Origin: a virus
Lineage: Duplodnaviria > Caudoviricetes
Virus record (IMG/VR): IMGVR_UViG_3300026549_000034
Span: 32,001 to 96,000 of that record
Strand: one strand, 5' to 3'
Length of the DNA stretch: 64,000 bases
In this document: one piece after another, positions 1 to 64,000 of the stretch
Numbering within the stretch: the first letter of the stretch is position 1
Layout of the letters: each line of letters starts with the position of its first letter
The notes under the pieces: model-generated
Seen by the model: the letters and a program-made list of their open reading frames with translations, nothing else
The model's database searches: none
Told to the model about the DNA's origin: nothing
Made by a program: the position numbers and the translations under genes

Positions 1-2
1 AT

Positions 3-164
3 ATTGATCCTACTGTCGGAGTACAACTTCATAAATTGGTTACAAAATATGTAGATGAATATATTAGACCATACGTTAATGATTCTGAAAAACATAAAGA
101 TATGATAAACAATATATATGCTGGTCTTTATGAATATTCATGCTGGGTAATACAACAAAAATAA
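3..164 (+). CDS. 3' end of hypothetical protein (truncated by window edge)
   Basis: Open frame 3 from window start to TAA at 162-164 (IDPTVGVQLH...WVIQQK). Confidence 0.7.
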   Translation: MDPTVGVQLHKLVTKYVDEYIRPYVNDSEKHKDMINNIYAGLYEYSCWVIQQK

Positions 165-176
165 TCAAATAGTTAA

Positions 177-509
177 ATGTTAAAAGTTAATGATTTACAG
201 AAACAAATAAAAGCCGGTTTGACAGAAGTATATAAGCCAGCAATTGAACGTATTATTTTAATGTCATTTCCTGAAAAGACAGATGCTGGTGATAAGCTTG
301 CAGCCGATATTGCCGAAGCATTTGATGATATGACTTCTGAAGCTGTTGCTGAAATATTAGCTAATGCAATTGACTATTATGTAAAAAATATTACTATTAC
401 TGGTAATCTTATAACAAATGGATCACCGACAACACATACATGTACAATAACGCCTGCGCCAACACCTATCACAGCAGGAAAAATACCAAATACTTTAGGA
501 ATATCTTAA
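177..509 (+). CDS. hypothetical protein, possibly virion-associated
   Basis: 110-aa ORF; LANAIDYYVK followed by a Thr/Pro-rich tail; function not recognised. Confidence 0.6.
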   Translation: MLKVNDLQKQIKAGLTEVYKPAIERIILMSFPEKTDAGDKLAADIAEAFDDMTSEAVAEILANAIDYYVKNITITGNLITNGSPTTHTCTITPAPTPITAGKIPNTLGIS

Positions 510-615
510 AAAAATAAAAAAGAATATTTGAATATATCTTTGAACTTTAACAATTTTAAAATAACAAAAACAATAAAAATTTGAAAATATAAATTTATCT
601 AATTATTTAACAAGT

Positions 616-1698
616 ATGAACGAAAATGAAATTTTGGGATTTGATCCCTCACAGTTGTCAGTTTTTAATCAAGACGAAAACACACCAAAGAATTTTAACA
701 GTAACATTTACAAGACAAGACCTGCAGATTCAAAGTCTGATGATGGTATTTATCGAGCAACAATTAAGGTAATTTATAATCCTTTTAATCTTAAGAACAG
801 TGTACTTCAACAGCAATCTTATGGTTTGCAAGACAATGAAGGTTGGTTTAGCGTAGTAAGTTCTTTGACAGTTAATGATACAAATTGTCCTATTTTCAAG
901 GCATGGAAGAAGTGTCATTATGCAGAAAAGGGTTCACAACTTTATTTACAGGCTGCTCCAAAAGAGGAAGGCGGTAATGCATTATTTGATAAGAGATTTG
1001 CTCGTTATGTAACAGTTCAGATTATTGAAGATAAGAATCAACCTGAACTTGAAGGAAAGTATATGTTCTGGAAGTTGCCTAAGTCAATTTGGGATATTAT
1101 TAATGCAAAAATGAATCCTTCAGTAGAATCTAAGAAGGCACCAATTCCTGTTATGGACTTCTTGTTCGGTAGAGCAATTGATATTGAAGTCATCCCAGGA
1201 CCTAAGGATCCTTTGCATCCAGAGCGTGTACAACGTGAGACAAAGTACATGGGTGAGATTAGTGAAGATGTTGTAAGCTGTGTAAATCCTGATGGAAGTC
1301 CTTTGCTTAATGATAGTGAGCAAGATGTATTGGATGAATATGTTCGTCAAATGTCTAAGGTATGGCGTTCTAAGAATCCTGAAGAAAGAGCAGAATTGGT
1401 AAAGGAAATTAATGCAAATGAAAATACACAAAAGCTTCGTAAGATTTATGAAAGAGTTCTTGAAGAAATTAAGAAGGTTTGTCCTGATCTTAATGAAGAA
1501 CTTGGATATCATGAATGGCCTGATAATGTTAAGCAACGTGTACAAAAGTGGATTGATATTGTATTAAGTGGTAATTTGCCAGCAACAAGTGATAATGACG
1601 GTGCAGCAGTAGCATCAACACTTGAAGCTAAGCCAGAAGTACCAGCAAGTACCGCAAGTTCTACAGAAACCGATACATCAGATGATTTACCATTTTAA
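616..1698 (+). CDS. single-stranded DNA-binding protein, T4 gp32-like
   Basis: CPI motif; 'YVTVQIIEDKNQPELEGK' and 'FLFGRAIDIEV' resemble gp32-family segments; acidic tail ending DDLPF. Confidence 0.8.
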   Translation: MNENEILGFDPSQLSVFNQDENTPKNFNSNIYKTRPADSKSDDGIYRATIKVIYNPFNLKNSVLQQQSYGLQDNEGWFSVVSSLTVNDTNCPIFKAWKKCHYAEKGSQLYLQAAPKEEGGNALFDKRFARYVTVQIIEDKNQPELEGKYMFWKLPKSIWDIINAKMNPSVESKKAPIPVMDFLFGRAIDIEVIPGPKDPLHPERVQRETKYMGEISEDVVSCVNPDGSPLLNDSEQDVLDEYVRQMSKVWRSKNPEERAELVKEINANENTQKLRKIYERVLEEIKKVCPDLNEELGYHEWPDNVKQRVQKWIDIVLSGNLPATSDNDGAAVASTLEAKPEVPASTASSTETDTSDDLPF

Positions 1699-1715
1699 TT
1701 TATATAATATTTTTG

Positions 1716-1745
1716 AAGAGGATGTCATATGACATCCTCTTTTTT
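1716..1745 (+). terminator. intrinsic terminator
   Basis: Perfect 26-bp palindrome AAGAGGATGTCATATGACATCCTCTT followed by a T-run, directly after the SSB gene. Confidence 0.85.
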
Positions 1746-1810
1746 GTTTTAAATAATTCGGAACAAAAAACTATATTTAATTTATATATAAATTTTAAAA
1801 TTAATAGATT

Positions 1811-2434
1811 ATGAATAATAAAAAATTTGAAATTACTGAGATTATTGATTTGACAGAAAATGCATCTTTTACTTTAGTTAATGATGATTTTGAAAATGAA
1901 GCAACAGTTGTCATTAAGGATGAAAAGATTGGAATTTATTTTGAAAACGGTGATATTGAAGAATTTGGTGATGATTATACTTCTATGCTAAATAGAGTAA
2001 ATGAACTTGGATATAAGTTTGTCAAGCTTATGAATGGTGCTCATAGATGGAAGAAATATAATCCTAATCCTAAGTCAAGAAATACTGGTGATTGTACTAT
2101 TAGAGCATATTGTGCGGCATTCAATATTAGTTGGGATAAAGCATATGATGAAGCTTCAAACTATGCTAAAGAAGAAAAATATATTCTTGATGCTACACCG
2201 GTAGTAAAGAAAATTGTAGTTGATCATTTTGGTTGTATTGAGGATGAAGACTATAAGAAAACAAAAGCAAAAGATAGAATGACAGTAAATACTTTTGCAA
2301 TGACGCATCCTTACGGAACTTATATTGTACACATTAGAGGACATCTTGTTACTGTTAAGAATGGTGAATACTGGGATTCTTGGGATAGTGGTGACAAGAA
2401 GGTAGATGCAATATATAAAGTTGCTAAAAGATAA
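1811..2434 (+). CDS. NPNP-GDC family protein (putative papain-like Cys/His hydrolase)
   Basis: YNPNPKSRNTGDCTIRA...GHLVTVKNGEYWDSWDS. Confidence 0.55.
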   Translation: MNNKKFEITEIIDLTENASFTLVNDDFENEATVVIKDEKIGIYFENGDIEEFGDDYTSMLNRVNELGYKFVKLMNGAHRWKKYNPNPKSRNTGDCTIRAYCAAFNISWDKAYDEASNYAKEEKYILDATPVVKKIVVDHFGCIEDEDYKKTKAKDRMTVNTFAMTHPYGTYIVHIRGHLVTVKNGEYWDSWDSGDKKVDAIYKVAKR

Positions 2435-2435
2435 A

Positions 2436-2987
2436 ATGAAAAATATTAAAGAATATATTAACGAGCAATTTAATCCAGAATGGGACTATGTTATAGAAAT
2501 GGCTTCTATAGGATATCCCATTCTTAATAAACAAAAACATTATATTGCTTTACACGGTGCACATGCTGGTGACAGGGAAAGACCACATATTCATATATAT
2601 TTAGAAAATGATATTAGGCCATTTAGTAAATTTAATTTTGAAATAGCATTAGATGAAATATTATGTTATGATGAAATTAATTTAATTAGAATGGTAGATA
2701 GTAAAAAACATATAGATATTAGAAATAGAAATAAGTGCTCATGGGAAGGATATAATAAACTAAAAAATGACTTTGAAGATTGGTTGTTTTCTAATGAGGT
2801 TGATTTACGAGGTGATTATATAGATAATTTAGATGCTTGTATATATTTTTATAATCAAGAATCTGGAAAATCTGAAAATAATCCTTTATTAAAATATATC
2901 AAAGATCATGGCATGAAAATTCTCCAAAAATATGAAAAATATTTTTCTAAAGAAGATAAAGAACAATATAAAGAATGTTTTAATTAA
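2436..2987 (+). CDS. capsid-targeting-leader protein with DUF4160-like PHxH domain
   Basis: Start re-called at ATG 2436 (MKNIKEYINE), 1 nt after the upstream stop; HAGDRERPHIHI motif. Confidence 0.6.
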   Translation: MKNIKEYINEQFNPEWDYVIEMASIGYPILNKQKHYIALHGAHAGDRERPHIHIYLENDIRPFSKFNFEIALDEILCYDEINLIRMVDSKKHIDIRNRNKCSWEGYNKLKNDFEDWLFSNEVDLRGDYIDNLDACIYFYNQESGKSENNPLLKYIKDHGMKILQKYEKYFSKEDKEQYKECFN

Positions 2988-2992
2988 AAATT

Positions 2993-3940
2993 ATGAAAAT
3001 AGTATTTGATACAGAAAAGAATACAGTAAAGGTTGGAAATAAGACCTTCGGTGTAGATATGCAAAAGGAAAAAGAAAATTGTATTGTATCATTTTTCAAT
3101 AAGTTTGTAAAAGATCATACAACTCTTAATGACTTTAATGGATATGAGGAAGATTCAATGTGGATGTCATATAGATATTGCATTGGAAGACATACTATTG
3201 CAAGTCATATGCGGGCTGGTGATATTGCTTCAAATTGTTATGGACGTATGAGTGAAGAACGTTCTATATTTACTGCATATGATATAAATAGAGAGATTGA
3301 ACAAAGCATGCAATTCGGCAGTGGACCAGACTGGCATTTCCCTATTACTTCACTTAACAAAATTTATACAAGTGCAATAGATATATTTTGTCAGTTCATT
3401 GAAGATTATAATATTCAGTCAAAAGAAGACTATCTTAAATACTATGCAATTGATGTGATTCTTACAGATAATGAACGAGGCTACAAAATTGAAACAACAA
3501 CTTGGGAAGAAAAGTTACAATCATTAATACCTTTATTTAAAGAAATATATGGGGATGATAATTGTAATGTTGAAAGTATTAAAGAACTTATAAATGAGAC
3601 AAAAAAGAAAAGTACTGATGATGTAGATTCAAGAATTCGTTGGATTATTAAAAGTTATCCTAATCCTGATTATTTCTATTTTAATGACATTGAAGACTTG
3701 TTTGTGTGGAACAATTTGGTACATTTGTTTGATTTAGAACATCATCATAAGTCTATTCTTACAAATGGTGAAGAAGTTGAATGGTATTGGACATATACGC
3801 ATGCAAGTGAGCAACATGAAGACGGATATTGGTATCGTAAAGAAGTTGGATATGAAAGAATAAGAGTTCCAGTTGATGCAAAAATAGGAAGTGTTACAAC
3901 TTGGATTCCTGAAGAAAGTATAAAAGAAGATTTATATTAA
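2993..3940 (+). CDS. hypothetical protein
   Basis: 315-aa ORF in operon. Confidence 0.75.
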   Translation: MKIVFDTEKNTVKVGNKTFGVDMQKEKENCIVSFFNKFVKDHTTLNDFNGYEEDSMWMSYRYCIGRHTIASHMRAGDIASNCYGRMSEERSIFTAYDINREIEQSMQFGSGPDWHFPITSLNKIYTSAIDIFCQFIEDYNIQSKEDYLKYYAIDVILTDNERGYKIETTTWEEKLQSLIPLFKEIYGDDNCNVESIKELINETKKKSTDDVDSRIRWIIKSYPNPDYFYFNDIEDLFVWNNLVHLFDLEHHHKSILTNGEEVEWYWTYTHASEQHEDGYWYRKEVGYERIRVPVDAKIGSVTTWIPEESIKEDLY

Positions 3941-3956
3941 AGAAAATATATTTAAC

Positions 3957-4196
3957 ATGGATAAATTAGATATTAATAGACAGGTTATTGAATACGATTC
4001 TCGGCCGTTTGGTGATTGTTATTTTCAGTATAAAAACATTAGAATTGAAATTGATGAAGATACAAACATCATTCGAATTATGAAAGGTAATAAAATGGTA
4101 AAATTTTGGTATGAACTTGATACAATTCAAACATCCAAATTACCTAATAGTTGTGAAATTATTCATGAATTTAATAACGTATTTGAAAATAAATAA
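3957..4196 (+). CDS. hypothetical protein
   Basis: 79-aa ORF in operon. Confidence 0.6.
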   Translation: MDKLDINRQVIEYDSRPFGDCYFQYKNIRIEIDEDTNIIRIMKGNKMVKFWYELDTIQTSKLPNSCEIIHEFNNVFENK

Positions 4197-4217
4197 AAAA
4201 TATATAATATAATATAA

Positions 4218-4934
4218 ATGATTAAGTGGGATAAATATTTTAGTAATATATATGTTGTAAGTAGATGCTCAAATTTTGATAAACGAGAAAGTGTTGAACG
4301 AGAGTTTAAACGTATTGGATTAAATAACTATAATTGGTTTTATAATTGTGATGATGAATTAATTGATTATGAAAGACTAATTAATTATCATAGAAGCAAA
4401 GCAGCAGTAAGATGTACACATGCTCATTATAGATTAATAAAGACATTATATGAATTAAACTATGATAATGTATTAATAATTGAAGATGATATACATTTTT
4501 TACAAGACATAAGTAAAATAAAGAAACAATTAGATATATTCAATAAGCAAAAACATCTATGTAATGGTTATTTCTTTAGTTATGTTATATATGGTATATC
4601 TATATTTTTAGCAGACTTCTATTATCTTGATAGAAAATTAATGAAATATCTATTATATTGTTTTGAACATTATCCTTGTGCAAATGATAACTATATATTT
4701 ACAAATTATATATATCCTAATGATGTTACAGGCATTACAATGCAATTTGGTTCCACAACATCAAATGACAGTATTACAGCAAAAATATCTTCAGAGGATA
4801 ATTTGTTACCGTTACAAATAATGTTAGCACCTCAACGCATTTCTGTACAACCAGATAAAATTAATTTCTATACTACAGAAAACTCTGAACATGTTACTAA
4901 CAAAATAGAAAACTTTAATGAATATAACGTATGA
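4218..4934 (+). CDS. glycosyltransferase, GT25-like
   Basis: IYVV...KRE, CTHAHY and VLIIEDDI motifs typical of family 25. Confidence 0.7.
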   Translation: MIKWDKYFSNIYVVSRCSNFDKRESVEREFKRIGLNNYNWFYNCDDELIDYERLINYHRSKAAVRCTHAHYRLIKTLYELNYDNVLIIEDDIHFLQDISKIKKQLDIFNKQKHLCNGYFFSYVIYGISIFLADFYYLDRKLMKYLLYCFEHYPCANDNYIFTNYIYPNDVTGITMQFGSTTSNDSITAKISSEDNLLPLQIMLAPQRISVQPDKINFYTTENSEHVTNKIENFNEYNV

Positions 4935-5359
4935 ATTTAGATAATATACAAAATGGAAATACTCTTTATGGAGCATGTGTATTTTGCAAAAATACAGAAG
5001 AGCCTATAGATTATTCCGTAAAAATTATTCCCATAAAAATTACAGACATAAAATATAAAGAAAATAATCATTATATTAAGTTTTATATAAATGATGTTAA
5101 ATATAGTAATAAAATATTTGAAAAGGAAATTTTAGATTATGATATGAAAAGAAATCATTTTACCGTATCTAATGTATATAATGTTTATGGTTTTGATGGT
5201 ATGTCATTTATTGAAATATTTTCTTCAAAAAAAGATGCATATGAATATGGTAAGAAATATATAAATAATATTATAGATATATATCATAAAAAAATAGATT
5301 ATTATATAAAAAGATTACAAGCATTAGAAAATAATATTAAAGAATTAAAATATGAATAA
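4931..5359 (+). CDS. hypothetical protein
   Basis: 142 aa, ATGA overlap with upstream gene. Confidence 0.7.
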   Translation: MNLDNIQNGNTLYGACVFCKNTEEPIDYSVKIIPIKITDIKYKENNHYIKFYINDVKYSNKIFEKEILDYDMKRNHFTVSNVYNVYGFDGMSFIEIFSSKKDAYEYGKKYINNIIDIYHKKIDYYIKRLQALENNIKELKYE

Positions 5360-5639
5360 CGATTTACTATTAAACGGTGGTGGTGTTCCTACAATTGGAA
5401 AGCCAAAAATTGATCCACGTGATTATGAAACTATAAAATGCTCACACTGTGGAGGTATTATATTTGAAGAAAAATATATATTGAAAAGGGTTTCAGGAGT
5501 AGAACTTGGTCAAGGTGCAAGAGATATGATGATACCGTTAAATGTTCTTGTATGCAGTCAATGTCATAATATCATGGATGATGATATTAAAGGATATAAA
5601 TTAGAAAAGGATTTAGGTTTAGAAAATAATAGCAAATAA
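5352..5639 (+). CDS. zinc-ribbon protein
   Basis: CSHC...CSQC. Confidence 0.65.
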   Translation: MNNDLLLNGGGVPTIGKPKIDPRDYETIKCSHCGGIIFEEKYILKRVSGVELGQGARDMMIPLNVLVCSQCHNIMDDDIKGYKLEKDLGLENNSK

Positions 5640-5647
5640 TTAAATAC

Positions 5648-5917
5648 ATGGAAGATAAAATTATTTTATATAATAGAGATGGTGGGCATCTATGGTTAGA
5701 ACATATTAAAGACAAATTATGGGCTTTTATGTCTGACAATGATTCATTATTTGTAAATTATGCAAGATTCATTTTTGATGAAAACAAATTGCTTGAAGCT
5801 TTTGATCCACCAGGAGGTCCGTATATATCAGTAGGTTCAATTATAAATGATAAGTATATTGTTAAGTCTATTGAAGGCAATTTATTGTTTTTTGAACTTG
5901 AAGAAATTAAGAAATAA
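5648..5917 (+). CDS. hypothetical protein
   Basis: 89 aa, DPPGGPYI motif; a similar DPIGGPTI motif ends the dNMP kinase at 55974. Confidence 0.65.
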   Translation: MEDKIILYNRDGGHLWLEHIKDKLWAFMSDNDSLFVNYARFIFDENKLLEAFDPPGGPYISVGSIINDKYIVKSIEGNLLFFELEEIKK

Positions 5918-5985
5918 TTTTTTATACAATATTAAATTTTTATTGAATTAATTCTATATTATATATATCATTAAATAAATATAGT

Positions 5986-6162
5986 ATGGAATTAATTCTT
6001 TTAGTATTATTTGGTATATTAGTATTTGTAATACTTGGTATATGCGGATGGATAATCAAAATAATAGGAAGTATTTTTGAATTTTTACTCGATGGGTGTA
6101 TGAATTCTATAGGTTGCCTTGTATGGGTAATAGTATTTATAGTAATCATATGTTCAATTTAA
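5986..6162 (+). CDS. small membrane protein (58 aa, not in ORF track)
   Basis: MELILLVLFGILVFVILGICGWII...LVWVIVFIVIICSI; preceded by CTATATTA motif at 5954. Confidence 0.65.
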   Translation: MELILLVLFGILVFVILGICGWIIKIIGSIFEFLLDGCMNSIGCLVWVIVFIVIICSI

Positions 6163-6214
6163 CTTAACAAAAAATATTTTTAAAAAATTAGCAAAATATA
6201 TAATAAATAAAATT

Positions 6215-6520
6215 ATGAATAATATAACAAAACGTTGGAATATAATTGTAATAGTAATATTGGCAGTATTTAGTTTAAGTAAATGTACTCAATCTTGCTC
6301 TCGTCAAACAATCATTAATAATAAAGAAATAACTATTCATGAAAAGGATTCATTACTTAAAGTAGCAAATGATTCTATAAACATGTTAAATACCAAAATA
6401 CAAATTTATGAAGAACGTATTTCTGGTTTGACAAATTCATTAACTATTCAAGAAGAAGCAGCTCGTCGTATATCTGAAGCAAAAAAGAATATTAGTGTAA
6501 CTGTTAAAGAAAGAAAATAG
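6215..6520 (+). CDS. membrane-anchored coiled-coil protein
   Basis: N-terminal hydrophobic segment followed by Cys residues and a heptad-rich region. Confidence 0.6.
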   Translation: MNNITKRWNIIVIVILAVFSLSKCTQSCSRQTIINNKEITIHEKDSLLKVANDSINMLNTKIQIYEERISGLTNSLTIQEEAARRISEAKKNISVTVKERK

Positions 6521-6523
6521 TAT

Positions 6524-7273
6524 ATGAAAAGAATAACAATAGGCGATCCGCATGGGCGTTGGAATGCATTTAAACAAATCTATGATAAAGAACAACCTGA
6601 TGAAGTTATTGTGGTTGGGGATTATTTTGATTCATTTGATATAGATGCTTATGCTCAAAGGGAATGCTATGACAACATTATAAATCTTCGTAAAGAACAT
6701 CTTAAGAAATTTGGTAGAGGATTTCATATGCTTATCGGAAATCATGATATGCATTACATGGATGAAAGTTTTGGTAGGTGTTCTGGTTGGAATTATCTTA
6801 CTTATTCTCAGGCAGGATATCCTCTTTGTAGAGATTGGGATAAAGGAATATTGCAAATAGTTTTCATTGATGAAATAAACAAGACTATCTATTCACATGC
6901 AGGTGTCACAATGAATTGGTTTCAACAATGGATTAAATCAAACAATTTGGGCGATATTAATACTATTGAGACAAAGGCATTCCAGTTTACTTACAAAAAT
7001 GGCGGAGACTATTATGGAAGTTCATCATGGAACAGCCCATTGTGGGTACGTCCAGAAGGATTGGCTAAATCCCCATATACGGAATGTGCAGATGGAAATG
7101 GAATTATATGGTCACAAGTGTTTGGACATACAGAACCAAAAGCACCTCACCATTGGATAGATACAAGAGGAGAATTTTGGGGAATTGATTGTATAAACAG
7201 AGGATATCTTGTTGAAGAGTTTGATGATGACAATAAGTTAGTTTCAAGAAAATTTTCATATGTCAACTACTAA
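6524..7273 (+). CDS. calcineurin-like metallophosphoesterase
   Basis: GDPHG, GDYFD, GNHD, HAG and GHT motifs. Confidence 0.9.
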   Translation: MKRITIGDPHGRWNAFKQIYDKEQPDEVIVVGDYFDSFDIDAYAQRECYDNIINLRKEHLKKFGRGFHMLIGNHDMHYMDESFGRCSGWNYLTYSQAGYPLCRDWDKGILQIVFIDEINKTIYSHAGVTMNWFQQWIKSNNLGDINTIETKAFQFTYKNGGDYYGSSSWNSPLWVRPEGLAKSPYTECADGNGIIWSQVFGHTEPKAPHHWIDTRGEFWGIDCINRGYLVEEFDDDNKLVSRKFSYVNY

Positions 7274-7670
7274 ATCATGCAGTATTAATATTAAAAAACT
7301 AAATAAGTTTCTTTTAGATCTTGACAATGAATATGATATTAATAGTGGAGCGTGCGCATTAATAGCAAGTATAATAGCAAAATATCTTGAAAATAATGAC
7401 ATAAAATATAGAACTAAAGTCTACTATTATGAAGATAACTATGAATATGCTTGGCATTATTCATTAGTTGTTAACAATATTGAAATTAATCCTTCAACAT
7501 ACGAATATCAAGAATGGGAATGTGAAATAACAAGAATTGAAGATAATTGGGATAGTAATGAACTATTAGAAAAGTATAATAGTATTATTGATGATTCTAA
7601 TTATTGGAAATGTAATAATGAAAAGAAAGTAATCAATTTGTTGGCAAACTTTTTGTCTAATGAAATTTAA
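7260..7670 (+). CDS. hypothetical protein, possible Cys/His papain- or transglutaminase-like fold
   Basis: INSGACALIA...WHY. Confidence 0.5.
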   Translation: MSTTKSCSINIKKLNKFLLDLDNEYDINSGACALIASIIAKYLENNDIKYRTKVYYYEDNYEYAWHYSLVVNNIEINPSTYEYQEWECEITRIEDNWDSNELLEKYNSIIDDSNYWKCNNEKKVINLLANFLSNEI

Positions 7671-7971
7671 TGAATGGATTGTCTTTAAGACAAATAAGTG
7701 TTTCTTCACATGCATTACAATTTTTCTTGAAGTTCACTACTTGTTCTACGGTAAGATCAAACCATTCATTTTTTACTCTTGAACTCACATATCTTACATG
7801 CATCATTTGTTCAATATTATATGGATATTCGGTTTTGTAATAAGAACTTATATAGATTTCATTAGGGTTGCCTGTTTGTAATTCTGCAATTCTTTTATGA
7901 ATGTCCTTTTGCTTAGTCATTCCTATCTTAAAACGTTCACCATCACAAAGCAAATAAACAAAGCCTTTCAT
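7657..7971 (-). CDS. GIY-YIG (T5orf172/MUG113-like) nuclease
   Basis: GFVYLL..FKIGMT..RIAELQTGNP..IEQMMH..NEWF. Confidence 0.85.
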   Translation of the reverse strand: MKGFVYLLCDGERFKIGMTKQKDIHKRIAELQTGNPNEIYISSYYKTEYPYNIEQMMHVRYVSSRVKNEWFDLTVEQVVNFKKNCNACEETLICLKDNPFIKFH

Positions 7972-7984
7972 TTAATCAATATCA

Positions 7985-9031
7985 TTAATCATATAATTTC
8001 TTTTTTAATAAACTTCCAAACATTTCTTTAAATGTTTTTAAGTTAACTACTTCATAGTCAATTGCAGCTAATACATATCCATAAAGACCACCGCCTTCAT
8101 CAGTTACTACATCAAATGTTACATCAATTGATTTATCTCCCTTTTCAACAGTTACAATAAATCCTTCTGTCCATGCTCTTCCATTTTTTCTCATTGCATC
8201 TTTACCTGCTTTTGTTTTAGCATTTTTAAATGCTTCTTTCCAAGTAATAGTGTAATCTGTTAATGATTCAAAATATTTATATACTGATTTTGTTATCCAA
8301 CTTTCAGCTATTTTTTTAGTTTCTTTATCTAAACGTTTCATATCTGAATCATCGACCTTTTCATCATCTGCTTTATATTTTTCTGTATAAGCAACAATTT
8401 CTGCTTTAGTAAGAAGCTTTCTATCTGTTATTGCATATCCAAATACTGATATTGCTTCTTCCCATCCAATTTTAATAGCAGCTATCCAACGAGCAACAAG
8501 TTTATTATCATCTTTAATAGATTTAACTAATCTTTCTGGATCTGAACGCTTATTAAAATATGCTTTCATTTTAGCTATATGCTTTTCATCTGTTTTATAT
8601 TTAGAAGTATCTGCATTTTGAACATCACTTGCAAATTTTTCTGCAGCTTTCTTTTCTTTTTCTGCTTCACCATCTATTGCTTCTTTACGTTTCTCATCTT
8701 TCTCAGGATCATATTTAAAACAAAGAATAGCATAATATTTACTATTTGCATTTACTTTTCTAAATCTGCTAATGCCTTTGTTATTAGATAAACGTTCTTT
8801 CCAATCATCAACTTTATCTCTACTTATTCCATAAAGAGCATAATTTTGAACTTTATCAAATATGTTTTGAATATATATACCTGAATTACCACTAAGCCAA
8901 CTATTAGAGCCTAAGCCATATAATGAATTAAGCCATTCTATATCTGACATACTTGCAATTCTACCTTCAAGTAATAATTCATTAGTATTTAATTCTTTTT
9001 GTTCTCTTATAAATCTATTTAAGGATTTCAT
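7985..9031 (-). CDS. capsid-targeting-leader protein, unknown function
   Basis: N-terminus MKSLNRFIRE; second LLLE site at residues 19-22. Confidence 0.7.
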   Translation of the reverse strand: MKSLNRFIREQKELNTNELLLEGRIASMSDIEWLNSLYGLGSNSWLSGNSGIYIQNIFDKVQNYALYGISRDKVDDWKERLSNNKGISRFRKVNANSKYYAILCFKYDPEKDEKRKEAIDGEAEKEKKAAEKFASDVQNADTSKYKTDEKHIAKMKAYFNKRSDPERLVKSIKDDNKLVARWIAAIKIGWEEAISVFGYAITDRKLLTKAEIVAYTEKYKADDEKVDDSDMKRLDKETKKIAESWITKSVYKYFESLTDYTITWKEAFKNAKTKAGKDAMRKNGRAWTEGFIVTVEKGDKSIDVTFDVVTDEGGGLYGYVLAAIDYEVVNLKTFKEMFGSLLKKKLYD

Positions 9032-9225
9032 ATTTTATATCTTCTAAATTTTTTTCTTCTTTTGTATAATTTTCCAGTTTTTACATCGATACACATTGGC
9101 TGTGGAATATCTCCTGACCCAACTTGAGAATTATCCATACTTGGTGCACTTGGATTACCCATACCAATAGTATTCATTGGTGTTGCAAACAATTCTTCTT
9201 CAATATATTCTTTTAAGCTTTTCAT
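9028..9225 (-). CDS. small capsid-targeting-leader protein
   Basis: Start re-called at 9225 (MKSLKEYIEE), ATGA overlap with upstream gene; TPMNTIGMGN motif and basic tail. Confidence 0.7.
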   Translation of the reverse strand: MKSLKEYIEEELFATPMNTIGMGNPSAPSMDNSQVGSGDIPQPMCIDVKTGKLYKRRKKFRRYKI

Positions 9226-9584
9226 TTTAGATCTTGTGAAGTAAAACCTATAAATATACAAGGGATATCATATAAATATTTCATTATGCCTTCTGCATTT
9301 GTATGTTTATTAGCAATTTCTTTTATTTCTTTAAATTTCTTTGCTAACTTATCATCTGGCATTCCATTATATTCAGGTACATACTTCTTTATTATATCAT
9401 CTACTTTACGTAATTCACTTTCATTTGCAATATCATATATATAAACATAATAAGAACTATAAAGTTTATGTTTTGATGATACAAGACTGACACTTGTTCC
9501 CCAATTTTCAAATTCTTTCTTTATTTTGTTTATTATAGTAGTTGTTGAACTTGACTCTGAAATATATTGAATAATTTTTTTCAT
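9222..9584 (-). CDS. capsid-targeting-leader protein
   Basis: MKKIIQYISE. Confidence 0.7.
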   Translation of the reverse strand: MKKIIQYISESSSTTTIINKIKKEFENWGTSVSLVSSKHKLYSSYYVYIYDIANESELRKVDDIIKKYVPEYNGMPDDKLAKKFKEIKEIANKHTNAEGIMKYLYDIPCIFIGFTSQDLK

Positions 9585-9640
9585 ATATTATTAAATTTTT
9601 GAAATATTTATACTATATTTATTAAAAATAAATTAAAAAT

Positions 9641-10135
9641 ATGAATGTAAATATCAGTAATTCAAAAAATGTAATAAGGCATTTTAAATTTGAGCCGACA
9701 GATATAAATAAGTATATTGTTCTCAAATTTAGATATGAGCAGCATATGTTTACAAACAATTCTATGTTTGGTTCAACATTAGTCATAAACAAGCATGAAT
9801 TGTCAATGAGAAATACTGATTATTTGTATGGGGTGTATAAAATAGAGTGGCATAGTGATTATTTTAAGATGCATAATGATATGTCTTATAAAGTACAGCT
9901 TACACCAGTTGGCTTTTGGAAAGACTATTGTCCAAATAGATCATGGTATACAAGCGATGTAGAACAAATTATTAATGAGGATTATGATTTGTTTAATGAA
10001 ATGCCTCTTTTTGATACTTATAAAGATGCTGAGAATTTTGCAGTAAAGAAAAATGATGAACTTTACCCATATATTCCTACTAAATTCGAAAAATTTAAGT
10101 CATATATTAAGGGTTTATTTAAAAAGGAAGTATGA
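9641..10135 (+). CDS. hypothetical protein
   Basis: 164 aa; CTATATTTA motif at 9613. Confidence 0.7.
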   Translation: MNVNISNSKNVIRHFKFEPTDINKYIVLKFRYEQHMFTNNSMFGSTLVINKHELSMRNTDYLYGVYKIEWHSDYFKMHNDMSYKVQLTPVGFWKDYCPNRSWYTSDVEQIINEDYDLFNEMPLFDTYKDAENFAVKKNDELYPYIPTKFEKFKSYIKGLFKKEV

Positions 10136-10431
10136 TACTTAGAATTCTACAATTGAAAGATAATGATGATTTAAGAGCATATTATTTTGCATCATTAGAT
10201 CTATTGAAAGACTTGAATCTTGAAGTAGACATAAATAACTATGATGTTGTATATGTTGATAATGATTTCAATCTTAAGTCAAAAGATATTTTAGAGGAAA
10301 TTTACATATTATTTCAAGGTCAAAAACCAATATCTTATACAGGACATTCACTGTCAGTTGCAGATATTATAGAACTTGATGGCGAACAATATTACGTTGA
10401 TAGTTATGGGTTTGAAAAATTAAAAAAATAA
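10132..10431 (+). CDS. YodL-like domain protein
   Basis: LEEIYILF...YTGHSLSVADII...YYVDSYGFEKL. Confidence 0.75.
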   Translation: MILRILQLKDNDDLRAYYFASLDLLKDLNLEVDINNYDVVYVDNDFNLKSKDILEEIYILFQGQKPISYTGHSLSVADIIELDGEQYYVDSYGFEKLKK

Positions 10432-10447
10432 TATAAAATTAAAAAAT

Positions 10448-10612
10448 ATTTTTTAAGATACCATGTAATATAGAATTTATTCATTCTCCTATATTCCGAT
10501 GAATTCTGTGTGCATGATATGTTAAAAAATAATAAAATATATATTTATAATATTTTAGTTTAGTAGGGTGTAGATATGACATTTTTTTCAGTTCTACATT
10601 TTCTAAAATATT
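10448..10612 (+). ncRNA. candidate structured RNA (two long imperfect hairpins)
   Basis: Stems 10448-10477/10501-10530 and 10549-10579/10588-10612 pair with several G-U wobbles on the + strand, in an ORF-free 280-bp gap. Confidence 0.35.
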
Positions 10613-10710
10613 TTGAATATATTTAAATTTTGTTAATATTAAAATCTATATTGTATATATAAAACTGAAAGTAGTAAATTAGTAATATTAATTTTTAAAA
10701 AATTTTAATT

Positions 10711-11124
10711 ATGAAGTTTGAATATTATAATCCTAATGTGGATGCAAAAACATTTAAGTCAGGAAAGCCAAAGTTTTGGAATCGAAATGATAGTTCTGTA
10801 AGAGCAATTTGTAAAGCAATTGACAAAGATTGGATCACAGTTTATGATGAGTTATGCAATATTGGTCATAGTTATAATGATATGCCAAGTTCTAAACAAG
10901 TTGTAACAAATATGTTGTCTAATTATGGATATGAGTTAGTAACACTTGGAAAGCCAGTACAAGGTCAAAAACGCCCTACTATTGAAGAATTTGCTCAAGA
11001 ACATAATGAAGGAACTTATGTTTTATATCTTAGGGATTATTATATTACTATGATAGACGGCGTCCTTTATAATACTGAGAATTTTGCCGAAGAAAAAGTA
11101 TATTCATATTGGTATGTTAAATAG
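10711..11124 (+). CDS. NPN-family paralog of 1811..2434 lacking the putative catalytic Cys/His
   Basis: YYNPN...NDSSVRAI (vs GDCTIRA), RDYYIT (vs RGHLVT). Confidence 0.6.
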   Translation: MKFEYYNPNVDAKTFKSGKPKFWNRNDSSVRAICKAIDKDWITVYDELCNIGHSYNDMPSSKQVVTNMLSNYGYELVTLGKPVQGQKRPTIEEFAQEHNEGTYVLYLRDYYITMIDGVLYNTENFAEEKVYSYWYVK

Positions 11125-11202
11125 AATTTCTTAGAAATTTATTAAAACCATATTTTATATTTATCTATTTTTTATATATAAAGATATGTATATGAATATA
11201 TA

Positions 11203-11748
11203 ATGATAGATAAATATCAGACATTAGTCATTAATTTAATTGGTGGTCCATGTTCAGGTAAATCAACAATTGCTGCGGAATTATTTGCTCGTCTAAAGAA
11301 GATGGGTATTCATTGTGAGCTAGTTTCAGAATATATTAAAGAAAGAATATATGAAGAAAATAAAACAATGCCCGTTAATCAAATTGCAATATTTGGTATG
11401 GAGCATTATTCAGTATCAAATAAGATAGGAAAAGTTGATGTTATAGTTCATGATGGATCTTTTATAAACAATATTATCTATAAAAAGGAAGATAATCCTG
11501 AATTTGATGAACTAATTGTTTCTGAATATAAAAAATTCAATAATTTAGATTTCTTTGTTAAACGTGGAAATATTGAATTTGAAGATTATGGGCGTATACA
11601 TAACCTTAAACAGTCAAAAGAATTAGATAAAATAATTAAAGATACATATCAGAAATATGGATTAAATTTTATAGAAGTAGAAGCAAGAGATGCAGTTGAT
11701 AAAATGATACCTATTATTTTAAAAAATATTAATGAAAATAATAATTAA
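11203..11748 (+). CDS. P-loop ATPase/kinase (NadR/AAA_28-like)
   Basis: INLIGGPCSGKST, ELVSEY, GRIHNL. Confidence 0.8.
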   Translation: MIDKYQTLVINLIGGPCSGKSTIAAELFARLKKMGIHCELVSEYIKERIYEENKTMPVNQIAIFGMEHYSVSNKIGKVDVIVHDGSFINNIIYKKEDNPEFDELIVSEYKKFNNLDFFVKRGNIEFEDYGRIHNLKQSKELDKIIKDTYQKYGLNFIEVEARDAVDKMIPIILKNINENNN

Positions 11749-11772
11749 TTTAGAACAAATATAACTTATAAA

Positions 11773-12045
11773 TTAAAAAACTTCATTCTTTTTGCACCGT
11801 TTAATTATTTCATCATTATGATCTTCTATAAATGTAGATAATGCATAAATATCAATTTGCAATTTTTCAGACATGGTTTTCATCTCACCTTGGAAATAAT
11901 CTAATATATTAAGTATATTTTTGTTAAAATATTTAGTTAATAAAGTAAATCTATTAGTTTTATCTCTTTTATGGCTAACAGGTATAGTATATATGTCATC
12001 TTCCAACAACCAATCAGATAAATAAGTAATAATATTGTGCATCAT
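11773..12045 (-). CDS. hypothetical protein
   Basis: 90-aa ORF. Confidence 0.5.
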   Translation of the reverse strand: MMHNIITYLSDWLLEDDIYTIPVSHKRDKTNRFTLLTKYFNKNILNILDYFQGEMKTMSEKLQIDIYALSTFIEDHNDEIIKRCKKNEVF

Positions 12046-12146
12046 TATTTTGTTTTTATCTGGTAGATTGATATTTTTAATATTTAGTTTTTATATAATA
12101 GTATCTTTTAAATTTTTCATTTGTATTTTAGATTTTATTTTTTATT

Positions 12147-12677
12147 CTAATACCATTTTGGTGGATTTTTTTCTAAAGAAGAACCCTTAAACATATTTCT
12201 CATGTCTTTAACATTGCTTACATTCCAATTAGATATATCTCCCTTGAATTCTGAATATTCAAACATACAATACATAATTTCAACATTACTTACATCCCAA
12301 TTAGATATATCTCCATTGAATTTAGAATCATAAAACATATTTGTCATTATTTCAACATTGCTTACATCCCAATTTGATATATCTCCATTTTCTCCTGTAA
12401 ATTTAGAATTAAAAAACATATCATTCATATTTTTAACATTACTTACATTCCATTTAGATATATCTCCATTGAATGCCGAATATTCAAATATGTTTGACAT
12501 ATCATTTATTTCTGATGTATCTATATCATTCAAATCAGCATTCCATCCACGTTCTTTAATAAGTTTTTTTACTAATTCTTTTAATTCATCTCTTGTTTTG
12601 GGATGATAATTATATTGATGTACTTTAATATTCTTTATATTAAGCTTCTCAGATATATAGTTATTTAATTTCTTCAT
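12147..12677 (-). CDS. DUF285/BspA-type repeat protein with capsid-targeting leader
   Basis: MKKLNNYISEKLNIKNI; repeats FNGDISxWDVSNVxxMxxMF. Confidence 0.85.
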   Translation of the reverse strand: MKKLNNYISEKLNIKNIKVHQYNYHPKTRDELKELVKKLIKERGWNADLNDIDTSEINDMSNIFEYSAFNGDISKWNVSNVKNMNDMFFNSKFTGENGDISNWDVSNVEIMTNMFYDSKFNGDISNWDVSNVEIMYCMFEYSEFKGDISNWNVSNVKDMRNMFKGSSLEKNPPKWY

Positions 12678-12680
12678 ATA

Positions 12681-12902
12681 TTAATTATTTGATTTTTTAA
12701 TTCCAATATGCCATTTTCCACATACTTTACATATATAAGGTACATATTTATACATCTTATGTTTTTTTATATAAAGTTTAGCTTCATCAGCGGTTTTAAA
12801 TTTTTTCTTTGGTTTCCATTCGCCATTTTTACGAGCGTAATGTTCACGTTTAATAATATGTTTGTTACAATCAGATCTAGTCGTTTGTCGTTGCTTATTC
12901 AA
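12681..12902 (-). CDS. small basic Zn-binding protein
   Basis: YICKVCGKWHIG. Confidence 0.65.
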   Translation of the reverse strand: MNKQRQTTRSDCNKHIIKREHYARKNGEWKPKKKFKTADEAKLYIKKHKMYKYVPYICKVCGKWHIGIKKSNN

Positions 12903-12916
12903 AATTACTTAAATAA

Positions 12917-13369
12917 TTATTTTTTGTTATATACTGGTTTAAAAATTCTATATGTTTCTAAATCATCAGATAAATATGCATATCGAAATGCTGGTAGACG
13001 TCTTTTAAAATTATAATTTTTTATATTAACGTTAGCATATTGTAAAAAATATCCTCCAGATCCCTGCTTTATACAATAGTTACTCTTAAAATGATCTAAA
13101 TGTTTAGCTTTATATCGTATACAATTTACAAAAAAATTTTCTTCTGCATTATTTGTTGTTATATCATCAAATTGTAAATCATTTACATTAATATTATTAT
13201 TTTGTAGACAAATATTTTCTAGTGCAAAAAGATCATCACTATCTATATTATCATTTATAAGATCTTGCATTAGATTACAAAATTCTTTACATGTGAAATT
13301 TTTCTTTTGTGGTATATTTATTTTATGTATATTTAGTTTTTCATATAAACATGTTTTAAGATTTTTCAT
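12917..13369 (-). CDS. capsid-targeting-leader protein
   Basis: MKNLKTCLYEKLNIHKI. Confidence 0.65.
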   Translation of the reverse strand: MKNLKTCLYEKLNIHKINIPQKKNFTCKEFCNLMQDLINDNIDSDDLFALENICLQNNNINVNDLQFDDITTNNAEENFFVNCIRYKAKHLDHFKSNYCIKQGSGGYFLQYANVNIKNYNFKRRLPAFRYAYLSDDLETYRIFKPVYNKK

Positions 13370-13410
13370 AACAAAAAAATAAATTATATTAAAAATATAT
13401 CAATAAATTA

Positions 13411-13419
13411 CTATATTTA
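13411..13419 (+). promoter_or_regulatory. representative of recurrent CTATWTT(W)A motif (candidate early/middle promoter)
   Basis: Similar motif upstream of ORFs at about 1771, 5954, 9613, 10646, 11165, 16952, 17324, 19112, 23810, 26243, 47840, 52046, 52723 and 55937. Confidence 0.55.
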
Positions 13420-13442
13420 CTTATAATTAATAATATTATTTT

Positions 13443-15332
13443 ATGACCAATAAAGAAAAATTAGAGTTATATTATAAAGCTAAAGAAGCTTATTATAATG
13501 GTCAGGAAATTATGACTGACTTTGAGTTCGATAATCTTGAAAAGGAGCTTGGACTGGAGAACAAATCTGAAGTAGGATCACGGCATAATCCTTCCTATAC
13601 AATCAAACATCCATTTATTATGGGTTCTTTAGCAAAAGTTCAAATTCATAAAGATAAGGAAGGAAATATTGACTGGAAAAAATATAGAGGTCAAATATAT
13701 AATTATATTAACATGGAGCATTCATTTCATGTAATTATAACTCCTAAGTTTGATGGGTGCTCATTTGAATGCGAAATAGAGAATAATAAGATTCATACAA
13801 TTTCTTCAAGAGGTGATGGAACTTGGGGTAAGGATCTTATGAATCATCTTATTAATTTAATTCCATCAGAATATGTAAAACTAAATCATAATCATTATAT
13901 TTTACGTGGTGAGGTTCTTGTAAAGAAATCTATATTTGAAAAGAAATATGCAGAACAGTTTACTAATCCTCGTTCATTTGTATCAGGTGTACTTAATAGA
14001 GATTATTCTGGGCTTGATAAGAACTTCTTAGAAATGCTTAATGATCTTTCAATAGTTATTTATGACTATCGAGTAGACTATTATGGAACTTGGACAGATC
14101 ATGATTGGACAGAACTTCCTTATAATGATGTTCTTCCTCAGTTTTCAATGAATGATGTATCTATATATGAGCCAGAAGCAATACCTATCATATATAATGA
14201 ATTTTCAGAGTATAGAAAGAATTGTGAATATACTCTTGATGGTATTGTTATAAAGCCTATTGCAAAAAATAGAATCAATAATTTGACAGAACATCGTCCA
14301 AAGGATTGTGTTGCTATTAAGTTTATTCCAATGCTTGAAGAAACTGAAGTGTTGAACATTACATGGCAACTTGGTAAGACACATGAATATACCCCAATTA
14401 TTTGGGTAAAGCCAGTAGAAATGGATGGTAGAATGGTACAGAAATGTTCCGGTCATAATATTGGATATCTTAGACAAAAAGGAATTACAATTGGGGCAAA
14501 AATCATTATGAGTCTTGCTGGTGACATTATTCCGTTCATGTATAAGGTTACACAGGAAAATCCAAATGGTGAAATTCCTATGCCAACAGACCATGAATAC
14601 TATGAAGATGACATTCATTTGATGGCTATACTTTCTTATGAAGATAAATGTTATTATAAGTTTTTGAATTCCGTTACCTCACTTAACATTCCAACTATAG
14701 GCCCATCAGGTGCTAAGGAAATATTTAAGTATATGACTTCCATTGATTCTATGACACTGGAATTCTTCGGGGAGCAAGCAAAGGAAATACCATATAATAT
14801 ACTTTTCTGTTCACCAGAGGACATTCTATTTGCCTTAGGAGGAAAACTCGGTACAAATGCACAAAAGGCTTTTAAGAATATACTTGAAAATCTTACATTA
14901 AATGATATTATCAAGTCATGTAACTTCAAATTATGTGGAACTAAAGTAACAGATGCGGTTGTTGATTATCTTCTTACTGGTAATGAAAACTTTGAACATC
15001 TAGCATCTGAAGGCTATTCTTGGATATTCAATAACAATTCCCAACAGTATCAAGAAATGAATAAGATTCTTGAACATCTTGGAAAAACTATTGAAGATTT
15101 TAAGACGCAACATGAAAAGACAGTAAAAGCAATGTCAAATCAAATTCCAGTTATTCTTACAGGTGAACCAAATAATTATAGAACAAAAGGTGAATTCTTA
15201 GATTGCCATCCAGAATATAGAAATACAACATCTTGGAAAGAAGTACAAATTGTATTTACTAATTCATTGGATAGTAATACTGGAAAAATGAAGAAGGCAA
15301 GAGAAAAAGGTATAAAAATTGAATTATATTAA
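13443..15332 (+). CDS. ligA: NAD-dependent DNA ligase
   Basis: AYYNG..MTDFEFD (Ia), KFDG adenylation motif, SRGDG, RGE, DGIVIK, AIKF, GDIIP, C-terminal BRCT-like domain. Confidence 0.92.
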   Translation: MTNKEKLELYYKAKEAYYNGQEIMTDFEFDNLEKELGLENKSEVGSRHNPSYTIKHPFIMGSLAKVQIHKDKEGNIDWKKYRGQIYNYINMEHSFHVIITPKFDGCSFECEIENNKIHTISSRGDGTWGKDLMNHLINLIPSEYVKLNHNHYILRGEVLVKKSIFEKKYAEQFTNPRSFVSGVLNRDYSGLDKNFLEMLNDLSIVIYDYRVDYYGTWTDHDWTELPYNDVLPQFSMNDVSIYEPEAIPIIYNEFSEYRKNCEYTLDGIVIKPIAKNRINNLTEHRPKDCVAIKFIPMLEETEVLNITWQLGKTHEYTPIIWVKPVEMDGRMVQKCSGHNIGYLRQKGITIGAKIIMSLAGDIIPFMYKVTQENPNGEIPMPTDHEYYEDDIHLMAILSYEDKCYYKFLNSVTSLNIPTIGPSGAKEIFKYMTSIDSMTLEFFGEQAKEIPYNILFCSPEDILFALGGKLGTNAQKAFKNILENLTLNDIIKSCNFKLCGTKVTDAVVDYLLTGNENFEHLASEGYSWIFNNNSQQYQEMNKILEHLGKTIEDFKTQHEKTVKAMSNQIPVILTGEPNNYRTKGEFLDCHPEYRNTTSWKEVQIVFTNSLDSNTGKMKKAREKGIKIELY

Positions 15333-15336
15333 AAAA

Positions 15337-15717
15337 ATGAAAAATTTAGAAATAATAGGGGAAAATTATCCTAAGGTTGGAGAGATTTTTTATTGGGTGG
15401 ATGAAAATAATGATATTCATGAAGATACATGTCTAAGGATAGATGAAAAGGACAATCCTGATATTGATACAATGTATTTTATATATGTTTCTGCTAATGG
15501 TGGTGGAACATTTGTTACGGAAGATGATGTAATTGAGCCTTGGAAAATGGAAGTTGTGAAATTCAAACAGAAAAAGGCAAAAGAAAAAGCACAAAATATA
15601 GCAAAATATATTTCACAGGAAGAAGTTAGATGTGAATTATATAATAAGTTAAGAGAAAATTATTTTTCCGAAGATGACGCGGAACATATATTAAATATTT
15701 TAGCTGAATATGAGTGA
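15337..15717 (+). CDS. hypothetical protein
   Basis: Start re-called at ATG 15337. Confidence 0.65.
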   Translation: MKNLEIIGENYPKVGEIFYWVDENNDIHEDTCLRIDEKDNPDIDTMYFIYVSANGGGTFVTEDDVIEPWKMEVVKFKQKKAKEKAQNIAKYISQEEVRCELYNKLRENYFSEDDAEHILNILAEYE

Positions 15718-15994
15718 AATAAGAGTCAATATAGATTTTAATTATTATCCTGCAGCCAATGAAGAATGTAAAAGGGTATTAAATGCTTTAGGATATACTG
15801 ATTTCTATATTCAACATTATACAGGATCTCATCATGCTGACATATATTTCTTTGGAACTGATGAAGATAAATTTAAAGAAGAACTTTTAGAAAATACCGT
15901 AATAGGCAAATATAGAAAATTTTATTTTTCTAAATATTATAAAATTTTTGATAAAGAAAAACTATATTATAATGTACAATATATTAAAAAATAA
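15710..15994 (+). CDS. hypothetical protein
   Basis: 94 aa, overlapping start/stop. Confidence 0.6.
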   Translation: MSEIRVNIDFNYYPAANEECKRVLNALGYTDFYIQHYTGSHHADIYFFGTDEDKFKEELLENTVIGKYRKFYFSKYYKIFDKEKLYYNVQYIKK

Positions 15995-15997
15995 CAT

Positions 15998-16510
15998 ATG
16001 AAAATTACAAGAGCAATTAACACAGAACAAGATATTAGATATCTTCGTGCAACAATGGGTGTTCGTTACTGGGTAGATTGCGACTACTCAGATGACAATG
16101 GTAAAACTTGGCATGGTGATTTTAATGATACTGGTGAGGAATCTGAACGTATTATGAACTTAACTCCTTGTGTAGTTAGAAAAGATATTGGATATGATGA
16201 AAGTGATTATTTAGAACTTTTAATTGATCTTAATGAAGGAAAAGTACTTAATTGGCCAGATGGATTTTGTCTTAAGACTAATTATAAAGTATGTGATGAC
16301 GGCGAATATGTTTTCCTTGATGAAAATATGAATGAAGTTGTCAATATTACCAAAGAATATAAACAATATTATGTTCCTGATTTTTTAAGTTTAGAAGATG
16401 ATGGATATGGTGATTATGTATATTTGAATATTAATGGTGATGGTACTATTGATAATGCAGATATTATGAGGAAACGTATTGAAAGATTTTTTGCTAATAT
16501 TAATGATTAA
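15998..16510 (+). CDS. hypothetical phage protein
   Basis: VRYW..YKVCDDG..YVPDFL..GYGDY. Confidence 0.7.
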   Translation: MKITRAINTEQDIRYLRATMGVRYWVDCDYSDDNGKTWHGDFNDTGEESERIMNLTPCVVRKDIGYDESDYLELLIDLNEGKVLNWPDGFCLKTNYKVCDDGEYVFLDENMNEVVNITKEYKQYYVPDFLSLEDDGYGDYVYLNINGDGTIDNADIMRKRIERFFANIND

Positions 16511-16513
16511 GCT

Positions 16514-16888
16514 ATGAAAGATTCATTTGTAATAGAATGTCGTTATGAAATTTGGACTAGTACTGGTAAAGGCTGGAGTAATTGGTTTATTTTAAAAAGT
16601 GATCAAATGTCAAAAGATGAAGCAAATGATTATATAACAGAAACAAGAAATGCATTTGACTTTATAGATAAAAAAACAAAACTAAAGCATGAATATAGAC
16701 TTAAGTCTTATAACGAATATGCAAATGAAATGAATGATCTTTTAGCAGAAATTGAAGAATCTTCCAAAAAGCAAGCAGCATATTATAAATCTGCAGAATA
16801 TAAAGAACTTCAATGTAAGAAAAGACAATATACTAAAGAACTAAAAGAACGCCAGAAAAAATACAGGGAAGAACATGAAAAAAATTAA
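16514..16888 (+). CDS. hypothetical protein
   Basis: 124 aa, C-terminal coiled coil. Confidence 0.65.
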   Translation: MKDSFVIECRYEIWTSTGKGWSNWFILKSDQMSKDEANDYITETRNAFDFIDKKTKLKHEYRLKSYNEYANEMNDLLAEIEESSKKQAAYYKSAEYKELQCKKRQYTKELKERQKKYREEHEKN

Positions 16889-16989
16889 GTTTAATATATA
16901 TTTCTAATGAATTATTTTTAAAAAATAGTTTAAATATGTGAAATTTTTTTACTATTTTTAATAAATAAATATATTTTTAACTTACTAAA

Positions 16990-17238
16990 ATGAGGGAAAC
17001 ATTGTATAAGATAGTTGTTGCTATTCTATCATTAGTAATTGGTTATTACACAATTACTTCAGAAGGATCTTTTGCTGGATCATGGGTATTTGTAGTATTA
17101 ACACCAGCAATTATGTTTGGTTTGGCTGAATTAGTATGGACTAAGTTACTTGCATATCATACAAGATATCAAGTATGGATTCCTGTAGGTGGAATTGTTG
17201 CAGCATTGGTAGGTGGTGTTCTTGCAGTTTTATTCTAA
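16990..17238 (+). CDS. small three-TM membrane protein
   Basis: Three hydrophobic stretches; has its own promoter-like motif and terminator. Confidence 0.7.
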   Translation: MRETLYKIVVAILSLVIGYYTITSEGSFAGSWVFVVLTPAIMFGLAELVWTKLLAYHTRYQVWIPVGGIVAALVGGVLAVLF

Positions 17239-17264
17239 TTGTAATAACATACATATTTATATAT

Positions 17265-17304
17265 AAAGAGTTAGTTCAAATGATTTATTTGAATTGACTC
17301 TTTT
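17265..17304 (+). terminator. intrinsic terminator
   Basis: AAAGAGTTAGTTCAAA...TTTGAATTGACTCTTTT hairpin. Confidence 0.7.
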
Positions 17305-17358
17305 AATTTTTTAAATATTTATACTATTTTAAAAAATCAATTGTTATTAAAAAATATT

Positions 17359-17892
17359 ATGGGAGAAGAATATCTACAATCATCTTATACTGGGAATATT
17401 TATAAAGTAATGGATAAATATTTACTGCAAATGTCGCCTTGGAAAGACGGTGATGATAGACGTGTATATGAATATGATAATGATGATATGCATGTTATAA
17501 CATATCAAAATGCTTGTATGATTGTGAATAAGCAGTTTGCAGAAACAGATGAAGAATGGGAGCACAATGGAAAGAGATATAAAGCAAGAGCAATCACAAG
17601 TAAAGATATTAATGAATATGCTGCTTTATTGTCAATGTTGCCTTCTCATTATATTAAAGACAATACAAAAATACTTAAGCGTTTACAAGACAATAACGCA
17701 ATATCATTTACTGATAATAATGGTAATGAATTTAAGATGATAAAACATAAAGGTAAAATCTATTATATATTACTTATTGAAAAATACTATCCTAAAGTGC
17801 CTTTGCATGATATGTTTTTTAATTTTTGTCAATGGGTAAATATAAAAAATGTAAAGCCTATATATAATGAAACTGATAAAAAATATATATAA
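17359..17892 (+). CDS. hypothetical protein
   Basis: ATG at 17359 preferred to TTG at 17341. Confidence 0.65.
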   Translation: MGEEYLQSSYTGNIYKVMDKYLLQMSPWKDGDDRRVYEYDNDDMHVITYQNACMIVNKQFAETDEEWEHNGKRYKARAITSKDINEYAALLSMLPSHYIKDNTKILKRLQDNNAISFTDNNGNEFKMIKHKGKIYYILLIEKYYPKVPLHDMFFNFCQWVNIKNVKPIYNETDKKYI

Positions 17893-17907
17893 AAATATTT
17901 AAATACT

Positions 17908-18471
17908 ATGAAGATATATTTTGATACGGAATTTACAGGATTACATAAAGATACTACATTAATTAGTATTGGATTAGTAGATGAAAATGGGCGAACTTGT
18001 TATGCTGAATTTTCTGATTATGACGAATCTCAATGTGATAAATGGATTCGTGAGAATGTAATTAAGCATCTAAAATGGTCTATTGAAGGTCCTCTTGAAG
18101 ATTTTTCAAATATATATGGTTATAATTGGGAAGCCTTTGGATCAAAAGAATATATAAAAATATTATTAGCAGATTGGCTTTCACAGTATGAAGAAGTTGA
18201 ACTTGTTTCTGATTGCTGTCATTATGATATGGTTCTTTTCATAGATATATTTGGTAATGCATTTGATATTCCAAAAAACGTAAATCCAGTTTGCTATGAT
18301 ATTAATCAAGATATTGCAAAATATTTTAAAACATCTGAAAGAGAAGCATTTGATATGTCACGTGAACAAATTTTAGATCATTATGACATTAAAATAAATG
18401 GCAATAAACACAATTCATTATATGACGCAAAAGTAATTAAAGAAATATATAATTTAATTAACTATGAATGA
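17908..18471 (+). CDS. DEDDh 3'-5' exo(ribo)nuclease, Rv2179c-like
   Basis: FDTEFTGL..LISIGLV..YD..HNSLYDA. Confidence 0.85.
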   Translation: MKIYFDTEFTGLHKDTTLISIGLVDENGRTCYAEFSDYDESQCDKWIRENVIKHLKWSIEGPLEDFSNIYGYNWEAFGSKEYIKILLADWLSQYEEVELVSDCCHYDMVLFIDIFGNAFDIPKNVNPVCYDINQDIAKYFKTSEREAFDMSREQILDHYDIKINGNKHNSLYDAKVIKEIYNLINYE

Positions 18472-19048
18472 TTCTTTACATATAAGAAGTATATTAGCAG
18501 GATTATGTATAGCACTTGGTAGCGCTATATTTTGTAAACTTGGCGGTGTAATTGGTGCCGTTATGTTTGCTTTTGGATTACTTGCCGTAGTTCATTATAA
18601 GTTACCATTATATACTGGCATGGCTGGTTTTTTTGATTATAAAAGTGAAAACGAATGGCTTTCATTAGTAATTACATTAATTGGCAATATAATTGGTGCT
18701 TCTATAATTATTTTCTTTAATATACCAGATATTAATGAAACTGCAACAAATATTATTCAATCTAGATTAGTTGATGGATATATTAATTGTTTTGTAAAAT
18801 CAATAGGCTGTGGTATTATTATGACATTAATTGTACAAGGTGGCAGAGACAATAATCTTCTTTTGATATTATTTGGCATTCCATTATTTATATTGTTAGG
18901 TTTTTATCATAGTATCGCAGATTTCGCTTATTTGGCTTTAAGTGTTGATAGTGAAGCAAAAATTGCATATTCTATAAACTGGTTCATAATTGTATTAGGA
19001 AATTTTGTTGGCTGTAATATTCCAAGATTATTGCACTATAAATGTTAA
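18464..19048 (+). CDS. formate/nitrite transporter (FNT) family channel
   Basis: LAGLCIALG, LYTG, GNIIG, GFYHSIAD, LGNFVG. Confidence 0.85.
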   Translation: MNDSLHIRSILAGLCIALGSAIFCKLGGVIGAVMFAFGLLAVVHYKLPLYTGMAGFFDYKSENEWLSLVITLIGNIIGASIIIFFNIPDINETATNIIQSRLVDGYINCFVKSIGCGIIMTLIVQGGRDNNLLLILFGIPLFILLGFYHSIADFAYLALSVDSEAKIAYSINWFIIVLGNFVGCNIPRLLHYKC

Positions 19049-19154
19049 ATTTATTGTATTTTTTTAACAATAAAAATTTCTATATATTATTAAATTTCTA
19101 AATAATTATTTCTATATTAATTAAAAATTAAATAATATATTAAAAATAAAAGAT

Positions 19155-19481
19155 ATGACATTTACATTTGATCCTAATAGCATGGTAGTAACAGCGTTTT
19201 ATTCATATCCTACCTGTGTAGTAGATAGAATAGCTGAATATAGTGAAGATTTGTTTGACAAACCACGTGGTGATAATAATATTAAAGAATTTTTTGAAGA
19301 TTGCCTGAAATATACGGAAGAAAAACTGGCAAAGAATCATCTTATGGATAATAAAATTGCAATGAAAGTTGTAATTCCTGAGACTGGACAATTCTTTTAT
19401 ATTGGCTATAAGGATAACATCTATACTATTGGTCTTACACTTAATCCTTATATGACAGGTACAAAAAAGATAGTTGTATAA
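19155..19481 (+). CDS. hypothetical protein
   Basis: 108 aa; CTATATTA motif at 19112. Confidence 0.65.
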   Translation: MTFTFDPNSMVVTAFYSYPTCVVDRIAEYSEDLFDKPRGDNNIKEFFEDCLKYTEEKLAKNHLMDNKIAMKVVIPETGQFFYIGYKDNIYTIGLTLNPYMTGTKKIVV

Positions 19482-19510
19482 ATTAATAAATCACATAAAT
19501 TAGTGAAGTT

Positions 19511-20470
19511 ATGGTGATGTTTCCTAATCCTATTTTTGAATTACATTTTCTAATGGGTTTGCCTGCTTCTGGTAAGTCTTATTGGGCAAGACAAAACTTC
19601 AATGAAAATACCACATGTAATCATACTGGTGATTTCATTGTTGATCTTGACAAGTATTTGCACTATGAGAATGGAAAACTAACTACACCTGTGATTTATA
19701 GTGCTCTCAATAATTCTGATATGAAGCATTATGTTGGTGGTGAATTACAAAATACAAGAGAAATCATAAAGATATGTATTGATGGTCTCATTACAACCAT
19801 GAATGATTTGGATAAGGTGATTGGTGATACACTTAACTATATTCATAATAGATATAAGGGATGTGACTATCAAGTTAAGATTTATATTCATCAATGGAAT
19901 GAAGATAGAGAGACTTGCTTGCATAATGATAGGATGCGAATGGAGAGCAGTGAACGAAATGAAAGTTCAGAAACAACAATTCGCAACCGCCCTTATGAAT
20001 ATATTCAAAAGGAACAGTTAGTAAATCACATAGAAGATAATCATGTAGTATCAATTAAATTTGAAAATCATGTTGTAAAATATATTGATACATATGATAC
20101 ATTATTCATCCCGCTTATTGGATATGATAAGACTGATTATCGCAACAGTACACCTAAGAAGACACGGTATATGTATTCTGAATCTTGGTCTGCTGGTGGA
20201 TCATGGGGTGATTGCTGGGGTAATGAAGGAACAATTTCTCCCGACAGCCCTTCAGATTTTCATGAATTTGATGATCTTCTTATGAAGATATGCCCAGATA
20301 TATCATTTATGAATTATAAGAAGTTATTGAATGAATGTACTGAAACAGAAGAATATAGTGAATCTGATTATTATGGGGGATGTGAATATCGGCAGAGATG
20401 GAAGTGTGATATGAAGAGACTATATGAATTATTGAATGAAATGAATTTACTTCCAAATGAAGATAAATAA
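19511..20470 (+). CDS. P-loop kinase (PNK-like) fused to an unknown C-terminal domain
   Basis: LMGLPASGKSYWA; CLHNDRMR lid; C-terminal GGSWGDCWG..DYYGG. Confidence 0.65.
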   Translation: MVMFPNPIFELHFLMGLPASGKSYWARQNFNENTTCNHTGDFIVDLDKYLHYENGKLTTPVIYSALNNSDMKHYVGGELQNTREIIKICIDGLITTMNDLDKVIGDTLNYIHNRYKGCDYQVKIYIHQWNEDRETCLHNDRMRMESSERNESSETTIRNRPYEYIQKEQLVNHIEDNHVVSIKFENHVVKYIDTYDTLFIPLIGYDKTDYRNSTPKKTRYMYSESWSAGGSWGDCWGNEGTISPDSPSDFHEFDDLLMKICPDISFMNYKKLLNECTETEEYSESDYYGGCEYRQRWKCDMKRLYELLNEMNLLPNEDK

Positions 20471-20897
20471 TAAATCTAACATAAAACCTATGACAAAAGA
20501 ATTTGTTGAAAAACTGGCACAAATGCGTGCGGAGAAAATATTTACAAAGGAATATTTCACAAATGTAACTGATTCGTGGTATTTTGATGAACTTGATGAA
20601 TTTAAGTCACATAAATATGGAATAGAAGGCCGCCGTCCAACTAAGCAAGAATGTGAATGGTATGGGGGTGCTATAGATGACCTATTTGATAAATATAAAG
20701 AAAAGTTCTATGCTAAAGAATTGGCTCAAGATTGTTACGGAAAATGTATAGATTGCTTTGATAAGATATTTAAATATATTGAATTTGGAAATAATAATTA
20801 TTCAAAATTCGATATTAATGAAGAAACTGTACAAAAATTAAAAGATCTTGCTAATATATTTGTATATAAGCATAATGAATTTTGTAATGATAAATAA
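20457..20897 (+). CDS. hypothetical protein
   Basis: 146 aa. Confidence 0.65.
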   Translation: MKINNKSNIKPMTKEFVEKLAQMRAEKIFTKEYFTNVTDSWYFDELDEFKSHKYGIEGRRPTKQECEWYGGAIDDLFDKYKEKFYAKELAQDCYGKCIDCFDKIFKYIEFGNNNYSKFDINEETVQKLKDLANIFVYKHNEFCNDK

Positions 20898-20909
20898 TTT
20901 GAATATTAT

Positions 20910-21440
20910 ATGAAAAAATTTTATTGTTATCCTAAATACCTTTTTGATATGCTTATGGAGAAATCTGGATTTTTTACACCAGATGACCTCCCAAATAATG
21001 TAGCCATCATATCAATAGGTGCACCATGGAATGAGCAAGAAGATCATTGGTTTAAGACAACTAATGATAGAATTTTAAATATTGATTTTGATGATGTTTC
21101 TCCTACACTTTGGTGGAATTATGATATGTATGATGATGCAATGAAAGATAATGACCAAAGTAAATATTTTGATCATTCATATGTTAATTCAAATGGTGGT
21201 ATAACTGAATTACATGCATTTAATTATGATCAAGCCAGAACAATAGTAAAGTTTATTGAGGATCATAAAGATTGTGATTTTTATATTCATTGTTCGGCAG
21301 GTATAAGTCGTAGTCAAGGCGTTGTAAGATATGTTATGGATATGTATGGTGATTTTAAGACAAACCCAGACAATCCGTGTACATGTCCTAATGTGCATGT
21401 TATTATAATGTTAAAAAGAGCATATAGGGAATTATATTAA
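20910..21440 (+). CDS. protein-tyrosine/dual-specificity phosphatase-like protein
   Basis: HCSAGISRS (CX5R), IISI, FDD, PN motifs. Confidence 0.85.
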   Translation: MKKFYCYPKYLFDMLMEKSGFFTPDDLPNNVAIISIGAPWNEQEDHWFKTTNDRILNIDFDDVSPTLWWNYDMYDDAMKDNDQSKYFDHSYVNSNGGITELHAFNYDQARTIVKFIEDHKDCDFYIHCSAGISRSQGVVRYVMDMYGDFKTNPDNPCTCPNVHVIIMLKRAYRELY

Positions 21441-21460
21441 TTAAATTAAAATATACAAAA

Positions 21461-22018
21461 ATGGATAATACACTTAAAGAATTATGGGCAAAATATAATT
21501 TAGAAGATATTTTAAATGCCGGATTAATGTTAAATAAAATTAGTTCAGTAGACATAATTAATGCTTCAGACATATATAAAGACCCAAATAAAGAATATTC
21601 TGATGAAGAAGTTCAAGAAATCATTAAAGACAGAGGACTACATGATATTTTGACACTTATACAAAATGAATATGATTTAGAAGACATTATTGATGATATT
21701 GGTAAGAATGATGTTTTAGATGCTATTGATGAGGATGATAGATTTGAATCTATTAAATATAGTTTTGTTTTAGATGACCATGATAGTGATATTCGGGAAG
21801 AAACTAAAGAAGAATGCTATGAACAAATTTATGAAGATGTATTAAATAAGTTAAAAGATAACCGTAAAAAATATTTTGAAGATTATTCACCAGATGAATT
21901 ACGAACATATTTTTGTAATATGTTTGGTATTGGATATTATGATGATGAAGGATTAACTAAAGGATTTTCAAAATTATTTCAAATAATGAACAAATCAATA
22001 TATAATATTAAAAAATGA
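21461..22018 (+). CDS. acidic hypothetical protein
   Basis: 185 aa, Asp/Glu-rich. Confidence 0.65.
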   Translation: MDNTLKELWAKYNLEDILNAGLMLNKISSVDIINASDIYKDPNKEYSDEEVQEIIKDRGLHDILTLIQNEYDLEDIIDDIGKNDVLDAIDEDDRFESIKYSFVLDDHDSDIREETKEECYEQIYEDVLNKLKDNRKKYFEDYSPDELRTYFCNMFGIGYYDDEGLTKGFSKLFQIMNKSIYNIKK

Positions 22019-22488
22019 ATAAAGAAATACCTAAAATTGGAAAGTATTATCATTTTTTTGATGATGGTAAACTTGCTGCAAGTAGACATTATATTTGTAA
22101 AGTTGAACAAATCATAACGGCTGAAGAAGCTAAAAGTATTATGATTGAAGTTCCAAATGAATATGATGATATTATGGACACTATATTATCATTGTATGAT
22201 CATTGGCATGATAATGAAATGCCTAATCATGATTGGTTATATGCAAAAGATACTGATTATTTCATTGAATGTTCTTGTCCTAAATATGATAAACATAATC
22301 TTTGGTTTGTTAGAACTAAAGATGGCGGTTGGTTTTCAATGGATATACAATCATCATGGCAAGGAGGTAGATTAGATATAGATGAAAGTATATATGAATC
22401 AATTTTGAATGATATAGAAAATGACCCATATTATTCTACGGAAGCTAAAGAAGGACTTTTAGAAATATATAAAGCCGAAAAATATTAA
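22015..22488 (+). CDS. hypothetical protein
   Basis: FFDDGK..FVRTKDGGWFS. Confidence 0.7.
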   Translation: MNKEIPKIGKYYHFFDDGKLAASRHYICKVEQIITAEEAKSIMIEVPNEYDDIMDTILSLYDHWHDNEMPNHDWLYAKDTDYFIECSCPKYDKHNLWFVRTKDGGWFSMDIQSSWQGGRLDIDESIYESILNDIENDPYYSTEAKEGLLEIYKAEKY

Positions 22489-22517
22489 AATTTAACTAAT
22501 AATTATAATATCATTTT

Positions 22518-22721
22518 ATGAAACAAATTAGTATAAAGTGTAATCAATGTGAAAAGGTATTTCATTTTACAATTACTGAAGAACAATATAAACAATATAT
22601 TAGTGGCGAAGGACTAATTCAAAATATTTTTCCTGAAATTCAACCCGAATATAGAGAACTATTTATAAGTCAAATTTGTCCAGATTGTTGGAATAGGATT
22701 TTTAGTTATGCAGATGAATAA
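22518..22721 (+). CDS. small Zn-finger protein
   Basis: CNQC...LIQNIFP...RELFIS.ICPDCW. Confidence 0.7.
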   Translation: MKQISIKCNQCEKVFHFTITEEQYKQYISGEGLIQNIFPEIQPEYRELFISQICPDCWNRIFSYADE

Positions 22722-23316
22722 GAATAAACAATTTATATATACAGAAAAGGACGCTGAAAATTTTTATTTTGTTAGTGATACTCATTTTTCTCATGAAAAC
22801 ATAATTAAATATTGTAAACGTCCTTTTGATTCAATAGAACAGCATGATAATGAATTAATTAAGCGATGGAATGAGAAAGTACCAGAAGATGGAATTGTAT
22901 TTCATCTGGGTGATGTTGCATTTGCTAATCGAGATAGAGTAGATAATATTCTTAAACAACTTAATGGAAAGATCTATTTAGTAATTGGAAATCATGATTG
23001 GAGAAGAATTGTGACCGATCATAGCTGGCGATTTGAATTGATGACACAACAAATTAATATGAAAATTGGAAAGCGTCATATAATTCTTAATCATTATCCT
23101 ATGCTTGCTTTTAGTGGAGCCTGGCGTGGTGAAGATGCAACTTATCAATTATTTGGTCATGTTCATACTTCTCCATATACTGATGAAGGTCTTGATACAC
23201 CAAGAATGAAAATGCTATTTGCTTCTCAATATGATGTCGGTGTAGATAATAATAATTTTACACCAGTATCTTGGAATGAAATAGATACAATTATTAAAAA
23301 TAGAATAAGTGAATAA
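22708..23316 (+). CDS. calcineurin-like metallophosphoesterase
   Basis: SDTHFSH, HLGD, GNHD, HYP, GHVH, DVGVD. Confidence 0.9.
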   Translation: MQMNKNKQFIYTEKDAENFYFVSDTHFSHENIIKYCKRPFDSIEQHDNELIKRWNEKVPEDGIVFHLGDVAFANRDRVDNILKQLNGKIYLVIGNHDWRRIVTDHSWRFELMTQQINMKIGKRHIILNHYPMLAFSGAWRGEDATYQLFGHVHTSPYTDEGLDTPRMKMLFASQYDVGVDNNNFTPVSWNEIDTIIKNRISE

Positions 23317-23758
23317 TAAATATACTAAAACAAATAATATGGATTATGTAGATTTGGGTTTGTCTGTTAAATGGGCAGATTGTAATGTAGGAGCAAATTC
23401 ACCTGAAGAGTTTGGAAGTTATTTTAATCGTGATGAATCAAAGAAAATCAAAGATATTACAATTCCAACGCTTGATCAGTGGCAAGAACTTCAGAGTAAT
23501 TGTACGTGTAAATTAAATAAAAATAAAAAAGGATGGACTATTACTGGTAAGAACGGCAATAAAATATATTTACCTATAGCTGGAGAAGGAAAGAATAATC
23601 CAAATGTAAAAGTGATGGGTGCATTTTTCTGGTCAAGCGATGATACTGAAGTAAATGGATTGCCTTTCACTTGGTATGCAGCATTTGATATGAAGGGTCG
23701 TAAAGATACACATTTGTTAGATCCTGAATATTGGATTTCTGTAAGAGGAGTACAATAA
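23309..23758 (+). CDS. Bacteroidetes VDLGL-family protein (C-type-lectin/FGE-like fold), no leader
   Basis: YVDLGLSVKWADCNVGA..PT..QWQEL..G.NGN.IYLP..FWSS..VRGV. Confidence 0.7.
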   Translation: MNNKYTKTNNMDYVDLGLSVKWADCNVGANSPEEFGSYFNRDESKKIKDITIPTLDQWQELQSNCTCKLNKNKKGWTITGKNGNKIYLPIAGEGKNNPNVKVMGAFFWSSDDTEVNGLPFTWYAAFDMKGRKDTHLLDPEYWISVRGVQ

Positions 23759-23840
23759 TTATGTAAATAATTATGTATTTTGCTTGTTTTAATTTCTGGA
23801 GTTTTTATACTATATTAAAATAAATCACAAATTAAAAAAT

Positions 23841-24083
23841 ATGAAAAAATGGTTTAAATTTTCAGTTTATAAAGATAAAGAAGAACAAAAATTTATCATT
23901 CATTGGTGGTGGAATGTTCCAAAGATTTCATTTGAAGGTGTTGAATATGCAAAGACAAAAAGACTACATCAATTAGTATTTTGTGGAAAAGATAATTTGT
24001 ATTGGGTATTTAGTAAGTCATATCCTGAGGGAAAATATAAATTCTTCAATAAGACAACTAATGATCATGTAAGTTGTGGCTAA
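23841..24083 (+). CDS. hypothetical protein
   Basis: 80 aa; CTATATTA motif at 23810. Confidence 0.6.
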   Translation: MKKWFKFSVYKDKEEQKFIIHWWWNVPKISFEGVEYAKTKRLHQLVFCGKDNLYWVFSKSYPEGKYKFFNKTTNDHVSCG

Positions 24084-24106
24084 CAAATATATAATAAAAA
24101 TTAATT

Positions 24107-24286
24107 ATGAGTAAACGTTTAACTTTAGGAAAAAAACCTTTATTACTTGGTGTTTGTTCAGGTTTTGCTGAATATTTTGATATAGATGTTACATTTATAA
24201 GATTTGTGTATTTAATTTTAGTATTCTGTTTTGGCGTAGGAATTCTACCATATTTTATTGCTTGGTTATTAATGCCTAAAAATTAA
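24107..24286 (+). CDS. pspC: PspC-domain membrane protein (59 aa, not in ORF track)
   Basis: LLGVCSGFAEYFDIDVTFIR...GILPYFIAWLLMP. Confidence 0.85.
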   Translation: MSKRLTLGKKPLLLGVCSGFAEYFDIDVTFIRFVYLILVFCFGVGILPYFIAWLLMPKN

Positions 24287-24299
24287 AAATTTAAATATT

Positions 24300-24578
24300 A
24301 TGAAAAATAAGATAATTTATTGTATTTTTGCTCTTTGGTTTGTAGCTATAATAATTAATATTTATAGTTCATGTTATTCTATAAAAGGTTCAAATAATAC
24401 TGTTATAGAAAATAAATATAAATTTACAGATCATATTACTAGATCAGAAGTTACTGACTCATTAGGACATATGTATTATATATATGAAAATGAACAATAT
24501 GTTATGTTTAAACGTATATATTCCTTTTCTGTAGAACATAGAATGGATTGTAAAAAATGCTTAGATATATTTGATTAA
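24300..24578 (+). CDS. membrane-anchored hypothetical protein
   Basis: N-terminal TM; C-terminal HxxxCxxC. Confidence 0.6.
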   Translation: MKNKIIYCIFALWFVAIIINIYSSCYSIKGSNNTVIENKYKFTDHITRSEVTDSLGHMYYIYENEQYVMFKRIYSFSVEHRMDCKKCLDIFD

Positions 24579-24586
24579 CTTTTTAA

Positions 24587-25162
24587 ATGAAAATTATATT
24601 TCTTGATTTTGATGGAGTAATAACAATTCCTCCAAAATGGCATTTTGATAATGATAAGATCAAATATATTAAAAAAATAGTAGATGAAACAAATGCTAAA
24701 ATTGTTGTTTCATCTTCTTGGCGGAGGAAAACTATTAATGAAACCATTGAAAAAATTAAAAAATGGAATTATAAATATACTAAATCAAAATTATTTGATT
24801 GGTTTATCAATAATTTATATGATGTAACTCCTTGGATTTCTGATAATAAATATTCAGGAACAGGTAGAGGTGGAGAAATTCAAACTTGGTTAGATGATCA
24901 TCCTGATGTTGATAATTATGTTATTATAGATGATGATAGTGATATGTTAGATAGTCAATTATATCATTTTGTAGAAACTAATTATGAAGACGGTATTACT
25001 GAGGTTGAAGCACATAGGGCAATAAAAATACTAAATAAAGTTAAAATTATTAATCCTATGGCAATTAATTTTGAACTGCGATATCAATATTTATTAAAAA
25101 TTAATAAACTTCCAAATAAATATGATGAATTAAAAAAATATGATATGAATGATCATTATTAA
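24587..25162 (+). CDS. HAD phosphatase of the RNA-repair-associated (HAD_SAK-like) type
   Basis: IIFLDFDGV, VVSSSWR, RGGEI..WL, YVIIDD. Confidence 0.85.
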   Translation: MKIIFLDFDGVITIPPKWHFDNDKIKYIKKIVDETNAKIVVSSSWRRKTINETIEKIKKWNYKYTKSKLFDWFINNLYDVTPWISDNKYSGTGRGGEIQTWLDDHPDVDNYVIIDDDSDMLDSQLYHFVETNYEDGITEVEAHRAIKILNKVKIINPMAINFELRYQYLLKINKLPNKYDELKKYDMNDHY

Positions 25163-25182
25163 ATATATAAAATTAAGAAATT

Positions 25183-25998
25183 ATGAATGGAATTATAGGA
25201 GCAATTGTTGGATCAAGTATAGGATTTTCTTATGAAATTAAGAAAACAAAAAATTATAACTTTAATATGATTTATGATAAGTCAAATGCAACAGATGATT
25301 CTGTAGCTATTATTGCCACTGCTGATTGGCTTATGACAACTAATCATACAAAAGATGAATATATTGATAAGCTACATTATTGGTGTAACAAATACAATTA
25401 TGGGATGTATAATTACGGAAATGCTACCAAATTTAAAGAATGGGTAAGAAATAAAGAAAGGACACCATATAATTCATTTGGTAATGGATCTGCTATGAGA
25501 GTAATTCCTGTAGGTTGGTATGCAAAAAGTATTGAAGAAGCTGAAAGACTTGCAAAAATAACTGCAGAAGTAACTCATAATCATCCTGAAGGCATTAAAG
25601 GTGCTCAAGCTGTTGCTGTTACTATTTGGATGATTCGCAATAATGCTTCTAAAAAAATTATTAAAAGGTATATTGAAGAATCTTATAATTATAATCTTAA
25701 TATATCATATGAAAAATTAAAAACACATCATATATTTGTATGTACTTGTCCTAATTCTGTTCCAGCATCATTAATTTGTTGGTTAAATAGTAATAGTTAT
25801 GAAGATTGTATAAGAAAAGCAGTAAGTCTTGGTGGTGATGCTGATACTGAAGCTGCAATTGCAGGAGCATTTGCTGCGGCTGATAGTAATACACCCGTTG
25901 ATGATAATTTAGTAAATGATCTAACTAGATTTTTTTCAATTGATTTTCTTGAAGTATTAAATAAGTTTCATAATAATATTGAATTAAAGAATGGATAA
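25183..25998 (+). CDS. ADP-ribosylglycohydrolase (ARH/DraG family)
   Basis: GAIVG, TDDS, SFGNGSAMR, THNHPEG, GGDADT. Confidence 0.9.
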   Translation: MNGIIGAIVGSSIGFSYEIKKTKNYNFNMIYDKSNATDDSVAIIATADWLMTTNHTKDEYIDKLHYWCNKYNYGMYNYGNATKFKEWVRNKERTPYNSFGNGSAMRVIPVGWYAKSIEEAERLAKITAEVTHNHPEGIKGAQAVAVTIWMIRNNASKKIIKRYIEESYNYNLNISYEKLKTHHIFVCTCPNSVPASLICWLNSNSYEDCIRKAVSLGGDADTEAAIAGAFAAADSNTPVDDNLVNDLTRFFSIDFLEVLNKFHNNIELKNG

Positions 25999-26191
25999 AA
26001 TCAAGATTAAAGTTGCTAAAGACTACTTATTAACAAAAATGATTTATGAATCTGATTGTAGAAGTGCTCGTAGTGGAATAAGCAAAACTTATTTGGCTGA
26101 ATATGGAGGTGATTGAGTATCGGAAGAAGTCATTTTACAAACATTACAAGAATATATTTCACATGGATATGCAATAAAAATTAATTGTTAA
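25991..26191 (+). pseudogene. small ORF interrupted by an in-frame TGA
   Basis: MDKIKIK...YGGD*VSEEVILQ...INC*; TGA at 26114-26116. Confidence 0.35.
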
Positions 26192-26297
26192 AACTAAATG
26201 AAAATATATAATATTAAATATTAAATAAAATCTAATTAATTACTATATTATATAATAATTAAAGGAAAAATATTAACAACAAAAAAAGAACAAAATC

Positions 26298-27752
26298 ATG
26301 AGTAAACTTAATTCCACACGTAAGTCTTCTACATTGAAGACAAATCAAATAACTGTTGGTGAAATTGCTGGTCAGATAACAGATACTGCAGCAGCTCAGT
26401 CAAATATCGCTCTTCTTCGTAGAGCAGTTCTTGCAAATCTTCTTTGGGAGAATATTGCATACATGGATGGTGAGTCTGTCACAAATGAGATAAAGAGATT
26501 GATTTCTCTTTGTGATCCTCAAGATGTTGCAAATCTAACTATTGAAGCTCGTACTATGCAAAAGCTTCGTCATACTCCTCTTTTCCTTGCAGTAGAAATG
26601 TGTAAGCATGAAGCAACACGTCCTTATGTAAAGGATATACTTCCAAAGATTATCACACGTGCAGATATGCTTACTGACTTCATGGCTCTTTACTGGGCTG
26701 ACGGTAAGTGTCCTATTTGTAATGCAGCAAAGAAGGGTCTTGCTGAAGCATTCCATAACTTCAATGAGTACAAGTTTGCTAAGTATGACCGTAATGCAGA
26801 AATCAAGCTTCGCGACGTAATGTTCATGGTTCGTCCAAAGCCAGAAACTCCTCTTGAGGTTGAACTTTACAAGAAGATTGCTGATCGTACTCTTGAAACT
26901 CCTGAGACATGGGAGGTGCTTCTTTCACTTGCTCACACTAATGAAGAAAAGGCAGCCGTTTGGACAAAGCTTATTACTGAAGGTAAGCTTGGTGGTAAGG
27001 CTATGCTTATGAACATCCGTAATATGCAAAATGCAGGTGTTCCTCGTCCAATCATTGTACAAGGTCTTCAAGAACTTAAGGGAGCTATGCTTCTTCCACT
27101 TGATTTCTTGAAAGCTATGCGTGAAAGTAATGGCTTTGATAGAGAGATTGAAGATGCAATGCTTAAGACATATGAGAATATGCCTAAGCTTCCAGGTAAG
27201 ACTCTATTTATTGTGGATGTATCTGGATCTATGGGATCACTTACAAGCAGTGGTTCAACATTTACTAGACTTGACCAAGCATGTTCGATGGCAATGTTGG
27301 CAGCTAACCAATGTACTGACTTTGAACTTGTATGTACTGCCGGTTCTGATGGAGAGCTTCGTGAAGAGCAAATGAGAATTCTGTATCCTCCTAAGGGATT
27401 TAATCTCTTCAAAGAAATTGAAGCCTCCCGTAAAACTGTAGGAGGTGGTGGTATCTTCACATACCAGTGTCTTGAAAAGCTTCGTAAGGAGCTTGGTGAT
27501 AAGATACATGATTATGACAGAATCATTGTATTCAGTGATTCGCAGGATATAGATGTATCAAGTTGGCGTTCACCTAACCATGATAAGAAGCCACGTCCAT
27601 TTGGTAAGTACAATTATATCTGTGATATATCTGCTCATACTCGTGGTATTGCTTACAATGGTGTTTGGACAGCTGAAATTTCGGGTTGGTCAGAACACTT
27701 CCTTACATATATTGCAGCATATGAAGGAATTGAAAATACATTTGATGAATAA
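26298..27752 (+). CDS. Ro60/Rsr-like TROVE + vWA domain RNA-binding protein
   Basis: LRHTP, RAD, EYKFAKY, LRD, TWE, MLMNIRN (TROVE); VDVSGSM MIDAS, IVFSDSQ, ISGWSE (vWA). Confidence 0.9.
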   Translation: MSKLNSTRKSSTLKTNQITVGEIAGQITDTAAAQSNIALLRRAVLANLLWENIAYMDGESVTNEIKRLISLCDPQDVANLTIEARTMQKLRHTPLFLAVEMCKHEATRPYVKDILPKIITRADMLTDFMALYWADGKCPICNAAKKGLAEAFHNFNEYKFAKYDRNAEIKLRDVMFMVRPKPETPLEVELYKKIADRTLETPETWEVLLSLAHTNEEKAAVWTKLITEGKLGGKAMLMNIRNMQNAGVPRPIIVQGLQELKGAMLLPLDFLKAMRESNGFDREIEDAMLKTYENMPKLPGKTLFIVDVSGSMGSLTSSGSTFTRLDQACSMAMLAANQCTDFELVCTAGSDGELREEQMRILYPPKGFNLFKEIEASRKTVGGGGIFTYQCLEKLRKELGDKIHDYDRIIVFSDSQDIDVSSWRSPNHDKKPRPFGKYNYICDISAHTRGIAYNGVWTAEISGWSEHFLTYIAAYEGIENTFDE

Positions 27753-27831
27753 TTATTTTTGCTATATTATAATTTATTATAATTATTTTTAATTATAATT
27801 ATTTATATATAAATATATAAAAATAGAATTT

Positions 27832-28344
27832 ATGAAAAGTATAAAAAACTATATTAATGAAGCATTACAAAATGAAGATTGGTTAAGCAATGCAAAAAAT
27901 AATGAGGAACCATTTGTTAAAGCTGCGCTTGAAAATGAAGGATGGAAAATAAAAGTTGGATCACAAGATGAAGATTTTAAAGGTATTGACTTAAAGGTTG
28001 AAAAGGATGATACTGATGATCAATTTGGTGGAAAATTCAATATAGATGTTAAGGGATGTTCAGCAAAAAATAAAAATTCAAAACGTTTCTTATTTACATG
28101 TAAAAGTTCATCTGGAAAAGAATATCCATACAAAGATAAACACTTTATAGCATTTATTAATTATACAGATAAGACTATTACAATAGTTGCAGATAATGAT
28201 ATTAAAACATTAGCAAGTAAATATAAAGAATATGATAGTCAATCTGGCGATAATTCTAAGTTTATATTATTACCAAAAATGGAGGTTCAAAAACTTGGTA
28301 GAACAATTGATCCATCTGATGAGATTAAATCATTATTAAAATAA
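27832..28344 (+). CDS. PD-(D/E)xK nuclease-like protein with capsid-targeting leader
   Basis: MKSIKNYINE; E...EDFKGID...IDVKG. Confidence 0.65.
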   Translation: MKSIKNYINEALQNEDWLSNAKNNEEPFVKAALENEGWKIKVGSQDEDFKGIDLKVEKDDTDDQFGGKFNIDVKGCSAKNKNSKRFLFTCKSSSGKEYPYKDKHFIAFINYTDKTITIVADNDIKTLASKYKEYDSQSGDNSKFILLPKMEVQKLGRTIDPSDEIKSLLK

Positions 28345-28375
28345 TTAATAAGTTATACAATCATATATCATATAC

Positions 28376-28407
28376 AAAAAGGAATCACTTAAGTGATTCC
28401 TTTTTTT
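28376..28407. terminator. bidirectional intrinsic terminator
   Basis: Perfect palindrome AAAAAGGAATCACTTAAGTGATTCCTTTTT between convergent genes. Confidence 0.85.
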
Positions 28408-28447
28408 ATTATAAAAAATAACACAACTTTAATGTATATTGGGCTCA

Positions 28448-29290
28448 TTAATCAATTCTATCTTCATGATACCATTTTGGCCATTTTGATGGACAATTTT
28501 CTAACATAAAATCATAATTACACTTTTGATTAATTTGCCAATTTGTTATATCAATTTTTAAGTTTTTACAATCTTTAAAACATTTTGTTAAACTTATACA
28601 GTTACTTACATTCCAATTTTCTATACCTTTAATTGTTTTTAATGATGTACAACCTTCAAATAATGAAGTTAGATCACCACAATTATCTAGTTTCCAATTG
28701 CTTGTATCACCTACATTTTCTAATGATGTACAATTCTTAAATATTCTTCTAAATATCTCACATTTACTTAAATTCCAATTTGACAAATCAATAGTTTTTA
28801 GTTTAGGACATCTAACAAATAATATGCGAATTTCCGAAAGATTTGAAGTGTCCCAAGTATCTAATCCATTAATTTGTTTTAGAAACATGTTTTGTGAAAA
28901 TATACCATGTAATCCCCATACATTTGACAAATCCCAATTAGTAACATCTATATATTTTAATTGTGTATCTGAAAAAATATTTTCTAATTCACAATTATTA
29001 CAAAACTTCCAATTAGATGCATTAATATATTCTATTTTTCTATCACTATCAAATAAAAATGATAGTTCATCACCACTATTAATTTTTGAAAAATCTATAT
29101 AAGATACATCAACAGGAGATATGGGTGTACCGCTTCCATATATATCTTTTTGTTTTTCTATATATTGTTCTAATTCTGACAGATTTTTAGGTACAAACCA
29201 TGTATGATTAGTATTTACAGATTTAACATTTAATTTTTCATTAATATAAACATTTAATTTTTCATTAATGTGTTGTGTTAAAGATAACAT
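28448..29290 (-). CDS. DUF285/BspA leucine-rich repeat protein with duplicated capsid-targeting leader
   Basis: MLSLTQHINEKLNVYINEKLNV; repeats WDLSN/WDTSN..F..C.SL. Confidence 0.8.
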   Translation of the reverse strand: MLSLTQHINEKLNVYINEKLNVKSVNTNHTWFVPKNLSELEQYIEKQKDIYGSGTPISPVDVSYIDFSKINSGDELSFLFDSDRKIEYINASNWKFCNNCELENIFSDTQLKYIDVTNWDLSNVWGLHGIFSQNMFLKQINGLDTWDTSNLSEIRILFVRCPKLKTIDLSNWNLSKCEIFRRIFKNCTSLENVGDTSNWKLDNCGDLTSLFEGCTSLKTIKGIENWNVSNCISLTKCFKDCKNLKIDITNWQINQKCNYDFMLENCPSKWPKWYHEDRID

Positions 29291-29911
29291 TTATTCTTCT
29301 GATTGTATATTTGTGTTTTCAATTCGTGGATTTACTTCATTACGAACAGCTACAATATCATCAAGCATATCTTGTAAAAGTTGTAAATGTTCTTCTTCAT
29401 CAGCAAGAATTTCTTTACATTTCTTTTCTGTTGTATAATCTTTGAATGATTGTGCAACTTCAATTAAATCTCTATATGTTTCTATTGCACCCATTTCATT
29501 TTCAACATTTTGTAATAATGAATCAAGTACATCTATAACTTGTTTATCATTATTTAAAATATTTTGGTGACCATATTTAGGTGACCATTTAGGTGATATA
29601 TAAGTATGATCTGCTGTCAACCAAGATGCTGGTGATATTGTAATGTCTTCAATTGTTGCTTCAAGTTCACTAAGACGCTGCATTATCCAATATGCATGAT
29701 CTTCAAGTTCATCTTTAGCAGTTTCTTCATATAATTTAACTATTTCTGGTCTACAATTTCCAACAAGCCAATCTCGAACTACTATATATCCATACCATGC
29801 ATTAAATTCCTCTTTAAGTGCATTTTTTAATTTTTCTACGATTACTCTATTTGATTCTGAATCTATCCATGATTCCGTATAAGCTTCATTAATAGTACTG
29901 AATTTTTTCAT
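29291..29911 (-). CDS. ferritin-like (Dps-like/bacterioferritin) protein with leader
   Basis: MKKFSTINE; EEFNAWYGY, DELEDHA, ENEMGAIETY, ILADEEEH di-iron motifs. Confidence 0.85.
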   Translation of the reverse strand: MKKFSTINEAYTESWIDSESNRVIVEKLKNALKEEFNAWYGYIVVRDWLVGNCRPEIVKLYEETAKDELEDHAYWIMQRLSELEATIEDITISPASWLTADHTYISPKWSPKYGHQNILNNDKQVIDVLDSLLQNVENEMGAIETYRDLIEVAQSFKDYTTEKKCKEILADEEEHLQLLQDMLDDIVAVRNEVNPRIENTNIQSEE

Positions 29912-29929
29912 ATTATAATTTTTTGTTTT

Positions 29930-30118
29930 TTATTTATTAGCAAAATACGCTTTTAAAGCATTTTCAGCCTTTTCTCTTGTTTTATATTTTGCTCTCCAAT
30001 ATCCTCGTTTAGGTGTGTTAGTTCCTTTACCGGCGTGTCCTTTAATGCGCCAGTAATCACCAACCTTAACGATAACATCTTCAAGTTGTTCTTGTATATA
30101 TGTTTTAAGATCTTTCAT
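29930..30118 (-). CDS. small basic capsid-targeting-leader protein
   Basis: MKDLKTYIQE. Confidence 0.7.
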   Translation of the reverse strand: MKDLKTYIQEQLEDVIVKVGDYWRIKGHAGKGTNTPKRGYWRAKYKTREKAENALKAYFANK

Positions 30119-30120
30119 TT

Positions 30121-30432
30121 TTAATCAAGAAAATCAGGTAATTTTTGACTTATAAAATCATAATAATTTGAGCAATCATTAGGATATTTTTCTTCCAAAT
30201 ATGCCCAAATAGTATTTAATAATTCTTCAGTTTTATCAAGATGTGCATTCTTTGAAGGATAATCAATGGTTTTTAATATAATATTCATATCATAATCATA
30301 TTTTTCCATTTCTTTCTTTATTTCTTCAATATCTAAATCTTTATTATCAGCTTTAACATTATCCATAATTGTTTTAGCTAATTTATCATCTAATTTCGCT
30401 CCTTCTAATATAAATTCTTTTAAACTTTTCAT
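30121..30432 (-). CDS. capsid-targeting-leader protein
   Basis: MKSLKEFILE. Confidence 0.7.
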   Translation of the reverse strand: MKSLKEFILEGAKLDDKLAKTIMDNVKADNKDLDIEEIKKEMEKYDYDMNIILKTIDYPSKNAHLDKTEELLNTIWAYLEEKYPNDCSNYYDFISQKLPDFLD

Positions 30433-30486
30433 ATTATAATATTTTATAAATTTATTTTTATGTTTCTACTAATATATAAAATCTTT

Positions 30487-31176
30487 TTAACTTAAAATAG
30501 GACGAACCGGCAAGCCAGCACAACGATTATATGTGTATAAATAAATATCATGTCTATCAGCACGCAGGAGGTAAGCATATCTTGGATTATTTATCATAAG
30601 AGATGAAGACCAAACATTAATGTTAGAACCACCATAGTCATCATAATCACCATCACGATCACCAGCAGCTGGAATAAATAAAGTATTGTTATTTGTTTTA
30701 GATGTAAATAGTCTACCATTTAGACCAGATATATCTTGATAATTTGTTATCCATTTATTATTTGTTTCATCCATTAATTCCACAAATTGTTCTCCGTCAG
30801 GTAGTTTATATTTTCCCGTCATATTAGCATTAGCCATGTCATCTTGCATATCTAATTCTAATATATTGTCTGGTTTGCCTGCACCACCCCAGTAATCTGT
30901 TTTATTAGTAGGACAATACTTAGTTAGTTTATCCCAAACACCTTTAGCATATTTATAGTTATCCCAATCACATTTTTTATTATCTGCTGGTTCAATATCA
31001 CCCCACATAAAGTAATTACCATACCAAGATTCGGCGGTAGATCCATGTTTAGCGCCAACATTATATTTGCACCATAAAGTACCTGATGGCAAACCTAAGT
31101 CTACGGTGTTATCTTTACTTATATCAATATTTTTTATATTAAGTTTTTCTGTTATATATGAATGTATTGATTTCAT
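30487..31176 (-). CDS. Bacteroidetes VDLGL-family protein with capsid-targeting leader
   Basis: MKSIHSYITEKLNIKNI; VDLGLPSGTLWCKYNVGA..FIPAAG..WSSS..GLPVRPI. Confidence 0.8.
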   Translation of the reverse strand: MKSIHSYITEKLNIKNIDISKDNTVDLGLPSGTLWCKYNVGAKHGSTAESWYGNYFMWGDIEPADNKKCDWDNYKYAKGVWDKLTKYCPTNKTDYWGGAGKPDNILELDMQDDMANANMTGKYKLPDGEQFVELMDETNNKWITNYQDISGLNGRLFTSKTNNNTLFIPAAGDRDGDYDDYGGSNINVWSSSLMINNPRYAYLLRADRHDIYLYTYNRCAGLPVRPILS

Positions 31177-31190
31177 ATACTTAAGTATAT

Positions 31191-32411
31191 TTATTTTTCT
31201 AACATAAATCTTGTTCCGAGTGCACCATTTATAGCAGCAAATGATCCAGTGAATTTCATTCTACGTCCTTTATACATTACTACAATACCTTCGGCCGCAT
31301 TATATTTGTTTCCTAATGCTTGAAGACGTTTCATACATTTTTCAAGTTTCTCTTTAGCATCAATAGAATCAGAAGCTTCAATTGTCTTAATTAAATTTTC
31401 AGTATCTTGTTTAACTATCTCTATAGTTTTATCTTTAGCCTCAGAATTTACAAATCCTTCTAATTGATCTAATAATTCATTTCCAATTGATAAGAAAAGA
31501 TTATCCATAGGTTCCATAATTTTACCTACAAGTTCTTTTCCACCTTTTTTATCAAGATTATTTAATTCATCAATATGATCTCCATATTTCTTTTTAAGTT
31601 CACGTAAATTAACTGATTTATCACCATTACATAAACGATTAAAAATTAGTTCATCATCTTTACACCAGTCAGGAGCAAACTTTTTAAATCTTGATTTTTT
31701 CCAATCTTCAATTGAAGTATCAGTAGTTAAACCTTCATCATCCCAAAGTTTAGATATTTCCTTTGTAAATTTTTCTGCGAACTTGATACCTTCTTCAAGA
31801 TTCTTTATCATTAAATCTGGACGTGGTTTGGCTTCATCTATATCTTCAGCAGCTTTATATAATTCATCAACATGACCTTCTACATCTTCCTTTTCAATCC
31901 ATGCAAAATTACCTTTTTTATCAGTTCCTTTTTCCCATATAGTATATCCATGAAATGCTACACGATCTTTAGCATAAGGCATAATATTTGTTTTACCAGC
32001 TATAATGCATTCACAATTTATAATTTTGCGGTGATTTTCATCAGGATTGAAATATTCTTTACCTACTTTAGGAAAAATTTGTTCAATAATCTTACCAGCT
32101 GTCATAAATACTTTCTTTTGATGTTCTTTTCCATCCCAACGAGCATCAAGATCTTTTAATAAAATACCGCCTTGTTCAGAATTTCGTTCAGTATTATTAC
32201 GAATGAATATAATTTCTCCATCATTATTCATTGAAGCACTAATATTCATTCCATCAAGTTTTTCCTTAAGATGTTCGACTTTACCTTTAAATAATGAATC
32301 AACTAATTCTATTAAATCATTAGCAGTAAAATCTGTATAATCAAAAGGATGAGCCATGTGTCCACCAGCACCACCTTCAAAAAGCATTATATATCTGGAT
32401 AAATTAATCAT
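31191..32411 (-). CDS. ligase/nucleotidyltransferase-like protein with leader
   Basis: MINLSRYIMLFE then GGAGGHMAHPFD; EKLDG (motif I-like), EGIVV (motif IV-like), MKFTG (motif V-like). Confidence 0.6.
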   Translation of the reverse strand: MINLSRYIMLFEGGAGGHMAHPFDYTDFTANDLIELVDSLFKGKVEHLKEKLDGMNISASMNNDGEIIFIRNNTERNSEQGGILLKDLDARWDGKEHQKKVFMTAGKIIEQIFPKVGKEYFNPDENHRKIINCECIIAGKTNIMPYAKDRVAFHGYTIWEKGTDKKGNFAWIEKEDVEGHVDELYKAAEDIDEAKPRPDLMIKNLEEGIKFAEKFTKEISKLWDDEGLTTDTSIEDWKKSRFKKFAPDWCKDDELIFNRLCNGDKSVNLRELKKKYGDHIDELNNLDKKGGKELVGKIMEPMDNLFLSIGNELLDQLEGFVNSEAKDKTIEIVKQDTENLIKTIEASDSIDAKEKLEKCMKRLQALGNKYNAAEGIVVMYKGRRMKFTGSFAAINGALGTRFMLEK

Positions 32412-32423
32412 AATTATTTTATT

Positions 32424-32705
32424 TTAATATTTTGTTTGTACTTTTTCAATATCATCGCTAAATCCAAATTCTGACAATTCATTAGCAGTAAATACTTTAG
32501 AAGCTTCTTTGTATAAACTTATATATAATGATTCATATTCCGCACGTTTCCATTTATCTGTCTCATGATCATTTTTATATACATATGCTAATGCAAATAA
32601 AATATTTTCTATATTAGCTATATTTAATTTTAATGAAACAAATTCACTATCATTTTTATTAACTGTATTTTTCTTAACTTCTAATAATGTTTTTAAATCT
32701 TTCAT
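32424..32705 (-). CDS. capsid-targeting-leader protein
   Basis: MKDLKTLLE. Confidence 0.65.
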   Translation of the reverse strand: MKDLKTLLEVKKNTVNKNDSEFVSLKLNIANIENILFALAYVYKNDHETDKWKRAEYESLYISLYKEASKVFTANELSEFGFSDDIEKVQTKY

Positions 32706-32735
32706 AAAATTTTGTTAATAATCAATATTTTTTGT

Positions 32736-32969
32736 TTAAAATGGTTTTTGCTTTAATGATTTTAATTTTGGAAGAAGCTTCTTTAACTCAGTTGACTCCC
32801 AGCCTGTCTTTTCATAATGATCATCTTCAATAAAATGAATGAAGGAGTTTATAAATACTTTAAGTCCCTTTTCATAATAAAGATCATATAATTTGTCTGA
32901 AACTTCAGTATTATAGTCAGAATAATCTTTACCAGCTTCACTTAATAAAATATCTTTAATATTTTTCAT
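32736..32969 (-). CDS. capsid-targeting-leader protein
   Basis: MKNIKDILLSE. Confidence 0.65.
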   Translation of the reverse strand: MKNIKDILLSEAGKDYSDYNTEVSDKLYDLYYEKGLKVFINSFIHFIEDDHYEKTGWESTELKKLLPKLKSLKQKPF

Positions 32970-32996
32970 TATTATTAGTTGCTATTTATTTATAAT

Positions 32997-33569
32997 TTAT
33001 TTTGATCCTTTAATATATTTACCTGATACTTTTAAGTTTTTGAATTGCTTTACAACTACATCTTTTATCATTATATTATTTTTACCAATACCTACTTGAA
33101 CAAGTATCAAACATGCATCAGGACCCATTTTCTTTTGTTTATCTGATATATATATTCCTTCATTATCTAGTTTATGATAACATTTAATTTCAAAACATAA
33201 ATCACCTAAAGATAAATCATATGAATCATAATCCCCATTATCTAAATTATCATGTGTAATCATTTTTTCAAAATCACTACCAAAATAATCTTCAGATTCA
33301 ATTTCTTTATTTAATAAAAAGCTTAAATATTTTTCAATTAATATTCCTGCTGCAGAATATAATTCATATATTTCTTTATTATCTTCTTCTGAATTTGTTA
33401 AAAAATTAATATTTGCTCCATCAACATTAACGGTTAATATATTATTTGAAGATATAAGTTTTGATAATTTATTAGTTAATTGAATTTCTATATCATTCAT
33501 ATTATCATGCAAATTATTCAAAAATTTACTTTCATTTATATTCATTATGTAATTATTTAATGATTTCAT
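32997..33569 (-). CDS. PD-(D/E)xK nuclease-like protein with leader
   Basis: MKSLNNYIMNINE; GILIE...YDL...FEIKC. Confidence 0.6.
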   Translation of the reverse strand: MKSLNNYIMNINESKFLNNLHDNMNDIEIQLTNKLSKLISSNNILTVNVDGANINFLTNSEEDNKEIYELYSAAGILIEKYLSFLLNKEIESEDYFGSDFEKMITHDNLDNGDYDSYDLSLGDLCFEIKCYHKLDNEGIYISDKQKKMGPDACLILVQVGIGKNNIMIKDVVVKQFKNLKVSGKYIKGSK

Positions 33570-33591
33570 ATAATTTAATTTATTATTTTAT

Positions 33592-34044
33592 TTATTTTAT
33601 ATAACTTTGAGCTTTTTCATAAGTAAAATCGGCACCTTTTCCTACTAAAGTTAGATATTTATTTAAATATTCTTCAGATTTACCTTTCATATATATTTTA
33701 CAAAATTGTAAATCTGATAATTTTTTTACACCATTATAATTATAAGCATCATAGTAAAGATCATCATATTTCATAAAGAAATGATAACTTGTACCACCAT
33801 CATCTAGTAAATAATATTCAACATCATCATAAAATGGTTCATCTTCTAAGAATGATACACAATTACAAACAGTCAAACAATATCCATTATCAATTAAGTT
33901 TAATCTTGTTTGCTTAGCATTATTTGCAAGAGCTCCAGATATATCATCATACCAATCTTCTTCAGACCAAAAAGTTTCTAAGAAATTTGATAATGTACCA
34001 TAGTGTGAAATAGATTCAAATATATATTCTTTAAGTGATTTCAT
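33592..34044 (-). CDS. putative Cys-His-Asp (papain/transglutaminase-like) protein with leader
   Basis: MKSLKEYIFE; NGYC...HFF...YYDA. Confidence 0.55.
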   Translation of the reverse strand: MKSLKEYIFESISHYGTLSNFLETFWSEEDWYDDISGALANNAKQTRLNLIDNGYCLTVCNCVSFLEDEPFYDDVEYYLLDDGGTSYHFFMKYDDLYYDAYNYNGVKKLSDLQFCKIYMKGKSEEYLNKYLTLVGKGADFTYEKAQSYIK

Positions 34045-34047
34045 AAT

Positions 34048-35190
34048 TTATTTAATATTTTTTAAAATATTATTATATTTTTCATCAATATCTTTATAAT
34101 TAATAGTTATTCTTTCATCATTAATTTTTACTATTGCATTATGATAATTACACATATTTTGAATTGGTATTAGATATTGTTTAACTATTTTCCAAATATA
34201 ACCTGTTTTTACTTTAATATCCTTTTTATCAAAATCATAATTAAAAGTTTCATTAAGAATATTTAATATATCATCATATACAATATATTTAATTTTCTTT
34301 TGAAATGTTGGACCTTCTTCCCAGCATTTATATCTGTTTATTGATAAATATGCAGCAATAATTATATTATAAATAGTATCTTTATCATAGAAAATATTAT
34401 GTGGTGATTTAATATCTATATCTTTAATATGCAAACTTTCAATAATATATTCTTTAAGAGTCATTATTTTATGTTCTTTAATTATGTTTTGTAATTGATT
34501 TTTAAACTCATCAAATGCATTAATAAAATCATTAAACATAGAACCTACACCTTTAGGCATTATCTTCTCAAAAGCTGATTTATCTTTATTCAATATGGAT
34601 TTACGAACAGCGGTTCCTGATACACCTTCAGTACGACCTTTACCGGTATTTACCTTAAGTTTTCCTATAAGTATATTTGGTAATGTTTTTCCTGATTTGA
34701 ATTCGACTTCGAGTTCAGTATATTTAGCTAAACCTTCAACGTTTTTCTCATAATCATCTTTACGATCATCACCGCACATCCAATCTCCTACTTCATATTC
34801 ATCTGAATGTTCAGTAATAAATTGATTATATTTTCCTAATGCATCATAAATATTAACTACAGGAACAACATCAATAATATTCTTATTAGCTTTCTTAACT
34901 ATTTCAAGTTCTTTATCAATCAATTCATTTGTAAAAGGGCGTTTAAGAAGTTCTTTTTCTTGTTCAGTTAAGTCACTTGTTGGATTATCAATATATTCTA
35001 TAACTTTATTGACAGATTCATCAGTCCAAGATTTACTTGCTATTTTAATTCCTTTCTTTTTACGTTCAATAGTCTTATTTGATGAATTAATTCTATATAT
35101 AATACATGGACCATCACCTTCATTAATCATATTCAAATGACCTTGTGTAAATGGTTGGAAGCGCCCGATCGCTATATTAAGTTTTTTCAT
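34048..35190 (-). CDS. cytidylyltransferase-like (HIGH) nucleotidyltransferase fused to a C-terminal domain with an internal leader
   Basis: GRFQPFTQGH, RPF, CGDDR, VSGTAVR; internal MTLKEYIIE at residue 243. Confidence 0.8.
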   Translation of the reverse strand: MKKLNIAIGRFQPFTQGHLNMINEGDGPCIIYRINSSNKTIERKKKGIKIASKSWTDESVNKVIEYIDNPTSDLTEQEKELLKRPFTNELIDKELEIVKKANKNIIDVVPVVNIYDALGKYNQFITEHSDEYEVGDWMCGDDRKDDYEKNVEGLAKYTELEVEFKSGKTLPNILIGKLKVNTGKGRTEGVSGTAVRKSILNKDKSAFEKIMPKGVGSMFNDFINAFDEFKNQLQNIIKEHKIMTLKEYIIESLHIKDIDIKSPHNIFYDKDTIYNIIIAAYLSINRYKCWEEGPTFQKKIKYIVYDDILNILNETFNYDFDKKDIKVKTGYIWKIVKQYLIPIQNMCNYHNAIVKINDERITINYKDIDEKYNNILKNIK

Positions 35191-35194
35191 AATT

Positions 35195-36376
35195 TTAATG
35201 TATTATTTTATAATCAGCCATAAAATGCGTTGGATAAATTCCACCATCTTTAGGTCTTATGTTAAATGTAAAATTAATATTAGATAAGTTTACTTCAATA
35301 TCTATTCTTTTAGCATTACCATCATTAGGATATTTTATAACAGCGCTTTTTATTGTATTACCAATAAATTTATTCAAATCATCTTCAGATCGCAAATCTA
35401 AATAATATACTTTAGATTTTACTAAATGAACAAGAATAAATCCATATCCTATTACTGATTTTGCAAATTCAAAAAATTTATATTTATTAATATCTTTAGT
35501 GATATCAACATTTAGTTTATTTGATTTTATTTTTCTTTCTTTATTTACATTATAATTATTAAATATATTTAAAAACAGTTGTGCATCAATATTAAATATA
35601 TTTAAAATTTCATTTCCAATTTCCCCAAATTCTTTTATATCATTATTTATAAATGCTGAATGTGGAAATACATCTTTATTATTTATTCCGGCATTTATAA
35701 ATGTTACTTTATCCCCATATTTCAATGACAAACATATGTCTTCTTGTGAATTTAATTTATCTTTATTCTGAATAGTTATTGTAACATCAGTAACCGCTTT
35801 ACCAATATTAAATTTATCAGATTTTGAATATTTTTTTCCTTCTTTAGGAAATGCATATAATTGACCATTAATTAAAGTTAAAGGGCGTTTTGTATTTTCT
35901 GCACCCATTGCTTTTGGGGTATCACATAAAATAATTTTTTTAGGATTATTACTTATTATCTTAAATAATTTATTTTGATATTCTTCATTATTTGTAAAAT
36001 TTTTAATAAAATCATCTTCAAATGCATTACCTTTATTTTTTGATGATAATCCGTTAATATATCCACTATAAGGACCTTTTGATATATCAGACCATTTAAA
36101 GCCAAATTCTTTTACTATATTATTAAATTCATTTTGTGCATTTTTATCAGTAATATCAATTTGTTTTAGTTTATTTACTGCTTCATCTGAAATTTCATTT
36201 GATTCAATTTCTGCATTTTTACCCAATTTAACTTTTTTATCTTTTATTAGAGTTTGAATAACTGCTCTTGGATAAAAATTAATATCATTATTATGTATAT
36301 GATTCCATTGCCCACTCATAGTTGCTTCAAAAATATTAACTACATGTTCAACAATATAATCTTGTAATCGTTTCAT
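35195..36376 (-). CDS. restriction-endonuclease-like PD-(D/E)xK protein with leader
   Basis: MKRLQDYIVE; NKGNAFE...VTDVTI...LSLKYG. Confidence 0.6.
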   Translation of the reverse strand: MKRLQDYIVEHVVNIFEATMSGQWNHIHNNDINFYPRAVIQTLIKDKKVKLGKNAEIESNEISDEAVNKLKQIDITDKNAQNEFNNIVKEFGFKWSDISKGPYSGYINGLSSKNKGNAFEDDFIKNFTNNEEYQNKLFKIISNNPKKIILCDTPKAMGAENTKRPLTLINGQLYAFPKEGKKYSKSDKFNIGKAVTDVTITIQNKDKLNSQEDICLSLKYGDKVTFINAGINNKDVFPHSAFINNDIKEFGEIGNEILNIFNIDAQLFLNIFNNYNVNKERKIKSNKLNVDITKDINKYKFFEFAKSVIGYGFILVHLVKSKVYYLDLRSEDDLNKFIGNTIKSAVIKYPNDGNAKRIDIEVNLSNINFTFNIRPKDGGIYPTHFMADYKIIH

Positions 36377-36431
36377 TATATTATATATTTAACTATATAT
36401 TATATATAAAAATAACTAATTTTTTATATAT

Positions 36432-36468
36432 AAAAAATTGAACCTATTTTAAAATAGATTCAATTTTA
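36432..36468 (-). terminator. intrinsic terminator
   Basis: AAAATTGAACCTATTTTAAAATAGATTCAATTTT hairpin downstream of 36484..36936. Confidence 0.55.
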
Positions 36469-36483
36469 TATTTTATTCTTTAA

Positions 36484-36936
36484 TTATTTTTTATCTTCTT
36501 TAATTGGAATTTTAGGTATAGGTACAATATTTAATGCAGGAACATTTACTTGTACACCTTTTATATCTTCCATATTCTTTGGTGTATTTGATTCTCCAAA
36601 GTTTTCTTTATAATATTTATCTAAATCAATGCTATCTTTTGAAATATATGGTATTGGAACAATTGTTAAAAGAGGAACTTTAAGTTGTGCAGTCTTTCCA
36701 TTAGCATCAACAAATTTAATTTTGCCATCAGATTCAACAATATTTGGATGATCTAACTTAGGATATTCTTTAATCAAGTCTTCCAAAAAATCTTTAGTAA
36801 ATACTCCAGGTAATTGTTCAAGCTTTTGGATATGATTATTCATCAATTCATCAACAGTCATATCTGCTGCATCAACTACTTTTACACTGTTTGGCAATAT
36901 AAACTTACCGATTTTTTCTCTAATTCTATTAAACAT
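36484..36936 (-). CDS. hypothetical protein (no leader)
   Basis: 150 aa; internal repeat VP.L.IVPIP x2. Confidence 0.65.
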   Translation of the reverse strand: MFNRIREKIGKFILPNSVKVVDAADMTVDELMNNHIQKLEQLPGVFTKDFLEDLIKEYPKLDHPNIVESDGKIKFVDANGKTAQLKVPLLTIVPIPYISKDSIDLDKYYKENFGESNTPKNMEDIKGVQVNVPALNIVPIPKIPIKEDKK

Positions 36937-36968
36937 ATTTAATTTTAAATAAATAATTCTTAATATTT

Positions 36969-37277
36969 TTATATTGTTATATTCATTTCATCTAATTCAT
37001 CTTTTGCCCATTGTGCTAATACATAAACAATATTATTTTTAAATTGATTAATAGTTTTCTTATTCCATTCGCATTCATCAGTTAAATAATCAAATGCATC
37101 TTTAACTAATTGATCATTTTGTTTTTTAGCCATAGCTTTCATATCTTTAATGAATTCTGAACGAGAATCATAAAAATCTTCTTTATAATGTTCATCCCAC
37201 CAATCAGCTAAATCCTGAGTCATTTCTTCTAAATCATCTTGAGATGATTCTTTAATAAAAAGTCTAATATCTTTCAT
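36969..37277 (-). CDS. capsid-targeting-leader protein
   Basis: MKDIRLFIKE. Confidence 0.7.
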   Translation of the reverse strand: MKDIRLFIKESSQDDLEEMTQDLADWWDEHYKEDFYDSRSEFIKDMKAMAKKQNDQLVKDAFDYLTDECEWNKKTINQFKNNIVYVLAQWAKDELDEMNITI

Positions 37278-37288
37278 ATTTTTATTAA

Positions 37289-37939
37289 TTAATATTTATT
37301 TTTTCTAACTTTATCATTTTTCTTAATATCATTTTCTGGTATTAAAATATATTCTTTTTTACCAGATTTTTTTACTTCATAATCATTATTTTCTATTAAA
37401 TCATTTAAATCATTATAACTAATCATATATAACTTAAATGAATTTTTCCTTTTATATACTTGAATGAAATAATCCCATGTCTTAATTTCTTCATCAAGGA
37501 ATAATATATATCTTTTTCCGTCTTTTAATTTACTTTTAATAAAATCAATGTCATCTAATGATAATGAATAATTGTGATTTTTTGATGACAAAGTATTTTT
37601 AACATCTATCAAAGTATTATTATATTTAATATCCCATTTTTCATTTCTGTCTTGTTCAATAGTTGAATATGTACAATCTTTACCAATTATTTCCCCTACC
37701 ATTGGTTCTATGCAAGTTTTTGAGAAAATCATTTTCCAAATAGAAATCAATGTTTCATTTGATGGATGATTACTATTAGATAACTCAACTAATTTATTAT
37801 AAAATTCTTCTGGAACAGAATCATTTAAATTATAATTATTATCAAACAATTTAGAACGATCAAATTTTTTCACTAAATCACGTAATTCTTCAATTTCATT
37901 ATTTAATTTTTCATAAATAAAACTTTTAATATCTTTCAT
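37289..37939 (-). CDS. PD-(D/E)xK nuclease-like protein with leader
   Basis: MKDIKSFIYEKLN; IE..QDRNEKWDI..IDVKN; C-terminal YILIP resembles FILLP in 27832. Confidence 0.6.
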   Translation of the reverse strand: MKDIKSFIYEKLNNEIEELRDLVKKFDRSKLFDNNYNLNDSVPEEFYNKLVELSNSNHPSNETLISIWKMIFSKTCIEPMVGEIIGKDCTYSTIEQDRNEKWDIKYNNTLIDVKNTLSSKNHNYSLSLDDIDFIKSKLKDGKRYILFLDEEIKTWDYFIQVYKRKNSFKLYMISYNDLNDLIENNDYEVKKSGKKEYILIPENDIKKNDKVRKNKY

Positions 37940-37961
37940 AATTTATAATTGATTTTTAATG

Positions 37962-38606
37962 TTATTCATCCCAAGCTTTTATAACTTTTAAATTAGGGAT
38001 ATTTAAGTTTCTTGCTGCACTAACATTTTTATGATCATCATCTACAAATACAACTTTATCATATTTTCTACATATATCCTTAAGAACTATTGCTTTCTTT
38101 TCAGCATCTGTTTTTCCAGGATATTGTTTTATGTCATCATTTACTGCATGTGAAAATGTCTCTTTGAATGAATCACCAAGTTCTTTTAATGCACCGTCTT
38201 CATCTCTAAATTTCAAAAAATCTTTTATAGCTTTCTTAATTATATCTTCACATCCGCGTGCAGTCAAAAAACAAAAATCATATCCTGCTTTAATATAGTC
38301 ATCCATTATTTTTAGATTCTTAATCAATGGTGTTCCAGATATGATTGAATTATATACTTTAACTGGATCTCTAAAATCTCTATAGTCAAATAATGATTTC
38401 TTGTTAGGGTCTTCCGCATCCGGATCTTTAGCAAATTCTTCGGTAGATAACTGTGTTTCTGTTCCATCTTCATTCTTTTTATATATAGACATTAATGATG
38501 GATTTACTTTTAAAATAGTATTATCAATATCAAATACTATTAATCCTTTAATTGAATCAGGTAAATCTTTAACATGTTCTAAAATGTATACTTGTAAAGA
38601 TTTCAT
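37962..38606 (-). CDS. HAD-superfamily phosphatase with leader
   Basis: MKSLQVYILE; VFDIDNT, LTARG, K, FVDDD. Confidence 0.8.
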   Translation of the reverse strand: MKSLQVYILEHVKDLPDSIKGLIVFDIDNTILKVNPSLMSIYKKNEDGTETQLSTEEFAKDPDAEDPNKKSLFDYRDFRDPVKVYNSIISGTPLIKNLKIMDDYIKAGYDFCFLTARGCEDIIKKAIKDFLKFRDEDGALKELGDSFKETFSHAVNDDIKQYPGKTDAEKKAIVLKDICRKYDKVVFVDDDHKNVSAARNLNIPNLKVIKAWDE

Positions 38607-38621
38607 AGTTTAAATCAATTT

Positions 38622-38894
38622 TTATTTTATTCTTGAAATTATTTCAAAATCGTTTTCTTCAGCTTTATTAACGAAACATTCATTTACTTTAAGGTTTTCA
38701 ACCTTTTTAATTATTTCATCAACCTTTTCAGGAGTCAAATCCCAATCATAATATATATCACTTATTTCTGATATATCTTCTATTAAATATGCTCTAGGTT
38801 CTTCTCTCAAATAATAAGATACCATTGTATATTTAATATTGTTTAAATTATATGATTTTGCTTCATTAATTAAATAACTTTTAATATCTTTCAT
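38622..38894 (-). CDS. capsid-targeting-leader protein
   Basis: MKDIKSYLINE. Confidence 0.65.
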   Translation of the reverse strand: MKDIKSYLINEAKSYNLNNIKYTMVSYYLREEPRAYLIEDISEISDIYYDWDLTPEKVDEIIKKVENLKVNECFVNKAEENDFEIISRIK

Positions 38895-38923
38895 AATTTA
38901 AATTGTATTTTTAATTAAAAATA

Positions 38924-38950
38924 AAAAAACCTATATTAATATAGGTCTTT
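38924..38950 (-). terminator. intrinsic terminator
   Basis: AAAAAACCTATATTAATATAGGTCTTTT hairpin. Confidence 0.55.
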
Positions 38951-38974
38951 TATAAATATAAATTAATGTTTCAC

Positions 38975-39403
38975 TTATTTTTCGGGTTCATAAAAATATA
39001 AATCATTATATAAAGAATTATCTATATAATATATATGATCTATCAAATAATATTTAGCATTTAAAAATTGACCACTATATATATGTATTTGATTTTGTGA
39101 CGAATTTTTATCATCGGAACAATATATTACACCTTGACTATTTTTTGTTATTTTTTCCTTACCAAGCAAATCAAAATCAGCATCTTTATCCTTAATTGTA
39201 TATACCATTGAATCTTTTGGTATATATATGTCATATAATGGTTTTAATTCCTTTTCAGTAAATGGCGATATGACTTTATCATTTAACACTTTACTATTAA
39301 ATGTAACAAATTGTCCTTTGCCAAACTTTTCAAATTTAGATGTTAAAGGTTTTATGTTTTTTACATTTAGTTTTTCTAAAATTTTATCTTTTAATGTCTT
39401 CAT
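38975..39403 (-). CDS. capsid-targeting-leader protein
   Basis: MKTLKDKILEKLNVKNI. Confidence 0.7.
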   Translation of the reverse strand: MKTLKDKILEKLNVKNIKPLTSKFEKFGKGQFVTFNSKVLNDKVISPFTEKELKPLYDIYIPKDSMVYTIKDKDADFDLLGKEKITKNSQGVIYCSDDKNSSQNQIHIYSGQFLNAKYYLIDHIYYIDNSLYNDLYFYEPEK

Positions 39404-39411
39404 AATGAAAA

Positions 39412-39846
39412 TTAATTAAATATTATTTTTCCTTCTCGTTGAACATTAGCTAATGAATCAGAACTATGCATACAATTTCTCATATTATCTTTACCATACT
39501 TATCTCTAAAATGGTGTTTGATTTCCTTCATTAATGAAATTGTATTTACTCCTGGATATTTGTCATAATCAAATGTATATTCAGCAGCTATAATTTCTCC
39601 AGAACCCATATATTTACAAAGATCATCATACCAATCTTCCTTTGAATGACAACCATATAAATTTTTAATTTGTTTATCTGTCAGTTTCATTGGATTAGTG
39701 TGATCATACATTATAAAACCTTTCTTATTTATATATTCAAATATTTCATCTTTATATTGTAGAAATCCTGGCTTAATTATAATAAATGCTTTACAATTTT
39801 CCGGAGTAGTCAAATATTCTATAATATAATCAAATAAGTTCTTCAT
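39412..39846 (-). CDS. ndk: nucleoside diphosphate kinase-like protein with leader
   Basis: MKNLFDYIIE; IIIKPG, Y..H, YM.SG.I, RNCMHSSDS..N..RE. Confidence 0.8.
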   Translation of the reverse strand: MKNLFDYIIEYLTTPENCKAFIIIKPGFLQYKDEIFEYINKKGFIMYDHTNPMKLTDKQIKNLYGCHSKEDWYDDLCKYMGSGEIIAAEYTFDYDKYPGVNTISLMKEIKHHFRDKYGKDNMRNCMHSSDSLANVQREGKIIFN

Positions 39847-39866
39847 GATATTAATATATAAATTTT

Positions 39867-40241
39867 TTAATCTTTGTAATATAATCCTTCAGGACCCCAT
39901 AAAAATACCGCAGTCTCACCATGTTCACCCATAGCCCCAACAGCCCATAAATTTTTTTCTCCATATTCTTTTATATAAGAATCAATATCAAATTCATTTT
40001 CAATCCATTCCATAAAATATCCTGATGAATCATATTTCTTTACAACATATTTTAATAATGAAGAAATAGTATGTGGTTTATCATAATCAATTATTGGGCA
40101 AGTAGCTATAATTTCCCACGGTTCACCATTATAATCATAAGCAGTTGTATTTAATTCTGCCTGTTTTAGTTGTTTATGATTATTCGTTTTTATGTTCTTA
40201 ACATCTAACTTTTCTTGTAATATTTGCTTTAATGTTTTCAT
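39867..40241 (-). CDS. capsid-targeting-leader protein
   Basis: MKTLKQILQEKLDVKNI. Confidence 0.7.
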   Translation of the reverse strand: MKTLKQILQEKLDVKNIKTNNHKQLKQAELNTTAYDYNGEPWEIIATCPIIDYDKPHTISSLLKYVVKKYDSSGYFMEWIENEFDIDSYIKEYGEKNLWAVGAMGEHGETAVFLWGPEGLYYKD

Positions 40242-40771
40242 ATAAAAAACTTCATATTTTTAAGTGTACTATATTCTTTATCTGATAAATATATTCTAAT
40301 TATTGAATCTTTATATGATCGCCATATATACATATAATTATTATATAATGTACCTATACTGTTATTTGTAAATTGTATATAATATTTGTCACGCTTTAAA
40401 TAAAATTTAGATAATTCATTATTTATTTTTTCACAAATATCTTTAGATAATATTGGTGAATCATCTTCATTAAATAAATTTATTTTTACTCTATTACGAT
40501 TTATGTTAACATCTGGTATAAATAAATTTCCTTTATTATAGAATGAAAAATATAATCTTAATGAATTGTTTTTATCAGTACTAATTTCGATATCTTTTAA
40601 GTTATATTTATTATACAATTTTTGAATTTGACCAAAAAACATATTAAAATCATATTTATATAAAGTCTCCGAAGGTAACACTAATACTTCTTCAGTTGAA
40701 TAATCAAGTTGTGTATCTTTCATATCTCTTGATATTTTAAGTTTTTCAGCTATTTCTGAATATTTTTTCAT
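40238..40771 (-). CDS. capsid-targeting-leader protein
   Basis: MKKYSEIAEKLKI. Confidence 0.6.
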   Translation of the reverse strand: MKKYSEIAEKLKISRDMKDTQLDYSTEEVLVLPSETLYKYDFNMFFGQIQKLYNKYNLKDIEISTDKNNSLRLYFSFYNKGNLFIPDVNINRNRVKINLFNEDDSPILSKDICEKINNELSKFYLKRDKYYIQFTNNSIGTLYNNYMYIWRSYKDSIIRIYLSDKEYSTLKNMKFFI

Positions 40772-41175
40772 AATTCACGTTTAACAATTATATTTATTAA
40801 TTCTTTTTCTTTATCTGTTAATATTATATCATATTTATCTGAATTTTTGTTGTTTTGAGTCATTACATATATATTTTTTATACAATTAGCTCCTCGCGCA
40901 AAATCATAATAAATACCATCTTTTACTAAAACATAATGATTTCCACACATTGCATCATCATCGCTAAGTAAATTTTGTGCACATTCAGAAAAATCAAAAT
41001 ATATGTCTAATGCATATTTGTTAAACATTTTAGGAAATTCATTTATAATTAACTTACATATTTTTTTACAATCCCCATATTTTTGTTTGTCTATACATTC
41101 TTCCCAAGTATTTGTTTTATAATATGACATTAAATATTTTTTAACCTTTTCTATTTGTTTATTAGATAAACTCAT
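40768..41175 (-). CDS. putative Cys-His-Asp protein (no leader)
   Basis: YGDCKKI...NHYVL...YYDFA. Confidence 0.55.
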   Translation of the reverse strand: MSLSNKQIEKVKKYLMSYYKTNTWEECIDKQKYGDCKKICKLIINEFPKMFNKYALDIYFDFSECAQNLLSDDDAMCGNHYVLVKDGIYYDFARGANCIKNIYVMTQNNKNSDKYDIILTDKEKELINIIVKREL

Positions 41176-41213
41176 ATTTTTGTCTTTTTAATTAAAATAG
41201 TATTTATGACTAA

Positions 41214-44200
41214 TTATTTAATAAGTATTTTTTCTTTAATTTTTTTATTATAAATATGTGATTTATCTAATGAATATTTTACATTAATATTATAGTATCC
41301 TTTGTTGTATATATTGTCATTTTTTGGTATTGATAATATTGACATGTTTGAATTACCATATATCTTAACATTGTTGCTTATACCAAATGATATAGGTTGT
41401 ATGTTCCATTTAGAATATACATCTAAGTTTGTTGGAAGCATTTTATTATTTTCTAATGAACATATTATCAAATCATCACTATTAAAATGATTTTTGCCGT
41501 TACTATCAATAAACTGCATTCTATTAATTAAAAATATATTATCGGAACTTGCATGTCTTAATATATACTGATTTCCTGAATTACCTGTAAATTCAATAGT
41601 ATTTTGATATTTATTTATGTCTAATATTGATGCAAATTTATCACAAGTATCTTTAGAAATAAATACTATATAATATTGTTGTTTATCATGCATCAAGAAC
41701 ATATCATAGTCATATTTTTCATTAAACTGAATATATGAATCATAAACTTCCTTAATTATCTCGCCTTCATCATAATCTATAGTTGTATCATTATTACTTG
41801 TTGTAATATTATTTACTTTATTGCATGTTATTGTAAATTTCTTATAGAAGAATTCTTTATATAAATCAACTTCATTACTTGTACTATCATAAGGTATTGG
41901 ATGTTCAATTGTTGAAATCTTATATAAATGCGGTGTAATTGTTACAGGATTGACTATAGATGAATTACATGAAAAGAACAATAATACTTTATATTCATTT
42001 CCTGATAATGTAATATATCCATGATTAATATATTCATTTACTATATTGTCACGTTCATCAAATATACATAATTTTACACATACAGCCCTATTAGTAGAAT
42101 CACATTCACAGTCTAATTTATATAGTCCCTTTAATCCAGTAAAGTCTTTACATAAATAGTTTATATAAGTATATTCATCATAGTCATCAGTAGGTGATTT
42201 TATTTGTAATGTATTTTGATCAATCTTATATGTCTCATGATAATTATATTCTATAGTACCATCTGAATTTATTTTAGACCAGTAGAATGAAGGATTTTGA
42301 ATATAAGCCATATCTAATGAATCAATATTTTTTCCATTGTTTAAGAAATATTGATAATAGTTTGATTCTTCAAGTCTAACATTAGGTATAGGATCAAGTT
42401 CATTACCTGTTATAGTATCTTTAAGACCTTTTACTGTGCAATAATATTTACCATCATTACGTTTTTCAAGATCAGAACAATTTTGTGAATTATAATAGCC
42501 AAATATATTTAATATTTTTGTTTGGTTCTTATAATAAAAATTAACTTTTAAATATATATTATTTGTATTATTATTGTAGTATTTAATAAATTCATTAGTT
42601 GTAGGTATAAAATCATTATATTGATTATTAGTCTTTTTTACAAAGCTATATGAGAATGACAATATATGTTTTTCACCTTTATATAAATAAACATAATTGT
42701 TGTTTTCAACATAAATATTTTTAATATCTACATTTAAATTATTTTGTTCATATTTATTTTCATTAGAAGCAAAGGATGCATAATCTTTATATATACAATA
42801 TCCTATGGAAATTTCATCATTATCTTCTATTATATTATACAATGATTCTGCATTTATGTTATTTTCATCTATATCATAGTTTGCAGTTCTACCAATAATA
42901 TAATATAATGCTTTACCTTCAATGATTTCTGGTTTATTACTACTTATTGTATATGCGTCTTGTCCATCTTTAGTTGATACACTTTCATCATCTATAATAC
43001 CAGATACTGTAAAAGTATTTGTGTATTTTTGTTTGTCAAATAATAAGTTTTTATATCGTACTGTGATGTTATTATAAAATGCTAATATATCTTGTCTATC
43101 ATCTTCAGTATCACCTTTTACATCTAACTTGAATAGATTATAAATATGTACATTATTAAGATATTTGTATGTATTTGATATATTAATTTTTTCTTGATAT
43201 CTACTTACTAAGTCACCGATTTTTGATAATCTAGTATCATCACCATCATTATCATATAAATAATCCCAATATCTAATTCCGAAAGATATATCATTTACAT
43301 TGACAAAATCTGGAAACCACATATAAGAATTAAAATATACCTTGTCATCAGTTATAGACTTTATTTGAGAAAAGTTTGAAAATATTTTTGATGGTTCATT
43401 ATAGAAATCATATGTATTTATATAGTTAGTTATGTCTAATTTTGTCTTATTGTCATCATTATAATTTACAAGTATACCATATTCATTATCCGAATCATCC
43501 TCTTTATGTTGTTTAAGGACATTATTTAGTTCATTAATGTCATTACACCAATATTGATATTGTAATGTTCCAATATGAATGTCAAGTTCACCAAGTTTAA
43601 TTATAAAGTCATAATCATACCAAACATTATTTACACACAAATATAAAGTAAATTCAGAATTTACATATCTTCCTAATGGTTTTTTAGCAAAATATTCTAT
43701 CAATTTAGGATATATTACAAATGAGTTATATATATAATTAGATGTTTGTATAAAGTTAAAAGAATTCTTGTATATAATTGAATTAGTATTTTTTTCTTTT
43801 AATATTAATATACAACTACAATATGTATTGTCATTTGTTATTATTTTAATAGGTACATTTATACAAGTATCATTAATTAAATACCAATCATAATTTTCTG
43901 AATTTTCATATATTTCATCAAGTTCTTCTTTAGTACTATCTTCTATTGCTTTATTAGATAATCTATACTCATTAAAATGCTCATCAACATAATGATATTG
44001 ATGTGTAATGAATCTTAAGTTTGATTTTGGAAATTCTACATTTATATTATTTTGAATTTGTAGATTAATTGTATTTTCATGTAAATGTGTCTTACAGTAA
44101 GAAAACAACTTAATGTCATTAGTATATACTTTATGTTCAAGCGAAATATTTTTTAAGTTAACAAATATTGGCAAGAAATATTTTCTATAATAATATGCTA

Positions 44201-45368
44201 AACAAGATATCTTTAAAGCCAACTCATTAAATGAATAATGAAAATATGAATCAATATATGAATAACGTTGTTCTTTAAGGTATTCATTAGTTTCAACAAC
44301 AGTCTGTGCAGTTGTCAAATCAATAAGCTTTGGATTGCCTTCACCCCAAAATATAATTTGATCTTCATTATTATTTATAATAGATTGTTCATATCTTTCT
44401 CCATTTTCTTTATTTAACTTGAGTTGTAAAGAAACATATTGAGTATTTATGAAGTTTTTAAATGCTAATAATATATCAGTATGAATATCAAAATAATCTC
44501 TAATAAATTGTTGTTTTACTTCATTTGTTGTTTCTACTAATTTATATAAAGTAAGTTTGTCATAAAAGCCAAACCATTTTAATGAATCTATTGCAGAATT
44601 ATAATTACCACATTCACCTTTGATATTCATGTAGTTAATCATATATTCCTTTAATTTTCTGTTATATAGTTCTTCATTAAATTGGTCATTGAAGAAACTT
44701 GTACCATTTATAGCTCTTAATATGTCTTTAGGTAAGTCTACCCCCATATTCTTACCATGAATATATAAAGTCTCATACATATCTATAAATGTACCGCCAA
44801 CAGTAATAGGACACCAAATTTGATCATCATTATATTTCTTTGTTATGTTTATCATAATATTAGAAGTCCATGTTCCCGGTTCATCTGTCTTACCAATTAC
44901 ATAAATAGGAATAAGTAATAATGATCTATCGTTATCTTTTATTTTTACAACAATAATATCTTCATCATTATTTGAAGACAAATTCAATATTGGTTCTAAT
45001 TGACCAGTTTCACTATTATATGTATGTGAAATAGTTGATATATCTATAGTATCAGTTATTGAATTGATATTATATATTTTTTCCTGAAAACTATTAGCTT
45101 TTATAAAACTAAATATTTTTGAATCAATAGTAATATTAATATCATATAAGTCTGATATACTATTTTCACTAAATATGTCTATATTGTCTTCAATTTCATA
45201 TAATATATTTATAGATCTGGCATAGTAATTATTTATAGATAAATTTTGACAATCTGTTGTGTCATTTATCCAAAATACATAAGGATTTTCTTCATATTCA
45301 TATCCTATTGGTTTCTTTTTATAAGATGTTAATGTAAAAGTATGTCCACTATTATCTAAAAAATACAT
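41214..45368 (-). CDS. large virion structural protein, probably baseplate/tail
   Basis: 1384 aa, Asn/Tyr/Ile-rich, next to neck gene; IKGECGNYNSAIDSLKWFGF resembles baseplate-wedge segments. Confidence 0.5.
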   Translation of the reverse strand: MYFLDNSGHTFTLTSYKKKPIGYEYEENPYVFWINDTTDCQNLSINNYYARSINILYEIEDNIDIFSENSISDLYDINITIDSKIFSFIKANSFQEKIYNINSITDTIDISTISHTYNSETGQLEPILNLSSNNDEDIIVVKIKDNDRSLLLIPIYVIGKTDEPGTWTSNIMINITKKYNDDQIWCPITVGGTFIDMYETLYIHGKNMGVDLPKDILRAINGTSFFNDQFNEELYNRKLKEYMINYMNIKGECGNYNSAIDSLKWFGFYDKLTLYKLVETTNEVKQQFIRDYFDIHTDILLAFKNFINTQYVSLQLKLNKENGERYEQSIINNNEDQIIFWGEGNPKLIDLTTAQTVVETNEYLKEQRYSYIDSYFHYSFNELALKISCLAYYYRKYFLPIFVNLKNISLEHKVYTNDIKLFSYCKTHLHENTINLQIQNNINVEFPKSNLRFITHQYHYVDEHFNEYRLSNKAIEDSTKEELDEIYENSENYDWYLINDTCINVPIKIITNDNTYCSCILILKEKNTNSIIYKNSFNFIQTSNYIYNSFVIYPKLIEYFAKKPLGRYVNSEFTLYLCVNNVWYDYDFIIKLGELDIHIGTLQYQYWCNDINELNNVLKQHKEDDSDNEYGILVNYNDDNKTKLDITNYINTYDFYNEPSKIFSNFSQIKSITDDKVYFNSYMWFPDFVNVNDISFGIRYWDYLYDNDGDDTRLSKIGDLVSRYQEKINISNTYKYLNNVHIYNLFKLDVKGDTEDDRQDILAFYNNITVRYKNLLFDKQKYTNTFTVSGIIDDESVSTKDGQDAYTISSNKPEIIEGKALYYIIGRTANYDIDENNINAESLYNIIEDNDEISIGYCIYKDYASFASNENKYEQNNLNVDIKNIYVENNNYVYLYKGEKHILSFSYSFVKKTNNQYNDFIPTTNEFIKYYNNNTNNIYLKVNFYYKNQTKILNIFGYYNSQNCSDLEKRNDGKYYCTVKGLKDTITGNELDPIPNVRLEESNYYQYFLNNGKNIDSLDMAYIQNPSFYWSKINSDGTIEYNYHETYKIDQNTLQIKSPTDDYDEYTYINYLCKDFTGLKGLYKLDCECDSTNRAVCVKLCIFDERDNIVNEYINHGYITLSGNEYKVLLFFSCNSSIVNPVTITPHLYKISTIEHPIPYDSTSNEVDLYKEFFYKKFTITCNKVNNITTSNNDTTIDYDEGEIIKEVYDSYIQFNEKYDYDMFLMHDKQQYYIVFISKDTCDKFASILDINKYQNTIEFTGNSGNQYILRHASSDNIFLINRMQFIDSNGKNHFNSDDLIICSLENNKMLPTNLDVYSKWNIQPISFGISNNVKIYGNSNMSILSIPKNDNIYNKGYYNINVKYSLDKSHIYNKKIKEKILIK

Positions 45369-45440
45369 TATATAATTATGATATATGTTTTTATTATTTA
45401 AAAATATTTTTTGTTTTTGTTTTTCATATTAAATTATGAC

Positions 45441-45470
45441 AAAAAAAAAGACTTCATAAGAAGTCTTTTT
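45441..45470 (-). terminator. intrinsic terminator
   Basis: AAAAAGACTTCATAAGAAGTCTTTTT hairpin. Confidence 0.75.
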
Positions 45471-45496
45471 GTATATATTAAATGTTTAACTATTGT

Positions 45497-45748
45497 TTAA
45501 TCATACCAAGTAATATATTTAAATCTCTTTAGTTTATCTATATATTTTATTAAAGTAATAAGTCGTACATCAATAAGCTGAATAAATATTACTAAAACTG
45601 CATTTCCCTTAAATAATATTTTTGGTAAGCATTTATTCAAAATACCTTCTGAAGCATAATCATATTTAATGTCTCCAGTTGTATTTAATTTTTCATATCT
45701 ATATGTTCTATATGTAAGACTATTCTTAATATCCACCTTAATATTCAA
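45497..45748 (-). CDS. small hypothetical (possibly structural) protein
   Basis: 83 aa. Confidence 0.6.
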   Translation of the reverse strand: MNIKVDIKNSLTYRTYRYEKLNTTGDIKYDYASEGILNKCLPKILFKGNAVLVIFIQLIDVRLITLIKYIDKLKRFKYITWYD

Positions 45749-46811
45749 TATTATATTTTTTCATTAGTTCTTTTATTTTTTCTACTGATTTTTCTAATGT
45801 TGTTTTTTTGTTTTGCATCTCTTTTTGATACATATCAGAATAAGAACCAGTTGATGCTTTGTTACGGGCATTTGTATATTCTGCAATTGTTGGTAAAAGT
45901 CCGTTTACACCAGTATAATAACCTTGTTTACTATATCTATTTGGCTCAACATAACGTTGTTTATCATATATATATTTTGTTAATTCACCAATTGCATATA
46001 CTTTATCTGCATTAGTTATTGGATCTTTAGCAATTTCAATAGATAATTCAGAAATCTTAGATATTATTTTACCACATTCATTCAAAAGATCTTCATTATT
46101 TTCTCTTTTTGCTTTATTTTGTGCAACTATTTTCTTATATCTATCAACATTTGCTTGAGCCATTCGTCGTAATGATTCTGGATCAGTATATACCATACCA
46201 CTTTTATCTAATCTTCTTTGCTGTTGTATTTTCTGTACAATATTTTTGTCTTGTAATGGAATAAAATATACATCACTATCTTTGAACTTTTCAATCTTTT
46301 CTGCTTGTTTTAAATTATATCTACTTCCATATTCTAAATTATATCCGCTATTATTTGTAGAATTTAGCATATATATGTCTCCACCAGGAAACATAATATA
46401 TGTATAATTAGAATCTTTATAAGCAGCAACAATTGAATTTAATTTTCCTTGAATTATCTTTCTAATTTCTGCATTTACTTTATTTTCAGTTTTTGCAAAA
46501 TCTTCTTTAGATATAAACTTGACATCCGAATCATTTACTTTATCCCATTGAATAACTTTACTATACTCACCGAATATTTCTTTGAATGTTTTATTTTGCG
46601 CTTTACTTGCGCCCCAAAAATATCCTTGTTCCTTTTTGGCATCATCCTCATCATTTAATTGTTTTTGTCTATTGGTTTTAAGTGTTTTTAGTTGTTTAGC
46701 AATATCCCTAAGAATTTTACAATTAAGTGATTCATATATTATTTCACTATCTAATGTATTAAATAAATTAGTTATCTTATATTCATTGATATAGTTTATT
46801 AAGTCTTTCAT
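45738..46811 (-). CDS. capsid-targeting-leader protein
   Basis: MKDLINYINE; second IIYE site. Confidence 0.7.
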   Translation of the reverse strand: MKDLINYINEYKITNLFNTLDSEIIYESLNCKILRDIAKQLKTLKTNRQKQLNDEDDAKKEQGYFWGASKAQNKTFKEIFGEYSKVIQWDKVNDSDVKFISKEDFAKTENKVNAEIRKIIQGKLNSIVAAYKDSNYTYIMFPGGDIYMLNSTNNSGYNLEYGSRYNLKQAEKIEKFKDSDVYFIPLQDKNIVQKIQQQRRLDKSGMVYTDPESLRRMAQANVDRYKKIVAQNKAKRENNEDLLNECGKIISKISELSIEIAKDPITNADKVYAIGELTKYIYDKQRYVEPNRYSKQGYYTGVNGLLPTIAEYTNARNKASTGSYSDMYQKEMQNKKTTLEKSVEKIKELMKKYNIEY

Positions 46812-46850
46812 AAAATCTAATAATATTTTTTAATTAATATTTTTCTATTT

Positions 46851-46912
46851 TTAAATTGTGTTACTATTAAAGAAATTTTGTTTTCTTTAAATGGTGTTAC
46901 TATTAAAGAAAT
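46851..46912. repeat. 26-bp direct repeat (1 mismatch) duplicating the 3' end of the neck gene
   Basis: TTAAAT(T/G)GTGTTACTATTAAAGAAAT at 46851 and 46887. Confidence 0.8.
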
Positions 46913-47723
46913 AATCCGCCGAATGTTGACTGGTGCACCATTCTTCAATTTTTTCTATTTCTCTATCAGCACTATCTTCAAAACGAGAGTAATTTAATGT
47001 AATACCTCCAGGAAGTTTATATTCAAATGTTCCTAATATTGTTGACATTGATTTCTTTCCTAAGCAGACGCATAATCTGAAGAAGTAATATAATTGGTAA
47101 AGATCTTGTATTTTGCATCTAAGAAAACATTGAAGCAATAAATCGGAATTCCCTAATGCACCAAGTATTACTAATTTATGTGAATACGGATTATAGTTAA
47201 ACGTCAATGGCGATTCAAACATTGCTTTATAAGTTTGTACTTCATATAAAGCACCCATAACATCTGTCATTCTATAACCAGTTCCACCACCAAACACATC
47301 TTGTAGATTACCACCTATACCAGATGCCATAATAGAATTGTTCATTATAAGACGTTCTAATGAAAAGTCCCCAAGAACTCCATAGTTAAATACTTCATTT
47401 GTCTTATACACACCAAATACTGATAATATTCTTTGTGGTAATGTTATGATTTTATTAGGACCGCATTTACAAAAGTCATAATTCTTAATGCAATAATATC
47501 GTTCTTCAACTGCAAAATCATAGTTCTCCCAAAAGAATTGTGCTGCTTGTAAAATTAATGGTGGTATTGCTGCAGCTGGAACAGGTAATGGCAATGCACA
47601 AGATTGAGTCAAATCCTGAACAATTCTTTGTATGAATTGATAGTCTGTTTGATCTTCAAGTTGATTTTGTAGTTTAACTCTATCTTCCGTTGTCAATTGT
47701 TTATTTTGTGGAATACAATTCAT
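46887..47723 (-). CDS. neck protein, T4 gp13-like
   Basis: A.QFFWENY, FNYNP, KLPGGITLN..R...ADREIEKIE. Confidence 0.75.
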   Translation of the reverse strand: MNCIPQNKQLTTEDRVKLQNQLEDQTDYQFIQRIVQDLTQSCALPLPVPAAAIPPLILQAAQFFWENYDFAVEERYYCIKNYDFCKCGPNKIITLPQRILSVFGVYKTNEVFNYGVLGDFSLERLIMNNSIMASGIGGNLQDVFGGGTGYRMTDVMGALYEVQTYKAMFESPLTFNYNPYSHKLVILGALGNSDLLLQCFLRCKIQDLYQLYYFFRLCVCLGKKSMSTILGTFEYKLPGGITLNYSRFEDSADREIEKIEEWCTSQHSADYFFNSNTI

Positions 47724-47753
47724 TATATTAACTATATTACAACTTATATATAA

Positions 47754-47762
47754 TTAAAAATA
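47754..47762 (-). promoter_or_regulatory. representative of recurrent TATTTTTAW motif (candidate late promoter)
   Basis: 20-40 nt upstream of structural or leader genes starting at 9584, 13369, 27832, 36376, 38894, 45368, 47723, 53542 and 57110. Confidence 0.4.
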
Positions 47763-47882
47763 AAAATAAGTCTATTAAGTTATAGTTAGATTTTTAAAAA
47801 TTATAATCATTAATATTAAAACTTTACTACTTACTTAATCTATATTTAAATAACAAAAAAATATATGTATGACAACAATTAA

Positions 47883-50800
47883 ATGGGTAATTCCATAAAT
47901 AACTATATAAGTAATCTTTACAATTTTTATAAATCAACTACTCAAAAAAATCAATCTTTAACTGACATATTAACAAACTTCTCACAAATCAGTAAAGATT
48001 ATAAAGACATTATAAAAGAAAAAAATATTGCAAATAATCAATATCATTATTCTTCATATAATTTTGTTGAATGTACTAATGAAGAACAATTAGATTTTAT
48101 AAATAATCAATTACAACTTATAGAATCATTAGTAACCAACAGTATTTATGAAAAAAATGGTATGATATGGAATTGGTATGATATTTTTAATTTGATTACT
48201 AATGCTGAATATGCTAATACTGAAAAGATAAAAAGAAAAGTAGTATATTCAACAACAAATGTAAATCGCCCTATTGGTGATGTATCATATAATTTATGGA
48301 ATGGTTTGCAAATTATTGACCTTGATATTAAGAATGCAGAATTAGCAACTAATCTAAAACCTTTACTATTTGATAATCTTAAGAAATATTCATGGTTTTT
48401 AGGTATATGTAAGTCTGCATCTAAGAAATCATTACATATATGGACAAAAATCACACCGTTCACAATTGAAAATGATCATCGAAGAATAGAATATCTTGCC
48501 AACTTCCGTCATAAATATTCATATATTTATATTGTATTATTACAATTAATGGATAAGTTTTCATATACAAAAGATGACATTATTCAATATATGGATATGG
48601 CTATGTGTAAGCCTCAACAGGGTATTTTCATATCTTCTGATAATGAAGCTATGATGAATACTAACTTTATTGATCTTCGTCTTGATGTTAATTTTGAATC
48701 TGCGTGCAATAACGGTATAGAATCTATTAATTGGATTTCACATCCTGATCTTAAAGAAAGATTTAGACAACTTGAATGGTTTAGTAATGATAAAGTTGAA
48801 AATGAAGTACAAATATCTAATATTTCAGAACTAGAAAATAGAGATGTATCTAAAAACAAAAGAATACACTATAAGCATAATCAACGTTGGCAATTAGCAA
48901 ATACATTAGCAGCATTATATGGTGAGGAAAAGGGTCTTAAGATAATGGTAGAAATATGTAAAGACACACCTTATCAAGAATTAAAAGGTGACATACATAC
49001 CGCAGTAATACATAATAAACCAATATCTGAATGGGCTGTAAAGACTCTTAACAGAAGTCATGGATTTAACATTAAAATAAAAGAAAACAATGAGGAATAT
49101 AGTAAAGAAATTGAAAAGATAAATGAAAAGATAAGTGAAGACGATTCTATAGATCCAACAAAAATACTTAATGATAATACAGATAGAATAACATTACACT
49201 TAAAAAGTACACAATATTTGTCAGATATAAAAGAAGATATTGTTAAAAACTTAGGAAAAATAACATTATTAGAGGCAGGTGCAGGATATGGTAAGACTGA
49301 AATGATAAAAAGTCTTAAAGACAAAACATTACTTATATTACCATTTACATCTACTATTAAAGCCAAAGTAGAAGCAAGTGAAGTAACAAAGGATTGGTTG
49401 TATTATTATGGAAACAAAAGACCTACACTTGATGAAATTCTTGGACATCAAAATATGTCTATGACAGTAGATAAGTTTTCAAGATTAAATGTAATGGAAC
49501 TTGATCAGGCTGATTTTAAGTATATTGTTATAGACGAATCACATTTATTATTCACTAGTTCTTATAGAGATGTTATGTCACCAACTATTCAACGACTTGC
49601 AAATTGTAATGCAAAGATAATTATGATGACAGGAACACCAACTGGAGAATTATTGTTCTTTCCTGGGATAAAACATATTAAAGTAATTAAAGAAGATAAT
49701 AGAATAAAAGAATTTGAAATACATTTATGTCATGCAAAAACTGAAAAACTAATTCAAATGTGTCATAGTATGGGTGATGATATTATTGCTGGTAAGAAAA
49801 TATTATACCCATCAAACAAAGGAAATCTACATTATGAACAAATACGAGGAATAATACAAGAATATCTTATTGAAAAAGGATATAATAAACCAATACGTTC
49901 ATTCTATTATAAGAAGGCAAACTATGGTGAGGAAACAATGGAAGAAATTAATGTAGACAAATCAATTGGAAATAATGATTTGATTATGTGTACAAATTAT
50001 TTATCTGTTGGTGTAGACATATGTGACAAATATAATTTTTCGGTATATTTTAGTGAATTATGGATTCCACAAGATGTTGAACAGTTTGCAAATAGATTAA
50101 GAAATAATGATTTGTATCTTAAAATGTTTCTTGAAAAATATGATTCATCAGGATATAAGATAAATTATAATGATACTAAACCATTAAATCTTAACTTTAA
50201 TATGGTAGAAATGCTTGTTATGAGAGATTTTTTAAGAGTTGTAAATGATATGATTGAAAGAAATGATGAAGAATCAAAATATAATCCAATGATTTATTCA
50301 TTATTGACAGCAAACAAATCTTTAAAGTATGATGAAAATGATTGTAAATTTTATATTGATGAGACAACATATAAGTTAAAGATATTTGAAGAAAGATATT
50401 CTGAATATTCAAAACAAATGAATGTACTATTAAATGGATTAAAATATTATGGATATACAACAAATATTATAGATCATCAAGAAGTAATTAGTGAGGAAGA
50501 TATAACTGCAGTTGAAGAATTATTGAAACAGTATAGACATAGTCATTTTAATGAACAAACAGTAAAGACTTTCAAATTTTTACACCATATTAATGATTCT
50601 AATATAGACATATATAAGGAAATACTTAAGGGATCATATTCTATATTTAAAGATGAAGAATATAAAGAAGTAAGAGAGGAAAACAATATATATGCAGAAG
50701 ATATTGAAATTGTTATGAAAAACTTACCTATATATTTAGGCTTATATAAATTTTATGATCCTGAAACAATTATAGAAATATTTGAATATTGTAAAGAAAA

Positions 50801-51521
50801 GAAATCTAATAAGATAAACTATACAATGCTTAATAGAATTCGAAGATTTATAACAATTGAAGACAATAGAAGAAGAAAACGTCTTGATTTTCCTGTATAT
50901 AAATTTATATTAGATGCTCAAACATGGGCAAAGGATAATCCGTATGTATCTAAAGCTGATATAGATGAATGGATAGGAAAATATTCAGCAAAATTAGCAA
51001 ATGTAGTAAAAAATGCAATTGTAGATGATGTACAATTTTTAGAAACAATATATGATTTGACAGAAGAACTTTTTGATATAATAGTAATAAAGAAGAGACC
51101 AAAAAATGGAATAATACATATAGAACCATTTGAATTGCTATGGACAAAGAAAATTGATATAACAGATGTATATGGTGGATCTATTAATACTAAAGAATTC
51201 TTCTTACAAGATTTAGTTGAAAATATGAAATCAATGGAAGAATTAGAAGATGAAAGAATTAAGTCTATGGAATTACCTCATACAGATAAACTTAAATTAG
51301 AAGATGTTAAGGAACAAATAGAAAAGGTAATTAGTAAACCGTTTGCATATTATGAATATTCTGAAATTGATGGATCTAATGATAGATTCTTAAGAAAACA
51401 GAAGAATACAAATCATCTTGCAGATCAGATATTTGATAATCTTGAAAATATATTACCAGAAAAACAAAGTAAAATTATTAAACAAGAAATGAATGACTTA
51501 TTTGAAAATCAAAAAGTATAA
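47883..51521 (+). CDS. AEP primase (BT4734/VirE-N-like) + PriCT + SF2 helicase fusion
   Basis: IIDLDIK, KSAS..SLHIW; HNQRWQLA..L; AGAGYGKT, IDESH, MTGTP, TNYLSVGVDI, QFANRLR. Confidence 0.8.
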   Translation: MGNSINNYISNLYNFYKSTTQKNQSLTDILTNFSQISKDYKDIIKEKNIANNQYHYSSYNFVECTNEEQLDFINNQLQLIESLVTNSIYEKNGMIWNWYDIFNLITNAEYANTEKIKRKVVYSTTNVNRPIGDVSYNLWNGLQIIDLDIKNAELATNLKPLLFDNLKKYSWFLGICKSASKKSLHIWTKITPFTIENDHRRIEYLANFRHKYSYIYIVLLQLMDKFSYTKDDIIQYMDMAMCKPQQGIFISSDNEAMMNTNFIDLRLDVNFESACNNGIESINWISHPDLKERFRQLEWFSNDKVENEVQISNISELENRDVSKNKRIHYKHNQRWQLANTLAALYGEEKGLKIMVEICKDTPYQELKGDIHTAVIHNKPISEWAVKTLNRSHGFNIKIKENNEEYSKEIEKINEKISEDDSIDPTKILNDNTDRITLHLKSTQYLSDIKEDIVKNLGKITLLEAGAGYGKTEMIKSLKDKTLLILPFTSTIKAKVEASEVTKDWLYYYGNKRPTLDEILGHQNMSMTVDKFSRLNVMELDQADFKYIVIDESHLLFTSSYRDVMSPTIQRLANCNAKIIMMTGTPTGELLFFPGIKHIKVIKEDNRIKEFEIHLCHAKTEKLIQMCHSMGDDIIAGKKILYPSNKGNLHYEQIRGIIQEYLIEKGYNKPIRSFYYKKANYGEETMEEINVDKSIGNNDLIMCTNYLSVGVDICDKYNFSVYFSELWIPQDVEQFANRLRNNDLYLKMFLEKYDSSGYKINYNDTKPLNLNFNMVEMLVMRDFLRVVNDMIERNDEESKYNPMIYSLLTANKSLKYDENDCKFYIDETTYKLKIFEERYSEYSKQMNVLLNGLKYYGYTTNIIDHQEVISEEDITAVEELLKQYRHSHFNEQTVKTFKFLHHINDSNIDIYKEILKGSYSIFKDEEYKEVREENNIYAEDIEIVMKNLPIYLGLYKFYDPETIIEIFEYCKEKKSNKINYTMLNRIRRFITIEDNRRRKRLDFPVYKFILDAQTWAKDNPYVSKADIDEWIGKYSAKLANVVKNAIVDDVQFLETIYDLTEELFDIIVIKKRPKNGIIHIEPFELLWTKKIDITDVYGGSINTKEFFLQDLVENMKSMEELEDERIKSMELPHTDKLKLEDVKEQIEKVISKPFAYYEYSEIDGSNDRFLRKQKNTNHLADQIFDNLENILPEKQSKIIKQEMNDLFENQKV

Positions 51522-51586
51522 ATTTGAAAATCAAAAAGTATAAATTTGAAAATCAAAAAATATAAATTTGAAAATCAAAAATATAA
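51501..51586. repeat. ~4 tandem copies of 22-bp TTTGAAAATCAAAAA(G/A)TATAAA
   Basis: Copies start at 51501, 51523, 51545 and 51567 (last degenerate). Confidence 0.9.
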
Positions 51587-51603
51587 TTAAATATACAAAA
51601 TTT

Positions 51604-52002
51604 ATGGAAAATAATGAAAAGGTGATGGGTCTTGATGGAAAACTTTATGAACAAATAAAACCATCTGAAGAAAATGACCAAATGAAAGAATCTGTAGTAA
51701 ATCTAAAGAAAAAAGTACAGAAGACAAAAGAAAATGTAAAGACAGGAATGATCATGGATGAACTTGAAGATGTAAAACTTGATGAAAACAATTCAAGAAC
51801 TATTGATCAATTTGATAATCCAGTTACTGGTAAACTTGATGAAAACACATTACAAAAACTTATGGCTTATAGAAATCGTAAACCATCTATACGAGAATAT
51901 AAGATAGGAAGAAATGATCCTTGTCCATGCGGTAGTGGAAAAAAATATAAAAACTGTTGCTTAAAGACAGGTAAATATGAACAACTAATTAAGAAAGGAT
52001 AA
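51604..52002 (+). CDS. SEC-C motif (Zn-binding) protein
   Basis: [20 protein letters not shown]; ATG 51604 preferred because TTG 51568 lies within the repeat. Confidence 0.8.
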
Positions 52003-52025
52003 TTTAAGTTATCCTTTTTCTTTTT
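51992..52025 (+). terminator. intrinsic terminator
   Basis: AAAGGATAATTTAAGTTATCCTTTT. Confidence 0.7.
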
Positions 52026-52058
52026 AAATTATTCTAAAATTTATACTATATTTAAAAT

Positions 52059-52694
52059 ATGACAGACAATTACAATAATATTTATGAATATATGCATAAT
52101 CTTGGTATAGTTAATACTAAAGATGAAGCAATGAAAAGTGATTTGTTTTTTGATATACAATTAATTCGACGTGGTAAGGATCATCCAAATATGCCAGCAG
52201 CTAATTATACATTTAAGACTTATTATTTTGATAGTCTTGAAATGTTTAGTAAGTCTTATGATGAAATAAAGAAATGCTGTGAAATTTTTGGCTTACGAGC
52301 ATATGTTAGTGTAAATGTGAAATCAAAACAAGAGGCTGCTAAGAAAACACTTGAAAAATATGCACATAATATAGTTACAAATGAATATACAAAACCTTGG
52401 AAAGATTTTTCATCTATTTGTGGTGGTCTTAAGGGTAAAACTAAAAGATGGGTAATTGATTGTGATGACACTAATTCAGAATCTAACTATATTAAAGAAA
52501 TAAGTAGAATTATTACAACATGTGATTCTGAATATGCAAATCCAATTGTTACTACTATTAAGACAAAATCTGGTATTCATTTAATTACTAATCCATTTAA
52601 TATTAAACAATTTAAAAATTTATGTAATTATAATGGACTAGAAATTCCAGCTATTCAATTAAATCATATGACATTACTTTATGAAAATCTATAA
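52059..52694 (+). CDS. hypothetical protein with AEP-like DxD/H motifs
   Basis: RRGKD, RAY, WVIDCD, KTKSGIHLIT.PF. Confidence 0.55.
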   Translation: MTDNYNNIYEYMHNLGIVNTKDEAMKSDLFFDIQLIRRGKDHPNMPAANYTFKTYYFDSLEMFSKSYDEIKKCCEIFGLRAYVSVNVKSKQEAAKKTLEKYAHNIVTNEYTKPWKDFSSICGGLKGKTKRWVIDCDDTNSESNYIKEISRIITTCDSEYANPIVTTIKTKSGIHLITNPFNIKQFKNLCNYNGLEIPAIQLNHMTLLYENL

Positions 52695-52757
52695 AATTTT
52701 TTGAATATTATTAAAATTTTTACTATATTAAAAAAGTAAATTAAAAATATATTCAAA

Positions 52758-53438
52758 ATGAAAAGAAATGCTGGTTATAATTTGTTAGTAATATTTTTTA
52801 TGATTGCAATGTGTCATAGATTTTATTCTTTGACAACATTAGAAGTAAAAGCTGATAACATTAAGCATATTGCTATTCTTAATGACAGCGTAATAGAAAA
52901 CAAATTGATTGAAACGGCAAAGATAGATGTAAATAATAAATCTATTTTAAAAGTAAAAAACAAAAAATATACATTGTCAAAAATTGGTAAGGATTTTATA
53001 AAGTCAAATGAAACATGTGTATTAGATGCTTATAATGATCCAGATCCAAAAAGACGTTCTGTTGGCTGGGGACATCAAATTAGACCAGGTGAGAATCTTG
53101 AACATATTACACAAAAGAAAGCAGATGAACTTTTTGAAAAGGATATTGAATGGGTAAATGATGCTATTAATAGATTAATTGCGAAGAATGACAATAGATT
53201 TACTTATTCACAAGGATTTATTGATGGTCTTGGAAGTCTTATTTATAACTGCGGTGAACGTGGTGTAACATTGACAGAATTCTGGAGTAGATGGCAAAAA
53301 TGCAGATATAACAGTAAAATTGGAAATATAAATGAAAATGATTTGACTTATACAATATCTGCAGTAAAGACAAGTAGAATATCAGCACCAGGACATATAC
53401 AAAGAAGATATAGAGAACATTTAATGATGCTTAATTAA
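52758..53438 (+). CDS. GH24-like lysozyme with N-terminal signal/anchor
   Basis: FIKSNE...AYND...SVGWGH..ITQ..A..LF..D, SLIYNCG, RR.RE; hydrophobic N-terminus. Confidence 0.8.
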   Translation: MKRNAGYNLLVIFFMIAMCHRFYSLTTLEVKADNIKHIAILNDSVIENKLIETAKIDVNNKSILKVKNKKYTLSKIGKDFIKSNETCVLDAYNDPDPKRRSVGWGHQIRPGENLEHITQKKADELFEKDIEWVNDAINRLIAKNDNRFTYSQGFIDGLGSLIYNCGERGVTLTEFWSRWQKCRYNSKIGNINENDLTYTISAVKTSRISAPGHIQRRYREHLMMLN

Positions 53439-53473
53439 TTTTAAATTAATTTTTTATATTGTTTTATTTTATG

Positions 53474-53505
53474 AAAGATATCTCTGAAATATGAGATATC
53501 TTTTT
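53474..53505 (+). terminator. intrinsic terminator
   Basis: AAAGATATCTC-TGAAATAT-GAGATATCTTTTT. Confidence 0.7.
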
Positions 53506-53541
53506 ATTTTTAAATATATAAAGTGAATATATAGATTAACA

Positions 53542-55896
53542 ATGGGTTTATTAAAGAATTTATTTAACGGATTGGGTAAAAGCAGTTTTTCAAATAATAA
53601 TATATCCGATATATCTGATGGAATAGAGAATAATCCATCTTCAAAAAATGTAATACTATCATACGGTGGTGGTTTTACAGATTCAGTTATGGGATTTCAA
53701 TCATGGGGTTTGAATAATTCTCAATTTGGAAAACATATAAATAAGTTACATTCTGTAAAAGATATTAAATCATTTAACTTAGAAAATATTCGTACACGTT
53801 TCTATAAAGATAATAGAAGTGTGACGCAATTCGAAAATCCATTAGATACAAATATATATACACCTTATAAATCTTATTATGGTAATAGTTCGGTAAATAA
53901 TACTGTAAGCAATGTAGAAAATATATTTAATCCTGATGTTAATTCATTATTATTAATGAATAACTATAAGTTTCAATATAAAAACCCAATAAATGTAAAA
54001 ATAGATGAATATGCTGATAAGGATGGAAACAAGAAAGCAAAATATGTTCCTATAAAAGTTGTACCTGCATTATTTAATCCTTTATATACTGTACAATCAA
54101 TAGGTATGGCCCGTAATACACCTTTACTTAATTTACGAAATTATGAAGGATATGGGGACGGAACTACATATAGTAATAATGTAGATACAAGTGATTGTAC
54201 TATAAGAACATTAGTAAAATTGTCTAGACTTGACTATGGTGAACTTGGTACAGCAAGATATAAATATGCAGATTTTATGTATTGTAAAGATCTTGGAAAG
54301 GTATCTAATAACCATTTAATAACATTACGTAAATATCCATATCCTATAGGTGACAATATTACTGGTAGAAATTCTGCATTATTTAATACTGGTGATGTTG
54401 GGCGTTTAATTACATGGTTTGATACGGAAGACAATAAAATTGAAGATATATTAAGTTATAGTTTTAAGGCTACGTGGAAAGAATTAACTTCAGAAAGACA
54501 GGATATTGATAGTAAGGCTGGTGATGAAGCTCGTGGACCAATTGGAAAAATACTTAATACACTTAATCCTGCAGCAAATAAATCTATATATAGTGGTGGC
54601 GCTGGTGGTGGTTCTAATTTAAGCATATTTCCAAATGTTCAAACAAAAGATAGTGGTTACACTGACATCCAAAGAGCATATGACAAAAACAAAGTATATA
54701 CTCCTTTTGATACCATACAAGACACCCATACATATGAAGGTAAATTACAGTTTGCACATGAATTCAAATTGACGTTTTCATATAAATTAAGAGCATATGA
54801 CAATATAAATCCAAAATCAGCATTCTTAGATTTAATTGGTAATATACTTGAAGTAACATATCGTAGAGGAAGATTCTGGGGTGGTGAACGTAAACTTATT
54901 GGAATGCCAGAAAATAAAACAGGATGGCAAAAGGCAAATGCATTTTTAGACAATACTTTTATGGAAACATCAGATGTATTTAATTCTATATTAAATGGAA
55001 CATTTGATTTTAAGTCAATAATAAGTAAAGTAACAGCATTTATAAGTGGTGGATTAACATGGGATTCTATAAAAAATTTTGGGCAACAAGCAAAAGAAAC
55101 TGCTAAAGAGATTTTAAGTAGTTCACAAGTTGTTGAAGGATTTTTAGGATCATTAAAAAATAAATTAGGTCGACCATCTGTATATGCAACTGATTCATTA
55201 TTAACCGGAGACAATGTGGGACTTTGGCATGTAACTATAGGTAATCCTCGTAATCCTATTATGAGTATGGGCAATCTTATATTGACAGATACAGTAATAC
55301 AACATTTAGGACCATTAGGATTAGATGATTTCCCAACTGAACTTAAAGTAACTGTAACATTAAAGCACGCACGTAGTAGAGATGCCGTTGATATTAGTAG
55401 AATGTATACAAGTGGTGAAAATACTATTTATTATAGTTTTAAAAATCCTGGTTTAAAAAACTGGATTGCTGGTGTTGATCAAGATTACGAAATGAAAGAT
55501 GTACAAAGACAAACTAAATATGAGGGTAAAGATATATCAACTGGTAACAATAATGATCAAACACAAGAGCAACAAAACAAAGAAAATCAACAAAATCAAC
55601 AAAATCAACAAAAAGACGGTATAGTTGAAGAAAAAGTTACATATGATTCTGGAAAAGTACAATATGTTGATAAAGATGGTAAAACTGTTGTATATGATGG
55701 TACGGTTTCACAATTTAGAAGTAATCAGCTAGATAAGTATTTGATTGAGAACAACCATGCACTTTTTGATAAAGATAATATTACAGGAATACTTGATTAT
55801 AATGACATTAGTCAACCAAATACACCACCAGAAATTGAGCAGACTAATCAATTATTAGCATTTGATAGAGTTTGCGTACTTAATGAATTAGCCTAA
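53542..55896 (+). CDS. probable baseplate/tail-tube-initiator-like structural protein
   Basis: 784 aa; WHVTIGNP.NPI..GNLI..GPLGLDDFPTELKVTVTL resembles gp48/gp54-type folds (recollection, unverified). Confidence 0.45.
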   Translation: MGLLKNLFNGLGKSSFSNNNISDISDGIENNPSSKNVILSYGGGFTDSVMGFQSWGLNNSQFGKHINKLHSVKDIKSFNLENIRTRFYKDNRSVTQFENPLDTNIYTPYKSYYGNSSVNNTVSNVENIFNPDVNSLLLMNNYKFQYKNPINVKIDEYADKDGNKKAKYVPIKVVPALFNPLYTVQSIGMARNTPLLNLRNYEGYGDGTTYSNNVDTSDCTIRTLVKLSRLDYGELGTARYKYADFMYCKDLGKVSNNHLITLRKYPYPIGDNITGRNSALFNTGDVGRLITWFDTEDNKIEDILSYSFKATWKELTSERQDIDSKAGDEARGPIGKILNTLNPAANKSIYSGGAGGGSNLSIFPNVQTKDSGYTDIQRAYDKNKVYTPFDTIQDTHTYEGKLQFAHEFKLTFSYKLRAYDNINPKSAFLDLIGNILEVTYRRGRFWGGERKLIGMPENKTGWQKANAFLDNTFMETSDVFNSILNGTFDFKSIISKVTAFISGGLTWDSIKNFGQQAKETAKEILSSSQVVEGFLGSLKNKLGRPSVYATDSLLTGDNVGLWHVTIGNPRNPIMSMGNLILTDTVIQHLGPLGLDDFPTELKVTVTLKHARSRDAVDISRMYTSGENTIYYSFKNPGLKNWIAGVDQDYEMKDVQRQTKYEGKDISTGNNNDQTQEQQNKENQQNQQNQQKDGIVEEKVTYDSGKVQYVDKDGKTVVYDGTVSQFRSNQLDKYLIENNHALFDKDNITGILDYNDISQPNTPPEIEQTNQLLAFDRVCVLNELA

Positions 55897-55973
55897 ATTA
55901 TTTATTAAATATTTAAAATCTATATAATAACTAATACTATTTTAAAACATAATAATATGTTTTTTGATAAACT

Positions 55974-57038
55974 GTGGAAAATAAACTTTTATACATTGGA
56001 TTAAATGGTTTTGCTGGTGCTGGAAAAGATACTGTGGCCAAAATGCTAAAGACTATATTAGGATATAATTGGAATATTTTAGAAGATTGTAAGAAATTTT
56101 ATAATGAAATATATACAAATCCTGCTTGGACAGCAACATATCATACTGCTAATATAGATAAAGATGCAAATACAAAGGTTTTATGTATTGCTTATGCTGA
56201 TCAATTAAAAATGATATGTTCATCAATTTTTGGTATACCATTTGAACGTTTTTATATGAATAAGTCAAATGCATGGGTATGTATTAATGATAAATTCCAA
56301 TATACTGAAATAAAACCAGCATCTTCATTAATTATAACATCGGATGATTACTATTATTCATATGACAATTATATAAATAGTAATGATCAATATTGGATGT
56401 CTTTAAGAGATATTCTTGTATATGTTGGAACTTATGTATTACAGCAAAAAATAAATAAGAATATATTTGTTAATATTGTTCGTAATAAGATAAAGCAATT
56501 ATATGAAGAAAACAATAATCTGGAATATGTAATTGTAACAGACAATAGATTTATTCATGAACTAGAATATATAAAAGAAAATAATGGTATTACTATATCT
56601 ATTTTTAGAGATTCCATTGAGCAATTAGATAATGTAGCGGAACATGAACTAGATGCTATTGAAGAATATGACTTTGTGATAGACAATTCAAGAGGATATG
56701 ATGAATTATTTCAGGAAGTTTGGGATCTTGTACATGATAATATAGAATTTAAAAATGTTACATATTCATTATATACTCGTGACAATATAGACAATTATAT
56801 TAGACTATATCAAGAGACAGATGATGAACTAATATGGAAGTTATGTGTTCCGTATGGTATTCAAAAAATATATAAAGATGAATCTAACAATATAAAGTTG
56901 ATAGATCCAATAGGTGGTCCTACTATATATATGAATGAATATTTGGACATTAATAACAATAAACTTTTAGTAAACAAGATAATTCATAATGAAATTACAA
57001 ATCAATTCATTATTTATACAAACAAAGGAAATTCTTAA
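55974..57038 (+). CDS. deoxynucleoside monophosphate kinase (T4 gp1-like)
   Basis: IGLNGFAGAGKDTVA, AYADQLK, LRDIL..VGT, VTDNRF..E, HxxE-like region. Confidence 0.85.
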   Translation: MENKLLYIGLNGFAGAGKDTVAKMLKTILGYNWNILEDCKKFYNEIYTNPAWTATYHTANIDKDANTKVLCIAYADQLKMICSSIFGIPFERFYMNKSNAWVCINDKFQYTEIKPASSLIITSDDYYYSYDNYINSNDQYWMSLRDILVYVGTYVLQQKINKNIFVNIVRNKIKQLYEENNNLEYVIVTDNRFIHELEYIKENNGITISIFRDSIEQLDNVAEHELDAIEEYDFVIDNSRGYDELFQEVWDLVHDNIEFKNVTYSLYTRDNIDNYIRLYQETDDELIWKLCVPYGIQKIYKDESNNIKLIDPIGGPTIYMNEYLDINNNKLLVNKIIHNEITNQFIIYTNKGNS

Positions 57039-57052
57039 GAGTTTCCTTTTTT
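57023..57052 (+). terminator. intrinsic terminator
   Basis: AAAGGAAATTCTTAAGAGTTTCCTTTTTT. Confidence 0.7.
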
Positions 57053-57109
57053 GATATGATATTATTGACTTTTTAATATTTTTAAATATATAAATAAAGT
57101 CAATAGTTT

Positions 57110-57967
57110 ATGATCTTTAAAAAACCTCTATTTAATGTTAAACCGTTAAAAAAGATATCTTCATTTATTGAATCTTCTAAAGAATCAATAGAGGAATCAA
57201 TTTATAAAAGAGCAGATCAATTACGTCAACAGTTAAAGAGAAGTTTTTTTCAAGAAAGTAAACAAAGTGAATATTCAATCAATTCATTAAAGTTAGTACA
57301 TCATGGTATAGATACAACAACCGAAATTATTGAAAATATTGATATGATATGGAAAGACTTAATAAAAGAAGTATTTGAAATATATGGAATTAATTTTGGT
57401 GTTACATTACCAAATGTTGAATATCATAACTATTTAATTAATAACCCTATTAATTTACAAGCAAATATGAATGCTATATGTGGAATTAGTCAAGAAATGC
57501 TTGATGCAATTTGTAAGTATGAAACAGGACATCCATTTGGATATGCAATGGAGGAAAAGGATTTGAATGGATATGATCTTGGTGATGCAGGCGGTCATTT
57601 AACATTTGGCTATGGACTTTTATATCATCCAACCGGGGGATTTATGGATAGTATTAAGAAACAATGGACGCAGGAAGAACTTGAAGGACTTTTCTTAGAA
57701 CATATAAACAAAAAGGTTGAATTAGTAAAGAAAAAAGCTACTTCTGCCAATGTATCATTAAATCAACATCAAATAGATGCTATGGTGTGTGCAATGTACA
57801 ACTTTGGTGATGGTTTCCTAAATAGACAACTTGGACAAATGATATTGGCAAATCCTAATGATTCAAAAATATATGATACATGGGTACATTTATCAGATGC
57901 TCAAGGTCGAAGATATCCTGGATTGATTAAAAGAAGAAAGTTTGAAGCTGATTGGTACGTATCATAA
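57110..57967 (+). CDS. GH24-like lysozyme with N-terminal extension
   Basis: KYE...D..G.LTFGYG, LNQHQIDAM..YNFG, GLIKRRKFEA. Confidence 0.8.
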   Translation: MIFKKPLFNVKPLKKISSFIESSKESIEESIYKRADQLRQQLKRSFFQESKQSEYSINSLKLVHHGIDTTTEIIENIDMIWKDLIKEVFEIYGINFGVTLPNVEYHNYLINNPINLQANMNAICGISQEMLDAICKYETGHPFGYAMEEKDLNGYDLGDAGGHLTFGYGLLYHPTGGFMDSIKKQWTQEELEGLFLEHINKKVELVKKKATSANVSLNQHQIDAMVCAMYNFGDGFLNRQLGQMILANPNDSKIYDTWVHLSDAQGRRYPGLIKRRKFEADWYVS

Positions 57968-57994
57968 AATATATGTGATAAAGTATAAATAATA

Positions 57995-58558
57995 ATGGAA
58001 TATAGTGGTGAAACATTTTCAGATGAAAACGGTATATATACTCAACATGGTATATTAGAAGGAATATTAAACTTCACACAAATAAATTCCTCATCTAATA
58101 GTATTAAAATTGCAACGGAGGCAGGTGTATCATTGGATCCATCATTATTTAAGTATAATCCAAATGGTTTCAATATATTTAATGCATGTAAGTTTCTATT
58201 AGATAGAGCTTATCCAAGATATATAAAGGGATTATGTGGGTATTGCGCGCGAGCAGTTAGACAAGCGCTTGAAGCTGGTGGTTTGTCAACTGCTGGTAGA
58301 CCCGGTGAAGCAAAATATTATGTTAATTTTCTACCTAAGTTAGGATTTAAGCACATTGGTACTTATACTAGAGCAAATGAACATACATATTCACCGCAAC
58401 CTGGAGATATTGCATGCTATCCACAAGTAGACAGACCGGACAGACCGGGCCACATATGTATGTTTACAGGTACTTATTGGGTATCTGATTATATACAAAG
58501 AAGAATGATGGAATATGGGCCTAATCAATACGCCTATATCTTTAGATTCCAATCTTAA
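57995..58558 (+). CDS. NlpC/P60-CHAP-like peptidoglycan amidase/peptidase
   Basis: GYCARAVRQAL, PQPGDI, GHICMF..WVSDY.Q. Confidence 0.8.
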   Translation: MEYSGETFSDENGIYTQHGILEGILNFTQINSSSNSIKIATEAGVSLDPSLFKYNPNGFNIFNACKFLLDRAYPRYIKGLCGYCARAVRQALEAGGLSTAGRPGEAKYYVNFLPKLGFKHIGTYTRANEHTYSPQPGDIACYPQVDRPDRPGHICMFTGTYWVSDYIQRRMMEYGPNQYAYIFRFQS

Positions 58559-58589
58559 AAAAATATACAAATATAGACAATAATTAATT

Positions 58590-60242
58590 ATGGAAGATAT
58601 ATCAAATATGACATATAATTTAGGATCTTGCAATCCTACACAAATACTTAATATTAATTTTCCTATTGATGATGTTGATCAAATTAGTATTATAGATGAT
58701 TGTGGTAATGCATATGACAAAAATTCATTATTATATTCATATAGTGTAGATAGTGTATGTTGGTCATGTTATATGTCATATGATAATATACTCAAGAATA
58801 CTGTTGATTTAGATGGTGATTTCTATATAAGATATAAGTTAAATAATATCATTGGTGAAGTACAGGACAACGGTGAGCCTACTACAGACTATACTACACA
58901 ACTTTCATCAGATTTTGAATTGACAACATGTGAGACACAATCAGCAAATGTATTTAATCCGTATGCAAACTTAGATAATGCAGTAAATCTTCAATCACAA
59001 CTTACTGAAACAATATCTTGTATGTTTGGTATACCTATATATTATTTTAAGCTTAAAGCTGATGCAGGCGCTCAAGATATTACATTCAAAGAATATGCAT
59101 TAATGAATGTTGATAGTGTAAAACAAATTAAATTACTTATTGCTGATGGACAAATGCCTTCATCAAAACCAGAATTTAATGATTTTGGATTAGACTTCCA
59201 GACCGATTGGGAAACAGAAATTTCAAAAGCAACATTTGCAACAGCATTTGGGAATACTGCACAGCCAACTGAAGGTGATTTTATCTATATACCAATGATG
59301 AAACGAATGTGGATGGTAAATCAGGCATATGAAGAAAAAAATGGTTCATTAATGTGGAATGCTACAACATTTAAAGTAATGCTTGTAAAATATCAAGAAA
59401 AAGGATCAGTAGATTTACAAGACACTGAATCATTAGTCAATTCATTAGTAAAGAATAAATATGAAGATTTGTTTGGTAATGATGACAATTCTACCTATGA
59501 TTCAGGAACAGCTTCTACAGATGCACCAGTAAGCGCATCATCTCAATTATATTCTGTATATGAATCTGATGCAACTCGCAAATATGTTACTTGTGATACT
59601 GTTTCATATGACAATGTTTCAACATATTTCAAAGGAACATTAATTAGTGATTCCAGATATATGTTTCTACGTAATGATGTAGAATCAAGAATAGTATATC
59701 AACAAAGATATTGTGGTAATAGCGCAGCAATATCATTCATTATTACTCCTAATGTAGAAACTGGAATAGACAATACTATTCTTAAAGTTGGTAATTGCGA
59801 AATAAAAATTAAGCAAGAAATTCAAACATCGTATTTGTATACTTCAATATACCCAGACAATGGCATTACTATATATAATAATTCTACATATTTTGTTGTA
59901 ATAAGATGGGATTTGGGAATGAACTTATTTGATATGTCGGTTTATGAATATACGTATAATCAAAACATTCCTCAATATAAACTAACAAATAGTCATTATT
60001 ATTATGATATTGATAATCCTACACAACAAATATCATTAAAATATAGTCAAGAACTAATTGATGATGAAGGGCATGATGTGTGGGTAGGAAATTTCAACGG
60101 TTTTATAACTAATATTAAAGTATTTGATGTATATAATGATAATATTAGTGAGCTTCTGCAAATGTATCCTACACATCAGCATTTAATGATTAATGATACT
60201 GCAAGAAGAATTATGGGAAATACTGGAGTAGTATTAAAATAA
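58590..60242 (+). CDS. neck/head-completion protein, T4 gp14-like, with extra N- and C-terminal domains
   Basis: FGIPIYYF, FGL, ISK..F..FG..PTEGDFIYIPM. Confidence 0.65.
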   Translation: MEDISNMTYNLGSCNPTQILNINFPIDDVDQISIIDDCGNAYDKNSLLYSYSVDSVCWSCYMSYDNILKNTVDLDGDFYIRYKLNNIIGEVQDNGEPTTDYTTQLSSDFELTTCETQSANVFNPYANLDNAVNLQSQLTETISCMFGIPIYYFKLKADAGAQDITFKEYALMNVDSVKQIKLLIADGQMPSSKPEFNDFGLDFQTDWETEISKATFATAFGNTAQPTEGDFIYIPMMKRMWMVNQAYEEKNGSLMWNATTFKVMLVKYQEKGSVDLQDTESLVNSLVKNKYEDLFGNDDNSTYDSGTASTDAPVSASSQLYSVYESDATRKYVTCDTVSYDNVSTYFKGTLISDSRYMFLRNDVESRIVYQQRYCGNSAAISFIITPNVETGIDNTILKVGNCEIKIKQEIQTSYLYTSIYPDNGITIYNNSTYFVVIRWDLGMNLFDMSVYEYTYNQNIPQYKLTNSHYYYDIDNPTQQISLKYSQELIDDEGHDVWVGNFNGFITNIKVFDVYNDNISELLQMYPTHQHLMINDTARRIMGNTGVVLK

Positions 60243-60266
60243 TATTTAATTTAATGATTTTTTAAA

Positions 60267-60312
60267 AAGAACATATAGTTTTTTCAATATTAAAATATAA
60301 CTATATGTTCTT
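60267..60312 (+). terminator. long hairpin / probable terminator
   Basis: AAGAACATATAGTT...AACTATATGTTCTT 14-bp inverted repeat. Confidence 0.55.
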
Positions 60313-60328
60313 ATTTTTGTATAATTGA

Positions 60329-61414
60329 ATGAATAAAAAGGTAGTTTGTTTTATTTGTAAAGTTGATGCTCCATTTAATGGTAATAGTCTAAATACAGGT
60401 CTAGGTGGATCAGAAACATGGACATTACAAATGGCTAATAAATTTGCTAATAATGGATATCATGTAATTGTCTTTAATGGCATACAACAACATATGATAT
60501 ATGGAGATGTTGAATATGTGCCATATAATATGATGGAACTTAGATTTTCATACCAATATTTTAATTATATATTTATTTTAAGGTGCATTGATCAAAAAAT
60601 GCTACGTATGATAAAAGACAATAATGAAGACAACAACATATATTTAGTTGCACATGATATTCATTTTTGGATTAATGAAGATGATAAAAGAATTATATTG
60701 AATAATCGTGCATTTGATTTTGAAAAGGATCTTAAAGATAATGAATGGGCACAGAAACATATTAAGAAAATATTTTTCATGTCAAAATATCATTATGAAC
60801 AAAACAAATCATATTATCCGGAAAATATATGTAGAATACTTGGTAATGGTATAGATATAGAAAATTCAGAATATCCAGATAGAGATAATTCTATTTTATG
60901 GTCTAGTTGTTATGAAAGAGGATTAGATACATTATGTGAGTATATTGCCCCAGTAATTATACGAAAAATTCCAGATTTTAAAATATATTGTTGTAGTTAT
61001 AATGGGGATGTTCCTGAAGAATATAAAAAATATCCTTTTGTTGTAAATCTTGGAAAGCTTTCAAAATCTGATTTATATAAAGAAATGAGAAAGCATAAAG
61101 TGTGGGTATATCCTAATACTTTCTTTGAAACATTTTGTATTACTGCTATTGAACAAGCAATGTGTGATGTTGAATTAGTAATGCCATTAGGACATGGATT
61201 GAGTACTATATTTGATATTTTCCATTCAAATTTCTTATATGAAGGATATGATTTTTATGCTAATTCAACTAATGTAGCAAATATTGTTATTGAAAGAATA
61301 CAAGATTATTATAATGAAGACAGAAAAATAATTAGAAATTCTATTAGAAACTATATTATAAAAGAATATTCATGGGATAGTATATATAATAAATTTATCA
61401 ATGAATTAAAATAA
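60329..61414 (+). CDS. GT-B (GT4-like) glycosyltransferase
   Basis: GLGGSET, HD, GNGID, SS.YERGL, YP..FETFCITAIE. Confidence 0.85.
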   Translation: MNKKVVCFICKVDAPFNGNSLNTGLGGSETWTLQMANKFANNGYHVIVFNGIQQHMIYGDVEYVPYNMMELRFSYQYFNYIFILRCIDQKMLRMIKDNNEDNNIYLVAHDIHFWINEDDKRIILNNRAFDFEKDLKDNEWAQKHIKKIFFMSKYHYEQNKSYYPENICRILGNGIDIENSEYPDRDNSILWSSCYERGLDTLCEYIAPVIIRKIPDFKIYCCSYNGDVPEEYKKYPFVVNLGKLSKSDLYKEMRKHKVWVYPNTFFETFCITAIEQAMCDVELVMPLGHGLSTIFDIFHSNFLYEGYDFYANSTNVANIVIERIQDYYNEDRKIIRNSIRNYIIKEYSWDSIYNKFINELK

Positions 61415-61418
61415 AGTT

Positions 61419-62516
61419 ATGAAAAAGACTATAGCAATACTTTGTGATTATGAACAGTTATATCCTGAAATGATAAATGTCGGTTGTGGTGGTTCAGAAA
61501 CATGGGCAATTGAAATTTCTAATGAATTTTCAAGACAAGGATATAATGTAATTGTTTTTTCAACATTTGATAAATGGATTTATAATGAATTTGAAGTACA
61601 ATATGTACCAATAACAATGCTTGATGATATTCTTTCATATACAAAGATTGATCAGTTATTAATAACAAGAATAATACATAAACATACTTTAGACATATTG
61701 AATAAATATGACTTTAAGAATAAAATTTATATAATATGTCATGATATCTATCCAAGTTTAATTGATAGTAATAGTACATTTGATAATAAGTTGACATATA
61801 ATAGACTAATAAATGAATATCCTATATTATATAATAGTATAAAGAAATTTATTGTAATGTCTGAATTTGGTAAATTTACTTTACAAAGAGATTGTCAAAT
61901 TCCTAATGAATTGATAGAAATAATAGGAAATGGGATTAATTATAGTTATTTTATAAATAATTCTCCTGAAAGAGATAATGACATATTTTGGAGTTCTAGA
62001 GCCGAAAGAGGATTAGACATATTAGTAAATAAAATATTACCAATATTACATAAAACATATCCTGACATTAAAGTAATATATTCTCAATATGAAAATACAG
62101 ATGTTCCTGAAGATATAAAAAATAATAAATATGTAAATTTTATAGGAAGACTTTCTAAATATGATTTATATAAAGAAATGAGTAAACATAAGATATGGTT
62201 CTATCCTAATACTTATCATGAAACATTTTGCATTACTGCTATTGAAGAAGCTTTATGCAATAATGAATTGATTTTTCCATTTAGACATGGATCAGCAACA
62301 GTATTTGATATATTTGAAAGTAATTTTTTAAAAAATAATGATGATTTTGATAATGAAGAATATCTAAACAGTATTTGTAAAGTAATAATAAATAGAATAC
62401 AAAACTATAATAGTGAAAATAGAAAGATTATACGTAATTCAATAAAAAACTATATTAAAACAACATATTCTTGGGAAAATATAGTAAAACAATATACAAA
62501 ACTATTTAATTTATGA
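61419..62516 (+). CDS. GT-B (GT4-like) glycosyltransferase, paralog of upstream gene
   Basis: GCGGSETW, GNGIN, WSSRAERGL, ETFCITAIE. Confidence 0.85.
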   Translation: MKKTIAILCDYEQLYPEMINVGCGGSETWAIEISNEFSRQGYNVIVFSTFDKWIYNEFEVQYVPITMLDDILSYTKIDQLLITRIIHKHTLDILNKYDFKNKIYIICHDIYPSLIDSNSTFDNKLTYNRLINEYPILYNSIKKFIVMSEFGKFTLQRDCQIPNELIEIIGNGINYSYFINNSPERDNDIFWSSRAERGLDILVNKILPILHKTYPDIKVIYSQYENTDVPEDIKNNKYVNFIGRLSKYDLYKEMSKHKIWFYPNTYHETFCITAIEEALCNNELIFPFRHGSATVFDIFESNFLKNNDDFDNEEYLNSICKVIINRIQNYNSENRKIIRNSIKNYIKTTYSWENIVKQYTKLFNL

Positions 62517-63409
62517 AAGAACAATTAGTAATACTTATACCTACTTTTAGATTTGATAATTTAATATCTATATTAAGAAACATAGATAGATATTATGAAA
62601 AATATTCACAAAAATTTGATATATATATTGTAATATGTAAAGATAAATTAAATAATATTGGATCTTTTGATGCAGCTTATGAATTTCTTAATAATTCTTC
62701 AATGAATTGGCTTGCACTTGAATCCGGTCATATAAAACGTACAGAGTCAACTTCTGGAAATTATGGCGGTGATATAATGAATGAACCATTAAAATTTGCT
62801 GTTGATGAATATTTCAAACTAAATAATCCATGGGTATATATATTGGATGATGACAACATAATTCATCATGACTTTTTTGACATGTTTCTATATGTTTTAG
62901 ATATGATGAAAGTAAACAATTCCAATAAAGATGTATTACTTATGAATATGGCTTTACAAGATGGTTTGATTAAAGAAATATATCCTTATGCATTAGTTGA
63001 TAGGCATGAAAATAGTAAATGGTCTGGCTGGTCAGAAAATGCAGATCCATCACAAGTAATTCTTAAATATGACATAATTAAGAAATATGGATATTATGGT
63101 GGTGGATTTCTTTATGATTTTGAATGGTTGAATAATCAATTATTGTATAATGAAAAACAAAATGACAATATTTTTTATTATAGTAATTTATCTAATCATA
63201 TTGTTTCTTGTTATCATAATGGTTTACATGATACTAAAGAACTAGAACAATATGTAAATTCAAATATTGAAGACATTAATATAGATTTACATATTCAAAA
63301 TATAAAATTAGGTACTGATAGACATTTATTCTCTGTTTTATCTGATGTTTCAAAAAAGAAAATATTAGATATTATAAAAAATGAAGTAAATGAAATTAAT
63401 TATAAATAA
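62513..63409 (+). CDS. GT-A (GT2-like) glycosyltransferase
   Basis: ILIPTFR, WVYILDDDN. Confidence 0.7.
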   Translation: MKEQLVILIPTFRFDNLISILRNIDRYYEKYSQKFDIYIVICKDKLNNIGSFDAAYEFLNNSSMNWLALESGHIKRTESTSGNYGGDIMNEPLKFAVDEYFKLNNPWVYILDDDNIIHHDFFDMFLYVLDMMKVNNSNKDVLLMNMALQDGLIKEIYPYALVDRHENSKWSGWSENADPSQVILKYDIIKKYGYYGGGFLYDFEWLNNQLLYNEKQNDNIFYYSNLSNHIVSCYHNGLHDTKELEQYVNSNIEDINIDLHIQNIKLGTDRHLFSVLSDVSKKKILDIIKNEVNEINYK

Positions 63410-63414
63410 CAGTT

Positions 63415-64000
63415 ATGAATCATATAGAAACTATAAATTATTTAATTGAAAAATATAACTATAAATCATATCTTGAAATAGGATATGATCGAGGAGATTG
63501 TTATAATAAAATAAATATTGAACATAAAGAATGTTGTGATATAAGTAATATAAATAATGCATATCCTGAAACTGAAATTACATATTTAATGACATCTGAT
63601 GAGTTATTTGAAAGAATGCCAATTGATAAGAAATATGACATTGTCTTTATTGATGGTATGCATAATCAATATTATTTAGATCGTGACATAATAAATTCAT
63701 TAAAGCACTTAAATCCTGGTGGTATTATATTATGTCATGATGTATTACCTGTCAATTATATGTATACTGCAGAATATCAGATTGGTGGAATGTGGCATGG
63801 TGACTGTTGGAAATCGGTTCCAAAGCTTCAAGATCTTAATGTAGAATATTATACATATGACAATAATGATTATGGATTATTGATGATTAAATATAAAGAT
63901 AATCCATATCAATTACAAAATATACGACGTGAGACATCTGTACAGTTTGATACAGTATTTACATGTTTAGATACAACTTGTGACGAGTATTTACGTCCTG
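63415..64000 (+). CDS. class I SAM methyltransferase (Methyltransf_24-like), truncated by window end
   Basis: KSYLEIG, TSDELF, YDIVFIDGMH, LNPGGIILCHD, W.GDCWK. Confidence 0.85.
   Translation, partial: MNHIETINYLIEKYNYKSYLEIGYDRGDCYNKINIEHKECCDISNINNAYPETEITYLMTSDELFERMPIDKKYDIVFIDGMHNQYYLDRDIINSLKHLNPGGIILCHDVLPVNYMYTAEYQIGGMWHGDCWKSVPKLQDLNVEYYTYDNNDYGLLMIKYKDNPYQLQNIRRETSVQFDTVFTCLDTTCDEYLRP

Follow-up and report, generated by a model that had tools for sequence, protein, structure and literature searches.

A probable T4-type capsid-targeting leader shared by dozens of mostly unrelated proteins of a giant ruminant-gut phage

Phage T4 has more than three proteins of the capsid-targeting type, and the diversity of the internal proteins among the T-even phages is already known. 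The capsid targeting sequence of T4 is MKTYQEFIAE in IPII and IPIII (PMC8442874); IPI and Alt have such a sequence too, and gp21, the prohead protease, cuts it off (Mullaney and Black 1996; PMC9026906, PMC3012670, PMC5694885). Mutagenesis has assigned targeting to positions 4 and 7, and processing by gp21 to positions 8 and 10 (PMC9026906). Ejection or inner-body proteins of phiKZ, 201phi2-1 and SPN3US are processed by a gp21-related protease (PMC5694885, PMC7411985). The heads of these giant phages hold a large and diverse protein mass, as that of the phage described here would, and an S77-type protease cuts their propeptides after Glu. These propeptides are, however, mostly 80-160 residues long, share no common ten-residue tag and are cut at S/A/G-x-E instead of I/L-x-E. 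The head of phage P1 packages the Dar anti-restriction proteins (DarA, DarB and Hdf, DarB joining methyltransferase and helicase domains), which are delivered with the DNA and incorporated by ordered protein-protein interactions, with no cleavable tag shared at their N-termini. For the cultured T4-like cyanophage S-CREM2, mass spectrometry of virions has detected the SAM hydrolase ORF6, ORF13, the kinase ORF14 and the cytidylyltransferase ORF154, in a study where the tag itself is not mentioned (PMC10665884).

The DNA analysed here (the window) is a stretch of 64,000 nucleotides from a 193-kb record (G000) of a giant uncultured ruminant-gut phage, which was compared with two near-complete genomes, G001 and G002 (376 and 410 kb), whose UvsX proteins are 81-82% identical to its own. 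Of the ORFs of the window, 20 begin with M-K-x-[LI]-x-x-[YF]-I-x-E, Glu standing exactly at position 10, and 13 of these lie in the block 27832-40771 (Table 1). Seven further ORFs (29291, 31191, 32424, 32736, 32997, 38622 and 40238) carry variants of 9-13 residues, giving the total of about 27 tagged proteins proposed in an earlier note on this DNA, which had counted 20 with Glu10 and I/L at position 8. The 13 N-termini quoted there for the block were all found as written, and the leader sites listed at 2436, 9031, 9225, 9584, 12677, 13369 and 46811 are genuine gene starts, the one at 2436 using an ATG that lies inside an ORF called as longer.

Table 1. Tagged genes of the window and the untagged genes associated with them (tag sequences are N-terminal).
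Position	Strand	Length (aa)	Tag	Body and remarks
2436..2987	+		tag MKNIKEYINE, if begun at second ATG	
7985..9031	-	348	tag MKSLNRFIRE	
9028..9225	-	65	tag	tag, then copy of capsid protein N-terminal segment, then basic tail; BLASTP E 2e-9 to G001 capsid protein residues 63-120
9222..9584	-	120	tag MKKIIQYISE	
12147..12677	-	176	long tag	DUF285-family paralogue
12917..13369	-	150	tag MKNLKTCLYEKLNI	
27832..28344	+	170	tag MKSIKNYINE	no function assigned to body
28448..29290	-	280	tag MLSLTQHINE, then second copy YINEKLNV	DUF285 (BspA-like repeat); PF03382, E 2.5e-25
29291..29911	-	206	9-residue variant MKKFSTINE	ferritin-like protein; G001 homologue fully tagged
29930..30118	-	62	tag MKDLKTYIQE	
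30121..30432	-	103	tag MKSLKEFILE	
30487..31176	-	229	long tag MKSIHSYITEKLNIKNI	no family match
31191..32411	-	406	degenerate MINLSRYIML, without Glu at position 10	weak RNA-ligase-like match
32424..32705	-	93	9-residue variant MKDLKTLLE	
32736..32969	-	77	11-residue variant MKNIKDILLSE	
32997..33569	-	190	13-residue variant MKSLNNYIMNINE	only weak nuclease-like leads
33592..34044	-	150	tag MKSLKEYIFE	
34048..35190	-	380	no N-terminal tag	cytidylyltransferase-like; internal tag-like MTLKEYIIE at residue 243 (ATG at 34464)
35195..36376	-	393	tag MKRLQDYIVE	phrog_8438 family
36484..36936	-	150	untagged	weak DUF2589 match
36969..37277	-	102	tag MKDIRLFIKE	
37289..37939	-	216	tag MKDIKSFIYE	PD-(D/E)xK nuclease fold; D103, D112, K114 invariant
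37962..38606	-	214	tag MKSLQVYILE	HAD-family hydrolase; domain from residue 22
38622..38894	-	90	11-residue variant MKDIKSYLINE	
38975..39403	-	142	long tag MKTLKDKILEKLNVKNI	
39412..39846	-	144	tag MKNLFDYIIE	nucleoside diphosphate kinase (NDK); domain from residue 19
39867..40241	-	124	long tag MKTLKQILQEKLDVKNI	
40238..40771	-	177	loose variant MKKYSEIAE	
45738..46811	-	357	tag MKDLINYINE	between 1384-aa protein and adaptor-like gene
46887..47723	-		untagged	head-tail adaptor-like; phrog_211, E 2.4e-9

When the pattern M[KL]x[LIVM]xxx[ILVM]xE was required at residue 1 of the 265 crude ORF calls of the whole record, 41 ORFs matched (about one in six), against 0.33 expected from shuffled N-termini and a maximum of 4 in 2000 shuffles. 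The comparison with shuffled N-termini, which had been proposed as a check, therefore leaves the motif more than 100-fold enriched and gives no refutation. The K-initiated core is enriched 205-fold at position 2 relative to internal positions, and the position-weight score is bimodal, with 42 ORFs above 18 bits and a gap below. Entropy is low at exactly positions 4, 7, 8 and 10, position 7 being Y or F in 32 of the 41 tagged ORFs even though it is free in the pattern. In G001, conservation ends at residue 10.

The likeness to T4 that had been claimed for this leader holds: MKTYQEFIAE reaches 10.3 bits on the tag matrix of the record, compared with at most 5.5 for every untagged N-terminus in it, and the conserved positions are the targeting and processing determinants of T4. 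In T4, the same DNA pattern picks out the ipII and ipIII starts. In T4 as in this phage, a ten-residue N-terminal peptide, hydrophobic at 4 and 7 and with Glu at 10 and I/L two residues before it, is carried by otherwise unrelated proteins, the tagged set is hypervariable between relatives, and the lineage encodes a protease of the gp21 family and a capsid protein of the gp23 family. In S-CREM2 the tag pattern has four matches, which fall at the beginning of ORFs 6, 13, 14 and 154, and none in the reversed control. All four proteins belong to the virion proteome (of 221 ORFs, 52 were detected; chance 0.003), one of them by a single peptide, in a correlation of four proteins only and with a published proteome that has no N-terminus mapping; the untagged neighbours of these ORFs were not detected there. 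S-CREM2 has virion enzymes starting MK-x-[FL]-x-x-F-L-x-E, and it shares with the window the cytidylyltransferase and its phrog_8438 neighbour (34048-36376), a conserved pair in T4-like cyanophages. However, only four genes are tagged in S-CREM2, and in the window it is the neighbour that is tagged whereas the cytidylyltransferase lacks an N-terminal tag.

Related to the protease, the 193-kb record is a fragment without head module in which protease, capsid and portal genes were not found, so that a prohead protease has to be inferred from the relatives with 81-82% identical UvsX. The check for a gp21-like protease that had been suggested came out positive in these near-complete genomes and negative in the record. 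In G001 and G002, where tagged genes number from 39 to over 70, a Peptidase_S77 domain (gp21 family) adjoins the Gp23 capsid gene and is joined in one protein to a scaffold in which W-[VI]-x-E sites recur. The G001 protease-scaffold protein has I8-x-E10 at its start and about eight tandem W-[VI]-x-E-E-F repeats, and the G001 capsid protein carries AIHEIHE|S close to its N-terminus.

It is considered probable that these ten residues form a cleavable propeptide, a capsid targeting sequence of the T4 type. If it works as in T4 IPIII, the amphipathic N-terminal peptide, hydrophobic at 4 and 7, would dock the new protein onto the scaffolding core during prohead assembly; the gp21-family (Peptidase_S77) prohead protease would then cleave after I8-x-E10, the released tag would leave the head and the mature protein would remain inside with the DNA, probably to exit with it at infection. 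Packaging, cleavage and ejection are what we infer for this phage from T4, and since so many of its proteins start with a tag matching the head-loading tag of T4, a very large cargo of proteins probably travels with its DNA. As the tag is complete within ten residues, any gene acquiring it may become cargo, and the tagged set of this ruminant-gut clade would have grown to 40-70 or more genes in each genome from a handful, as in T4, S-CREM2 and the cultured Tenacibaculum phage pT24, which has about seven such tags. To our knowledge, a tagged share of about 18% of all genes, with housekeeping-type enzymes among them, far exceeds any packaged set, and this was counted against the capsid reading. 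In quantity the system goes far beyond that known from T4, but it is no new principle, because T4 has several such proteins and the T-even diversity was known. The expansion proposed in the earlier note holds in part: it stands as regards the tag, its enrichment, the T4 determinants and the protease and capsid of the relatives, but not as regards its base, since T4 is not a three-protein system, and the delivery of a cargo that acts before any phage gene is expressed is a prediction.

The clade differs from T4 not only in the number of tagged genes. Its candidate cargo includes ordinary enzymes, the nuclease-fold protein, a tagged 1365-aa ResIII helicase protein (a cargo type comparable to the large capsid-borne enzymes of P1) and a DUF285 family with 12 members (a relative has about 45, counted by their tags only). 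The median pI of the mature tagged proteins is 5.8, equal to that of other proteins and not basic like the T4 internal proteins. The relatives' protease is fused to scaffold, and half of the tags of the record run on past Glu10 as K-L-N-[IV]-K-N-I. This extension is not accounted for by a simple cut after Glu10 and counts against a capsid tag.

The same extension, the sheer number and metabolic nature of the tagged proteins and the absence of the charge bias of DNA-embedded internal proteins would suit a common docking or regulatory peptide that has nothing to do with the capsid (binding, for example, a shared chaperone, an assembly factory or a factor for degradation or timing) and whose likeness to T4 is convergent. 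This is judged unlikely: the four conserved positions are the mapped targeting and processing residues of T4, Glu10 is invariant and the motif stops there, protease and scaffold bear matching [VI]-x-E sites, the same motif tracks S-CREM2 virion proteins and one tagged protein copies a capsid-protein segment. It is very improbable that the leader serves a modifying enzyme as its recognition sequence, in the style of RiPP precursors, given that the tag matches the capsid tag of T4, that no radical-SAM domain was found in the record and that no maturase adjoins any tag cluster; all that G001 has is a putative NrdG-like gene of 172 aa next to a large ORF, which its position and N-terminal sequence suggest to be NrdD.

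A likeness at the level of DNA or translation, such as a recombination cassette or a translation-start enhancer, could be expected in a genome of 26.7% GC where ATG AAA opens many genes and common starts could also favour gene shuffling. Nevertheless, composition-matched and shuffled N-termini yield 0.3 matches, and cyanophages of higher GC content encode the same peptide pattern in other codons. Moreover, each conserved residue varies synonymously (Lys2 AAA 29/AAG 11; Ile8 ATA 20/ATT 14; Glu10 GAA 30/GAG 11; TTA, CTT, CTA, ATT and ATA in use at position 4) and no conserved sequence was seen in the DNA upstream of tagged genes, so conservation is at the protein level, selection on the tag acts on the peptide and not on the DNA, and this alternative is just as improbable as the modifying enzyme. 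Among 13 orthologues of the gene at 37289 (49-96% identical), M1, K2 and E10 are invariant and I8 is nearly so, while positions 3, 5, 6 and 9 drift.

The bodies are mostly unrelated, as had been stated: with the first 22 residues removed, BLAST gives one 12-member DUF285 family and two pairs, and the other tagged bodies are singletons. The tag is a discrete add-on module. A nucleotidyltransferase-like body is untagged in G000 and tagged in G001, the alignment beginning at residue 2 versus residue 11, and the NDK, HAD and ferritin domains start 9-16 residues past Glu10. Least probable of all is a single diverged paralogous family with the N-terminal helix as its last conserved remnant, for which the 12 DUF285 paralogues with a common long tag are the one true family, against bodies of different Pfam families and folds (NDK, HAD, ferritin-like, DUF285, AAA_5, ResIII helicase and PD-(D/E)xK) and a body found both tagged and untagged. 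The benefit of a few packaged copies of NDK, HAD and ferritin-like enzymes is not evident, which was counted against the capsid reading.

In the record, 31 of the 41 tagged genes lie on the - strand, compared with 50 of 224 other genes (p = 9e-11), so that the remark that the + strand accessory and replication genes lack the leader is largely right. The head-tail adaptor-like gene heads the co-oriented - strand run holding the tag block. An abundant early-type promoter precedes 1 of 41 tagged genes and 36 of 224 others, the tagged genes being on the opposite strand; in G001, neither the promoter nor the strand contrast is significant. Only 6 of 45 tagged genes are shared with G001, compared with 99 of 220 others (p = 4e-5). 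The tagged set turns over quickly between relatives, and its rare sharing resembles the hypervariable internal-protein loci of the T-even phages.

The ten-residue N-terminal leader M-K-x-[LI]-x-x-[YF]-I-x-E (the tag) opens nearly all the genes from 40771 down to 28448, which belong to a single co-oriented run whose first gene is head-tail adaptor-like, and also one plus-strand gene (see table). Twenty ORFs of the window match M-K-x-[LI]-x-x-[YF]-[IL]-x-E, the Glu falling precisely on residue 10; 13 of them are within 27832-40771. In seven further ORFs the leader is a variant of 9-13 residues, whose end is [IL]-x-E or close to it. The earlier note had counted about 27 tagged proteins and had placed the leader at the gene starts of this stretch; its observation is fully confirmed. 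By a crude ORF calling, the whole IMG/VR virus record under study (G000; 193,181 bp, 26.7% GC, estimated completeness 68%), whose bases 32001-96000 are the window, contains 265 ORFs. A permissive form of the pattern is found at residue 1 of 41 of them, and the tagged total is roughly 50 of about 265 genes.

Features discussed in the text, with window coordinates unless another source is named
Source	Positions	Strand	Feature
Window	9028-9225	-	65-aa tagged protein: tag, copy of capsid-protein residues about 63-120, basic tail
Window	26243-26280	+	Example of TTTGAAT-N17-(A)CTATATT, upstream of 26298
Window	27832-28344	+	Tagged gene
Window	28448-47723	-	Co-oriented gene run
Window	28448-29290	-	Tagged DUF285 gene
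Window	34048-35190	-	Cytidylyltransferase-like gene, N-terminus untagged; internal ATG at 34464
Window	35195-36376	-	Tagged gene, phrog_8438
Window	37289-37939	-	Tagged protein with predicted PD-(D/E)xK nuclease-fold body
Window	46887-47723	-	Head-tail adaptor-like gene, first of the run
G000, outside the window	185617-189714	+	GTG-started 1365-aa protein, ResIII helicase domain, tag (M)KSIIEFINE
G001	212552-214165		Prohead protease fused to a scaffold-like C-terminal half
T4, NC_000866	18966-19130	-	Gene 61.1, uncharacterised, 54 aa
Cyanophage SynMITS9220M01	129065-131478		Pair of phrog_8438 and cytidylyltransferase

The tag is much commoner than in control N-termini: when residues 2-15 of every N-terminus were shuffled, or drawn from the pooled N-terminal composition, the chance expectation was 0.33 matches (mean; maximum 4 in 2000 trials) against 41 observed. 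The lysine-initiated core is 205 times commoner at position 2 than inside proteins, and the position-weight scores of the G000 ORFs are cleanly bimodal. Position 4 is L or I in all 41 tagged ORFs and position 7 is Y or F in 32, though unconstrained by the search pattern; I/L at position 8 (39/41) and E at position 10 (41/41) were both demanded by it. Independent support for an L/I-x-E site at positions 8 and 10, of the type recognised by the T4 prohead protease gp21, comes from the ORFs starting with MK, which are hydrophobic at positions 4, 7 and 8 in 37 of the 43 cases with E10 versus 12 of the 69 without it. The boundary of the tag lies at residue 10/11, and in G001, a near-complete relative in the ruminant-gut clade, conservation ends abruptly past Glu10. 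The 13 orthologues compared for the tagged gene 37289-37939, which are 49-96% identical, all keep M1, K2 and E10 and nearly all keep I8; positions 3, 5, 6 and 9 vary freely. In many G000 tags Glu10 is followed by an extension, K-L-N-[IV]-K-N-I, which DUF285 bodies share with unrelated ones (the body being the protein remainder after the leader).

In T4, the capsid targeting sequence MKTYQEFIAE is cut once by gp21 and is sufficient for the packaging of foreign proteins (PMC8442874, PMC3012670). In IPIII, amber-suppressor mutagenesis assigned targeting mainly to residues 4 and 7 and processing to residues 8 and 10, and Asp at position 10 blocked the cutting while targeting was kept (PMC9026906). 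These determinants are exactly the four low-entropy positions of the tag in G000, and the T4 sequence itself scores 10.3 bits on the G000 matrix, against at most 5.5 bits for the best untagged G000 N-terminus. A single DNA pattern retrieves T4 ipII and ipIII, virion proteins of the cultured cyanophage S-CREM2 and the tags of the G000 clade. A relaxed DNA pattern falls at five places in T4, namely the starts of ipII, ipIII and 61.1 and two internal sites. The product of gene 61.1 starts with MKTFKEFIKE, near the targeting sequence of IPII and IPIII, and judging from this likeness it may be an unrecognised head-targeted protein.

The tagged phrog_8438 gene of the window adjoins a cytidylyltransferase-like gene, and the equivalent pair is present in T4-like cyanophages, where the cytidylyltransferase itself starts with MKNFFQFLSE. 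In the pair of SynMITS9220M01, the transferase is tagged and a Lys/Ala/Pro-rich basic stretch follows. The virion proteome of S-CREM2 comprises 52 of its 221 ORFs (PMC10665884, Table 3). Four matches to the tag pattern were found in the 174,876 bases of this phage and none with the reversed control: ORF6 (SAM hydrolase), ORF13, ORF14 (a kinase with a GTG start) and ORF154 (cytidylyltransferase). The virion proteome includes all four (chance about 0.003), and the untagged neighbours gp5 and gp7-gp11 are absent from the detected proteins. Several other proteins detected in the virion have no tag; therefore the tag predicts packaging, yet other routes exist too. The authors of the proteome suggested encapsidation and did not mention a targeting sequence (PMC10665884), and a full-text literature search found no paper connecting such tags with cyanophages, except one general T4 review.

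A gp21-like protease, for which the earlier note had looked to the rest of the genome, is missing from G000 itself and present in its relatives. G000 carries a gp6-like baseplate wedge gene and UvsX, and no match to a protease, capsid or portal was found in this 68%-complete record, so the head module is placed on the missing part. The UvsX relatives, 80-82% identical, include those of G001 (376 kb) and of G002 (410 kb), also near-complete and of the same clade; in both genomes a Peptidase_S77 (gp21-family) domain immediately precedes a capsid gene of the Gp23 family, and an S77 protease is also found in three further tag-bearing records (3/3). G001 has 39 tagged ORFs, and the DNA form of the tag gives 27 matches there and 73 in G002 (0 and 1, respectively, with the reversed control).

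The G001 protease fusion is a protein of 537 aa with its S77 domain at residues about 1-200, and its scaffold-like half includes about eight tandem 12-residue repeats, N-W-V-V-E-E-F-A-P-E-V-Q, each with W-[VI]-x-E-E-F. The fusion itself opens with a ten-residue peptide ending I8-x-E10, and A-I-H-E-I-H-E|S occurs near residue 41 of the G001 capsid protein. From these sequences, the likely substrates of the protease appear to share the [IV]-x-E sites of the tag. A fused protease-scaffold is also annotated in Tenacibaculum phage PTm1, as in G001, whereas the annotation of phage pT24 gives only a prohead core scaffold. The complex predicted for the G001 protease-scaffold and residues 1-40 of a tagged HAD protein scored 0.00, below the mark, and is weightless either way. 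At least one tagged protein is tied to the head, because the 65-aa protein contains a segment of the capsid protein: its ATPMNT-G-GNP...GSGDIP corresponds to the N-terminal part of the major capsid protein, and its tail is Lys/Arg-rich. Homologues of this protein are found in G001 and in the cultured Tenacibaculum phage pT24.

The best-supported explanation, and probably the right one, is an expanded capsid-targeting system of the T4 type, whose cargo would be delivered at injection. The principle is known; what is new is the scale, the types of cargo and the reach of the tag beyond the T-even phages. It is unlikely that the leader is a shared docking or regulatory peptide unrelated to the capsid, as such a peptide must account for the match with the residues mapped in T4, for the invariant boundary at Glu10 and for the cyanophage virion proteome.

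Each conserved residue of the tag is written with several synonymous codons, and no conserved upstream DNA was found in the 45 nt before the tagged starts, which are unrelated. A mobile cassette acting at the DNA level (promoter or recombination module) is rejected on both grounds. A radical-SAM (RiPP-like) leader is likewise rejected: no PF04055 match was found in G000 and only a 172-aa NrdG-like one in G001. After removal of the first 22 residues, BLAST leaves one DUF285 family of 12 members and two pairs, all other bodies being singletons, and the families or folds that could be assigned all differ, which bears out the earlier description of the bodies as mostly unrelated. A single paralogous family is ruled out by this diversity of folds, and a signal peptide by the lack of a hydrophobic stretch in the leader. 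The enzyme domains begin 9-16 residues past Glu10, and a nucleotidyltransferase-like body is untagged in G000 and tagged in G001, the alignment beginning at residue 2 versus residue 11.

The families or folds assigned to tagged bodies are DUF285, ferritin-like, HAD hydrolase, nucleoside diphosphate kinase, AAA_5 ATPase and ResIII helicase; weak matches point to RNA-ligase-like and phosphoribosyltransferase-like bodies. PHROG and Pfam searches gave no match for most of the small bodies, and Protein-atlas matches for two bodies (scores 0.85-0.91) are leads only. The median pI of the cargo is 5.8, that is, not basic. In being a large enzyme with a tag, the helicase protein is reminiscent of anti-restriction proteins that are packaged, P1 DarB for example. 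The body encoded at 37289-37939 was modelled with a pLDDT of 89.7, and each of its best 31 structural matches (Z up to 8.5) is a nuclease of the PD-(D/E)xK type, including Hjc, PvuII and two methylation-dependent restriction enzymes among the nearest structures, NhoI and the Eco15I N-terminal domain. D103, D112 and K114 of this protein are invariant and form a D...D-x-K motif. On the basis of the model, the body is confidently assigned to the PD-(D/E)xK superfamily as a predicted nuclease.

The earlier statement that the plus-strand accessory and replication genes lack the tag largely holds in G000, where 31 of the 41 tagged genes are on the minus strand versus 50 of the 224 others (p = 9e-11). 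Across G000, TTTGAAT-N17-(A)CTATATT, which resembles a strong promoter, is present in 37 copies about 30 nt before the ATG, all but one on the plus strand; it precedes 36/224 untagged genes versus 1/41 tagged genes, the tagged case being 70 nt off. This element lies before replication-type and small genes, is also abundant in G001, and probably represents an early or middle promoter class. In G001 the promoter and strand contrast between tagged and untagged genes is not significant, and the G000 contrast is therefore only supportive. The T4-type late promoter TATAAATA, a weak test, precedes 6/41 tagged genes and 9/224 others in G000, and no such difference was found in G001. Tagged genes are also less often shared with G001 (6/45 versus 99/220 untagged; p = 4e-5), and this rapid turnover flags them as candidates for host take-over or counter-defence.

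The closest cultured capsid relatives are PTm1 (38% identity), pT24 and Sphingomonas phage PAU (about 34-35%) and the Lak phages (31%). The strict DNA pattern gives 1, 0 and 0 matches in pT24, PTm1 and PAU, respectively; only about seven diverged tag-like N-termini, of the form MK/MR-x-I-x-x-Y-[ILV]-x-E and seen only by matrix search, are present in pT24, in genes annotated as hypothetical and with no proteome note in the annotation. Among the matches listed in a scan of IMG/VR, many AT-rich contigs have 5-11 tagged ORFs per 13 kb. A 392.8-kb record from a different phage has one pattern match. The tag block turns up in gut metagenomes of cattle, sheep and goats sequenced in many studies; one sample also has it in two metatranscriptome libraries, which are uninformative on timing.

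Should the tag function as it does in T4, sequence alone would reveal which proteins uncultured giant phages inject, a set that normally takes purified virions to see. Up to about a sixth of a phage's genes could then encode head cargo, ordinary enzymes and nucleases among them, which would alter what is to be expected of the opening minutes of infection in the gut and the rumen. Beyond T4, the tag would further offer a natural, portable means of filling phage heads with foreign proteins. In a further, more tentative reading, virions of this clade are delivery vehicles loaded in advance, from which dozens of tagged proteins would be released into the host with the DNA, either dozens per head or sampled across a burst. 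Its cargo would comprise nuclease-fold enzymes, the large helicase protein, enzymes of nucleotide metabolism and a fast-evolving library of DUF285 binders; the phage's own DNA, if hypermodified, could be safe from the packaged nuclease-fold enzymes. Were this so, take-over and counter-defence would begin before any phage gene is transcribed, and in the whole T4 superfamily the tag would serve generally to predict packaged proteins from sequence alone.

Two genes of the block show unusual arrangements of the tag. In the DUF285 gene 28448-29290, the end of the tag is doubled in tandem (HINEKLNV-YINEKLNV), as if by a short duplication inside the leader. The cytidylyltransferase-like gene has a tag-like MTLKEYIIESLHIKDIDIK at residue 243, at the internal ATG, and looks like either two genes fused by stop loss or one gene from which translation at the internal ATG yields a tagged C-terminal protein.
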